Shown here piece by piece: positions 1-64,000 of a stretch of DNA of 64,000 bases. The notes below the pieces were generated by a model. It saw only the letters and a list, made by a program, of their open reading frames with translations, was not told the origin of the DNA and searched no databases. This DNA comes from Mobula hypostoma (taxonomy: Eukaryota), in contig NC_086107.1 of the NCBI RefSeq assembly GCF_963921235.1, positions 104,100,001 through 104,164,000 of the forward strand, in the 5' to 3' direction. Both the position numbers and the translations under genes were made by a program. Each line of letters opens with the position of its first letter. The stretch's first letter is position 1.

Positions 1-153
1 CGGGAAAGACTCCGTGCTTCCAATAACAATGACTTCGAGTGTGGAGCCCAAGAGCAGACAAGAAGACAATGAAACTACACAGGACAAAGAAAAAATAGTG
101 CAGTATCTTGGGGAAGTGCAGAGATGTTTAGACAACGACCCTGAATTAAATCA
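1..153 (+). CDS. BAX-like BCL-2 family gene, BH3-region exon (5' part of gene lies outside the window)
   Basis: Open frame from nt 2: GKDSVLPITMTSSVEPKSRQEDNETTQDKEKIVQYLGEVQRCLDNDPELN-CA, then donor gtaagt at 154 (phase 2). KIVQYLGEVQRCLDNDPELNQ aligns by eye with BAX KKLSECLKRIGDELDSNMELQR, whose exon also ends in phase 2. Confidence 0.8.
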
Positions 154-344
154 GTAAGTTAACGAACATCGATAGTACAAAGTCTTGGCCATTCTTTAGT
201 TTTTGTTTCCTTTTGAACTTCCTTCAGTGAGATCTCACCCAGTGGTGTGTGCCTGCATCCCAGGGGAAGATTTCTGGGTAGGTTAATGGCGAGGAACAAA
301 GGAAATTCCCAACTGAGATCTGAGAGGTTTGATGAGATTTGGCT

Positions 345-920
345 TGTCACCTAAAACACTCAAAAACTTCTATAGATGTACTGTGGAGAGCATTCTGACA
401 GGCTGCATCACTCTCTGGTATGGGGGGGGGGTGGGCACCTACTGCACAGGACCGAAAGAAGCTACAGAAAGTTACAAAATTAGTCAGCTCCCTCTCAGAT
501 ACTAGCCTCCATAGCATCCAAGACATCTTCAAGGAGTGATGCCTGAGAAAGGTAGCGTCCACTTAAGGGCCACAGGACATGCCTCTCATTGTTATCGTCA
601 GGAAGGAGGTACAGAAGCCTGAAGGCACACACTCAGCAATTCAGAAACTGCCTATTCCCCTCTGCCGTCCGATTCCTAAATGGAGATTGAACCTATGAAC
701 GCTACCTCATTTAAAAATATTATTTTGCACTCTTTTTAGTTTAACTATTTATTATACATATATATTTATTTATATCTGCATTTGCACAGGTTGTTGTCTT
801 CTGCACCTTGGTTGATCTTGTTATAGTTACTATTCTATAGATTTGCTGAGTGTGCCTGCAGGAATTTGGATCTCAGCGTTGTATGTGGTGACTTTGATAA
901 TAAATTTATTTGAACTTTGA
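345..920 (+). mobile_element. Rex1/Babar-like LINE 3' fragment
   Basis: Degenerate FYRCTVESILTGCIT-WYG ... SGRRYRSLKAHTQ coding, with a ttgaac-type 3' tail. Confidence 0.75.
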
Positions 921-1040
921 ACAAGGAACCTCCAACCAGACTGTGGAGTGGTTGCCCTGGACGTGTCTGGTGCCAGATTAAAGAGCTGCCAATGCCGTCC
1001 TGAGGAATAGAGATCTCATGGTTTCTTTGTTATTCTGCAG

Positions 1041-1182
1041 AGCTTTAGATCCCCTCCTGAGGTGCAGCAGGCCCCTGGAAATTCTGCAGATCTTGATAAA
1101 GAACATATTTGGCAAAGCTACAGGCACCAGTGTCACCCCATTTGCCCTTTTCTTCTACCTGTCAAAAATGTTTTTGCCGAGG
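1041..1182 (+). CDS. BAX-like gene, BH1-region exon
   Basis: Acceptor tttgttattctgcag and donor gtgagt at 1183. 142 nt, phase 2 to 0, which completes CA|A = Gln with the previous exon. ALDPLLRCSRPLEILQILIKNIFGKATGTSVTPFALFFYLSKMFLPR aligns with BAX MIAAVDTDSPREVFFRVAADMFSDGNFNWGRVVALFYFASKLVLK. Confidence 0.85.
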
Positions 1183-1647
1183 GTGAGTACATATCATTAT
1201 ATCATCAACTCTGCCTTGCATTAGTGTGTGGATGTCATCCAAGATAGCGTCTTGGGAGCATCGGGAGGGTGGTTGGTTAACATAAAGAGAAACGTAGATC
1301 TAACTTTTGCTGTGTATTTTTTGATGCTGCCGTGCAGAGGCGGCTCTATCCAACTGATCGAATGTTTGGGGCGGTACAGGGAAACTAAAGAGAGCTTTAT
1401 CGTGTAGTTGGTCTGGTGGTAGACCAGACTCTGGAGCTGCTGTATAAACACCCAATCAAGTTCATTCAATTGTTATTCAATCATGCACATGTACACAGCT
1501 AAGTGAAAGTTGGCTCCTCGTGGCCAAGGTACAAAACACAGTTCATTCCCTGGTGCTGAAATCTAAGCTTAGAGTTAAGTAGAGCACCAAGCTTTAAAGA
1601 GTCCAATTCAGCCTGGGACCAGCTCAGCTGAGTGGAATACACTGGCT

Positions 1648-2150
1648 TTGGAGGTGATGCAGAGGAGGTTCACCAGCCTGATTCCAGAGATGAGGGGGTT
1701 TGACTATGAGAAGAGATTGAGTCGCCCGGGACTGTACTCACTGGAATTCAGAAGAATAAGAAGAGATGCTATAGAAATATATAAAATTATGAAAGGGGTA
1801 GATAAGGTAGAGGCAGGAAAGTTGTTTCCACTGGTAGGTGAGACTAGAACTAGGGGACATAGCCTCAAGATTCGGGGGAGTAGATTTAGGACGGAGATGA
1901 GGAGGAACTGCTTTTCCCAGAGGGTGGTGAATCTGTGGAATTCTCTGCCCAATGAAGCCGTGGAGGCTGCCTCAGTAAATATATTTAAGACAAGGTTGGA
2001 TAGATTTTTGCATAGTAGGGGAATTGAGGGTTATGGGGAAAAGGCAGGTAGGTGGAGATGAGTCCATGGCCAGATCAGCCATGATCTTATTGAATGGCCT
2101 TGACGGGCCAGATGGCCGACTCCTGCTCCCATTTCCTATGTTCTTATGAG
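1648..2150 (+). mobile_element. CR1 LINE 3' fragment
   Basis: CR1 ORF2 C-terminus (LYSLEFRR...RTRGHSLK...FSQRVVNLWNSLP) plus 3' UTR; near-identical to 53260-53575. Confidence 0.9.
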
Positions 2151-2409
2151 TCTTGAATAGTAAAGGAATGTACATAGTTAGTACTGGGGACAAACGGAGT
2201 GGCTTTGGTCTTCCCAGTGTCGGAGAAAATTGTGGCACACGGTTGTTGGACAAGTAATCTGACTAAAGGGGGAACAAAGAATGCACAGTAAATGACAGGA
2301 CCCGAGCAGCATCGATGTACGGAGGGATCTTGGGTTGCAAGTTCACACCTCCCTGAAACTACCAACACATGTTGTCAAGGTGGTAAAGAAGGCCAACAGC
2401 ATTCTTAGC

Positions 2410-3105
2410 AACACACACACAAAATACTGGAGCATTCAGCAGGTCAGGCAGCACCTGTGGAAGTGAATAAACAGTCAACGCTTCAGGCCGAGGCCTTCTC
2501 CAGGACTGAAACGGAAGGGGGTGGGGGGACACCAGAATAAAAAGGTGAGGAGGAGGGGGAGGAGGCTAGCTAGAAGGTGATAGGTGAAACCAGGAGTGTG
2601 GGGAAGACAATGGTCTGGAGAAGAAGGAATCAGTAGGAGAGGAGTGTGAGCCATAGAAAAGGTAAAAGGCCAGAGTGGGGAGTAGAAGAGGAAGGGAGTG
2701 GGAGGGGAAAATATTACCAGAAAGTTGAAATCGAGGGAGGGAAATCCCGTGCTTTGAAAAAGGAAGACATCTCTGATGTCCGGGAAGCAGGAACGGCAGA
2801 GGCAAAGGAACGGAGAAAAGCTAATAGCATTTTTACGAGAGACCGGGTGAGAAGATAACCGTGGGAATTGGTAGGTTTATAAAAGATGTCGGTTGACAGT
2901 TTGTCTCCTAAGATGGAGACCGAGAGCACCTATGGAAGTCAATAAACAGGTGACGGTTTGGAACCTGAAGAAGGGTCTTGCCTGAAATGTTGAGTTTATT
3001 TGTTTCCATAGATGCTGTCCGACCTGCTGAGTTCCTCCAATAGTATGCGTGTGTGTGTTCCATGTTGCTTTGCATTTCCAGCATCTGCAGACCTCCTTGT
3101 CTTAG
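2410..3105. mobile_element. Degenerate Penelope-like element fragment with inverted ends
   Basis: Minus-strand LSTDIFYKPTNSHGYL...SSFFKARDFP RT remnant, flanked by gaactcagcaggtc / gacctgctgagttc terminal sequence. Confidence 0.7.
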
Positions 3106-3357
3106 TCAGTTGAGAATAAGTGTTGGGAAATCTTGTTACTGCTTTATAAAATCTTGATTACTCTGCTTTCGGAGGGGAGAGACATTGAGGAAGGAGAGAG
3201 ACCCAGTGTTTCACAAGGAGGGCAGCACCTGTAGCTTTGGTTAAATCCCCTTCAGTGTATCAACAAGCTATGAATTTAATTCTGGAGATCGAAGCAAGGA
3301 GCAACAATACTGTGCGCAGCAAAACTAATGGGTCTACTTCTGTGTTTTTTTTTTAAG

Positions 3358-3453
3358 ATTTTGGAAACGGACTCGTGGGCTGTTTTATTGAAGTGGTTGG
3401 ATGTGATGATTAGAGACGTGGTGGTTCCATGGATCTCTAGGATGGGTGGCTGG
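3358..3453 (+). CDS. BAX-like gene, BH2 exon
   Basis: Branch-like ctaat, poly-T tract and aag acceptor; donor gtgagt at 3454; 96 nt, phase 0-0. ILETDSWAVLLKWLDVMIRDVVVPWISRMGGW ends in the canonical BH2 WIxxxGGW exactly at the exon end, as in BAX. Confidence 0.9.
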
Positions 3454-3604
3454 GTGAGTAACTGTAGTGGTTGCTTGGCTGGTGGTCAGATGTGAACTTG
3501 CTAGATCGGCAAACACTTGAGGTGTATTCCAAAACTGTGGATATTATTTAATGGTTTGGTGTCTCAAAGCAGAGATACCCTCCTCCTCTCCTAATAGTGC
3601 AACC

Positions 3605-4720
3605 ATTGCAAGGGATATGGTCCCACGGGCACTGCCCCTTGCAAGGATGTGGTCCCACTGGCACTGCCCCTTGCAGGGATATGGTCCCACTGGCACTGCC
3701 CCTTGCAGGGATATGGTCCCACTGGCACTGCCCCTTGCAGGGATGTGGTCCCACAGGCACTGCCCCTTGAAAGGATACGGTCCCACTGGCACTGCCCCTT
3801 GCAAGGATATGGTCCCACTGGCACTGCCCCTTGCAGGGATATGGTCCCACAGGCACTGCCCCTTGCAGGGATATGGTCCCACTGGCACTGCCCCTTGCAA
3901 GGATACGGTGCCACTGGCACTGCCCCTTGCAGGGATATGGTCCCACTGGCACTGCCCCTTGCAGGGATGTGGTCCCACAGGCACTGCCCCTTGCAGGGAT
4001 ATGGTCCCGCTGGCACTGCCCCCTGCAGGGATACGGTTCCACTGGCACTGCCCCTTGCAGGGATGTGGTCCCGCTGGCACTGCCCCTTGCAGGGCTGTGG
4101 TCCCACTGGCACTGCCCCTTGCAGGGATATGGTCCCACTGGCACTGCCCCTTGCAGGGATACGGTCCCACCGGCACTGCCCCTTGAAGGGATATGGTCCC
4201 ACTGGCACTGCCCCCTGCAAGGATACGGTCCCGCTGGCACTGCCCCTTGCAGGGATATAGTCCCACTGGCACTGCCCCTTGCAGGGATGTGGTCCCGCTG
4301 GCACTGCCCCTTGCAGGGATAGGGTCCCACTGGCACTGCCCCTTGCAAGGATGTGGTCCCACTGGCACTGCCCCTTGCAGGGATGTGGTCCCACAGGCAC
4401 TGCCCCTTGCAGGGATGTGGTCCCACTGGCACTGCCCCTTGCAGGGATGTGGTCCCGCTGGCACTGCCCCTTGCAGGGATGTGGTCCCGCTGGCGCTGCC
4501 CCTTGCAGGGATGTGGTCCCGCTGGCACTGCCCCTTGCAGGGATGCGGTCCCACTGGCGCCGCCCCTTGCAGGGATACGGTTCCACTGGCACTGCCCCTT
4601 GCAGGGATGTGGTCCGGCTGGCACTGCCCCTTGCTGGGATGTGGTCCCATGGGCACTGCCCCTTGCAGGGATGTGGTCCCACTGGCACTGCCCCTTGCAG
4701 GGATGTGGTCCCACGGGCAC
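3605..4720. repeat. 32-bp minisatellite, about 35 copies, in the last intron of the BAX-like gene
   Basis: Unit about CCACTGGCACTGCCCCTTGCAGGGATATGGTC; gcactgcccc recurs at 3661, 3693, 3725 and onward (period 32). Confidence 0.97.
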
Positions 4721-5180
4721 TCAAGATTTCCAGCACCTGCAGAACCCCTTGTCTGTGTGTGTGTTTACTTATAGTTGAGATCCAGTGCAGAATAGGCCCT
4801 TCCAGCCCTTTGACCCACGCCAGTCAGCGAACCTGATTTCGCCCTAGTGTAATCACGGGACAATTTACAATGACCAATTAATCTACTGAACACCGGGAGG
4901 AAACCCACGCATTCGACAGGAAGGACGTACAGATCCCTTACAGACGATGTTGGGATTGAACCCCAGACTCCCGATGCCCCGAGCTGTAATAGTGTCGCGC
5001 TAACCGTCACACGGCCGCGAGGCCATGCTGTGCCTTTGTTTGGACTCTGCGGTCTAAGCCATGTTGTTGTTGTTGGCCTGAGAGTATTTGATGGGTTTGG
5101 GTAAAGGGAGCTGTACTGTAGCTGCTGTGCAGTACAAGTCTCTGAGAGTTAACGTGTGACTTGTCTTTTACCGTTCACAG

Positions 5181-5282
5181 GGCGTTGTACTTGCTCTTCT
5201 TGGCTCTCTCATAGCTGGTGGTCTGCTGGTGGGATTCACAATTAAACTTTTGAAGTCACAGAAACAAAACCAGAGCCTTTGA
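5181..5282 (+). CDS. BAX-like gene, terminal exon with C-terminal transmembrane anchor
   Basis: Acceptor tcttttaccgttcacag, phase 0. GVVLALLGSLIAGGLLVGFTIKLLKSQKQNQSL* is a hydrophobic helix followed by basic residues, typical of a tail anchor. Confidence 0.85.
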   Translation, partial: GVVLALLGSLIAGGLLVGFTIKLLKSQKQNQSL

Positions 5283-5999
5283 TGCCTGATGCCCAGGTCA
5301 ACTTCCAAACTGCAGAAATTACGTTCAAGGAAAGCTTCATGTACCCGAAAATCAGGAAGGGTTCTCAATTTAATCTTCTTTTTAACGGACCACAGAGTTT
5401 TTTAGACCTTTTCACGTCTGCTGGTCAGAATGATTTTTTTTTGCCTGTGAGGAAGTTGTCAGTAAAAGTGATGGGCCGCAGCTGGTACACAGGGTGGGCA
5501 TGGGAGGAGGGGAAAGGCTGGCACAGAATGAGCAGTGGGACGTGGAGGGGGTTGGCGGGTTGAGGAGTGGGTGAGGGGATGATGAGGAGCGAGAGCAGGA
5601 GAGTGGCTCCTGCCCTGACCCTATACCCAGTCTAATTCTCGGCCTTAACTCCATCTTCCTGCCTTGATCTTGGTGCAGGGTTTCAATCCAAAGCTCTGAG
5701 AATTCCTTTCCTCCCACAGATACTGCTCAACCTGTTGATTTCTTCCGGCACATTTTGTTGCCGCTGGTTGCTCAGTCCTTTCTCATGACACTGTCCCATC
5801 CTGCCAGGAATCACCGCAGAGAACCTTCTCTGCGCCACTTCCAAGAAACATATCCTTCCCTAAATTCAGAGACTAAAACTAACAATTCTGCAAGTTCAGT
5901 CTCACTACAATGGTAACAATCTTCTGCTACTTTACCCAGTAAGGCCTAGCGTTCCACTGGCCCTGACAATTACTTGCATCCACTTACTCCGCCCCATCC

Positions 6000-6365
6000 C
6001 ACCATCCTATTCTGGTTTCTGCCCCTTTCCTTTCCAGTGTTGATAAAGGGTCTCAGCCCAAAACGTTAACTGTATATTTCCCTCCTCACATGCTGCCTGA
6101 CCTGCTGAGTTCCTCCAGCAACACTCACAACAAGCTGGAAGAACTCAGCAGGTCGGGTAGCAAAAAGATCGGTCAACGTTTCAGGCCGGAACCCTTCATC
6201 GACCGATCTTTTCCACGGATGCTGCCCGACCTGCTGAGTTCCTCCAGCTTGTTGTGAGTATTGCCTTGACCCCAGCATCTGCAGATTATTTTGTGTTTGA
6301 GTTCCTCCAGCGTTTTCTGTGCGCTGCTCAAGATTTTCCTGCATCTGCAGAATCTCTTGCACCTT
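6000..6365. mobile_element. PLE-derived non-autonomous element containing a nested fold-back copy (6120-6297)
   Basis: 14-bp direct repeat tgagttcctccagc at 6106-6119 and 6298-6311 flanks an internal inverted repeat. Confidence 0.75.
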
Positions 6366-7094
6366 TGAAATGCTGCATCTACATGCTAATTTCACTACTT
6401 CTTATACACAGGCATCCAGAACTCTCTAGGCACACATTTTACCAATCCCACACAGTTTAAGTGATATTAAGAGACTTATTTAATTTATCTATTGTATATC
6501 TTTTTGCAGAATATTTGTATTGGCATCGCTCCTTAGTTTGCCAACTATTTGGGTGTAATGTACACAGTCCCTTTCACTAAGCCACTAAGATGAATTGCCA
6601 TTGCCTTCTGGGGAGTGTCTTTACAAGACAGGTGACTCCAGCCATTATCAATAGTGTTCAGAGATTGTCTGCCTGGCATCAGTGCTTGACTTAACAGGAC
6701 TTGTTGTGATCTGCACCGGCTGCTCATACGACCATCCACCACCTGCTCCCATGGCTTTACATGACCCTGATTGGGACTCTAATGTGCCTTGTGAAATTAG
6801 GTCACAATATACAGTCGATAAAGCAGTGACTGATAATTATAAAGACATTAATTCCTTGTTAAAATATGTGTATCATTGCGGGATAAAGACTCCACAGGTA
6901 CATGGCTCTATCAATCTTTAACTAAAACAGTTAATGAGGATTGTAAAAATATCTATTTTTATAATCCTTCTGTTTCCCCACAATCTTTAGCATTTTTTTT
7001 GCTGATTTCCACAATTCTCCCAGTGCTCAGTCCCATCACCATTCTTCGTAACATAGCAACACACATAAATGCTGGAGGACGTGGCCTCTGTACT

Positions 7095-7300
7095 ACATAC
7101 TTGGGGCCTTAGCCCCCAGTGGGGCGTAGACCTTTGATGTCCTCCCGTTTTCAAAGTCCTGTGAAGTCGATGGTACGGTTGGAGTCCATCAAGGCTTCTG
7201 TAACCCATTGCAACCATTGTGCAGGGGGCTGGCCTGTACATCTCCAGCAGAGCCCTGTCGGCTGGCCTCGCTCGTTTCCACCTCTCACGGCGGGGGTGTA
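7095..7300 (-). mobile_element. Degenerate RTE-like LINE 3' end
   Basis: Minus-strand RWKRARPA (RGRP-like) remnant and a tacgccccactgggggctaaggccccaagta 3' end typical of RTE-type elements. Confidence 0.5.
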
Positions 7301-8194
7301 GGGGTGGACTTTGAGAGGCACACAGCATCTCTGGAGGGGAATAAACTGTCCACGTCATACCATGGTGTCTGTTTTCCGCAATCTAATACCACCCTAAACT
7401 GAGAATAGCAACAGTGGGATGATTGGATTGATGGAATTGCGGTGAGAGCTGGCACAGATTCAATAATTGGAACGGGTTCCTTCTGTGTCACAAGGAATTA
7501 CAGGAAAATAACTATTCTAGTTAATCATTGACAGATCCACTTCCCTGTGGGATTTTATTCCCCCTCAGTGGTATGCCATTTTCGAGAATAATAAAATCTT
7601 TATTTAACTCTTCACAGCTAAGAAATTCCCCTTACAGAAGTAATTGCAACATCTTCGCACTTCTCTGCACTCTGCAACACTAAAGCTAATTCTGGCCATT
7701 AGCTGGCTTCCATTTGTTGATCCTTATCTCCTCTTGAGCAAGTTCTGCTTCCGAAACCAGAATCACTTGCCACTGCCTTCCTAACGTCATCCTTTCTAAT
7801 CTAGCATTTGATTTTAATCAAGGCGTTGCACCTTTCCAATCTGGATATCCTCCTGAAACAATCCCCAGAGTGTTTGGTTTCCAGCTGTGGTCACCTTCCT
7901 GCTGCCTCTCTATCTCTTAGTGCTCTTCTATCTCTGCTTGCACAGTCAATTCTCCTGTCTTGTAATGAATGTACATAGAACATTGTACAGGACAAACCCT
8001 TCTGCCCAGGATGTTGTGCCTACCTTTTAACCTACTCTAAGATCAATACAACCCTTCCTTTCCATATAACCTATCATCCATGTGCCTATCTAAGAGTTGA
8101 TTAAATGCACCTACAATATCTGCCTCTACCACCACCCCTGGCAGTGCGTTCTACTCAAACCACCGCTCTGTGTAAGAAAATCTTGCCTCTGACA

Positions 8195-8345
8195 TGTAGC
8201 CAGCTGGTGGTGTAGAAGCGTCAGCACCAGACTACGAGGCGAGTGGTCCCGGGTTCGAATCTGGCCGGCACCTTGCACGCTTTCCATCGTGCGCTGGGTT
8301 GAGCGTCAAGCTAGCAACTCAGCCTCGTTAAAAATAACACAGACA
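8195..8345 (+). mobile_element. tRNA-derived SINE (related copies at about 38213-38340 and 42715-42860)
   Basis: A box tggtgtag and B box gggttcgaatc; shared body gggttgagcgtcgagctagcaac. Confidence 0.75.
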
Positions 8346-9419
8346 GAAATGATCAATGGCAAGGTTGCTGCCCAAGTGGCACAGGGCACGGAGCAGAATA
8401 GACTCCGACGTGCCCACCATATTTTTGTCCAATCACCTTAAAATTATGCCCCCGACCTCCACCCTGGGGAAGAAGGCCCTGGCTGTCCACTCAATTTATG
8501 CCTCTTATCACCTTTGTTCCAAATGACAAGCCTTAGCTTGCTCAACCTATCCTCATGAGGAGCTTTTCTTTATGACTTTTATCACTTAAGCTGTTTTGTG
8601 CCATAAAGTATCATCTCTAACCCTCCCTGCTTATCATTAACATTAATACTATACTGCACTGCCACCTTATTCTCCTGATTTCCCCCTTGCCTCAGTCCTT
8701 CCTTCCCATCTCATCGTTATTTAGTTTAAAACTCCGGGTATGAGTCTAGTTTTTCCACTTTGCTAGGACGTTGGTCACAGAATGATCAAAGTGAGCCTGA
8801 TCCCAATAGAACAGCTCCCTTTTTCCAGCATGGCTACCGATGACGCCCCAATTAAACAACAATTAGAATTAACATCACCCTCAGCAGTCTTTGAATCAGA
8901 ATCTAAATCTCTGACCTGTGTAACCCTACGCCAGCCTGCAAGTGGCTTGTTAATTTATCCTGTCCGTCAGCAAAACGTCTTTCTTAATCCTACCCAGTGA
9001 GGGCCTGCAGTTCTGCAATCGATTTCCTCGCTGCCTCTCTGTCCCCGTTCACACAAGAGCCTCATACCTGTTCAGTAAGTACACAGCACTCCTCCAACAC
9101 TCTCTACTGGGTCCTCATTCCAACCTGCCAAGTCCTCCTGCCCTTGACCACGGCCCAGCTCCAGTCTGCTACCTAATCCAGGGGAAGTGATTCGAAACTT
9201 TTCAGCTCCTGAATCATCATAAAACCCACGGCTCGGGTTCAACAATCCTGAGCCAAAGATGCAGACGCTCACCAGAATATCTTTATTGTCATTGCTGTGG
9301 AGCAATGAAACACAGTTTAGCAGCTCAACATTTTGTAGCATGACAAGGAATATATACATAAAATAAACTCTAAAACCTCAGGAGTGCAGTCCAAAATTAA
9401 TAATATATGGATGGGGGCG

Positions 9420-9810
9420 GGGGGTAGGACTATTGCACACCTGCCATTCCTGGAAGTGTGATGCATTTAGCTGCCGCCATCTTAGGAGGGGGGCAGGAGA
9501 AGGGAAGGGGGTGTTATACATTTCACTGCTTCTGGGTAGAAGCTGTTAAGGAGTCTCTTTGTTTTGGTCCTTAATGCTCTGTATCTCTTCCCAGAAGGTA
9601 GAGGGGAAAACAGGTGATGTCCAGGATGAGTGGGATCCTTTGAAATACAAGTAGCCTTCTTTTGAAGTCTGCCAGTATAAATGTCTCTGAGGGAGGGTAA
9701 TGTTGTGCCAATAACCCGCTCTGCTACCCTCACCACCCGCTGCAAGTCCTTCCTGTTCTGTTCTGTGCAGCTGGCAAACCACACTGCACAGCAATACGTA
9801 GGGAGGCTCT
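9420..9810 (-). mobile_element. Rex1/Babar-like LINE 3' fragment
   Basis: ORF 9482-9784: LQRVVRVAERVIG...DPTHPGHHLFSPLPSGKRYR. Confidence 0.8.
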
Positions 9811-12644
9811 CCCTTTATAGTTCATGTAAATGAACCAGTCATGTAAATTGGATTAGCATTGATGGATGCAGCAGTCAGCGTGGACGCATTAAGCCTGAGG
9901 GTCTGTTTCTGTGCTGTGCAACTCTGCGATTCCAGGGAAACTTCATCCATCAGCTTCTACAAGTTGAAGCAACATTGCCTGCCCTGAGCTCGTAGCTTGT
10001 TTCACAGCTAACTAAACATCATTAAATAATCTACTCCATGTTTATCTACCTCCAAGTAAAACACCTTACCTTGTAATGCAGGGGTGGTGAACTATGGTAC
10101 TTAGAAAAATTTTATTGGCATGTGACATGCAGTGCCGTCTTGATTCTTTATCATCCTCCCATAATAAAAAAGATGCGTAATTACCTTTATTTTCAAATGA
10201 AGTAGCAAATTGTTTTCTGTCTCAAATTGTTAAAAAAAACCGTGTCTCGCACCGGCCTGGTGTCAGTGAGACAGTTGTGAGAACACATGGCGTTGGGGAT
10301 ACATTTTGAAATCCTCGTAGACCTGGTGTGCAGATGATAGAACATAGGACAGTACGGGCTCTTTGGCCCATGGTATTGTGCCAACTTTTCAACGTACTCC
10401 AAGATTAATCTAACCCTACTCTTCCCCCATAGCCCTCTATTTTTCTATCATCAATGTGCCTATCCAAGAATTTCTGCATTGTTTTTGCATTGTAGGGGGA
10501 TTAAGGGTTATGGGGAAAAGGCAGGTAGGTGGAGATGAGTCCATGGCCAGATCAGCCATGTTCTTATCGAATGGCGGAGCAGGCTCGACGGGCCAGATGG
10601 CCGACTCCTGCTCCTATTTCTTGTGCCTAATGTATCTGCCTCTACCACCACCCCCATCCATGCACCCATCACTATGTGTGTGTAAAAAAAACACAACTTA
10701 CCTCTGACAACCCTCCCCCTGATACTTTCCTTCAATCACTTCAAAATTATGCTTCCTCATATTAGCCATTTCCACCCAGGGGAATTGTCTCTGGCTGTCC
10801 ATTCGATCTACGCCTCTTATCATCTTATACACCCTTATCAAGTCATCCCCCTTTGCTCCAGAGAGAGAAAGCCTAGCTCACTCCACCTCTAAGACATGCT
10901 CTCTAATTTACTATTTACAATAACAATACTAGGCCCAAAACACCAACTATCTATTTATTCCCATAGTTGCTGTCTGACCCGCTGAGTTCCACCAGCATTT
11001 TGTGTGTGTTGCTTTGGATTTCCAGCATCTGCAGAATCTCTTGTGCTTACGATTTTCTGTTCCACTGGGAAGCCTCTTCAAGGGATGCCCCCACTGAAGA
11101 TGTTTAAGTCTTCCCTTCAGGAGTTCAGTGAAACCCTCTGTCACTGCTCCCCCTCTGTGATCACTGCAGGCCCCCTGACTTGTCGACCATGTACTCACCT
11201 AGACCCGCTACCCCTTCCCACCAACCTGGGTTCACCTATCACCTTCCAGCTAGTCTCTTCCACCACCCCCCCAACTTTTTTTATTCTGGCGTCTTCACCT
11301 CTTCCTTCTCAGTCCTGAAGAAAGGTCTGGGCCCGAAACATCGACTGTTTACTCATTTCCCCAGATGCAGCCTGGCCTGCTGAGTTCCTCCAGCGTTTTG
11401 TGTGTGTTGCTTTTAATTTCCAGCATCCCTGACTTTTCATGATTTACTACTTAGAAGTGATGTTATTTTGCAATTGTCTTATTTAAAAGATTAACATTAA
11501 TACTTTCTGAACAGGTTTTCTAAAATGCCTCACACACAAAATGTTTCAGGAACTCAGTAGGCCAGGCAACGTCTGTGGAAAAAGAGTAAACAGTCGACAT
11601 TTATTTGAATCTGTCTCTGTTAGACTTTTATTAATAGTAAAACTATGAATAAGCAACAGGATTCATTCTTTTTCCTTTTAAAAAAAGCCAATATTATTGT
11701 TACTAATTCAAATGATAATCTCTGCCTGAAATTACCGTGGCTGGTAAGAGAATTTTAAAAAATTTATCACCAGTTTAGGGACACGCTCTCGCAAAGGTTC
11801 ATCATCACTGCCTTATGTCATCTACAGAAAAGAATTCAAACACCTTCCACCTTAAAGTGACGCGAGACTCTACCAGCGATGTATTATCACCCTCTCACCA
11901 CCACCTTACCACATTCCCTTGCTCCGTAGCTTCTGTTGGAAAGCTGGTATTCCAATGACTGGGAAGAGGCAGGTTCTTGCTGCAGGGTGAAGGTTGTGAT
12001 GGGAACCAGCATACGCTTTCCTATAGAACAGAATGTCCCGAGAGCAGCTGGACAACCCGTCTCCTGTAATCGTGGATTTTTATAAGTCGTACAGCCCTTT
12101 CGGCCCATTGACTCTGTGCTGGCCCTCAACCACTCACCTGCACTAATCCCACCTCAATCCTAGTTATGTGTTTCTTTTCCCACCCGTTCCCATCATCCTC
12201 CACCCGCCCCGACCCCGATTCTACCAGTCACCCACACAGTAGGGACAATTTACAGCAGACAACAAGCCGGCCAGCTGACAGATCTTTGGGATGTGGGAGA
12301 AAACCTGGAGGGTGGGGAGGGGGGATTCCACACGGTCACAAACAACGATGGAAGTCAGGATTGAATGTAGGTCTCTGGTGCTGTGCTGCCCACTGTATGG
12401 AATGAAATTACCTAGTGAAAGTAGGGCAGGAAAACAACAAGTTCACTCTGTAGTGATCCTTCCTGTCATCTGCAAAGCGTTTGAAAGCAGAGCCATCCTC
12501 AAAGTGCGTGTCCTTATATTTTGAAGTGAATTCTGAAGATTACACTTAAGGCACTTAAGATCAATTAAAGCTCAAGTTTATTGAGAGGGTCCAGAGGAGA
12601 TTCGGGAGAACGAACCCGGGAATGAAATGTTTAATGTATGAGGA

Positions 12645-12950
12645 GTGTGGGCACGTGGCCAAGTGGTTAAGGCATTGGACTAGCAATCTGAAGGTCGTGA
12701 GTCCGATCCCCAGCCGAGGGAACGTGTTGTGTCCTTGAGCAAGGCACTTAATCACACATTGCTCTGCGACGACACCAGTGCCAAGCTGTATAGATCCTAA
12801 TCCCCTTCCCTTGGACAACATTGGTGTCATGGAGAGGGGAGACTCGCAGCATGGGCAACTGCCGGTCTTCCATACAACCTTGCCCAGGCCTGCACCCTGG
12901 AGAGTGAAGACTTTCCAGGCACCGATCCATGGTCTCGCATTATTATTTAT
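12645..12950 (+). mobile_element. tRNA-derived SINE2 (inverted copy at about 59975-60260)
   Basis: tggccaagtgg A box, B-box-like gagtccgatcccc and the gtgtccttgagcaaggcacttaa core; inserted within a CR1 fragment. Confidence 0.8.
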
Positions 12951-13512
12951 TATTTATATGAGGAGTGTTTGATGGTTTTGTGCCTGTACTTGCTGGAGTT
13001 TAGAAGAATGAGGGGGAATCTCATTGAAACCTCTCGAGTATTACTTAAGAATGGCGGAGACAATATTGTGATGGGAGAGGGGAATGGGGTTGGATGGACA
13101 AGGGCTGGGAGGTTGAGTAGAATCAGGACCTGGTCTCAAACTTGCTCTCTGGATATTGATTGCAAGCTGAATGATATAATTGAAAGCTCTTGTAATTTAA
13201 AAATATGTGGTTTTGATGCCTGGCAAATGCTTTTGAAATTTCTGCAAGCGTTGCTTCAAGATGGTCCTGTATTTAATGAGTTTATTGCTGGGATGTGTGG
13301 CAAGATCTCTTCTACATTTGTCCTGCTTTGATGAAAGCAGACAGGTTGTTCCAGAGTCTAGTGCCCTGCAGTCACATCTCGACTGGACAGGGCGAGTTCC
13401 CTCCCACGATAGGATGTTTGGTGATAACCCTACAGCCTCACCTCTACTGCAAGCAGCTTTCCCTTCCCAGTCTTGCCTCGAGACTAAATTTGAATTTTAG
13501 TGGGAAAAGATC

Positions 13513-13745
13513 GGGGCAGCGCGGTAGCACAGCAGTCAGCATAACACCACTACAGCCTCAGCGACCTGGGTTCAATTCCCGCCACTGCATGGGAGATGTT
13601 TGCATGTTCTGCTCGGGAGCGTGTGGGTTTCCTCCGGGTGCTCTGGTTTCCTCCCACAGTCCAAAGACATATGGGTTAATAGGTTAATTACGATAATGGT
13701 GACGTAGACTTGTTGGGACAGAAGGGCTTGTTACCAATGAATAAT
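13513..13745 (+). mobile_element. V-SINE / HE1-like SINE (other fragments at about 4790-5010, 51300-51610, 59690-59920)
   Basis: tRNA-like head (gggttcaattcc) and V-domain gtgggtttcctccgggtgctctggtttcctcccacagtccaaagac. Confidence 0.75.
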
Positions 13746-14539
13746 TAAAATCCGGCACTGTGGTTCTGGTGCCCGGATTTCACCATGCCTGCACTATGGG
13801 ACAGCACTGCTAGAAGTAAGGTGTCTCTGTGCACGAGGCAGCCTAGCTGGAAAATATTCACACTCCAGAGGTTTGTGGGCAGAGAGGAGAGCGGGGCAAA
13901 AATAAAACGGAGGTTGTTAGGTTCTTTGATGGCGTCGAAGATTACGGGGAGAGGCAGGAGAATGGGGCTCAGAGGGAAAATAAATCAGCCATGATAGAAT
14001 GGCGCAGTGGACTAGATGGGCCAAACGGCCTCATTTTGCTCCTGTGTCTGATGGTCAAATTTCAGGCATGACTTGGTGAAGGACAGCTCTAGCCACACAT
14101 CCCTAGTAGCGGAGTGCCAACGGGAGCCAGCATTACTATGATGTCAGAACGTTCTGTATCTTCACTGCAACACTACCGTGCCTGGTGGAAACAGTTTGTT
14201 AAGACAATCCCACGGTTAATAAATTGTCATGGGTTTAATATTTCACCTGTTTGTTTGTTTTCCTGCGGATGGAATAGACTGATGATGCAATGGAGCTTTA
14301 CAAACAGGGTGAACTTCCTGGGATGCTGTACAGGAAATTTGGTCTGCATGTCATTTCCACACAGAGATACCAAGAGGAGTGGCACGGACTGGACTTTCAC
14401 ATAGGAAACGACGGGCACCACACAAACAGAATGAGGGAATCTTAAATAGATTATGTACCAGACACTTCATTATATCAAACCCACTGTGACAGACCGGGCA
14501 AGAACAAGATTGGATGGCCCACCACCAGTGAAAGGAATT

Positions 14540-15050
14540 GAATTGACTATTTCTTACATCCTTCATATACGTGAGGAGTAAAAATCTTTACGTTACGTCT
14601 CTGTCTAAATGTAATTTATAATAAATATTATGTACAACAGGACAGTCAATATAACATAGAAATACAATTGTATCAGCGTGAATTAATCAATCTGATGGCC
14701 TGGTGGAAGAAACTGTCCCAAAGCCTGTTGGTCCTGGCTTTTATGCTGTGGTACCGTTTCCCGGATGGTAGCAGCTGGAATAGATTATGGTTAGGGTGAC
14801 TCGAGTACTGAATGATCCTTCGGGCCCTTTTTACGCACCTGTCTTTGTAAATGTCCTGAATAGTGGGAAGTTCACATCTACAGATGTGCTGGGCTGTCCA
14901 CACCACTCTCTACAGAGACCTGCGATTAAGAGAGGTACAGTTCCCATACCAGGCAGTGATGCAGCCAGTCAGGATGCTCTCAGTTGTGCCCCTGTAGAAA
15001 GTTCTTAGGATTTGGGGGCCCTTGCCAAACTTCTTCAACTGTCTGAGGAC
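14540..15050 (-). mobile_element. Rex1/Babar-like LINE 3' fragment (close copy at about 51680-52155)
   Basis: ORF 14673-14906 HPNHNLFQLLPSGKRY...SFFHQAIRLIN, with the same 3' UTR as the second copy. Confidence 0.8.
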
Positions 15051-15260
15051 CACCATCAGATTTAGACAGGCAATGGTACCTTCAGCCCAATCTCCGCCAC
15101 ATTAGCCCATGAATACACTTACACAGACATCCCACAGATGAATCAGGCATTAGCCTGGCAGAGTTGTTTTCAATCGCCACCCAAGCTGATGTTCAATCTG
15201 TCTGGCAGAATTGACCCACCAGAGGTTCAAAGTTCAAAGTAAATCTATTATCAATGTACG

Positions 15261-15794
15261 TACATTCAGTGGCCACTTTATGAGGTACATCTGTACACCT
15301 GCTCATTAATGCAAACATCTAATCAGCCAATCACGTGGCAGCAACTCAATGCATAAAAGCATGCAGACATGGTCAAGAGGTTCAGTTGTTGTTCTGACCA
15401 AACATCAGAATGGGGGAAGAAATGTGACGTAATTGTCTTTGATCTTGGTGCCAAACGGGGTGGTTTGAGTATCTCAGAAACTGCTGGGATTTTCGTACAC
15501 AAGTCTTAGAGTTTACAGAGAGTGGTGCAAAAAACATCCAGCGAGCAACAGTTCTGTGGCTGAAAGAACCTTGTGAATGACAGAGGTCAGAGGAAAGTGG
15601 CCAGACTGGTTCAAGCTGACAGGTAACTCAAAAAAACCACAGTGGTGTGCAGAAGAGCATCTCTGAGTACACAACATGTCAAACATTGAAGTGGATGGGC
15701 TACAGCAGCAGAAGACCATGAACAAACACAGAGTGGCTAATTTATTACATACAGGGGGTATGGGAGGTTCCCAATAAAGTGGCCACTGTATGTA
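15261..15794 (+). mobile_element. Non-autonomous Tc1/mariner-type DNA transposon
   Basis: TIRs cagtggccactttat (from about 15267) and ataaagtggccactg (to about 15788), flanked by TA; transposase remnants (GGLSISETAG). Confidence 0.85.
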
Positions 15795-16689
15795 TTTATT
15801 ACCATATACTACCTTGAGATGCATTTTATTGCAGGCATTTACTGGAAAATAAAGAAATTCAATGAAATGTTTGATAACTGTAAATAACTGACAAACAACC
15901 AAAAGATAAAGTGTGCAAATAATAATAAAACAGAATAAATAATATTGAGAACACAAGCTGTAGAGTCTTTGAAAGCAAGTGTAGGTTGTGGAGTCAGTTT
16001 AGTGTTGAGATGTGCAAAGTTATCCACGCTGATGGGTAAAAACCGTTCCTGAACACAGTGATGTGGCATCTGAGGCTCCTGTACCTCCTGCCCGACGGTG
16101 GTAGAGAGAAGAGAGCATGGCCTGGATGGTGGGGGTCTTCGATGGTGGCTGCTCCTTTCTTGTGATGGGGAGGGCTCTGCCTGTGGTGGACTGGGTTGTA
16201 TCCACCACTTCCTGTAGGCTTTTCCATCCCTGAGCGTTGGTGTTTCCGTACCAGATCATGATGCTCTCCACTGTTCACCTGCAGAGCTTTTGTCAACGTT
16301 TGAGACTCTGGTCACCACAGTGATGTCCAGGTGGGGCCCGGACTTAGACGCCTGCGGAATCCCCCTGACTCCTGAAGACCTGATGGTGGGACGACTGGCC
16401 CTGGATGCACTTTCTGCTCGTGTCTAAGCACTTGTGCTGGGTTCCGCTGATGCCTTCCTCTATTTGTGTGCCACTGACAGGAAGGCCACTGGGGCATAGA
16501 AAGTGAAACTGGTGTCCCAGTGAGGCTTAAACAGCAACTTCAGAGGCTGGGCAATGATAAAACCCCTTTTTGATTCGGCAGTGAGAACTAATCAATGGAA
16601 TGTCGGGTGAATTTTCGTCTGTCCACACACTCTGCCTACTCCTCTTGCTGCCTGCATAATCAAAAATCCCACCACTCTGGACATCCTTA

Positions 16690-17220
16690 GTAGTAGTAGT
16701 CATACTTTATTGATCCTGAGGGAAATTGGTTTTTGTTACAGTTGCACCATAAGTAATTAAATAGTAACAAAACCATAAATAATTAAATAGTAATATTTAA
16801 ATTATGCCAGGAAATAAGTCCAGGACCAGCCTATTGGCTCAGGGTGTCTGACCCTCCAAGGGAGGAGTTGCAAAGTTTGATGGCCACAGGCAGGAATGGC
16901 TTCCTATGACGCTCTGTGTTGCATCTCGGTGGAATGAGTCTCTGGCTGAATGTACTTCTGTGCCTACCCAGTACATTATGTAGTGGATGGGAGACATTGT
17001 CCAAAATGGCATGCAACTTGGACAGCATCCTCTTTTCAGACACCACCGTGATTAGAGTCCAGTTCCATCCCCACAACATCACTGGCCTTACGAATGAGTT
17101 TGTTGATTCTGTTGGTGTCTGCTACCCTCAGCCTGCTGCCCCAGCACACAACAGCAAACATGATAGCACTGACCACCACAGACTCATAGAACATCCTCAG
17201 CATTGTCCGACAGATGTTCT
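16690..17220 (-). mobile_element. LINE 3' fragment of a Rex1/Babar-like family (second copy 24177-24530)
   Basis: RMLSKLHAILDNVSHPLH...TERHRKPFLPVAIKL; both copies end in tag/tagtca-type tails. Confidence 0.75.
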
Positions 17221-17371
17221 AACCTTGCATAATTCTGCTCTGGCGTCTTATGGTCTTGCGAGTATGCACAGGTAGAGTGAGAAGCTCGCAGAAGCATTAC
17301 AGGCATTATTCACAAGGAAAACAGATTCAGCACGACTTTTACACTATTTTAAGAAGAACACGACCGGAACA

Positions 17372-19782
17372 GAATGCAGGATGGTTTATTGAACCAACAT
17401 GTCGAGGTACCAACTAGAGAGCAGGCAATTCTAGATTGGGTATTGAGCAATGAGGAAGGGTTAATTAGCAATCTTATCATGAGAGGCCCCTTGGGTAAGA
17501 TGACCATAATATGGTGGAATTCTTCATTAAGATGGAGAGTGATATAGTTGATTCAGAAACAAAGGTTCTGAACTTAAAGAAGGGTAACTGTGAAGGTATG
17601 AGACGTGAATTAGCTAAGATAGACTGGCAAATGACACTTAAAGGGTTGACGGTGGATATGCAATGGCAAGCATTTAAAGATCGCATGGATGAACTACAAC
17701 AATTGCTCATCCCAGTTTGGCAAAAGAATAAATCAGGGAAGGTAGTGCACCCGTGGCTGACAAGGGAAATTAGGGATAGTATCAATTTCAAAGAAGAAAC
17801 ATACAAATTAGCCAGAAAAAGCGGCTCACCTGAGGACTGGGAGAAATTCAGAGTCCGGCAGAGGAGGACAAAGGGCTTAATTAGGAAAGGGAAAAGTGAT
17901 TATGAGAGAAGACTGGCAGGAAATATAAAAACTGACCGTAAAAGCTTTTATAGATATGTGAAAAGAAAAAGATTGGTTAAGACAAATGTAGGTCCCTTAC
18001 AGTCAGAAACAGGTGAATTGATTTTGGGGAACAAGGACATGGCAGACCAATTGAATAACTACTTTAGTTCTGTCTTCACTAAGGAGGACATAAATAATCT
18101 TCCGGAAATAGTAGAGGACAGAGGGTCTAGTGAGGTGGAGGAACTGAGGGAAATACATGTTAGTAGGGAAGTACTGTTAGGTAAATTGAAGGGATTAAAG
18201 GCAGATAAATCCCCAGGGCCAGATGGTCTGCATCCCAGAGTGCTTATAGAAGTAGCCCAAGAAATAGTGGATGCATTAGTGATAATTTTTCAAAACTCTT
18301 TAGATTCTGGACTAGTTCTTGAGGATTGGAGGGTGGCTAATGTAACCCTACTTTTTAAAAAAGGAGGGAGAGAGAAACCGGGGAATTTTAGACCGGTTAG
18401 CCTAACATCATTAGTGGGGAAACTGCTAGAGTCAGTTATCAAAGATGTGATAACAGCACATTTAGAAAGCAGTGAAATCATCGGACAAAGTCAGCATGGA
18501 TTTGTGAAAGGAAAATCATGTCTGACGAATCTCATAGAATTTTTTGAGGATGTAACTAGTAGAGTGGATAGGGGAGAACCAGTGGATGCGGTATATTTGT
18601 ATTTTCAAAAGGCTTTTGACAAGGTCCCACACAGGAGATTAGTGTGCAAACTTAAAGCACATGGTATTGGGGGTATGGCATTGATGTGGATAGAGAATTG
18701 GTTGGCAGACAGGAAGCAAAGAATGGGAATAAACGGGATCTTTTCATAATGGCAGGCAGTGACTAGTGGGGTACCGCAAGGCTCAGCGCTGGGACCCCAG
18801 TTGTTTACAATATATATTAATGACTTAGACGAGGGAATTAAATGCAGCATCTCCAAGTTTGCGGATGACACAAAGCTGGGCGGCAGTGTTAGCTGTGAGG
18901 AGGATGCTAAGAGGATGCAGGGTGACTTGGATAGGTTAGGTGAGTGGGCAAATTCATGGCAGATGCAATTAAATGTGGATAAATGTGAGGCTATCCACTT
19001 CGGTGGCAAAAACAGGAATGGTGGCCGATTAGGACAAAGGGAGGTGCAACAAGACCTGGGTGTCATTATACACCAGTCATTGAAAGTGGGCATGCAGGTA
19101 CAGCAGGCAGTGAAAAAGGCGAATGGTATGCTGGCATTTATAACAAGAGGATTCGAGTACAGGAGCAGGGAGGTTCTACTGCAGTTATGCAAGGCCTTGG
19201 TGAGACCACACCTGGAGTATTGTGTGCAGTTTTGGTCCCCTAATCTGAGGAAAGACATTCTTGCCATAGAGGGAGTACAAAGAAGGTTCACCAGATTGAT
19301 TCCTGGGATGGCAGGACTTTCATATGATGAAAGACTGGATCGACTAGGCTTATACTCGTTGGAATTTAGAAGATTGAGGGGGGATCTGATTGAAATGTAT
19401 AAAATCCTAAAGGGATTGGACAGGCTAGATGCAGGAAGATTGTTCCCGATGTTGGGGAAGTCCAGAACGAGGGGTCACAGTTTGAGGATAAAGGGGAAGC
19501 CTTTTAGGACCGAGATTAGGAAAAACTTCTTCACACAGAGAGTGGTGAATCTGTGGAATTCTCTGCCACAGGAAACAGTTGAGGCCAGTTCATTGGCTAT
19601 ATTTAAGAGGGAGTTAGATGTGGCCCTTGTGGCTAAAGGGATCGGGGGTATGGAGAGAAGGCAGGTAGAGGGTTCTGAGTTGGATGATCAGCCATGATCA
19701 TACTGAATGGCAGTGCAGGCTCGAAGGGCCGAATGGCCTACTCCTGCACCTATTTTCTATGTTTCTATGTTTCTATGTTTCT
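17372..19782 (+). mobile_element. Young CR1 LINE, 5'-truncated, RT with a premature stop
   Basis: ORFs 17511-18749 and 18759-19697 (KSPGPDG, QHGF, KAFDKV, GVPQGS, FADD); (tttctatg)n tail. Confidence 0.97.
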
Positions 19783-20134
19783 AGACCAGAAAATAACTTA
19801 ATTTTAGAGCCCAGTGAGGTGCTTCTGTTGCACTTTTTTAGGAAAGGTTTATGAAAAAAAGTTACATTATTTCCACTGTTCTCAGCTCAGCATTTACCAG
19901 ATGAGGGATTAGTATTTTTTGCCACACCTGGACCATGAGATATAGGAGCGGAATTATACCATTCGGCCCATCCAGTCTGCTCCACCATGGCTGATATGTT
20001 AGGGGAGCCGGCGGGGGGGGTGGTGGGAACCAGCCTCCCCTCCACACATTTCTCCAGATCACCTGGCTGTCTGCTGTTCGACCTGGAGACCGAAAAAGGA
20101 CGGTGTCTGAAAGGGCGTGGTGTATGGGTCTCCA

Positions 20135-21050
20135 ACTAGCTGGGTGGCAGTGTGAAATGTGAGGAGGATGTTATGAGAATGCAGGGTGACTTGGACAGGT
20201 TGGGTGAGTGGGCAGATGCATGGCAGATGCAGTTTAATGTGGATAAATGTGAGGTTATCCACTTTGGTGGCAAGAACAGGAAGGCAGATTACTATCTGAA
20301 TGGCGTTCAAGTTAGGAAAAGGGGAAGTACAACGAGATCTGGGTGTCCTTGTTCATCAGTCACTGAAGGTAAGCATGCAGGTACAGCAGGCAGTGAGGAA
20401 AGCTAATGGCATGCTGGCCTTCATAACAAGGGGAATTGAGTATAGGAGCAAAGAGGTCCTTCTGCAGATGGACAGGGCCCTGGTGAGACCACACCTGGAA
20501 TATTGTGTACAGTTTTGGTATCCAAATTTGAAGGAAGGACATTCTAGCTATTGAGGGAGTGCAGCGTAGGTTCACGAGGTTAATTCCCAGGATGGTGGGA
20601 CTGTCATATGTTGAAATATTGGAGTGACTGGGCTTGTATACACTGGAATTTAGAAGGATGAGAGGGGATCTGATTGAAACATATAAGATTATTAAGGGAT
20701 TGGACACGTCAGAGGCAGGAAACATGTTCCCGATGTGGGGGAGTCCAGAAGCAGAGGCCACAGTTTAAGAATAAGGGGTAGGCCATTTAGAACGGAGTTG
20801 AGGAAAAACTTTTTCACACAGAGGGTTGTGGATCTGTGGAATGCTCTGCCTCAGAAGGCAGTGGAGGCCAATTCTCCGGATGCTTTCAAGAAAGAGTTAG
20901 ATAGAGCTCTTAAAGGTAGCGGAGTCAAGGGATACGGGGAAAGGCAGGAACAGGGTACTGATTGTGGATGATCAGCCGTGATCACAGTGAATGGCGGTGC
21001 TATCTCGAAGGGCTGAATGGCCTACTCCTGCACCTATCGTCTATTGTCCA
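20135..21050 (+). mobile_element. CR1 LINE 3' fragment, frameshifted
   Basis: Overlapping ORFs 20152-20971 with QGDLDRLGEWA...LVRPHLEYCVQFW...GHSLRIRG. Confidence 0.93.
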
Positions 21051-21329
21051 GAGAAAGGGTAACACTGTGCAGTGACCTCCTTACTGTGAGGCTACATTAA
21101 GCTGTGTGTGAAGCCTGATAATGCAAGCGCTGAGTGTCTCTCTGCAAGATTGTAAGACATTGGAGCAGAATTAGGCCATTCGGACCATCGAGTCTGCTCC
21201 ACCATTCCATCACGGCTGACTTATTATCCCACAACCCCATTCTCCTGCACTCTCCCCGTGACCTTTGACACCCTTACTAATCAAGAACCTATCAAGCTCT
21301 GCTTAATATATAACCTATGGCTTGGTATC

Positions 21330-24176
21330 CATAGAAACATAGAAAATAGGTGCAGGAGTAGGCCATTCGGCCCTTCGAGCCTGCACCGCCATTCAGTATG
21401 ATCATGGCTGATCATCCAACTCAGAACCCTGTAACCAGCCTTCCCTCCATACTCCCTGATCCCTTTAGCCACAAGGGCCATATCTAACTCCTTCTTAAAT
21501 ATAGCCAATGAACTGGCCTCAACTGTTTCCTGTGGCAGAGAATTCCACAGATTCACCATTCTCTGTGTGAAGAAGTTTTTCCTCATCTCGGTCCTAAAAG
21601 GCTTCCCCTTTATCTTCAAACTGTGACCCCTCATTCTGGACTTTCCCAATATTGGGAACAATCTTCCTGCATCTAGCCTGTCCAATCCCTTTATAATTTT
21701 ATACGTTTCAATCAGATCCCCCCTCAATCTTCTAAATTCCAGAGAGTATAAGCCTAGCCAATCCAGTCTTTCATCATATGAAAGTCCTGCCATCCCAGGA
21801 ATCAATCTGGTGAACCTTCTTTGTACTCCCTCTATGGCAAGAATGTCTTTCCTCAGATTAGGGGACCAAAACTGCACACAATACTCCAGATGTGGTCTCA
21901 CCAAGGCCTTGTACAACTGCAGTAGAACCTCCCTGCTCCTGTACTTGAATCCTCTTGCTACGAATGCCAGCATACCATTCGCCTTTTTCACCGCCTGCTG
22001 TACCTGCATGCCCACTTTCAATGACTGGTGTATAATGACACCCAGGTCTCGTTGCACCTCCCCTTTTCCTAACTGGCCACCATTCAGATAATTTGCTTTC
22101 CTGTTCTTGCCACCAAAGTGGATAACCTCATATTTATCCACATTAAATTGCATCTGCCATGAATTTGCCCACTCACCTAACCTATCCAAGTCACCCTGCA
22201 TCCTCTTAGCATCCTCCTCACAGCTAACACTGCCGCCCAGCTTTGTGACATCCTCAAACTTGGAGATGCTGCATTTAATTCCCTCGTCTAAGTCATTAAT
22301 ATATATTGTAAACAACTGGGGTCCCAGCACTGAGCCTTGCGGTACCCCACTAGTCACTGCCTGCCATTATGAAAAGGTCCCGTTTATTCCCACTCTTTGC
22401 TTCCTGTCTACCAACCAATTCTCTATCCACATCAATACCATACCCCCAATACCATGTGCTTTAAGTTTGCACACTAATCTCCTGTGTGGGACCTTGTCAA
22501 AAGCCTTTTGAAAATCCAAATATACCACATCCACTGGTTCTCCCCTATCCACTCTACTAGTTACATCCTCAAAAAATTCTATGAGATTCGTCAGACATGA
22601 TTTTCCTTTCACAAATCCATGCTGACTTTGTCCGATGATTTCACCACTTTCCAAATGTGCTGTTATCACATCCTTGATAACTGACTCTAGCATTTTCCCC
22701 ACCACCGATGTCAGGCTCACCGGTCTATAATTCCCCGGTTTCTCTCTCCCTCCTTTTTTAAAAAGCGGGGTTACATTAGCCATCCTCCAATCTTCAGGAA
22801 CTAGTCCAGAATCTAAAGAGTTTTGAAAAATTATCACTAATGCATCCACTATTTCTTGGGCTACTTCCATAAGCACTCTGGGATGCAGACCATCTGGCCC
22901 TGAGGATTTATCTGCCTTTAATCCCTTCAATTTACCTAACACCACTTCCCTACTAACATGTATTTCCCTCAGCTCCTCCATCTCACTAGACCCTCAGTCC
23001 CCGACTATTTCTGGAAGATTATTTATGTACTCCTTAGTGAAGACAGAACCAAAGTAGTTATTCAATTTATCAGCCATGTCCTTGTTCCCCATGATCAATT
23101 CACCTGTTTCTGACTGTAAGGGACCTACATTTGTCTTAACCAATCTTTTTCTTTTCACATATCTATAAAAGCTTTTACAGTCAGTTTTTATGTTCCCTGC
23201 CAGCTTTCTCTCTTAATCTTTTTTCCCTTTCCTAATTAAGCCCTTTGTCCTCCTCTGCTGGACTCTGAATTTCTCCCAGTCCTCAGGTGAGCCACTTTTT
23301 CTGGCTAATTTGTATGTTTCTTCTTTGGAATTGATACTATCCCCAATTTCCCTTGTCAGCCACGGGTGCACTACCTTTCCTGGTTTATTCTTTTGCCAAA
23401 CTGGGATGAACAATTGTAGTTCATCCATGTGATCTTTAAATGCTTTCCATTGCATATCCACCATCAACCCTTTAAGTATCATTTGCCAGTCTACCTTAGC
23501 TAATTCACGTCTCATACCTTCAAAGTTACCCTTCTTTAAGTTCAGAACCTTTTTTTCTGAATTAACTATATCACTCTCCATCTTAATGAAGAATTCCACC
23601 ATATTATGGTCACTCTTACCCAAGGGGCCTCGCACGACAAGATTGCTAACTAACCCTTCCTCATTACTCAATACCCAGTCCAGAATAGCCTGCTCTCTAG
23701 TTGGTTCCTCGACATGTTGGTTCAGAAAACTATCCCGCATACATTCCAAGAAATCCTCATCCTCAGCACCCTTACCAATTTGGTTCACCCAATCTACATG
23801 TAGATTGAAGTCACCCATTATAACTGCTGTTCCTTTATTGTACGCATTTCTAATTTCCTGTTTAATACCATCCCTAACCTCACTACTACTGTTAGATGGC
23901 CTGTACACAACTCCCACCAGCGTTTTCTGCCCCTTAGTGTTATGCAGCTCTACCCATATCGATTCCACATCCTCCCGGCTTATGTCCTTCCTTTCTATTG
24001 CGTTAATCTCCTCTCTAACCAGCAACGCCACCCCACCTCCTTTTCTTTCATGTCTATCCCTCCTGAATATTGAATATCCCTGAACATTGAGCTCCCATCC
24101 CTGGTCACCCTGGAGCCATGTCTCTGTGATCCCAACTATATCATATTCATTAATAACTATCTGCACATTTAATTCA
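21330..24176 (-). mobile_element. Young CR1 LINE with nearly complete ORF2 (APE endonuclease + RT), disrupted
   Basis: 23213-24166 APE motifs (GITETW, GGGVAL, YRP, MGDFN, LDWVL, SDH); RT in 22367-22981 and 21281-22357. Confidence 0.97.
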
Positions 24177-25147
24177 TAGTCATAGTCATAGTCATACTTT
24201 ATTGATCCCGGGGAAATTGGTTTTCGTTACAGTTGCACCATAAATAATAAATAGTAATAGAACCATAAATAGTTAAATAGTAATATGTAAATTATGCCAG
24301 TAAATTATGAAATAAATCCAGGACCAGCCTATTGGCTCAGGGTGTCTGACCCTCCAAGGGAGGAGTTGTAAAGTTTGATGGCCACAGGCAGGAATGACTT
24401 CCTATGACGCTCTGTGCTGCATCTCGGTGGAATGAGTCTCTGGCTGAATGTACTCCTGTGCCCAGCCGGTGCATTATGTAATGGATAGGAGACATTGACC
24501 AAGATGACATGCAACTTAGACAGCATCCTCCACCTTGTTACGAATGCTGCTTGCATCCACAATCATCTATGATTAGATTAGATTCAACTTTATTGTCATT
24601 GTGCTGAGTACAGATACAAAGCCAATGAGATGCAGTTAGCATCTGACCAGAAATGCAAAGAATAGTGTTATTTACAAAATAACTGTGAATTAGAAAGTAC
24701 TACAGCACACAAATATAAAAGCACTAAGACAGTACATGGATGCAATACTGCTTAGCGCTGTGATGAGAGGTTCAGCAGTGTCACAGCCTCAGGGAAGAAG
24801 CTCTTCCTGTGCCTGCTGGTGCGGGAGCGGAGGCTCCTGTAGCGCCTACCGGATGGGAGGAGAGTGAAAAGGGCAATGAATTCCACAGATTCACTACTCT
24901 CAGGCTGAAGGAATTCTTCCTCATCTCTGTTCTAAAGGGACATCCTTATGTTCTGGTCATAGAATTCCCCACTATAGGAAACATCCTCTCCACATCCACC
25001 CTGTCAGGGCCCTTCAACATTTAATTGGTTTCAATTCCATCCCCTGACCCCGCTATGGCTTCAGATGTCCTCAGGAGTTATGAAGGACAGATCTGAGTTC
25101 ACTTCTGCACAGCTACCCAGGCCATTGGATTCTGATGCAACCTTGTT

Positions 25148-27225
25148 CATAGAAACATAGAAACATAGAAAATAGGTGCAGGAGTAGGCCATTCGGCCCT
25201 TCGAGCCTACACTGCCATTTATTATGATCATGGCTGATCCTCCAACTCAGAACCCCACTCCAGCCTTCCCTCCATACCCCCTGACCCCCGTAGCCACAAG
25301 GGCCATATCTAACTCCCTCTTAAATATAGCCAATGAACTGGCCTCGACTGTTTCCTGTGGCAGAGAATTCCACAGATTCTCCACTCTCTGTGTGAAGAAG
25401 TTTTTCCTAATCTCGGTCCTAAAAGGCTTCCCCTCTATCCTCAAACTGTGGCCCCTCGTTCTGGACTTCCCCAACATCGGGAACAATCTTCCTGCATCTA
25501 GCCTGTCCAATCCTTTTAGGATCTTATACGTTTCAATCAGATCCCCCCTCAATCTCCTAAATTCCAACGAGTACAAGCCCAGTTCATCCAGTCTTTCTTC
25601 ATATGAAAGTCCTGCCATCCCAGGAATCAATCTGGTGAACCTTCTTTGTACTCCCTCTATGGCAAGGATGTCTTTCCTCAGATTAGGGGACCAAAACTGC
25701 ACACAATACTCCAGATGTGGTCTCACCAAGGCCTTGTACAACTGCAGTAGTACCTCCCTGCTCCTGTACTCGAATCCTCTCGCTATAAATGCCAGCATAC
25801 CGTTCGCCTTTTTCACCGCCTGCTGTACCTGCATGCCCACTTTCAATGACTGGTGTATAACGACACCCAGGTCTCGTTGCACCTCCCCTTTTCCTAATCG
25901 GCCACCATTCAGATAATAATCTGTTTTCCTATTTTTGCCACCAAAGTGGATAACTTCACATTTATCCACATTAAATTGCATCTGCCATGAATTTGCCCAC
26001 TCACCCAACCTTTCCAAGTCACCCTGCATCCTCTTAGCATCCTCCTCACAGCTAACACTGCCACCCAGCTTCGTGTCATCCGCAAACTTGGAGATGCTGC
26101 ATTTAATTCCCTCATCCAAGTCATTAATATATATTGTAAAGAACTGGGGTCCCAGCACTGAGCCTTGCGGTACCCCACTAGTCACCGCCTGCCATTCTGA
26201 AAAGGTCCCGTTTATTCCCACTCTTTGCTTCCTGTCTGCTAACCAATTCTCCAACCACACCAATACCTTACCCCCAATACTGTGTGCTTTAAGTTTGCAC
26301 ACTAATCTCCTTTGTGGGACCTTGTCAAAAGCCTTTTGAAAATCCAAATATACCACATCCACTGGTTCTCCCTTATCCACTCTACTAGTTACATCCTCAA
26401 AAAATTCTATGAGATTTGTCAGACATGATTTTCCTTTCACAAATCCATGCTGACTTTGTCCGATCATTTCACCGCTTTCCAAATGTGCTGTTATCACATC
26501 CTTGATAACCGACTCCAGCAGTTTCCCCACCACCGATGTTAGGCTAACCGGTCTATAATTCCCCGGTTTCTCTCTCCCTCCTTTTTTAAAAAGTGGAGTT
26601 ACATTAGCCACCCTCCAATCCTCAGGAACTACTCCAGAATCTAACGAGTTTTGAAAAATTATCACTAATGCATCCACTATTTCTTGGGCTACTTCCTTAA
26701 GCACTCTAGGATGCAGACCATCTGGCCCTGGTGATTTATCTGCCTTCAATCCCTTCAATTTACCTAACACCTCTTCCCTACTAACATGTATTTCGCTCAG
26801 TTCCTCCATCTCACTGGACCCTCTGTCCCCTACTATTTCTGGAAGATTATTTATGTCCTCCTTAGTGAAGACAGAACCAAAGTAATTATTCAATTGGTCT
26901 GCCATGTCCTTGCTCCCCATAATCAATTCACCTGTTTCTGTCTGCAGGGGACCTACATTTGTCTTTACCAGTCTTTTCCTTTTTACATATCTATGAAAGC
27001 TTTTACAGTCCGTTTTTATGTTCCCTGCTAGTTTTCTCTCATAATCTTTTTTCCCCTTCCTAATTAAGCCCTTTGTCCTCCTCTGCTGAACTCTGAATTT
27101 CTCCCAGTCCTCAGGTGAGCCACTTTCTCTGGCTAATTTGTATGCTTCTTCTTTGGAATTGATACTATCCCTAATTTCTCTTGTCAGCCACGGGTGCACT
27201 ACCTTCCTTGATTTATTCTTTTGCC
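25148..27225 (-). mobile_element. Young CR1 LINE, 5'-truncated, uninterrupted 650-aa RT ORF
   Basis: ORF 25247-27199 has all RT motifs including FADD; (catagaaa)n tail on the + strand at about 25148. Confidence 0.97.
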
Positions 27226-27594
27226 TCTTAGAGATGTTTGATTAATAAAATACCTTTGACCACAAGTCCATCAGGCAGTGGTGTCAAAGTCTGCTGACCC
27301 ACCGACCTGCAGGTCCTTTAGAAGGACATAGTACTTCCTTCAAGATGGCTTCCTGAGCAGACTGTCGGAGTCATTTGGCAGACAGCCTCACCACCGCGAG
27401 GCTCAAATGTGCACAAAGGCCCGAGATGGGTGGTGATGAGGGGCCCCTCCCTCCGCACAACGCACATGGCCGCAAAGTGACTGCAGGGCAGATTGACCAC
27501 AGATTCTTGTGGTCTCTGTTCTTACCAAGGTTGGTACAGTAGGCTTTGATTAATTTGGTCCTAAGCTGCTACGTAACACAGGACTCAATTATTG

Positions 27595-27795
27595 ATGCTC
27601 TATTCCCAGGGAAACAGGCTGAGATAGATATTAATCATTGCTGAAAGATAATCAGTTATTGATCATCAGATATTGATGATTTGTTCCTGGGGAAACAGAC
27701 TGAGATAAATATTAATCACTGCTGAAAGACAATCGGTTATTGATCAGTTATTGATGATTTGTTCCCGGGGAAACAGACTGTGATAGATATTGAAA
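27595..27795. repeat. About 80-bp tandem repeat, about 2.5 copies
   Basis: gggaaacag(g/a)ctgagata(g/a)atatt...ttattgat recurs at about 27608, 27690 and 27768. Confidence 0.8.
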
Positions 27796-30549
27796 AGGAT
27801 ATCAAAAGGATATTGGTCTCCCTGAAGTTCAGCTGTGACCTGTCCTTTTCATAGAAGAGATCTATCTCAATGATCCACGAATCTGAAATCTTTCTCCCTA
27901 CACCAATTCTTCAGCCACACATTTATCTGCCAAATCATCCTATTTTTACCCTCACTGGTCTAAAGATTGGTGGTTGAAGTTAATATTTTGCTATACACAC
28001 TGAATCCAGAATATGCTCTAACAGCGTGTATGACAAATATCTCCCTTTACCATTATTTTTCCAACAGTCTGTTAATTGGAAATAGGGATTTAGGAAGGTC
28101 TGCTCTGAGATTCAGTGCAAAGTGTAACATATTGATAAAGCCTGAACAAGTGACAAGAAATGCAACTGCTCCATCGGTCCACTGGTGCACGCTGATGATC
28201 AACCATTTCATTTCCTCCACAATCCCATCGACTCACCCAAGATTCTACCACTTACCCACACGCTAGGAACAATCTGCTATTAATTTGCCAATCTACACAT
28301 CTTTTCAGATGTGGGAGGAGACCCAGGGGGGCTCGTATCGAACGATACTTGAACTGCTGCTACTATGGCTGGAGAACAGGGAGGTAAACTCCCAAACGGC
28401 GAGGCTCCACTATCAGCGAGAGCCAGCGCACTGGAGGAAACAGGCACAATCGCAGGGAAGACATGCAAACTCTGGATGGACAGAAGCCGAGATTAGATTA
28501 GATTATGAGAACACTCAGTCCTCTTTTCATTGTCATTTAGAAATGCATACATGCATTAAGAAAGATACCATGTTTCTCTGGAGTGATATCACAGAAAACG
28601 GGACAAACCAAAGACTAACACTGACAGAACCACATAATTATAACATATAGTTACAGCAGTGCAAAGCAATACCACAATTTCAAGGGTCAGAGCCAGTTTA
28701 CTGCAGACCCAAGGCAGCAGCTCCACTGACTGAACCACCCCGTCTCGAATTATTTCAAGGAAATTGGTAATTATAACTTATCTAAACAATATACCAAATG
28801 GATTCATGTTTCCATAGAAAAGTTATGTTATCTCTTGACATAAAAAACATGAAGTAATCTGTTATTGAGAAACAGAGAGGAAGGGAAGCCAAGATATCAC
28901 TTGTTTACCGAATCCCTTATTTGCCTAAAACAATTGTGTGCTTTGTTAAACAGGGATAGGAGGAGTGTTGAAGGTATCGAGGAAGTTATGTGCACAGGAA
29001 GGGTTACTAATACAGATCTAGACAACATTGTGAAATGCATCTTGGTAGATAAGTGTTTGTCTGATTTGCTATCTCATTGACACTGATTAGTACTACTGTT
29101 ATTAGTATGCCTCTGAGCGAGGGGCGCATAGAATTAATATGCATGAAAGTCACAAAAATAGAAAAATATTGAATTTCCTAACTGCAGGCTGCATGCAAAG
29201 GTACCAGACAGGGAAGGGGGGAAAAAAGGGGAATAGCCTAGACATGTATTGAGGAGCTTACTGGTAATAATCTCATGGAAGTGGAAAAATACACATCTTT
29301 AAAGTTAACATTGGGTCAGCTAATCATATTAAATACAGAGTTTGCTCTCCAAAAGTGATAAGATAGATGTACTTTTACAGGATGTAGGAGGGAGATTCAT
29401 AATTTCAGGGTGGTTTATATTGAAGGGTGCATGAAATGTCATTTCTATGGTAGGAGAGCACAGAAGGAAAATCCCCACCAGTGAGGCTCCACGATCAGCA
29501 AGTCGAGTTGGGAGGGGGAAGTTTGCCAATCCACCAGGGAAACCTCCTTTTCTTCAAAAAAATGAGACAGGAAAATATTGGTCCAAATGACGGTGCCTTG
29601 GTTTGATTCTTTCTTTAAGGGACAGATTTCCAGCAATGCATTGTTGCAGGGTCATCCCACACCAGGCCATTAAAACCAATCAGGATTAAAACGTTAGTTA
29701 AGCATCCAAACTAACGTGGAAGAGTGACAGGCCCTTCGGCCCAACGGCTCCATGCTGACCATCGTCCCATCAGCCATTTCTACTAAGACCACTCGCCACA
29801 CTTGATCGGTCCCCTTCTCCACGTCGAGGCTGGGCGGCGTGGTAACACAGTCGCTTTACAGCCCCGGCAATCACCGAAAGGGGTTCGATTCCCAGTGGGT
29901 TTCCTCCTACATCCCCTACATCCCATAAGCGTGCATTTAGGGCGAGTGAGTCATAGGCATGGCATATTGGTGTCAGGGGCGCAGCGACACTTGCTTGCTG
30001 CACCCCCCGGGTGCATTTGACTACTTCCCGATGTTTGGCAAATAAAGCTAATCTTTATTGGTTTAATCTTTAATGAAAGTGTTTGTCTGGATACTTCATA
30101 AGAAAGTCAACTTGAAGAGAAGGAATTGTTGTAATCTCATTTCTTCCCTTAGAGGCAGGGCAAGTTCTCCAGAACAAATGCGGGGAGTGGGAGTAACTGG
30201 CTGTATATTGGAGTTGGTCAAGACAGGTTTTGTTATCTTTTGTTATCTGAAGGCGAACAAACGTGGATGACTGTTACTACCCCAACAGTAAAGGAGGTAG
30301 TGAGGTCACGGTTGGTCTCTGCTGACAAGAGCTTGTTGGGACACCTACAGTGTTTAGATCGGCAGACCCATGGTTTCCAGCGAGTCCAGCAATCAGGTAC
30401 GTGAATTGTGTAGCCATGCTGCCCAACCACGAGGGTGACGGACCAAGTGTGGTGAAAGGGGTTAGCAGAAAGGGCTGATGGAAGGGGCCTGTTTCTATGC
30501 TACGTGACTCTCTGGCTTTTCCGCTATTAAATCCTTCACTAATGTTTTA

Positions 30550-32700
30550 ACCAATGTACACTAGCAGTATGCTGGCAGTTCGTGAGCATCAGGGGACAGA
30601 GGTGATTGAGGTTGCCATTACTAATGAGAAGGTGGTTAGGAAGCAGAAAGGTCTGAAGGTAGATAAATCACCTGGACCAGATGGTGTTCACCCCAGGGTT
30701 CAGAAAGAGGTGGCTGAAGAGATTGTGGAAGCTTTGGTAATGATCTTTCAAAAATCAATGGTTCCAGAGGACTGGAAAATTGCAAACGTCACTCCACTCT
30801 TCAGAAAGGGAGAGAGGCAGAAGAAAGGAGACTATAGGCCAGTTAGTCTGACCTCATTGGAGTCGATTGCTAAGGATGTGGTTTTAGGCTACCTGGAGGC
30901 ACATGATAAATATGCCAAAGTCAGCATAGCTCCCTTTAGGGAAAATCTTGCAAGTTAACCAAGTATGCAGAATTAAGATCAGAGTGCAGAGACAGAGGGT
31001 GGAAGGTCTCATGCTATCCATTCGAAGTAGGCTGCTGTGGGTTTATTGCGTTCACTTTCCAAAAGCGGCTGCGTGACCTTGGCTTCACTAGAAGAGAGAT
31101 CAAGTCAACCAGCAGGGCTGTAGCTGAGGCAGCAGAGACAGGATCAGCATGGGTGTGGACCAAGTATGTCCAGAGGGACAGATAGTCAAACAGTGTACAC
31201 ATATCTTGCAAACCCTTCAGTAGTTGCATAGACACCTGAAGAGCAGACTATCTGTTGGATGGAAGTGACCAACAACTCTGATAGAGGCAGATGCCAAGTT
31301 TTTAAGCTCACCAGTGGGAGGTGGTGCTTTAGCACTGCTGGCCCACCACCTCGAGGGAGTCTTGATCATAAGCGGACCGAAACTCCTGAAGACAGGTGAC
31401 AGATCAACTGATGATCCCACTGGTGATAGCACAGGACAGTTAACATCTTAGTCCACGTGTGTTCTGTAACTCTGCCTGACAAATCTGTTGGAATTCTTTG
31501 AAGAAATAACACACATGATAGACAAAGGAGAATCAGTGGATGTTGTGTACTTGGATTTTCAGAAGGCCTTTGACAAGGTGCCACCAATGAGACTGCTTAA
31601 CAAGTTAAGAGCTCGTGGCATTAGAGGAAAGATACCAATGTGGATAGAAGATTGGCTGATTGGCAGGTGGCAAAGAGTGGGAATAAAGGGAGCCTTTTCT
31701 GGTTGGCTGCCAGTGACTAGTGGAGTTCCACAGGGATCTGTGTTGGGGATGGCTTCCTTTTACGTCAAATGTTACTAATCTGGCTGATGGAATTGATGGC
31801 TTTGTGGCCACGTTTGCGGATGATGCAAAGATAGGTGGAAGGGCAGGCAGTGTTGAGGATTCAGAGAGACCAGGGGAAGAACCTAGACAGAGTAGGAGAA
31901 CGAGCAAATGGAAAACAATGCTGGGAAGTGTATGATTATGCACAGTGACAGAAGAAATAAAAGGGTAGACTATTTCCTAAATGGAAAGAAAATTCAAATA
32001 TCTGAGGTGCAGAGGGGCTTGGGAGTCCTCTTGCAGGATTCTCTAAAGGTTAACTTGCGGGTTGAGCTGGTGGTGAGGAAGGCAAGTGCAATGTTAGCAT
32101 TCATTTCGAGAGGACTAGAATATAAAAGCCAGGGTGTAATGTTGAGGCCTCAGTTGGTGTACTGTGAGATGGTTTGGATCCCTTATCTGAGAAAGGATGT
32201 GCTGACATTGGAGAGGTTTCAAAGGAGGTTCACAAAAATTATTCTGAGATTGAAAGGCTTATCATATGGAGAGCGATTGATGTCTCTGGGCCTCTACTCA
32301 CTGGAATTCAGAAGAATGAGGGGCGACTTCATTGAAACCTGTCAAATGTTGAAAGACCTTGATAGGGTGGATGTGGAGAGAATGTTTCCTTCGGTGGGAG
32401 AGTCTAAGACCAGGGAACACAGCTTCAGAATAGAGGGACCTCCATTTGGAACGGAGATGAGGAGGGATTTCTTCAGCCAGAGAGTGGTGAATCTGTGGAA
32501 TTCGTTGCCACAGGCAGCTGTGGAGGCCACGTCACTGGGAACATTTAAGGCAGAGGTTGATAGATTCTTGATTAGTCGGAGCATGAAAGGATACGGGGAG
32601 AACGCAGGAGATTAGGGCTGAGAGGGAAATGGATCAGGCATGATGAAATAGCAGAGCAGACTCGATGGGCCAAATGGCTTAATTCTGTTTCTATGAACAT
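30550..32700 (+). mobile_element. Older CR1 LINE, interrupted by a Hero-like insert
   Basis: KSPGPDG (30554-30950); resumes at 31471 with CLTNLLEFFEE...KAFDKV...FADD and the C-terminal domain. Confidence 0.9.
30952..31470 (+). mobile_element. Hero/R2-type (RLE endonuclease) non-LTR retrotransposon 3' end
   Basis: 30952-31185 translates KLTKYAELRSECRDRGWKVSCYPFEVGCCGFIAFTFQKRLRDLGFTRREIKSTSRAVAEAAETGSAWVWTKYVQRDR*, which has the K..KY...GW....P.EVGC.GF RLE C-terminal signature; a 3' UTR follows. Confidence 0.8.
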
Positions 32701-33099
32701 TTATGGAGTCAGAAACACAAAGCACAGAAACAGGCCCTTCAGCCCACTAAACAACATTGACCAAGGTTTCCATCTGAGCTCGTCCCGTCGGCCTGCACTT
32801 GGCCCATATCCCCCTGATGCTTTCCTATCCATGTTCCAGTCCAAGGATCTTTTATTAACGGACCTGCCTAAACGATATACTGGCCACACCCTGACTCCTC
32901 AGGTTCACATTAAATCTCTCCCCTCTCACCTTAAACCCTTAACGCCCTAGTTCTTGAATCCTGACCTCATGCACATTCATCTCACCTCTGCCCCTCATGA
33001 TTTCATACACTTCTATAAGATCATTCCTCATTCTGCCGTGCTCATAGCCTCTCTCTATAGCACACCACTTCGGGAGACATTATGGACTAGCTCTGAGCA

Positions 33100-33620
33100 G
33101 ACTGGAACTCACCGCAGGTGAGCTGGAAAGACCTCAGACAGCCCGGGACGCTCAGTGCAAACCATACGGTCTTTACTCACCAACTACCATCACTTCCTGC
33201 TCAGACGTTATTGCAGGAGACGTTATTGAAAGGCAGTGATTGGATGAAGCTGTTCTCCCAATGACCAATGAACTGGCAGGGTGTGGGCCCGCCTCTTAAA
33301 ACCACTTAAGAGGCAGTGCTCACTAGGCAGAGTCACACAGTACACAAGCAGGCCCTTCGGCCCATTGTGCCTGTGCTATGAAAAGCTCTCTATATTCATC
33401 AGCATTTGGTCTCGTCCAGTCCTGAGAAGATTTGCCCCATCTTAGATTCAGTTCACTTACAAAATGCTGTGGAGGGAGGGGGGGGGTTTGCCAGTCTGAT
33501 TGACAGGAGAATTGCCCTATCAGGTCCACTCTAATCCCCATTCGCTGCCCTCGATTGGCTGAGTGATTGAATTTACGCGTCCTAGCTGTCCGTTAGGGTT
33601 TCCGAATCCCGATAGCCTAG
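33100..33620. promoter_or_regulatory. Promoter-like cluster (CCAAT boxes, GC box, ETS-like site)
   Basis: GATTGG 33238-33243, CCAAT 33258-33262 and 33265-33269, CCCGCC 33288-33293, ACTTCCT near 33192, GATTGG 33553-33558, several CpGs, and a minus-strand gtgagt donor at 33180. Confidence 0.35.
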
Positions 33621-33954
33621 TATACGCCAGGAATTTTAAAAAGTGACATGTAGCCAGGCAGTTCCAAACAGGTAACACTTGTAGCAGTGAAGTTAGATGC
33701 AATAACAAACACAACATGTTAGAGGAACTCAGAGTGGCCCACGTGCAGTGACCCTTGACCCGAGGTGTGGCACCACGGATACAGCAGCTCTGTCTCTGGA
33801 GGCTGAGTTGCGGCTCCTGGTGGTGCAGAGTATGGTGTCTCACATTATTCCCTCTTCCCCATGGTTAATGAAGTGAAACAGAGCGCAGAGCCACGGCAAA
33901 GATTGCAACGTCAGAAAGGGCTGGGGGCGGTGAAACCGTCAATAAGAGAGACAC

Positions 33955-34829
33955 TCACAATGCGCTGGAGGAACTCAGCAGATCAGTCAGCATCAGTTGA
34001 AAAGATTAGTCGACGTTTCGGGCCGAAACCCTTCGTCAGGACTGAAGGAAGAGCTTTCCGCAGGGATCGATCCCTCCACGACTCACTTATCCGCACGTCC
34101 ATCCCCACGGATCTCCCACCCGGCACTTATCCCTGTAAGCGTAAGTGCTACACCTATCCCTACACCTCCTCTCTTGCCACCATTCAGGGCCCCAAACAGT
34201 CCTTCCAAGTGAGGCAACACTTCACTTGTGAGTCTGTTGGGGTCATCTATTGCATCCGGTGCTCCCAGTGCGGCCTCCTCTACATCGGTGAAACCCGACG
34301 CAGATTGGGGGACCGCTTCGTCGAGCACCTCCGCTCCGTCCGCCACAACAGATAGGATCTCCCAGTAGCCACCCACTTCAACTCTGCTTCCCATTCCCAT
34401 TCAGATATGTCCATACTTGGCCTCCTCTACTGCCATGATGAGGTTAAACTCAGGTTGGAGCAGCAACACCTCATATACCGTCGAGGTAGTCTCCAGCCCC
34501 TTGGTATGAACATAGAATTCTCCAACTTCCAGTAATTCCCTCCCCCTCCCTTCCTCTATCCCTATTTCACATCACCTCCCTCATAGTTCTGCCTCCTTCT
34601 ACTACTGCGCATTGTTCTCCCCCACCCCTTTGTCTTTCAAATTACTGCTTTTTTCAACTACCAGCATTCTTCAAACCCTCCCCAAAGTTCTTCCTTCAGT
34701 CCTGACGAAGGGTTTCAGCCCGAAATGTCGACTAATCTTTTCAACTGATGCTGACTGACCTGCTGAGTTCCTCCAGCGCATTGTGAGTGTTCCTTTGACA
34801 ACAGCATCTGCAGATTTTTGTTTGTTTTT
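33955..34829 (+). mobile_element. Penelope-like element (GIY-YIG end) with inverted terminal repeat and 14-bp TSD
   Basis: GVIYCIRCSQCGLLYIGETRRRLGDRFVEH; TSD aataagagagacac at 33941-33954 and 34830-34843; inverted repeat about 33951-34057 versus 34684-34790. Confidence 0.93.
34008..34043 (-). ncRNA. Minimal type I hammerhead ribozyme in PLE terminal repeat (partner copy 34698-34733, + strand)
   Basis: Reverse complement reads AGTC-CTGACGA-AGGGTTTCGGCCC-GAAA-CGTC^GACT. Confidence 0.75.
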
Positions 34830-35369
34830 AATAAGAGAGACACAGTCGCTCGTAATCTGGGGACGGTGGCTTCAGTCCCATCCTCTGCCTCAGTAAGGCT
34901 TGCTGAGTAGGGAGACAAGCCAGTCGACCCACCAAGTCTACACCAATCCCATCAACTCTCCGCATCACAACCCCGACCACGCGGCTACATACTAAACGGT
35001 CTTGCCCTGAAATGCCGACTGTTTATTCCCATCCACAGACGCTGCCTGGCCTGCTGAGCTCCTCCAGCACATCGTGTGTGCGTTGCTGTAGATTCCCAGC
35101 ATCTGCAGTCCCTCTCTGGTGTCTACATAGTAAAGACAATTAACGCGGACCTTCCGAATGTCGGAGGAAACCCATTCGGCCACAGGCTGACTGCACGAGA
35201 ACTCAGGTTTGAACCTTGGTCAACAGGCCTGTGAGCAACTCCTCTAGCTGCCCAGTTGTGTCACTCAGTTTATCTTTGGACATCTGACCTGATGCTCCTC
35301 TCTCTCAATCTTTCTCTGTCTTTTTTTCATCCAACAGTTTCCGTAACACAAACAAGCAGAGGGCGGTTA

Positions 35370-36340
35370 TTACACCACTTGGCTGAGTGTTGTCATAACA
35401 ACAACCTCTCACTCAATGTCAATAAGACCAAGAAACTGATTCCAGCCTTCAGCAGAGGGAGACCAGAGGTCCATGAGCCAGTGATCATCAGAGGATCAGA
35501 GGAGGAGAGGGTCAGTAACTTTAAATTCCTGGGTGCCAGTATCTCAGAGGAGCTGTCCTGGACCCATCATATAAACATTATTGCGAAGAAAGCACGACAG
35601 CACCTCTACTTCCTCAGGAGTCTGCAGAGGTTTGGCATGCCATCAAAAACCTTGGCAAACTTCTGTAAACACAAAATAATCTGCAGATGCCGGCGTCAAA
35701 GCAACACCCACAACACGCTGGAGGAACTCAGCAGGTCGGGCAGCATCTGTGGAAATGATCAGTCGACGTTTCGGGCTGGAACCCTTCGTCAAACTTCTGT
35801 AGGTGTATGGTGGAAAGTGTGCTGACTGGCCTGGTATGGGAACACCAATGCCTTTGAGCGGAAAATCCTCTAAAGGTAGTGAATTTGGTCCAGAACATCA
35901 CAGGTTAAATCGTCCCAGCCATTGAGCACATCTGCATGAAACATTGCCATAGGAAAGCAACAACCATCATCAAAGATCCTCACCACCCAGGCAAAACTCT
36001 CCTCTCGCTGCTGCCATCAGGAAGAAGGTACAGGAGCCTCAGGACTCACACCACCAGGTTCAAGAACAGCTACTACCCCTCAACCATCAGGCTCTTGAAC
36101 AAAAGGGGATAGCTACACTCGTTTAAGGACTCTGTTATACTGTTATTTCATCCTCGTTATTTTTTGCTAATTATTTATATGTGCATTTGCACACTTTGCT
36201 TGCAGTTAGCAGTTCCTGATGTTTACAGTTCATAGTTACTGTCCTATAGATTTGCTAAGTATGCCCGCAGAAAAAGAATCTCAGGGTTGTATGTGGTGAC
36301 GTGTATGTACTTCGATAATAAATTTTACTTTGAACTTTGA
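35370..36340 (+). mobile_element. Rex1/Babar-like LINE fragment with nested PLE-derived insert (35668-35789)
   Basis: NNLSLNVNKTK...FKFLG...KKARQHLYFLRSL; insert flanked by the duplication caaacttctgta at 35656-35667 and 35790-35801. Confidence 0.85.
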
Positions 36341-36654
36341 ACTCTGTCTTTCTCTTCCTCCTTCAATCTCCCTTTTTATTTCACACACCCACTCTCCCAT
36401 TCCCTCTCTCTACCCCTTTGGCAACATTCTTGCTCTTGTTGGGAGCCCCTGGGAGGGTTCACTCGGTTTAGTTGCCGTATTAATTTACACTTTTGTTATT
36501 ACTAATGGCAGAAGATCAGTCAGGGTTCCACATTGCTGCCTGTGTGGCAGGGACTCCGGCTCAGTCATGACCTCTGCTGCTGTTTGTGGGGAGTTTGCAC
36601 GTTCTGCCCTGTGTCCAAGCCACACACACACACCCACCATACACCATACACCGG

Positions 36655-37955
36655 AGGACATTTAGAATCATGGTCTGATCAGGGACAGTCAGCGTGGCTT
36701 TGTGAAGGGCAGATCGTGTCTAACAAGCCTGATAGAGTTCTTTGAGGAGGTGACCAGGCATATAGATGAGGGTAGTGCAGTGGATGTGATGTATATGGAC
36801 TTTAGTAAGGCATTTGACAAGGTTCCACACGGTAGGCTTATTCAGAAAGTTAGAAGGCATGGGATCCAGGGAAGTTTGGCCAGGTGGATTCAGAATTGGC
36901 TTGCCTGCAGAAGGCAGAGGTTCATGGTGGAGGGAGTACATTCGGATTGGAGGATTGTGACTAGTGGTGTCCCACAAGGATCTGTTCTGGGACCTCTACT
37001 TTTCGTGATTTTTATTAACGACCTGGATGTGGGGGTAGAAGGGTGGGTTGGCAAGTTTGCAGATGACATAAAGGTTGGTGGTGTTGTAGATAGTGTAGAG
37101 GATTGTCAAAGATTGCAGAGAGACATTGATAGGATGCAGAAGTGGGCTGAGAAGTGACAGATGGAGTTCAACCCGGAGAAGTGTGAGGTGGTACACTTTG
37201 GAAGGACAAACTCCAAGGCAGAGTACAAAGTAAATGGCAGGATACTTGGTAGTGTGGAGGAGCAGAGGGATCTCGGGGTACATGTCCACAGATCCCTGAA
37301 AGTTGCCTCACAGGTGGATAGGGTAGTTAAGAAAGCTTATGGGGTGTTAGCTTTCATAAGTCGAGGGATAGAGTTTAAGAGGCGCGATGTAATGATGCAG
37401 CTCTATAAAACTCTGGTTAGGCCACACTTGGAGTACTGTGTCCAGTTCTGGTCACCTCACTATAGGAAGGATGTGGAAGCATTGGAAAGGGTACAGAGGA
37501 GATCTACCAGGATGCTGTCTGGTTTAGAAAGTATGCATTATGATCAGAGATTAAGGGAGCTAGGGCTTTACTCTTTGGAGAGAAGGAGGATGAGAGGAGA
37601 CATGATAGAGGTGTACAAGATAATAAGAGGAATAGATAGAGTGGATAGCCAGCGCCTCTTCCCCAGGGCACCACTGCTCAATACAAGAGGACATGGCTTT
37701 AAGGTAAGGGATGGGAAGTTCAAGGGGGATATTAGAGGAAGGTTTTTTACTCAGAGAGTGGTTGGTGCGTGGAATGCACTGCCTGAGTCAGTGGTGGAGG
37801 CAGATACACTAGTGAAGTTTAAGAGACTACTAGACAGGTATATGGAGAAATATAAGGTGGGGGCTTATATGGGAGGCAGGGTTTGAGGGTTGGCACAATA
37901 TTGTGGGCTGAAGGGCCTGTACTGTGCTGTACTATTCTATGTTCTATGTTCTATG
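36655..37955 (+). mobile_element. CR1 LINE, second family (further copies 39228-39600 on minus, 56845-57562 on plus)
   Basis: ORFs 36702-37157 and 37161-37886 with KAFDKV, GVPQGS, FADD; (ttctatg)n tail. Confidence 0.95.
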
Positions 37956-40214
37956 TAACTCGGCAGGCCAGGCAGTGTCTGTGGAAAAGAGTAAACAGTC
38001 AACATTTCAGTCTGGAAAGAATGATGAGGAGTCAGATTAAGAAGGTGGGGGGAGGTGGTGGTGAGGGTGAGGGGCTGTGTTCTCTGTCTGTGTGGTTGGG
38101 CAGGTTAAACGTTCACTGTTAAAATTACTCCTAATGGCAGAATCTGGGAAGGAGCTGATGAAAATACGGGAGAGTTTTAAAGAAAACGACTTTAATGTGG
38201 GAGTAGATAAATGGGTGGTGTAGCGGCATCTGCACCAGACTCTGAGATGGGCAGTCCTGGGTTCAAATCCGGCCGGCTCCTTGCACGCTTTCCATCCGTG
38301 CTGGGTTGAGTGTCGAGCTAGCAACCCGGTCTCCTTAAAAGAAAGCACCAAGGAAACAGCAAGGCTGCTGCAGGTGAGGTGTGGGAGCAAGGTTATATTA
38401 TTAGGTAAAGGGGTAGTATGGACCCTGGGCTGAATGGTCTGCTTGCATTCTGTATCTGTCTGCGACCCAACTATGCACGCACATCCCAGTAGAGGTTTAG
38501 CTCTGCTGGAGGTGATGATTGCCTTCAGTGCTAAGAACTTTGGCAAAAGGGCCTCCAAGGGAATATTCCTAACGCATAGGATCATGTCCTTCCATGGTCA
38601 CTCTCACCAGCATCCCACAGCTTGCCTCTAAGAGCAATAGTCGCCACACAACAGCTGTCCCCAGTCCTGACCCGAAACATTGGCAATTCCTGTCCTTCCA
38701 CACACGCTGCTGAGTTCATCCAGCACGATGGTTTGATAGCTCCCTGTCCGGGGAGGCTGCGTTGGGAAATTGAGGCCGGGGTCACCAGCACGGCACAAAA
38801 AGTAGTGGAGACAGCCCAGTCCATCACGGGTAAAACCCTCCCCACCAGTGAGCACATCTACAAGCAGCGCTGTCGCAGGAAACTAGCATCCGTCATCAAG
38901 GGCTTCCACCATCCAGGCCATGCTCTCTCCTCGCTGCTGCCATCAGGAAGTTCTGGGTCCCACACCACCGGGTTCAGGAACAGTCATTACCCTTCAACTA
39001 TCAGGCTCTTGAACCAGAGGGGTTAACTTCAATCACCCCGACACTGAACTGTTTCCACAACCTTCAAGGCCTCTACAGCTTATGTTCTCAATAGTTATTT
39101 CTAACTTATTTATTATTATTATGTTGTCTTTTTGTATTGGCAAAATTCATTGTATTTTGCACATTGGTTGTTTGTCTGTCTTTATGTATAGTTTTTCATT
39201 GATTGCATTGTATTGCTTTGTATTCACATAGAACATAGAATAGTACAGCACAGTACAGGCCCTTCGGCCTACAATGTTGTGCCGACCCTCAAACCCTGCC
39301 TCCCATATAACCCCCGACCTTAAATTCCTCCATATACCTGTCTAGTAGTGTCTTAAACTTCACTAGTGTAGCTGCCTCCACCACTGACTCAGGCAGTGCA
39401 TTCCACGCACCAACCACTCTCTGAGTAAAAAAACCTTCCTCTAATATCCCCCTTGAACTTCCCACCCCTTACCTTAAAGCCATGTCCTCTTGTATTGAGC
39501 AGTGGTGCCCTGGGGAAGAGGCGCTGGCTGTCCACTCTATCGATTCCTCTTATTATCTTGTACACCTCTATCATGTCTCCTCTCATCCTCCTTCTCTCCA
39601 GGCATTCAACTGTGAATGCCTGCAAGAAAATGAACCAGAGGGTTGTGCATGGCGACACATACACACTCTGATGACAAATTTACTTTGAACTTTGAAGCGA
39701 CTCAGTGGGTACATGAAGTAAGGTGCCGTTTGAAAACTATGGCTTACAGCTCTGTTTAAAAGATTCACGATTCAAGGTTGCTTAATGTCATTTCCTGTCC
39801 ACAAGTGTAAAGCAGAACAAAATAATTGTTACTCCGGATCTGATGCCGCACAAAAAATCCCAGAAGATAAAGAGCATCGTAATAATAATAATAATAATTA
39901 AACAAGTGGGGGGAGTGTTGATGCTTGGCTGCTGCTTGTGAGTGGGAGGGGGAGGGGGCATTTGAGGTTCCAATGTTTTTCTGTCATTCTTTGGGGTTTT
40001 TCTCTCTGTTTTGTGGACGTCTGTGAAGAGTAAGGATTTCAGGCTGTATACTGTATACATTCACTGACATTAAATTGAACCATTGATTAAAGCACACTCT
40101 AAATACAAATATGTAAGATAGCATAGTGTATAAAGAGCGTATATGTCCATAAAGTGATACTAGGCTGTGCATAGGGTGACTGACATGAAATAATAAAGTA
40201 TTGGTGGTATTAAT

Positions 40215-40985
40215 AGTAAGACCAAAGAGCTGATTGTGGACTTCAGGAAGGGTAAGATGAGGAACACGAATGAATCCTCATAGAGGGATCAGAAGAGGAG
40301 AGAGTGAACAATTTCAAGTTCCTGGGTATCGATATCTCTGAGGACCTAACCGGGACGCAACATATTGATGCAGCTATAAAGAAGGCAAGACAGTGGCTAT
40401 ACTTCATTAGGAGTTTGAAGAGATTTGGTGTGTCGACTAAAACACTGGAAAACTTCGACGAATGTACTGGGCAGAGCATTCTGACTGGCTGCATCCGAGT
40501 CTGGAATGGGGAGGAGAGGTGGTCTACTGCACAAGATCGAAATAAGTTGCAGAAACTTGTAAAGTTAGTCAGCATTATGGGTACTAGCCTCCTTATTATC
40601 CAAGACATCTTCAGGGAGCGGTGCCTCAGGAAGGCAGCATCCATCATTAAGGTCCCCCACCACCAAGGACATGCCCCCTTCTCATTGCTACCATCGGGAA
40701 GGAGGTACAGAAACCTGATGGCACACACACTCAACAATTCAGGAACGGCTTCTTCCTCTCTGCCATCTGATTTCTAAATGAGCATTGAACCCATGAACAC
40801 TACCTCACTACTTTTTAAAAGTTTTGTTTTTTTTTTGCTCTCCTTACTTTAACTTAACTATGTAACTATTTAATAAACATATATATTTAAAGTAACAGTA
40901 TTTTTCCTCTATATTTATTTATCATGTATTTCATTGTACTGCTGGTGAATTTTAAAACATATACCGGTGACATTAAACCTGATTT
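40215..40985 (+). mobile_element. Rex1/Babar-like LINE fragment
   Basis: ORF 40304-40777 FKFLGIDISEDL...KKARQWLYFIRSLKRFG...LLPSGRRYR. Confidence 0.85.
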
Positions 40986-41349
40986 TGAAAAGAGGATATG
41001 AAGATATCACAGAAAAATGTCACATCCCTATCAAGAACAAAAACCTTGTGGTGTAATAACTCATAAATATAAGCTGTAATTCCACTGTATTGGTTCCATG
41101 TCTTTATAATATTATATCCGCAGGTCATCTGCATGACGCTACCTGATTCACTTTCCAGCATGTTTACATTTTAGGATATTTCTCCAGATTTAGATAATAA
41201 TTCCATTCATTTCATCAACTGATTTGTAAGAATTTATTAGTTTATCTTTATCATGCATGTTCCGTTCACACTTAGAATATCAATTTAGATTATGGCGTGG
41301 GATGATGGAGATAAGATACAATGTTTTATTGATGGGGAGTGTTGCAGGC

Positions 41350-41455
41350 TGGATGTAATATAAAGCAAATCACCATCCAACTAGCTTCAGATCCCTGAAA
41401 GGAGAGATTGACGGATTCGACAGACAGAACACCCTGTGTAACAGTCCTGGTCAGT
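41350..41455 (+). promoter_or_regulatory. Candidate TATA promoter and non-coding first exon of the FGF gene
   Basis: TATAAAG at 41359-41365 in non-repeat sequence, followed about 85 nt later by a CTG|gtcagt donor at 41450. FGF coding exon 1 starts with a splice acceptor, so an upstream 5' UTR exon is expected. Confidence 0.35.
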
Positions 41456-44400
41456 TTATTGTACGTCTATTTTAAATGTATAATCTAAGGTTTTTGCAGT
41501 CTCGCTGTACTTATATATACTTTGGCAATATATGATCACTGCATTACTAGAAATATGTTTTAATGTTGAAAATTTTTTTGAAGATTGAGGACTTTTCTTC
41601 TGTCTGTGAAGAGTTAGAATTTCAGGTTGTATATTGTATATTCTCTGATATTAATTGGAACCATGGAACCATTGACTGGAGGTACAAGGGACCAATTGAC
41701 TTAGCAATGTGCTTTAAGCTGTAACAGTTCCCACACTGCCAAGAGCAGATGATGGATTTAATAAAAGAAAAGTTTTAAAAATACTCAGCAGGTCAGGTAG
41801 CATCTGTGGAGAAAGTAACAGGGTTAATGCTTCAGGTCTATATATCAGATCTGGGAAAGTGAGACATGTGTTTTAAGTTGCAGAGATGGAGAGGACGGAG
41901 GGTGTTACCTGTGTTAGGGTGCAGGTGAAGGCTGTCTGGGTGACACAATGTTCTCAGTAGTATCCGGTTAACATGCCCTCCGTGGCATTAGAGGGGAGCT
42001 CGAGAGAAACGGCCTTCACGACAGCATGGTGGAGCAGTTGCTGGAGGTTGAAATGTAACAGGGTGCTGGAAATACCCAGCAGGTCAGTCAGCACCTGTGG
42101 AAGGAGAATGTCAGATCAGAATCAGGTTTAATATTATTGGCATATATCACAAAATTTGTTGCTTGCGGCAGAAGTACATTGCAATACATAATAACGAAAA
42201 ACTGTAAATTACAGTAAATATATATTTAAAAAGTTAAATCAACTTAATATTGCAAAAAAGAGAAAGCAAGTGTTACTGAGTTACTGCCGCAGACAATTGA
42301 CCCGAAACCAGAAATATCCTGCTCTGGCACAAACAGGAAAGGCTGGTTGTTTGAAACTGATGGATTTAAATATTGAGTTCCAAGGGCTGGGACGGAGACA
42401 GAAAATGACGCACTGTTCCTCAAGCTCATTTTCCATTCAGGGATGAGGCAGAATGCTGACAAGGATAGAAGAAAGAATGACCTTGGAGAGCATGTTCCCA
42501 AACCCCTGAACGTCACAGTTTATGGAGCTGAAGAAGACAAAGCTAAAGTTGATTTTATTGGTCACAAGCACAAGTATGCACAGGTGAATGAAGAACTTAC
42601 TTGCATCATATCAACAGCATTCACAACGGAAACATAAACTGAATACTTTTACACAATTAGAGCAAAGTCCATTTTAGTGCACCAGCTGATTGGCGAGGTG
42701 CCACCCGCACCAGGCTTCGAGGTGAGTGGTCCTGGGTTCGAGGCCGGTGCTTTGCACCTGTGCTGGGGATGGCGGGGTTGAGTGTCGAGCTAGCAACCTG
42801 GCCTCGTAAAAGAACAGACAGAAGTGGTAAAGGACTGGCAAGGTTGTGCCCGATGTACCACAAGGGTCAGCGATGACTACCATTTCAGTGCGAAGCGATC
42901 AAGGTGGTCATACTGTTGCCGTACTGAGGTAGAGATGAAGGTTGTGCAGGCTGGTCCGAGAGCTGAATGGTTGAAGGGAATTAGATGCCCTTGAACCTGG
43001 TGATGCATAACTTCAGGCTTCTATACCTCCCGCCCAGTGGCGCCTGGGAGACGATGGTGAGGATCTGTAATGGTCTTTAATGATGGGTGTTGCCTTATGT
43101 GGGGTGGGATGCATCTGTGATGTATTGGGCCGAGACCACCCTGCATCTTTTTATGCTCTGGTGCACTCAAATTGCCGTGCAGCCAGTCGGGGATCTTTCG
43201 CCAGCACAGCCACACCAGTTGTGTCTGCTAAGGCATCGGATATAAGCACAAGTAATGCAACGGGATAAACCAGCTGTCAGAGACAGAATCAGGCTTGTTA
43301 CCACTGACGTATCTCGTGAAATTTGCTGTTTTTGCGGCAGCAGTACAGTGCAAGGCGTAAGAGGTCACTATAAGAAAATAAATAGCGTTAAGAAGGGATA
43401 GTGAGGCAGTGTTCACAGGTTCATAAGATACAGGAGAAGAATTAGGCCATTCAGCCCATCGAGTCTGCTCCTTCATGGTTGACCCATTTCCCTCTCAACG
43501 CCATTCTCCCCGTAACCTTTCACACCCTGATTAATAGGAACCTATCACCCTCCACCTTAAATGCAGCCAGTGACCTGGCCTCCACAGCTGTCTGTAGCGA
43601 CAAATTCCACCGATGCACCACCCTCTGCCTGAAGGAACTCCGCCTCATTTCTGTTCTAAATGGACATCCCTCTATTTCGAGGCTGTTCCCTCCAGTCCTA
43701 GACACACCTACCAAAAGAAACATCCTCTTCACTTCCATTCTATCTCGGCCTTCCAACTTTCAATGAGATTCCCCCCTCGTTCTTCTGAATTCATGTACTA
43801 TACGGAAATCTAATTGGCAGAGGGGAAGAAGCTGTTCCTAAGATGCTGAGTGAGGGTCTTCAGGCTCCTGTACCTCCTTCCTGATGGTGGTACTGAGAAG
43901 AGGGCATGTCCTGGATGGCGAGAGTCCTTAATGAAGGACGCCGCCTTCTTGAAGCACCACATTTTGAAGATGAGCTCGATGTTGGGGAGGGTTCTGCCCA
44001 CGATGGAGCTTGCTGATTCAACAACCCTTTACAGCTTCCTTTGGTCCTGTGTGGGGAGTCCTCCACAACAGGTGTTGATGAAATCAGCCAGAATGCTCTC
44101 CAAGAGTCTTTGGTGACGTACCAAATCTCAAATTCCTAACAAAGCAGATGCTCTTGCTTGGCTTCTTGCCACACGCCACAGTTGGCTCACCGGACGGGGC
44201 CTTGTACTTTGCAAGATGTGTGTGATGGCTTCAAGAGAGGACGGAAATTTTGTCCGGAGAGAATTTTGTTCTGGGGAAGCATTGGCAGAGCCATGGATCA
44301 GAGGGGAGTGAACACAAGACTGCTGGAAAAGTTCAGCAGGTCAGGTCTCCACCTGTCAGAAGAGAAACAGGGTCAACGGTTCAGATTAGAGCCCCCTCCT

Positions 44401-45049
44401 CAAAGTTCTGACAAAGGGACTGAGGGGAGATTTAAATTAATAGAAAATCTGGCAGAAAGGGTGAATAAGGAGAAACAATCTCACTTAGCAGATCAGTAAC
44501 CAGGGATTGGATACTAGTTACTTGTAAAGGATTAAAGGGCAACTGAGGAAAGATTTTTCACCCAAGGGTGTTGAGTGCAGGAACAGGTGTCATAGAGTCA
44601 TGAGTAGAGAAGCAGGCACTTCAGTCCATAATGTATCTACTGCCCACCAAGAACATATTCAGTGGTGGAGCAGAAACTCTCAGTGCATTTATGAGTTACA
44701 TGGATGAACACAGAGACACAATAGCTTCTACGGATGCTGGAAATCTTGAGTAACACACACAAAATGATGGAGGAATTCAGCTGTTCAGGCAGCATCTATG
44801 GAGGGGAATAAACAGATAATGTCTTGGACCGAGACCCTTCACCAGGATGACCAGAAGGTGCCATTACATGGGTGCCAACAAGCTTGGAGATGAAGCATGG
44901 TAAAGATCTCAATAGGTGGCTGGTTTGGACTTGAACCAACTGGCCGCCTTCCTCACACTATGCTTTACTGACCCTGCATTCAGAGACTATTAAAATCCCA
45001 GCTTTAATAACCTATTTGTTTTAAACAGGTGAAAGTGAGACCACCTACC

Positions 45050-45269
45050 ATGTCCTATTTTGCATCTCTTCTGGGCCTCCTGCTAATCCTGGCGTTGTCC
45101 ACGACGAGTCCAATGGAGGCAAGACCCCACCAGGATGATCGCATGCAAGGACTCATCCCTAACCCCGATCTGGGGCGGAGGCACCAACACTCCCGTCAGC
45201 ACGCCATCCCGTATGTACAGATCAACGACGACGGGCAAGTCAGCAAGTCGGAGCATCAGAATGAGTACA
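45050..45269 (+). CDS. FGF21: Endocrine FGF (FGF19/21/23 subfamily, probably FGF21), coding exon 1 with signal peptide
   Basis: cctaccATG start inside an exon opened by a ttttaaacag acceptor (exon from 45029). Hydrophobic signal peptide MSYFASLLGLLLILALSTTSPMEA, then YVQINDDGQVSKSEHQNEY, which resembles FGF21 HLEIREDGTVGGAADQSPE and FGF23 HLQIHKNGHVDGAPHQTIY. Phase-1 donor gtaagg at 45270, the canonical FGF intron 1 position. Confidence 0.8.
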
Positions 45270-46226
45270 GTAAGGGAACGGTCCTTTCAACTTTTCCACC
45301 GCACCACAGATTTTTGTTGTCGAGTGATTGTCTGCATGCCAACCTCACAACCCATTCCAAAGTTCAAAGTAAATTTTGTTATTAGAGTTCATATACATCA
45401 CCACATACAACCCTAAGATTCATTTACTTGCAGGCATACTCAGCAAATCTATAGAATAGTAACTGTAAACAGGATCATTGAAAAATCAACCAGAGTGCAG
45501 AAGACAACAAACTGTGCAGATGCAAGTACTGTATAAATAAATAGCAATAAATAACGAGAGCATGAAATAATGAGATAAAGAGTCCTTGAGGTGAGATCAT
45601 TGGTTGTAGGAACACCTCAATGGATGGGCAAGTGAGTGAAGTTATCCCCTTTTGTTCAAGAGCCTGATGATTGAGGGGTAGTAACTGTTCTTGAACCTAG
45701 TGGTGCGAGTCCTGAGACTCTCGTACCATGTACCTGATGGCAGCAGCAAGAGCACGGCCTGGGTTTTGAAGATCTCTGATGATGGATACTGCTTTCCCAT
45801 GACAAAGTTTCATGTAGATGTACTCAGTGGTTGGGAAGATCAATCTAAACACAAAATAATCTACAGACCAATCTAACCCTTCCCTCCCACATAGTCATCC
45901 ATTTTACTTTCATCCATGTGCCTAAGAGGCTCTTAAATATCTCTAATGTATCTGCCTCTACAATCACCCTTGGTTAACAAAAAAAATAATTAAAAAATAA
46001 AAACATTCAGAAATAGAAGCAGAATCATTCAGCCTCATTAAGCTTGTGACTAACCTTTTACCTCATGGCCACTTTCTCCCACTGACCCCATATCCCTGAA
46101 TTGCCTTGATATCCAGAAAAAAACTATGGATTTCTGTCCTGAATATTCACAATTGGCTCTTGGGTAGGGAATTCTGCGATGAAGAAATTTCTTCTCATGG
46201 CCAATCCATTACTTTGAAGCAATAAC

Positions 46227-47046
46227 ATAGAAACATAGAAACATAGAAAATAGGTGCAGGAGTAGGCCATTCGGACTTCGAGCCTGCACTGCCATTTATT
46301 ATGATCATGGCTGATCCTCCAACTCAGAACCCCGCCCCAGCCTTCCCTCCATACCCCCTGACCCCCGTAGCCACAAGGGCCATATCTAACTCCCTCTTAA
46401 ATATAGCCAATGAACTAGCCTCAACTGTTTCCTGTGGCAGAGAATTCCACAGATTCACCACTCTCTGTGTGAAGAAGTTTTTCCTAATCTCGGTCCTAAA
46501 AGGCTTCCCCTCTATCCTCAAACTGTGGCCCCTCGTTCTGGATTTCCCCAACATCGGGAACAATCTTCCTGCATCTAGCCTGTCCAATCCCTTTAGGATC
46601 TTATACGTTTCAATCAGATCCCCCCTCAATCTTCTAAATTCCAACAAGTACAAGCCCAGTTCATCCAGTCTTTCTTCATATGAAAATCCTGCCATCCCAG
46701 GAATCAATCTGGTGAACCTTCTTTGTACTCCCTCTATGGCAAGGATGTCTTTCCTCAGATTAGGGGACCAAAACTGCACACAATACTCCAGGTGTGGTCT
46801 CACCAAGGCCTTGTACAACTGCAGTAGTACCTCCCTGCTCCTGTACTCGAATCCTCTTGCTATGAATGCCAGCATACCATTCGCCTTTTTCACCGCCTGC
46901 TGTACCTGCATGCCCACTTTCAATGACTGGTGTATAATGACACCCAGGTCTCGTTGCACCTCCCCTTTTCCTAATCGGCCACCATTCAGATAATAATCTG
47001 TTTTCCTATTTTTGCCACCAAAGTGGATAACTTCACATTTATCCAT
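46227..47046 (-). mobile_element. Young CR1 LINE 3' fragment in FGF intron 1
   Basis: ORF 46324-47046 is nearly identical to the C-terminus of 25247-27199; (catagaaa)n tail. Confidence 0.95.
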
Positions 47047-47926
47047 TTATCCATTTAACGCCTGGGTCTAGTTACCCGTGCCAGGGGGAAAACCTCCCTG
47101 TCTCCACAGTCCAAGGAGATCTTCCATGAGATCACTTCCTAACCTTCAAGGTTCTGCCCTCAGTGCACCATCACTGATTAAAAAGACTCTGAAAACTTAC
47201 ACTCGCTCCTCAAACACACATTATTTATTTGTGCACAAAGAGATCAGCGTGGCCCCTGTCACCACACTGTCCTGAAGTCTGAATACAGAGATGACATTTT
47301 GTTTCCAAAGCTCCTCAACAAAACTCACTCAGGTATAAAACCCTCACTGTCCGTCCCTGCACAAGGTCTGTTAAATGGTCTTTCCTGCTCTCATTGTTTT
47401 GTTGATAATTATTGAGTCTGTGCATAGTTTCACATGTGACGTTTGCACATGTGACCATCCTGCTAATTGTTAATTGCGCATGACTGTTTGCACTAGTAGC
47501 TGGTTGCTATTGTCTTGTCTGTTCTGGTATTATCCTGTGTTTTATCCTTGGCACTGAACCACAATCAATTCTGATACATTTCAGAAACTGGCAATAAAAT
47601 AGTTCTGATTCAGATTTTCATAGTGAAATTGATTAGAAGTTAGGGATATTGACCATTTGGTCAATTAGATCCCTGCTTGCAAGATCAATCACCATTCACA
47701 ATACAGGTGTTAAAAGTTAATAGAAACTGCAAGCTAAAGTGATGGTGTGCATGTGCTTTGCATCCTCCTGCTACTGTCACGGGGAAGTTGGCTCACAGGT
47801 TTGTTAAGTGAGACAGAAGACAGTGATGATGAATAAGCGTATTAGCCATTTATTTACAGAGAAACAGTAAAACATTTAACCAAGCCTCAAAGTCACCTGA
47901 AGTTACAAAGACTACGACACTAAACA

Positions 47927-49760
47927 TTCATCATAGTTGCTGGTGAACGCAGCAGGCCAGGCAGCATCTCTAGGAAGAGGTACAGTTGACGTTTCAGGCC
48001 GAGACCCTTCGTCAGGACTAACTGAAGGAAGAGTTAGTAAGAGATTTGAAAGTGGGAGGGGGAGAGGGAGATCCAAAATGATAGGAGAAGACAGGAGGGG
48101 GAGGGATGGAGCCAAGAGCTGGACAGATGATTGGCAAAAGGGATATGAGAGGATCATGGGACAGGAGGTCCAGGGAGAAAGACAAAGGACGGGGGGAACC
48201 CAGAGGATGGACAAGGGGTATAGTGAGAGGGACAGAGGGAGAAAAAGAAGAGTGAAAGAAAGAATGTGTGTATAAAAATAAATAACGGATGGGGTACGAG
48301 GGGGATATGGGGCATTAGCAGAAGTTAGAGAAGTCGATGTTCATGCCATCAGGTTGGAGGCTACCCAGACAGAATATAAGGTGTTGTTCCTCCAACCTGA
48401 GTGTGGCTTCATCTTTACAGTAGAGGAGGCCGTGGATAGACATGTCAGAATGGGAAAGGGATGTGGAATTAAAGTGTGTGGCCACTGGGAGATCCTGCTT
48501 TCTCTGGCGGACAGAGTGTAGGTGTTCAGCAAAGCGGTCTCCCAGTCTGCGTCGGGTCTCGCCAATATATAGAAGGCCACATCGAGAGCACCGGACGCAG
48601 TATATCACCCCAGCCGACTCACAGGTGAAGTGTCGCCTCGCCTGGAAGGACTGTCTGTGGCCCTGAATGGTGGTAAGGGAGGAAGTGTAAGGGCATGTGT
48701 AGCACTTGCTCCGCTTACAAGGATAAGTGCCAGGAGGGAGATCAGTGGGGAGGGATGGTGGGGACGAATGGACAAGGGAGTCGCATAGGGAGCGATCCCT
48801 GCGGAAAGCGGAGGGGGGGGAGGGAAAGATGTGCTTAGTGGTGGGATCCCGTTGGAGGTGGCAGAAGTTACGGAGAATAATATGTTGGACCCGGAGGCTG
48901 GTGGGGTGGTAGGAGTTGATAGTGGAGGAAGGGAAGCCCCTTTCTTTAAAAAAGGAGGACATCTCCCTCGTCCTGGAATGAAAAGCCTCATTCTGAGAGC
49001 AGATGCGGCAGAGACGGAGGAATTGCGAGAAGGGGATGGCGTTTTTGCAAGAGACAGGGTGAGAAGTGGAATAGTCCAGATAGCTGTGAGAGTCAGTAGG
49101 CTTATAGTAGACATCAGTAGATAAGCTGTCTCCAGAGACAGAGACAGAAAGATCTAGAAAGGGGAGCGAGGTGTTGGAAATGGACCAGGTAAACTTGAGG
49201 GCAGGGTGAAAGTTGGAGGCAAAGTTAATAAAGTCAACGAGCTCAGCATGCGTGCAGGAAGCAGCGTCAATGCAGTCGTCGATGTAGCGAAGGAAAAGTG
49301 GGGGACAGATACCAGAATAGGCACGGAACATAGATTGTTCCACAAAGCCAACAAAAAGGCAGGCATAGCTAGGACCCATACAGGTGCCCATAGCTACACC
49401 TTTAGTTTGGAGGAAGTGGGAGGAGCCAAAGGAGAAATTATTAAGAGGAAGGACTAATTCCGCTAGACGGAGCAGAGTGGTGGTAGAGGGGAACTGATTA
49501 GGTCTGGAATCCAATCACCTGTCCAGCTCTTGGCTCCATCCCTCCCCCTCCTGTCTTCTCCTATCATTTTGGATCTCCCCCTCCCCCTCCCACTTTCAAA
49601 TCTCTTATTAACTCTTCCTTCAGTTAGTCCTGATGAAGGGTCTCGGCCTGAAACGTCGACTGTACCTCTTCCTAGAGATGCTACCTGGCCTGCTGCGTTC
49701 ACCAGCAACTTTGATGTGTGTTGCTTGAATTTCCAGCATCTGCAGAATTTCTGTTGTTTG
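47927..49760 (-). mobile_element. Penelope-like element (partial RT + GIY-YIG) with inverted pLTR and TSD, in FGF intron 1
   Basis: ORF 48315-49514: QTKGVAMG, RYIDD, FLD, YYKPT, VIYCVRCSRCGLLYIGET. About 200-bp inverted repeat (about 47936-48134 versus 49511-49710); TSD cgacactaaaca at 47915-47926 and 49761-49772. Confidence 0.95.
49626..49661 (+). ncRNA. Minimal type I hammerhead ribozyme in PLE terminal repeat
   Basis: AGTC-CTGATGA-AGG[GTCTCGG]CCT-GAAA-CGTC^GACT: both cores, stem I AGTC/GACT, stem II AGG/CCT and palindromic ACGT stem III. Confidence 0.8.
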
Positions 49761-50209
49761 CGACACTAAACACTCGGTAACACTTCAAACTCAACAGGTA
49801 CCTCATTAAATCTCCCCAAATTAAACCTTCAACAAACAGATACTTAGCTAAGTGTGAGCGTGTGCCCTCCTATATCTGCAGAGCTCTTTCCCAATGGTTC
49901 TTCAGCACTTCTGGCGATCTCAGTGTGAAGGTGAATGCCTGGAGACAAGGGAAACCCCTGAGGCCCCAGGAGCCAGACGCTGGTGAGGTGGCACACAAGG
50001 CAACCAATGGGAAAGAGCTGCTGCATCCTTCAAAGGGCCAGTCCGTGACCGACACCATAGCAGCACCTTTCGATGAGTAAACTAAGCCTTCACATCCTTA
50101 ACTTGTATGCCAAACGACTCCTGTGCTCTGCTGTGCAAAAGCCTTTCTTGCCTGGGTTGACTGCACACACTATCTGTAAACTTATCTGGACACTCTCTTA
50201 ACCCTTACC

Positions 50210-50322
50210 TCAGAATCAGAATCAGATTTATTATCATCGGCATGAGACGTGAAATCTGTTAACTTTGCAGCAACAGTTCAATGCAATACGTAATATAGAA
50301 GAAAATATAAATAAATAAATAA

Positions 50323-50358
<36 letters not shown>

Positions 50359-51108
50359 ATAAATAGATAAGTCAATTACAGTATATATCTATTGAATAGA
50401 TTAAATATCGTGCAAAAAACAGAAAAACTGTTTATTAAAAAAAGTGAGGTAGTGTCCAAGGGTTCAATGTCCATTTAGGAATCAGATGGCAGAGGGGAAG
50501 GAGCTGTTCCTGAATCGCTGAGTGTGTGCCTTCAGGCTTCTGTATCTCCTACCTGATGGTAACAGTGAGAAAAGGGCATGTCCTGGGTGCAGGAGATCCT
50601 TAATAATGGATGCTTCCTTTCTGAGACACCACTCCCTAAAGATGTCCTGGGTACTTTGTAGGCTAATACCCAAGATGGAGCTGACTAGATTTACAACCTT
50701 CTGCAGCTTCTTTCGGTCCTGTGCAGTAGCCCCCCCATACCAGACAGTGATGCACCCTGTCAGAATGCTCTCCACAGTACATCTATAGAAGTTTTTGAGT
50801 GTATCTGTTGACAAACCAAATCTCTTCAAACTCCTAATGAAGTATAGACGCTATCTTGCCTTCTTTATAATACATCGATATGTTGGGACCAGGTTAGATC
50901 CTCAGAGATCTTGTCACCCAGGAACTTGAAGCTGTTCACTCTCTCCACTTCTCATCCCCCTCTGAGGATTGATATGTGTTCCTTCATCTTACCCTTCCTG
51001 AAGGCCACCATCAGCTCTTTCGTCTTACTGACATCCAGTGCCAGGTTGTTGCTGTGACATCACTCAACTAGTTGGCATATCTCGCTCCTGTACGCCCTCT
51101 CGTCACCT
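50210..51108 (-). mobile_element. Rex1/Babar-like LINE fragment including an (ATAA)n(GATA)n microsatellite at about 50305-50370
   Basis: ORF 50482-50829 FYRCTVESILTGCITVWYG...LLPSGRRYR; (aatcag)n tail. Confidence 0.85.
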
Positions 51109-53641
51109 TGCTGACACCTTGACAAATTGCTTGGTATGTGAAGGTTCAGTCGGTGTGGTGCTGAGCTGGGTGTATCTGGGAGGTTGTGGTTCACCCTAGG
51201 GTCTACTGACGCAACTGATAGTGAGCAAACTTTCAATAGGCAGCCTGTCGTTTGTGTCACAACCCACAGCTCCAACGACCCTGGTTCAGCCCTGACCTCC
51301 TCTGCTGCCTGGGTGCTCCGCTTTCCTCCCACATCCCAAAGAGGGATTAGCTTTATTTGTCGCAGGTACATCGATATGAAGTGTGTCTTTTGCTTCGGGA
51401 ATGTGCTGCGGGCAGTTCGCGAGTGTCGCCATGCTTCCGGTGCCAAAATAGCATGCCCGCAGATCAAACCCGTACGTTTGGGAACGCAGGAGGGAAATGG
51501 AGCATCCGGAGTGGTCATGGGGAGAATGTATAAACCCTTTACAGACAGCCGCAGGATCTGAACCCTGATCTTAGAGTTGGCACTGTAATAGCATAATGGT
51601 AACTGGTAGGGTGCTATTCTGCCCCCAAAGGCGTGCGGCTTGGTCAGATAATCTGGTCGCCTTGCTTTGGAATGAATGAATGAATTGACTTTATTACCTA
51701 CATCCTTCATATACATGAGTAGTAAAAATCTTTACGTTAACATCTCTGTCTGAATGTGCAATGTGCAATTTATAATAAATAGTATATACAGCAGGATAGT
51801 CACTATAACATAGAAATACCATTGTATCAGCGTGAATTAATCAGTCTGATGGCCTGGTGGAAGAAGATGTCCCAGAGCCTGTTGGTCCTGGCTTTTATGC
51901 TGAGGTACTGTTTCCTGGATGGTAGCAGCTGGAACAGTTTGTGGTTGGGGTGACTCAGGTCCCCAGTGATCCTTCAGGCCCTTTTTACACACCTGTCTCT
52001 GTAAATGTCCTGACCAGTGGGAAGTTCACATCTACAGATGTGCTGGGCTGTCCGCACCACTCTCTGCAGAGACCTGCAATTGAGGGAAGTACAGTTCCCA
52101 TACCAGGCAGTGATGCAGCCAGTCAGGATGCTCTCAATTGTGCTCCTGTAGAAGGATGTTGTTCAACTGAAAAGGGTGTAAATAAATTCACATGGGTGTC
52201 AGCAGGTCGGAAATGTCTGAGCTATAAGGAGAAGCTGAAAAGCTGGGACCCTCTCCCCTGGAATGAAGGATGACTTTACAGAGGTATATAACAGCATGAG
52301 GGAGTAGAGATGGTCAATCAGTTTCCCAGGATAGGGGAATCTAAAACTAAAGGGTATAAATTTGATGTGAAAGGCAAAAGGGGACCTTAGGGGAAGTTTC
52401 GCATACTGAGGGTGGTGGAATGAACTGCCAAAAGAAAGTGGTAGAAGCGGGTGGAACTGCAACACTTAAAATTCACATGGGCAGGTTTGTGGATAAGGAA
52501 CGTCTGGTGGGATATGGGCCAATTGTGGGGGAAACGGGACTGGCTCAGGTAGATGAGTTGGGCTGAATACATTGGCACTCTGGGACCCCCTGAAGTTGTG
52601 GAAAGTCCCTCTTGTGCAACATTAGGATTGGGGTTGGAAACTTTGCATCTTCTCACTTCTCTTCGACAGGAGGTAACATTAAATAAATCTGCTGAAACAT
52701 GGAACTTATTTAAACTCTAACTAATTATTGGCATTGGTTTATTATTGTCACGTGTACTGAGATACGGTGAAAAGCCTAGTGTAACAGCTACAGGGAAAGT
52801 GCAGGTGGAGATGAAGTGCAGGATCATAACGAGGTCGACTGTGAGATCAAGAGTCTTTCTAATAGTACAAGAGGCCCACTCAACAGACTGATAACAGCTG
52901 TCCTTGAGCCTGGTAGTACGTGCGTTCAGGCTTTCTTATCTTCTGCCTGATGGGAGAGGGGAGAAGCGGGAACGTCCAGAGGGAATGGGTAGCTTTACTG
53001 AGGCAGCGAGAAGGACAGACAGAGCCCATAGAGGAGAGGCCGGTTTCCCTGATACGCTGAGCTGTGTCCACAACTAACAATAAATTTGTGAGCCGCAGAT
53101 GCCTTGTGGGGAAATTTCCACTGAGGTCCCCTTGTGGTATTGACTCATCTCAGTACTTCGGCTGGAAGAGTATCACATTGCATGAGGGACACAGGAGCAA
53201 CTCCCCCCCCCCCCAGCTCTTTGCTCCTCACCGTGATGATTACTATAGGTACCGCAGTTACTGGAACTAGGGGACCTAGCCTCAAGATTTGGAGGAGTAG
53301 ATTTAAGACGAAGATGAGGAGGAATAGTTTTTCCCCAGAGAGTGGTGAATCTGTAGAATTCTCTGCCCAATGAAGCCGTGGAAGCTACCTCAGTAAATAT
53401 ATTTAAGACAAGGTTGGATAGATTTTTTGCATAGTGGGGGAATTAAGGGTTATGGGGAAAAGGCAGGTAGGTGGAGATGAGTCCATGGCCAGATCAGCCA
53501 TGACCTTATCGAATGGCGGAGCAGGGTCGACGGGCCAGATGGCCGACTCCTGCTCCTGTTTCTTGCGTTCTTATACTTTCTGCACCTCCATTTGAAGTTG
53601 GCGTGACCGAGAACGTTACTAACGCTCCCTGTTCCTTGCAG

Positions 53642-53742
53642 CCCTGATGGACATTCAGTTCACCAACACCGGCATCCTGATTAAAGGAAGAAAGAGTGCT
53701 CGCTTCCTGTGCTCACACACCAACAACACCCTGTACAGCACG
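53642..53742 (+). CDS. FGF21: Endocrine FGF, coding exon 2
   Basis: Perfect TACTAAC branch point (53617-53623), pyrimidine tract, cag acceptor and gtgagt donor. 101 nt, phase 1 to 0 (the typical FGF middle exon is 104 nt). (T)LMDIQFTNTGILIKGRKSARFLCSHTNNTLYST matches FGF21 LLQLKALKPGVIQILGVKTSRFLCQRPDGALYGS. Confidence 0.88.
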
Positions 53743-56700
53743 GTGAGTGGCGGGCCATGCATCTCCTTTCGGTTGGGAAGTGCAGAATCTCATTGGTGCT
53801 TGTTTGATGGTCAGGTTATGTACTATATGAGGATGGTCCAACCTCAGTCTATTAATGGTTAACATGCAGTCTGGTTAATCAGTTTTATTAACTAATTATT
53901 AACAGGCTTTGACTGCAAAGGCATTGACAGAGTGCATGTGGAGAGAGTAGGGGAGCCTAGGACCAAAGGGTATAGCCTCAGAATACAAGGCTATCCCCTT
54001 AGAACAGAGATGAGGAGGAATCTCTTTTGCCAGAGGGTGGTGAGCCTGTGGAATGCATTGCCGCAGACGGCTGTGGTGGCCAAGTCATTGGGTATGTTTA
54101 AAGCAGAGATTGATAGGCTCTTGAGTAGTAAGGCCTTCAAAGGTTATGAGGAGAAGGCAGGGGAATGGGGCTGAGGAGGATGATAAGTTAGACAATAGAC
54201 AATAAGCAATAGGTGCAAGAGTAGGCCATTCGGCCCTTCGAGCCATCGCCGCCATTCACTGTGATCATGGCTGATCATCCACAATCAGTTAGCCACAATG
54301 GAATGGCAGAGCAGACTCGATGGGCCGAACAGCCTAATTCTGCTCCTATGTCTAATGGTTTTAGAGAATGTTGGGTCCTCCCGCCTCAGTGCATGGAAGC
54401 ACCTCAGTTCCTACACCCACTCTGCTGACAGCCATCTCTCCATCCCAATTCATCTCCCTTATTCGCCTCTACGTCCAAGAGGCTACAGAAATGAGACACG
54501 TCCCCTTTGACCCTCCCCGACTTTTACTGATGCGCCACAAAGAGCATCCTGTCCATGGCTTGGAACTGTTCGGCCCGCGACCGGGAGAAACCGCAGAGAG
54601 CTGTAAACCCAGCTCAGCGCATCACAGAAACCACGGACTCTGTCTACACTTCTCACGGCCTTGGTAAAGCAGCCAGCCTAATGATTACCACTACCCTGGA
54701 TAGCCTTTCTTCTCCTTCTCCCACTGGGAAGAGGATAGAACAGCCTGAATGCGCACACCCAGCAGGCTCAAGGACAACTTCTGGCCGGCTGTTTTAAGCC
54801 CTCTCGCACTATAAGATAGACTCTTGACCTCACAATCTACTTCTACACTTTCTCCGTAACTGAAACATTATATTCTGTATTCTATTCTTGTTTCCCTTGA
54901 ACTATCTTATGTGTGGATGGCATGCAAAACAAAGTTCCAAAGTTCTTCACTGTATCTCAGAACATGTACATAAACCAGTTCATCCTATTCTATTTCATCT
55001 GGATTTCTAGTAGCAATGGATGAGTAGATATCTCTTCTGATTAAACCTTTGTCTTTGCTTTCTGCCGAATTCTCCATTCCCGAATGCTGCCTTCATCCTT
55101 TGCCCAATCTAGGCATTCCACCTCTGACCTCTGACCCACTGTATCACCAAGGTGAGTGACTGTACTTGCACACCGCAGCCAACAGAGCCACAGCCTCACA
55201 GCTTCAGAGAACTTGGTTCGGTTCTGATCCCGGGCGCCATCTGGGTGGAATTCGCACTTGATCCCCATAGCCACACATTTCCCCTGGGAGCCCCTGTTTC
55301 CTAACCCATCCTGAAGTTTGGTGGGGTTGGTAGGCTAGTTGGCCACTGCAAATTGCCCCCAAGTGTGTGGGTGAGCAGTGGAGTCTGGAGAGAAGGTCAA
55401 TGAAAATGCTCGGAGAACAATAAAACAGATTATTGTAGGATAAATCTAAATGTATTGATGGTCAGCACAGACTTAATGGGCTGAATAGCCTGTTTCAGTG
55501 GAGTATATCTCTCAATGATCTTTCAGTCTTTTCAGTACGGTGGCCTGTGAAGGCTTGATCTGCTCGGATGTGACATCTCCACTGATCGGTTGGAAACACA
55601 CTTTTTCTTCAGAAACTCATCCAAAATGCTATTGTCCACCCTCACACTGCCACCAAGCCCCTTTCATCTGTTACTCCTCTGGTTTGGTCTTTCAAACTCT
55701 TGGATTTAAGATTCCAGTGACTTCAGATCTCCATGGGCCTTTTGTATAAACAAACTTTTCACCCATTAGAATCTACCTGCTTTTCCTGTTCTAGTCTCTC
55801 GATCTCCACAGGTCAGTCTAGACTAGAGTCTGAGTTTGGAGCCTTCTGCCTCTCAACCTCTCCGTCTTTAAAACGCCCCAACAAATCTGATTTCATCCAA
55901 ACCGCTGGCCACTCGTCCAACTGCTTCCTTTCTGTGTCAGTTCTGCGTTGATTTTTTCCCCCTCTATTTCACTCCTGTAGAATGCTTAGGAATTTTATTG
56001 GCATCAAGGGCACAATTGGAATGCAGGTTGGTGATGTTGGCAAGATAAAAATAAAACAAAATACTGCACGTTTCCTGGTTTACGGTTTTGGCTCAGCATC
56101 ACCAGAAGCAGGGAAAATCAAGATAAAATCTAGACTATGTAGCTGAGAAGCTCCACAGTATCATAGGGGCGGGGAGCTCTGTGACAGCCAGGCCATGTTT
56201 TTAAGACATTTTTATAAAACAATCTTAACAATATTAAGGTTTAATGTTCTTAACATGTTTTCTTTAAACCAGTTTCCTTTATGTGTTGAAAGCAAGGTGG
56301 CATTTTAGAAGCCTGACAGAAAGGATACCAGTCAGATTTTCCCAGTGGTTAGGGATTGGGGTATGTTGTCTGGTTAATATACAGGTACTTTGGCACAGCT
56401 GGTAAAACTACTGTCTCACGGCTCCAACAACCAGTTCAATCTGCACCTCGGGTGCTGGCTGTGTGGAGTTTCCACGTTCTTCTTGCGACCAGCTTCCGAC
56501 TGATGCTCCCAATTTCCTTTCACTGAACGTGGCTGCGCAAGTGACCGTGGTAGTAAAGACGGCAGAAGGCACGCTTGCCTTCGTTGGTAGGGCTGTTGAG
56601 CACAGGAGCAAGGAATTTGTGCTGCAGCTGCAGAAAACGTTATTCAGGGCCTTGGAGTATTGTGTTCAGTGCTCGTCACGTAATTATAGGATGGGTATGC

Positions 56701-59700
56701 AGATTGTGGAGAGAGTGCAGATGTTTACCAGGATGCTGTCTGGCTTAGAAAATATGAGCCATAAGAAGCTGGACAATTCACAGTAGCGTAACAGTTAGCA
56801 TGACTTGGGGCGTCGGAGTTCAGAGTTCAATTCCAACGTCACAAGGTACAAAGTAAATGGCAGGATACTTGGTAGTGTGGAGGAGCAGAGGGATCTCGGG
56901 GTACATGTCCACAGATCCCTGAGAGTTGCCTCACAGGTGGATAGGGTAGTTAAGAAAGCTTATGGGGTGTTGGCTTTCATAAGTCGAGGGATAGAGTTTA
57001 AGAGTCACGATGTAATGATGCAGCTCTATAAAACTCTGATTAGGCCACAATTGGAGTACTGTGTCCAGTTCTGGTCACCTCACTATAGGAAGGATGTGGA
57101 AGCATTGGGAAGGGTACAGAGGAGATTTATCAGGATGCTGCCTGGTTTAGAGAGTATGCATTATGATCAGAGATTAAGGGAGCTCGGGCTTTACTCTTTG
57201 GAGAGAAGGAGGATGAGAGGAGACATGATAGAGGTGTACAAGATAATAAGAGGAATAGATAGAGTGGATAGCCAGCGCCTCTTCCCCAGAGCACCACTGC
57301 TCAATACAAGAGGACATGGCTTTAAGGTAAGGGGTGGGAAGCTCAAGGGGGATATTAGAGGAAGGTTTTTTACTCAGAGAGTGGTTGGTGCGTGGAATGC
57401 ACTGCCTGAGTTAGTGGTGGAGGCAGATACACTAGTGAAGTTTAAGAGACTACTGGACAAATATATGGAGGATTTTAAGGTGGGGGATTATATGGGAGGC
57501 AGGGTTTGAGGGTTGGCACAACCATGCTGTACTATTCTATGTTCTATGTTCTATGTTCTATGTCACCTGTAAGTAGTCTGCACGTCCTCTCTGAGAATGT
57601 GTAGGTTTCCCCCCGGTGCTCTGAATTCCTCCCACAGTCCAAAGATTCACAGTACATCTATTGTCAAAGTGGTTGGTTGGCATCCGTCTGTCTCAAAGGA
57701 CAATAGGTGATGATGATCATCACAAGCCTGGGTGGAAGGTGTGGAGATCCTGAGATGCCCAGTCATCAAGATCCCCCTCTTGGCCTCACCAGTGCAGTCC
57801 AAAGGAAAGCTTATGAAGCCATACATCTGGCACCAGCTTGGCTGCAGGAGCTGCTGGAAGGAAGTTCAATGACGTCCGGCCGCTTTAGGGGCTCCACTCC
57901 GGATTTGCCATCTGGGCTTACTCCCGTAACCTTTGTCTCTCCTGAGGCTGCCCACAAGGCAGTGGGGCACTGGGGATCTGATTCACAAGCACCAGGGGTG
58001 TGTCCACACGTAGGTGGGCCTGGGCAAGGGCATGTGTGCAAGGGCCAGACCTCCTCCCCACACTCTGTGGTTCAGCCCAATTCCAAAAGGAGTTCGTTTA
58101 TTGCCAGCAAGGAGGCACTACATGAGGCTTCCTGTTGGAGAGGGTATGCACTATATTATCAACGTATGTATGCGGTGTACAACCCTGAAATTCATCTTCC
58201 CCACAGACAGTCATGAAACAAAGAAGAACAATGGAAACAACCAAATATCAAACATCAATCCCCCCTTCTCACCCCTCGTGCAAAAAAAAGGGCAAACGGC
58301 AACAACAAAAAAGAGCGAAAGACACAGAATGTGAAACTCAAAATCAAAAGGCTTATTTCAGCTCAGTGTTTGTGGCCTGTAGGTCGTCCTGATTCAAAAA
58401 TCGCCCAAACGCAGTAACAATACAGAAGCAGCCAGAACTAGAACTAGAACACGTTATAAACCTGAATTAGAGTCCAAACCTACATCCACACTGATCAAAC
58501 CTCGCTCCGGCACCATCCCCTGACAGCATTGAGGGTTAAAAGGTTAATTGTCCCATGATTAGTCTCGTATTGCTTTTGTGGGTTGCTGGCAGCGGGGCTC
58601 AAAGGGCTGGAAGCGACTATTCTGTGTGGTATCTCTAACTAAATAAAATCTGGGTTGCTGTCCCTCAGAAGCTGAGTGGAGACCTGATGGAGGTTTTTAA
58701 GATTTACCATGCCCATGGTCTGCTCTTTATCAAATTATGGCATTGCTTTGCACTGTTGTAACTATATGTTATAATTATGTGGGTCTGTCAGTGTTAGTCT
58801 TTGGTTTGTCCTCTTTTTCTGTGATATCACTCTGGAGGAACATTGTATCATTTCTTAATGCATGCATGCATTTCTAAATGACAATAAACGAGGACTGAGT
58901 GTCCTCATAATCTAATCGAAAAAGATTATGAGGCATAGATAGGGTAGACAGTCAGAAACTTTTCCCCAGGGTAGAAATGGCAGATCACAATCAGAATCAG
59001 GTTTACTATCACCGGCGTGTGTCGTGAAATTTAACTTAGCAGCAGCAGTTAAATGCAGTACATAATACAGAAGAAGAAGAAATAATAATGATAAATAAGT
59101 AAATCAATTACAGTATATATATATATAGAATTGATTAAAAATTGTGCAGAAACAAAAATAAATATTAGAAAAGTGAGGTGGTGTCCATTCAACGTTCATT
59201 TAGGAATCGGATGGCAGAGGGGAAGAAGATATCAGAGGATATGCTGTTAAGGTTGAGGGGGTGAGGTGTTTAAAGGCAAGTTTTTTTACGCAGAGAGGGG
59301 AAGATGTCTGGAATAGGTTACCAAGAGTGGCCGTGGAAACAGGCAGTTTGGTGGGGATTTAGGGGTGTTCAGATGGTCATGAATACAAAGAGAACGGAGG
59401 TTTATGGATGATAGGAGGACATTTAGTATAAATTGGCATCGAGATCAACACACCATGGGCCAAGTGGCCAGTCCAGTGTTTAACTGCTCTAAGCAGATCC
59501 TGAAGACGCGTGGGTTGGTGGTTAATTGGCTGTTGTCAGTAGGTGGTGGGAGGCTCAGAGGTGTGTTGGTGGGATGTGAGAGAGACTAGCTTGCAGAGGA
59601 ATGGAATAGCAATGGGTCTGCTGTTGTAAGGCGAAACGTGGAGGAGGTGGGAGACTACTACTTACATCAGAACTGATAAAGAGACACGGAAGCCGTGGTA

Positions 59701-60529
59701 GTAGGGTCACGGTTAGCGCGTCACTGTTACAGCTGTGGGGCAACGGGAGTTCAGAGTTCAGAGTTCAGTCCCTGCGGTTTTCCCCGGGTGCCCTGGTTTC
59801 TTCCCACAGTCCAAAGACGTACCGGGTAGGTTAACTGGTCATTGTTAAATTGTCCCATGATTGGGTTAGGGTCAAATCGGGGTTGCTGAGCAGTGCAGCT
59901 CGAAGGGCCTATTCCGCACTGTATAAATTGAAGCCGGTTGATCCCGAGTAGCACACGTAATAATAATAATAGGCATCCATTAGTCTCGTGAGACCATGGA
60001 TTTGGAAGATTTCCAGGCCTGGGCAAGGTTGTATGGAAGACCAGCAGTTGCCCATGCTGCAAGTCTCCCCTCTCCACACCACCAATGTTGTCCAAGGGAG
60101 GGGCATTAGGACCCATACGGCTTGGCACCAGTGTCGTTGCAGAGCAATGTGTGGTTAAGTGCCTTGCTCAAGGACACAACACGTTCCCTCAGCTGGGGCT
60201 CGAACTCACGACCTTCAGGTCACTAGACTGACGCCTTAACCACCTGGCCACGCGCCAACACAGTAGCACACAAAATGCTGGAGAAACTCACTAGATTGGG
60301 CAGCATCTCTGAGGGGGAATGGACAGTCGGTGTTTTGGCTCGAGGCCTCTCATCGGGACTGGAGAGAGAGAGTGGGGGAGGGGAAGGAGATCGCCAGTGT
60401 GCAAGCGAAAAGGTGGAGGGAAGGGGCGGTGAGCAGGGAAGTGAGAGTGGGAATGGTCTCAGGTAGGTAGAAGTGACTATGGGTCAAAGATGACAGGACA
60501 GTGGAGCACGGGACAGAGCGAGGTGAAGA

Positions 60530-60835
60530 TCAGAACAGGTGGGGGAAGTTTGCAGATGATGGACAGACGGAGGGGAGGAGAGGGGAGACAGACAGGTAAT
60601 GGGGGCCGTTTGGATCAGGTGGGGGAGTTTGCAGGTGATGGACAGACGGAAGGCAGGGGAGAGGAGACAGGTAATGGGGGCCGTTTGGATCAGGTGGGGG
60701 GAGTTTGCAGGTGATGGACAGACAGAGGGAGGGGAGACAGGTAATGAGGGCCGTTTGGATCAGGTGGGGGGAGTTTGCAGGTGATGGACAGATGGAGGGG
60801 AGGGGAAACAGGTAATGGGGGCCATTTGGATGAGG
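60530..60835. repeat. G-rich tandem repeat of about 70 bp, about 4 copies, just upstream of FGF exon 3
   Basis: ggatcaggtggggggagtttgcaggtgatggacaga...acaggtaatgggggccgttt recurs at about 60612, 60687 and 60757. Confidence 0.9.
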
Positions 60836-60971
60836 AGCAGAGTGAAAAGAGACATTGGGGAGAGAAAGGGACGTTGGGGGGGGGGGGACTTTGTGAATTC
60901 GAGGTTGGAAACCTGAGCACTCATTGCAGTTTTACGATCTTCACAACTCTGAACCCTATGTCTGCTTTCAG

Positions 60972-61145
60972 CCCGAGCCAACAGAGAACTGCAAATTTAC
61001 GGAGGGCACCGCCGGCAACCCGTTAAGTAACGACGACGACCTTCAACCACGCAGCCCTCCACAGGCGGAGAAGGACCGCGAATGCATGCAACCCGGAAGG
61101 CTCAATCCCAATTCAGCAGATCCGCTGGGAATGCTGGTGTGTTGA
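60972..61145 (+). CDS. FGF21: Endocrine FGF, coding exon 3 (short, internally deleted)
   Basis: Acceptor tgtctgctttcag, phase 0. PEPTENCKFTE matches the FGF C-x-F-x-E motif. The C-terminal NSADPLGMLV matches FGF21 SSDPLSMV, FGF19 DSMDPFGLV and FGF23 SDPLGVV. TGA at 61143-61145; ATTTA elements follow in the 3' UTR. Confidence 0.8.
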   Translation, partial: PEPTENCKFTEGTAGNPLSNDDDLQPRSPPQAEKDRECMQPGRLNPNSADPLGMLVC

Positions 61146-62549
61146 GATAGATACACATCACGGCTCTGAAGTTCAGCAATAGCCTCAGATATTATTTATT
61201 TAAACAGTTATCCATCACTATGAATGAATTGTTTTATTTATGCTAAGGTTATCTACATACTGTGAAAGGCTGACGCTGGTTTATTTTGGTAACCCTTTTT
61301 ATATAAATGGTTGTTCGATATTTGCAAGGCGTCTCTGACTTCTCAGTTTCTTCTGGCACAAAATAGGGGACATCTCCCCGTGTTGGCTGCTGGGGTGGGG
61401 TGGGGAGAGGATTGGTTTAGTCACTGATATGGAAATTTGGACTGGGCTCCTGGTTAATCCGACTACTAAACCAGGACTAGTCAACCTCGTCACTGGTGAG
61501 AGGTGTAGAGTAATCCGGTAACAACGCCCTCCACCCCAAAAAAAAACAAGGGCTCAAGTTCCAAAAATAATTTTAAATCGGGTAAGAACCTCTCTAATCT
61601 ACTGCCCATTACGCCACCGGAGTTGAGGGCAGCAGTGAAGATCCCCAGATCCCCATCGCTGGCGATGTTGGTTTTCACCACCGTCAATCATGCAAATCCC
61701 GGTTGGAGACTCAGGAATACCGTCGCACTCAGATGTAGAAGGCTTCATTCGCTAGTTCCGTAACGATTTTGTTTGACCAGTCAGGGTTGTTGGACTAGAT
61801 TTGAACCCCCGAACTTGGAGGACTGGTGGACCACTCCTAGTCGGGCCTCTACCCTTTGACCTGTTTGGCATGGGTGACCCTACCAAGTCCCAAAGCGTAA
61901 ATCCCTGACTCCAGCCAACATAGCTCTCCGGGTCACTCTGAGGCACGCATGCCTCCAACCCAACACAAGGCTGTGGTGCTCTTGGAGGAGTTAACAATAT
62001 AAAACCTAGAATCTAGCTAACAAAAATACTGAACAAGATTTGATATCACCCACAAATGTTGTGAAATTTGTTAACATAGTGATTAATAACCACAAAACTG
62101 TGCAATTTTTGGCTCTAATGCTCTTTAGAGAAGACCAGGTTCAGCCTAACCGGAGACTGCCCCTGAAATGACATAATGAGGCATTCAGTCATATGATTGC
62201 ATGGCCTCAATCTGAAACATTGACCTCCACAGATGCTGCCTGACCTGCTGAGTTCTTCCAGCAGTTTAGTTTTTGCTCCAGATTCCAGCACCTGCAGCCT
62301 CTTGTGTCTCCACAGAATGACCTACCACTGCATTCCTTCCATACGTTTAAGAAGTTCTGATTGGCCAGGTCATCAAGGGATATGGTGAGAGGGCAGGTGT
62401 ATGGGGTTGAATGGGATCCGGGATCAGCCATGATGTAATGATGGAGCGGACTCAAAGGCGTAACTTCATGACTAAGTGATGAGGAAAATGCCAGTGTTTT
62501 CAAATAACTTTGTCAAGAGCGGACACTGGCATTACAGATAAGAACTGCA

Positions 62550-63085
62550 CGTAGTAGCCACTTTACTAGGTACAAGAGGAAAACCTGGCATGGTCCTCCA
62601 CTTTTGTAGCCCATCCACTTCAAGGTTTGGCGTGTTGCGCATTTAGAGATGCTCTTTTGCACACCACCGTTGTAATGTGTGGTTATTACAGTCGCCCTCC
62701 TATCAGTTTGAAATGGTCTGGCCATTCTCCTCTGACCTCTCTTAACAAGATGTTTTCACCCTCAGAACGGCCACTCAGTGGGTGCTTATTCCCCCCCCAC
62801 CCACCCCCGCGCATCATTCTCTGTAAATTCTTGGTGATTGTTGTGTATGAAAATCCCAGGAGAGCCACAGTTTCTGAGATACTCAAACCACCCTGTCTGG
62901 CACCAACTGTCAAAGTTACTTAGATCACATTTCTTCCCCCATTCTGATGTTTGGTCAGAATGATGACTGAACCTCTTGACCATGTCAGCATGCTTTTATG
63001 CACCGAATTGCTGCCACGTGATTGGCTGGTTACCAGACAAGTTAACAGTACAGGGGTGTATCCAATAAAGTGACCACTGCATGTA
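62550..63085 (-). mobile_element. Non-autonomous Tc1/mariner-type transposon, same family as 15261-15794
   Basis: Degenerate TIRs gtagccactttact / aataaagtgaccactg; ARQGGLSISETVALLGFS and QTLKWMGY transposase remnants. Confidence 0.8.
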
Positions 63086-63769
63086 GTTCCTAAGAACAAT
63101 GTACACCAGCAACCAAGGGCTTGTCTGCACCCAGAGGACGGTACAGTAACTGACCTCTACTCAGTTACAATCACCAAAACTTCCTCAATAAGCAAAGCAC
63201 AAAGCACATTTTAATACTTTTATTTGAGATTGAAGGAATATGGTGGATGTGATACTGGTGCAAGGATGCACGACAACCTTTGGAAATTAAGAGACGGTTA
63301 TAAACCGCACTTGAAAGAAAAGGGCAACACTCAGAAAGGTGGTGCACAAATATTGTGTCAGATGAACAAAAATGCAATATGCAAGTAATGATCAGCCCCA
63401 AGTGACCATGGCAGTCACATTAATTAGGAAGCGGCCGACATCCACTAGCAAGAAATCAGGATAACATCAGGTGTAGCTTTGGCAGGGTTTACTGAAAGCC
63501 ATGCTACTTTTAAATAGCTGTATTTCTGATTAAGCTCCCAAGGTACATGCTTTGGAGATGTTTTTTTTGTGTCATTTACTGACATTTTGTGGAGAATTAG
63601 AGCACAGCCCAGTCAGTTCCAAGTCAACAGCAGCACTGACAAGGCATTTTGTGAGTTAAAGGTACTGAAACAAGGATGCAAGCCCTTGGTAAAGACAAAC
63701 ACAACGTCACAATCTTTCAAGTAACACCGATGATGATATCAGGACTGGCAGAGGTTTTGAATTTGATTT

Positions 63770-64000
63770 GTGTGGGACGGACTGGGGGTGCTTGGTGTGT
63801 GTGGGCTGAACTGGGGGTGTTTGGTGCATGTGGGATGGGACTGGGGTGTTTGGTGTGTAGGGGATGGGATAGAGGGTGTTTGGTGTGCAGGGGATGGGAC
63901 AGAGGGTGTTTGGTGTGTAGGGGATGGGACAGAGGGTGTTTGGTGTGTAGGGAATGGGACTGGGGTGTTTGGTGTGTAGGGGATGGGATAGAGGGTGTTT
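63770..64000. repeat. 30-bp G/T-rich minisatellite running off the window end
   Basis: Unit gggtgtttggtgtgtaggggatgggacaga, at least 6 copies. Confidence 0.93.

Follow-up and report, generated by a model that had tools for sequence, protein, structure and literature searches.

A shortened and conserved FGF21 of sharks and rays that probably functions differently from the bony-vertebrate hormone

The window, a stretch of 64,000 nucleotides from Mobula hypostoma (contig NC_086107.1, positions 104,100,001 to 104,164,000 of the forward strand), contains a three-exon FGF21-like gene and, upstream of it, a UBZ/BCL2-like gene. The features of the FGF21-like gene are as follows.

45029..45049, plus strand: 5' leader of exon 1, reading VKVRPPT in frame with the ATG
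45050..45269, plus strand: coding exon 1 (220 nt, ending in phase 1), with hydrophobic leader, variable N-terminus and beta2-beta3
53642..53742, plus strand: coding exon 2 (101 nt, ending in phase 0), with strands beta4 through beta7 and, in SARFLC, the first of the two conserved Cys
60972..61145, plus strand: coding exon 3 (174 nt including the TGA at 61143-61145), with beta8, the second Cys (ENCKF) and the C-terminal loop
45209..61004, plus strand: partial trefoil core, residues 54-118, beta2-beta8 across the three exons
61083..61142, plus strand: Cys-bounded C-terminal loop C145...C164, CMQPGRLNPNSADPLGMLVC
61119..61133, plus strand: D-P-L-G-M, a Klotho site-1-type motif

Translation of the joined exons by script (495 nt including the stop) reproduced the three spliced exons and the 164-aa ORF without internal stops proposed in a preliminary description of this DNA. 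The introns are in phase 1 and then 0, and all splice sites are GT-AG (junctions are marked here by a slash). The donors of exons 1 and 2 read ACA/GTAAGG and ACG/GTGAGT; the acceptor of exon 2 is TTCCTTGCAG/C, with TACTAAC upstream of it, and that of exon 3 is CTGCTTTCAG/C. The FGF19 and FGF23-like genes that this genome also carries have their exon junctions at homologous places. Exon 1 encodes a hydrophobic leader (LLGLLLILAL; Kyte-Doolittle mean, 3.25), an N-terminal stretch without a recognizable beta1 (RHLYT) and strands beta2-beta3 (PYVQINDDGQVS...), and it shares 83.5% identity with the stingray proteins by tblastn. Exon 2 is 90.6% identical to its Hemitrygon counterpart and, when the M. 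hypostoma genome is searched with the shark ortholog, gives the best match (E value of 2.3e-8). The translation contains RFLC and ENCKF, and after SADPLGM only LVC remains before the stop codon. Read in either of its two alternative frames, exon 3 reaches a stop at 17 to 18 codons, a few codons past CKFTE. As orthologs from four other species agree with it in exon junctions and in the short C-terminus, the ORF is more than a product of chance.

A possible splice acceptor (ttttaaacag/G at 45028/45029) lies directly before the leader of exon 1, and stop codons occur in the same frame just 5' of this leader. NCBI models in two stingrays, overlooked in the preliminary description, splice the upstream gene in frame onto exon 1. 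These models (P0001-P0004) comprise three Hypanus isoforms and one Hemitrygon protein, in which ...PWI(T/A)RMGGW is joined in frame to VKVRPPT-MSHF...; the window and both stingrays agree in every residue of VKVRPPT, and the matching upstream-gene donor is present in the window (TGG/gtgagt at 3453/3454). The FGF-like exons might on this basis be mainly alternative 3' exons of the UBZ/BCL2-like gene, and as the fusion replaces the tail-anchor exon of that gene, the product would be intracellular or membrane bound and not a hormone. This is very improbable, as the upstream gene keeps its own terminal exon in the window (5181-5282, encoding a hydrophobic tail and a stop), and none of 10 further relatives of that gene, from nine other species, is fused, with six of eight examined ending in that hydrophobic tail. 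The shark FGF21-like proteins are moreover annotated alone, starting at Met, and the two genes are 40 kb apart. The stingray models named "uncharacterized protein" are fusions of two genes. The sole evidence of transcription in M. hypostoma is a single short contig of run X1, presumptively an RNA run, which covers 60971-61209 with no differences.

Pfam and PDB matches to the window exons tested singly were absent, and the FGF assignment therefore rests on whole ortholog proteins. Against Pfam PF00167 (cut-off, 24 bits), orthologs P0004 and P0002 scored 39.5 and 39.0 bits, with the match spanning only profile positions 13 to 83 of 124; PDB sequence matches of the orthologs end at the same place. 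In an exhaustive search, FGF21 proteins made up five of the 10 named nonself matches, and only FGFs were found. Strands were assigned from a 16-row alignment of the short proteins with 11 full-length endocrine FGFs, in which beta1 was not recognizable in the short proteins, GYNLY was replaced and carried a 3-residue gap, and the PPLSxFLP segment was deleted; LNLSP in the shark proteins is a remnant of beta10. The cysteine pair YLC...(D/N)C.F, which corresponds to C93 and C110 of P0005, was invariant across the 14 rows of alignment A1 and was seen in 16 of 16 rows of the wider alignment. Using 10 full-length endocrine FGFs as tblastn queries, only exons 1 and 2 were matched in the window (best E value, 4e-4) and no GYNxY...FLP segment was detected; a coelacanth FGF21-like query against the whole genome gave no match near the window at an E value of ≤1. 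Thus, the absence of GYNVY...FLP after CKFTE and of a recognizable N-terminal RxLYT strand, both claimed previously, was borne out, as was a trefoil truncated (here, at both ends) with D-P-L-G-M retained. The complete 12-strand beta-trefoil is not encoded: beta1 and beta11-12 are missing, and exon 3 encodes only a degenerate remnant of beta9-10.

The FGF21-like identity proposed earlier was examined through gene neighbors, paralogs and a tree. Matches to the BCAT family were identified on the minus strand at C45:104183464-104185457, approximately 22 kb past the stop codon and convergent with the gene; they are assigned to the family and not to BCAT2 versus BCAT1, with the other copy on C66. 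A published table gives the consensus order as <-FUT1, FGF21->, <-BCAT2 (PMC5377540). FUT1 does not lie directly upstream, where the neighbor is the UBZ/BCL2-like gene, and an intact FUT-family gene is located at C66:58.4 Mb. RUVBL2, an NT4-like neurotrophin and a glycogen synthase (GYS) gene are found on the same chromosome arm, at C45:90.3-95.9 Mb. The FGF19 gene of this genome, which groups with frog FGF19 (support of 98/95), is at C45:14.65 Mb and adjoins two more FGF genes and an anoctamin gene. An FGF23-like gene, grouping with lungfish FGF23 (95/87), is at C66:24.47 Mb, on a contig that also carries adjacent anoctamin and neurotrophin genes. In the ray genome, the shark ortholog matches the window locus only. 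The best tree placed the short clade, on a long stem branch, with the FGF21 set at a support of 70/84 (17 rows, 182 columns); in AU tests, holding the clade with FGF19 was not rejected (p-AU of 0.18) and holding it with FGF23 was rejected only marginally (0.044), and the tree by itself is not decisive for FGF21 affinity. As the convergent downstream BCAT gene fits the consensus order and the FGF19 and FGF23-like genes are accounted for elsewhere, membership in the FGF19/21/23 subfamily and orthology to FGF21 are upheld, and we regard the gene with high confidence as a constrained, truncated FGF21 ortholog of elasmobranchs. A chimaera protein named FGF19 at its source groups with FGF23.

Annotations of two stingrays and two sharks include the short protein (160 to 167 aa); four stingray models were found among 72 candidates and two shark proteins (160 and 163 aa) among 15. 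Five short proteins were compared, two from sharks (Mustelus and Heptranchias) and three from rays (window, Hypanus and Hemitrygon). All five have a hydrophobic N-terminal stretch (Kyte-Doolittle mean of 2.8 to 3.3 over 10 residues). Across the core, rays and sharks agree at 47/65 to 49/65 positions (72 to 75%), as high as between full-length orthologs of the same alignment; counted over 55 core positions, 42 to 44 are identical. The C-terminal part aligns without gaps in all five proteins, with the stop position kept within one codon, and the loop cysteines stand the same distance apart in the window, Mustelus and Heptranchias. The two dasyatid stingrays have lost the terminal Cys and carry DPVEM, so the C-terminal loop is not strictly fixed, and the mature Hemitrygon protein has an odd number of cysteines. 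Conservation is strongest in the core, not in the tail. From these sequence comparisons, the truncation is old and purifying selection acts on the gene, because the short form is present in sharks and rays alike with a strongly conserved core and tail motif.

The preliminary description had offered, as one possibility, an FGF21 that is decaying while keeping its frame. The shared architecture and core identity of the two sharks and three rays, together with the conserved cysteine spacing and gap-free C-terminal part, contradict this, and decay since the shark-ray split is effectively refuted. For a pseudogene whose frame was kept by chance, or an assembly deletion in exon 3, it can be said that RNA runs on record for the stretch number none and that AF2 given the four short-family rows alone returned nothing usable (mean pLDDT of 35.8). 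Set against the same length and architecture in five species with separate assemblies, and the lack of any frameshift or stop, this explanation is extremely improbable.

When full-length FGFs were included in the alignment, and only then, AF2 predicted the core with a pLDDT of 87 to 94 (mean pLDDT of 66). Using Foldseek, the model aligned over 59 to 74 columns, at an rmsd below 3, with FGF structures of 123 to 142 residues. The 10th-ranked comparison was Difoil-4P (PDB 3ogf, chain A), which like the predicted folded part is approximately two trefoil subunits long and 79 of whose 81 residues are covered by the superposition (TM score by target of 0.67). Difoil-4P is symmetric, designed and, per its PDB title, a homo-trimer, whereas the elasmobranch protein is natural, asymmetric and without beta1. 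The two-thirds trefoil could conceivably complete itself by such self-association, or by pairing with another protein, and the rebuilt trefoil-like assembly could then still signal via FGFR and Klotho. An incomplete trefoil would expose core residues, and the odd cysteine number of mature Hemitrygon FGF21 would suit this idea. However, with beta1 also missing, the chain does not correspond neatly to two trefoil units, and no assembly of it would contain the FGFR-contacting residues; we judge self-completion improbable.

The D, P and M of the tail motif are invariant in the five short proteins and align with DP[FL]xM of canonical FGF21, FGF19 and FGF23 tails. The elasmobranch loop follows the pattern N-x-N-x-x-D-P-[LMV]-[GE]-M inside the second Cys pair, and the tail fits the canonical FGF21 pattern [ILV]-[DN]-x-x-x-x-D-P-[FLMV]-x-M over 11 residues. 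The short proteins end 2 to 3 residues past this proximal motif, and the distal S-P-S site is absent, leaving only the first type of Klotho-binding tail site. The lack of S-P-S remarked on in the preliminary description is therefore real, but it carries less weight than was supposed there, since the full-length M. hypostoma FGF19 ends seven residues after DPL (DFTYEAT) with no S-P-S and frog FGF19 likewise has none. According to one study, mammalian FGF21 depends on a pair of tail sites (residues 183-198 and 204-209), removal of the distal tail residues inactivates it, and FGF19 and FGF21 tail peptides compete for beta-Klotho (PMC6056499). The two-site requirement counts against a Klotho-directed action of the short protein, including the Klotho-binding decoy hormone put forward in the preliminary description, because only the first type of site is present. 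The same ray genome contains both a beta-Klotho-like gene (an exon at C5:70.0 Mb, scoring 402 bits to beta-Klotho versus 283 to Klotho) and an alpha-Klotho-like gene (an exon at C21:151.4 Mb, 345 versus 322 bits).

In the accepted model of FGF21 activity, the trefoil core engages FGFR and the tail engages beta-Klotho, and in solved FGF-FGFR complexes the main FGFR contacts sit on beta1, beta9 and beta12. As the shortened FGF21 cannot form the complete FGFR-engaging fold, it probably functions differently from that of bony vertebrates. The three-exon gene would encode a secreted protein, about 140 residues long when mature, that has kept beta2-beta8 with the subfamily Cys pair and lost beta1, usable beta9-10, beta11-12 and the distal S-P-S. 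With the strands bearing the main FGFR contacts gone, canonical FGFR engagement appears impossible, and the conserved tail loop would most likely act on a Klotho coreceptor, either as a competitor or modulator of full-length endocrine FGFs or as a Klotho-only ligand, while the conserved two-thirds core may provide stability or a second binding surface. The explanation as a whole, a truncated and constrained FGF21 ortholog acting via its tail loop on Klotho, has in our estimate just under an even chance of being right, and its Klotho-directed, FGFR-independent mechanism taken by itself is plausible at slightly less than that. More tentatively still, FGF21 may have become a natural Klotho-binding, FGFR-inactive ligand in which two-thirds of a trefoil serve as scaffold for a tail loop constrained by a disulfide, and it is similarly doubtful, if conceivable, that this ligand is an endogenous antagonist or Klotho-only hormone kept since before the shark-ray split.

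A function based on the core fits as well or better, since conservation peaks there and not in the tail. The beta2-beta8 core could have gained a new partner after truncation, unrelated to Klotho and FGFR, with the tail motif retained on other grounds, for instance because folding, secretion or processing requires it. The ray-shark identities of the core are in line with this, as is GRKSAR, which is invariant in the five short proteins. Five positions that are near-invariant in the 11 canonical endocrine FGFs are also each fixed to another residue in all five (E to D, A to F, V to T, M to S and G to S), and the long stem of the short clade (1.4 to 1.55 changes per column), followed by short branches inside it, is the pattern of a function shift. 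Counting against a new function, the tail still fits the canonical FGF21 pattern, and the searches, which gave FGFs only, suggested no alternative partner. We rate it a possible but unlikely explanation.

The elasmobranch gene resembles bony-vertebrate FGF21 in its three coding exons, separated by introns of phase 1 and phase 0, its putative leader, the YLC...C.F pair, the convergent BCAT neighbor and a tail of the form [ILV]-[DN]-x-x-S/x-x-D-P-[FL]-x-M. It differs in its length (160 to 167 residues, versus 202 to 234 for FGF21 and FGF21-like proteins in the alignment), in having no recognizable beta1 and no beta11-12, S-P-S or upstream FUT, in its degenerate beta9-10 and in an additional pair of Cys flanking the tail motif. 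Truncated forms of FGF21 and the tail peptides of FGF21, FGF19 and FGF23 similarly combine a Klotho-type tail with the lack of a receptor-competent core, and C-terminal fragments of FGF23 antagonize FGF23. Such peptides are, however, fragments or engineered pieces of a full-length hormone, whereas the elasmobranch short form is the only product encoded by its gene, and it keeps a 65-residue core but not the distal site required by the mammalian peptides. Birds are another vertebrate lineage without a canonical FGF21; one review reports the gene as not detected there (PMC4586497), while in elasmobranchs FGF21 was reshaped and then conserved. No description of a truncated elasmobranch FGF21 was found in the published literature.

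The gene is thus a real, old and constrained FGF21 variant. In mammals, FGF21 serves as a major hormone of fasting and stress and is also a drug target. An entire subclass of vertebrates keeps, under selection, an FGF21 minus the receptor-binding third of its core, a natural experiment in what the remaining parts can do alone. The protein is a candidate endogenous Klotho modulator and offers a Klotho-binding loop that nature has already constrained. Gene names can also be corrected for the chimaera "FGF19" and stingray "uncharacterized protein" models, and the "FGF21" of sharks and rays should not be assumed equal in action to that of bony vertebrates. Elasmobranchs have, to our knowledge, no adipose tissue, and they depend heavily on ketone bodies; a changed FGF21 axis would for these reasons be physiologically interesting, and a role as an FGFR-inactive Klotho ligand may be connected with the unusual way in which they use metabolic fuels.

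Translation of the window placed the three exons of the FGF21-like gene exactly where the preliminary description had put them:

45050-45269, plus strand, exon 1 of the FGF21-like gene
53642-53742, plus strand, exon 2 of the FGF21-like gene
60972-61145, plus strand, exon 3 of the FGF21-like gene

Joined, the exons total 495 nt and form an open reading frame (ORF) of 164 amino acids, with introns in phases 1 and 0. The splice sites are all GT-AG with good polypyrimidine tracts, and TACTAAC is present upstream of exon 2. A strongly hydrophobic stretch occupies the N terminus. The RFLC, ENCKF, and SADPLGM motifs attributed to the ORF were all found, with LVC and the stop codon following SADPLGM, and both alternative frames of exon 3 were indeed closed, each stopping a few codons past the position of CKFTE. 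Pfam and PDB searches with each exon alone gave no matches because the exons are too short; orthologs present in the databases were therefore used instead.

A word-based search with exon 1 identified four proteins among 72 candidates, three of which are isoforms of Hypanus sabinus LOC132383002, with the fourth from Hemitrygon akajei. These stingray proteins share 79 to 83% identity with exon 1 of the window, and all four carry a long foreign N terminus. Using the FGF-like part of one stingray protein as the query, two proteins were found among 15 candidates:

Heptranchias perlo, 160 amino acids, named "fibroblast growth factor 21-like"
Mustelus asterias, 163 amino acids, uncharacterized protein

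The short form was thereby found in two shark orders as well as in rays, with no chimaera ortholog identified in the exhaustive search of representative proteins. As all five short proteins (those of the window and of the four species named here) agree in their exon junctions, in the shortness of exon 3, and in where the stop codon falls, an assembly error in the window and a truncation private to the genome of this ray were both ruled out.

None of the runs on record as RNA cover the stretch examined. A run whose type is not on record (X1) yielded a 242-letter contig lying on positions 60971 to 61209 with no differences, its last 3 letters not matching the intron; such a contig would be expected from a spliced transcript that stops after four bases of exon 2 and is a weak hint of transcription. 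Among the matches listed, which came from four runs and were mostly repeats, none fell on exon 1 or exon 2 and no joint spanned either intron. Most sequencing-read pile-ups over the window are attributable to LINE-like elements, whose reverse-transcriptase-type ORFs occupy intergenic space and both introns of the FGF21-like gene:

17499-19697, plus strand, LINE-like reverse-transcriptase-type ORF
21281-24226, minus strand, LINE-like reverse-transcriptase-type ORF
25247-27241, minus strand, LINE-like reverse-transcriptase-type ORF
46324-47046, minus strand, LINE-like reverse-transcriptase-type ORF
48315-49514, minus strand, LINE-like reverse-transcriptase-type ORF
56799-57509, plus strand, LINE-like reverse-transcriptase-type ORF

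One of the ORFs in intron 1 is a candidate Penelope-type element whose end would be GIY-YIG-like.

The window also contains the last four exons of an upstream gene, named only "uncharacterized protein" in its sources; these exons share 84 to 94% identity with P0037 of Mobula birostris:

about 2-154, plus strand, upstream-gene exon
1039-1182, plus strand, upstream-gene exon
3358-3453, plus strand, upstream-gene exon, ending ...PWISRMGGW
5181-5282, plus strand, upstream-gene exon encoding a hydrophobic tail (tail anchor) and the stop codon

Its product has a pair of UBZ-type zinc fingers, which match the RAD18 finger weakly, and a BCL2-like end (a weak Pfam Bcl-2 match, E value of 0.18). A Protein Atlas search returned zinc-finger look-alikes only (best score, 0.82) and no name, and the search for relatives identified no orthologs beyond elasmobranchs. 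In the NCBI models of Hypanus (three isoforms) and Hemitrygon, the tail exon is skipped and GGW is joined in frame to the FGF21-like gene at an acceptor 21 nt before its start codon, the equivalents in the window being donor 3453/3454 and acceptor 45028/45029. All ten relatives of the upstream gene, from nine other elasmobranch species, are unfused, with the hydrophobic tail at the end in six of the eight retrieved. The fused stingray models are probably read-through or annotation chimeras, and it is very unlikely that a fusion is the main product of the FGF21-like exons. In a fused product, the FGF leader would form an internal hydrophobic segment directly after the BH2-like motif. A 32-bp minisatellite (positions 3606 to 4721; 34.8 copies with 91% matches) sits between the final two exons of the upstream gene. 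As its unit length is not divisible by 3, every frame of either strand has long open stretches (up to 410 amino acids); these long ORFs were rejected as genes, being a product of the repeat unit.

The exhaustive search of representative proteins returned 13 proteins at an E value of ≤0.001, two of which belong to the short family itself and 10 of which are endocrine FGFs. P0008 (2,961 amino acids), which matches residues 115 to 152 only, in seven stretches, was left out of these ten.

Source-given names of the ten endocrine FGF matches
FGF21 or FGF21-like: 5
FGF19 or FGF19-like: 3
FGF23: 1
Unnamed coelacanth FGF (best of the ten): 1

Three loci of the FGF19/21/23 subfamily were identified in the ray genome, at 14.65 Mb on contig C45, at 24.47 Mb on contig C66, and in the window, which itself spans C45:104100001-104164000. 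The first lies next to an anoctamin gene and a further two FGF genes and groups with frog FGF19 (support of 98/95). The second (L009; C66:24470300-24472100) groups with lungfish FGF23 (95/87), together with the Callorhinchus milii chimaera protein P0011, listed by its source as "fibroblast growth factor 19"; P0011 and L009 look like misnamed FGF23 orthologs. C66 also carries an anoctamin gene directly beside a neurotrophin gene, a glycogen synthase gene, and a BCAT gene.

The consensus order of FUT1 (reverse), FGF21 (forward), BCAT2 (reverse), and HSD17B14 (reverse) is described as stable across many species in the accessible part of one report (PMC5377540). On C45, BCAT-family matches were found on the minus strand at 104183464-104185457, approximately 22 kb past the stop codon of the FGF21-like gene and convergent with it; Pfam PF01063 gave no matches in the ray genome, and BCAT was located with NCBIfam TIGR01123. 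The convergent BCAT gene is the decisive marker for the FGF21 identity of the locus. An NT4-like neurotrophin gene (162 bits to NT-4; the BDNF gene proper is at 25.0 Mb) lies at 90.3 Mb on the same contig, with RUVBL2 at 91.35 Mb and glycogen synthase at 95.8 Mb; NT4, RUVBL2, and glycogen synthase genes are neighbors of FGF21 on human 19q13.33. Two observations count against orthology: the FUT gene is on C66 and not upstream of the FGF21-like gene, and the tree, in which the short proteins group with the FGF21 set at 70/84, is weak by itself. In AU tests, p-AU was 0.18 with the short clade held with FGF19 and 0.044 with it held with FGF23. With all of the evidence weighed together, it is well supported that the gene is the ortholog of FGF21. 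C45 carries an FGF19/FGF4/FGF3-type cluster, BDNF, and anoctamins at 13.7 to 25 Mb, a third glycogen synthase gene at 52.4 Mb, and the FGF21 region with the NT4-like, RUVBL2, and GYS genes at 90 to 104 Mb; thus, two paralogous blocks found on separate human chromosomes are joined in the ray.

The Pfam FGF profile matched the stingray orthologs at 39.5 bits (cutoff of 24) but covered only profile positions 13 to 83 of 124, and PDB sequence matches of the orthologs (FGF7, FGF23, FGF21, and FGF19) stop where the Pfam match stops. When the five short proteins were aligned to 11 endocrine FGFs of full length, unrelated polar sequence was seen to stand in place of RHLYT (beta1), so that the RxLYT strand is as unrecognizable as had been proposed. 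At beta9, other sequence and a 3-residue gap take the place of GYNLY, the beta10 position keeps LNLSP in sharks versus V(S/T)LS in the others, and the beta11-12 segment PPLSxFLP is deleted, with the tail picking up at [ILV]-N-x-N-x-x-D-P-[LMV]-[GE]-M. The reported absence of a GYNVY...RFLP segment also held, as no remnant of the missing strands was found in the window or nearby in the genome.

An AF2 model of a shark protein, generated with full-length FGFs in the alignment, contained six confident strands at residues 47 to 112, approximately (pLDDT of 87 to 94), and was of low confidence outside them. With the four short-family rows only, the mean pLDDT was 35.8 and the model was unusable; the confident core therefore reflects homology and is no proof of autonomous folding. 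Foldseek matched the predicted model to FGF structures over 59 to 74 columns and ranked Difoil-4P, a designed two-thirds trefoil, 10th, over 79 of its 81 residues. A Protein Atlas search with a shark ortholog returned FGF clusters only. A homo-trimer prediction with three copies of residues 44 to 118 of the shark ortholog, the alignment being unused, scored 0.14 against a mark of 0.32 and speaks neither for nor against a trimer.

Across 65 core columns, ray and shark proteins are identical at 47 to 49, and the two sharks share 55/65, as do the window and Hypanus. For full-length pairs in the same alignment, identity was 54/66 for FGF23-like proteins (ray and chimaera), 37/67 for FGF19 (ray and frog), and 36/67 for FGF21 (coelacanth and paddlefish). 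Five positions that are near-invariant in the 11 canonical proteins are each fixed for another residue throughout the short family, and the stem branch of the short clade measures 1.4 to 1.55 changes per column, with short branches within it. The post-core region is variable in sequence yet aligned ungapped in all five. These features led to rejection of the suggestion of an FGF21 decaying while keeping its frame; judged from sequence, the pattern is that of a single ancient remodelling with purifying selection thereafter. Cysteines 97, 114, 145, and 164 (window numbering) have the same spacing in the window and both sharks, with disulfides predicted between 97 and 114 and between 145 and 164; in the dasyatid stingrays, the terminal cysteine is gone and DPVEM takes the place of DPLGM. 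The sequence G-R-K-S-A-R (residues 86 to 91; exon 2, about positions 53677 to 53694), in the beta5-beta6 turn, is invariant in the five short proteins and matches R-x-x-R, the minimal motif for furin-type cleavage, making it a candidate site by pattern only.

The main FGFR contacts of FGFs are made by beta1, the beta8-beta9 region, and beta12, and the elasmobranch protein is without these strands. According to the accessible part of one study, two sites in the FGF21 tail (residues 183 to 198 and 204 to 209) mediate its binding to beta-Klotho, distal truncation of the tail leaves FGF21 inactive, and tail peptides compete for beta-Klotho (PMC6056499). The distal site is also absent from the short protein, in which the terminal S-P-S is missing, as originally noted; the proximal Klotho-type site is kept, within a loop bounded by two cysteines, and both Klotho genes are present in the ray genome, that for beta-Klotho at 70.0 Mb on C5 and that for alpha-Klotho at 151.4 Mb on C21. 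Full-length FGF19 of the ray (L010; C45:14652000-14655000) ends ...NSMDPLDFTYEAT, seven residues past DPL and without S-P-S, which is likewise lacking in frog FGF19 (P0012). Given this ending of ray FGF19, the distal site may not be required in the elasmobranch lineage, and the mammalian distal beta-Klotho site may not be general.

The best reading, held tentatively, is that short FGF21 would be a secreted, Klotho-directed ligand incapable of canonical FGFR activation. A new function based on the core is a rather doubtful explanation and is nearly as likely as a Klotho-directed ligand, and self-completion of the trefoil is improbable. Among the papers listed in literature searches outside subscription journals, none dealt with cartilaginous-fish FGF21, and the accessible part of a review mentions loss of FGF21 in birds only (PMC4586497); sequences of the short form are already public, under automatic names only. 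With its central functional claim a prediction, the short form of FGF21 is of real interest for FGF and Klotho biology.
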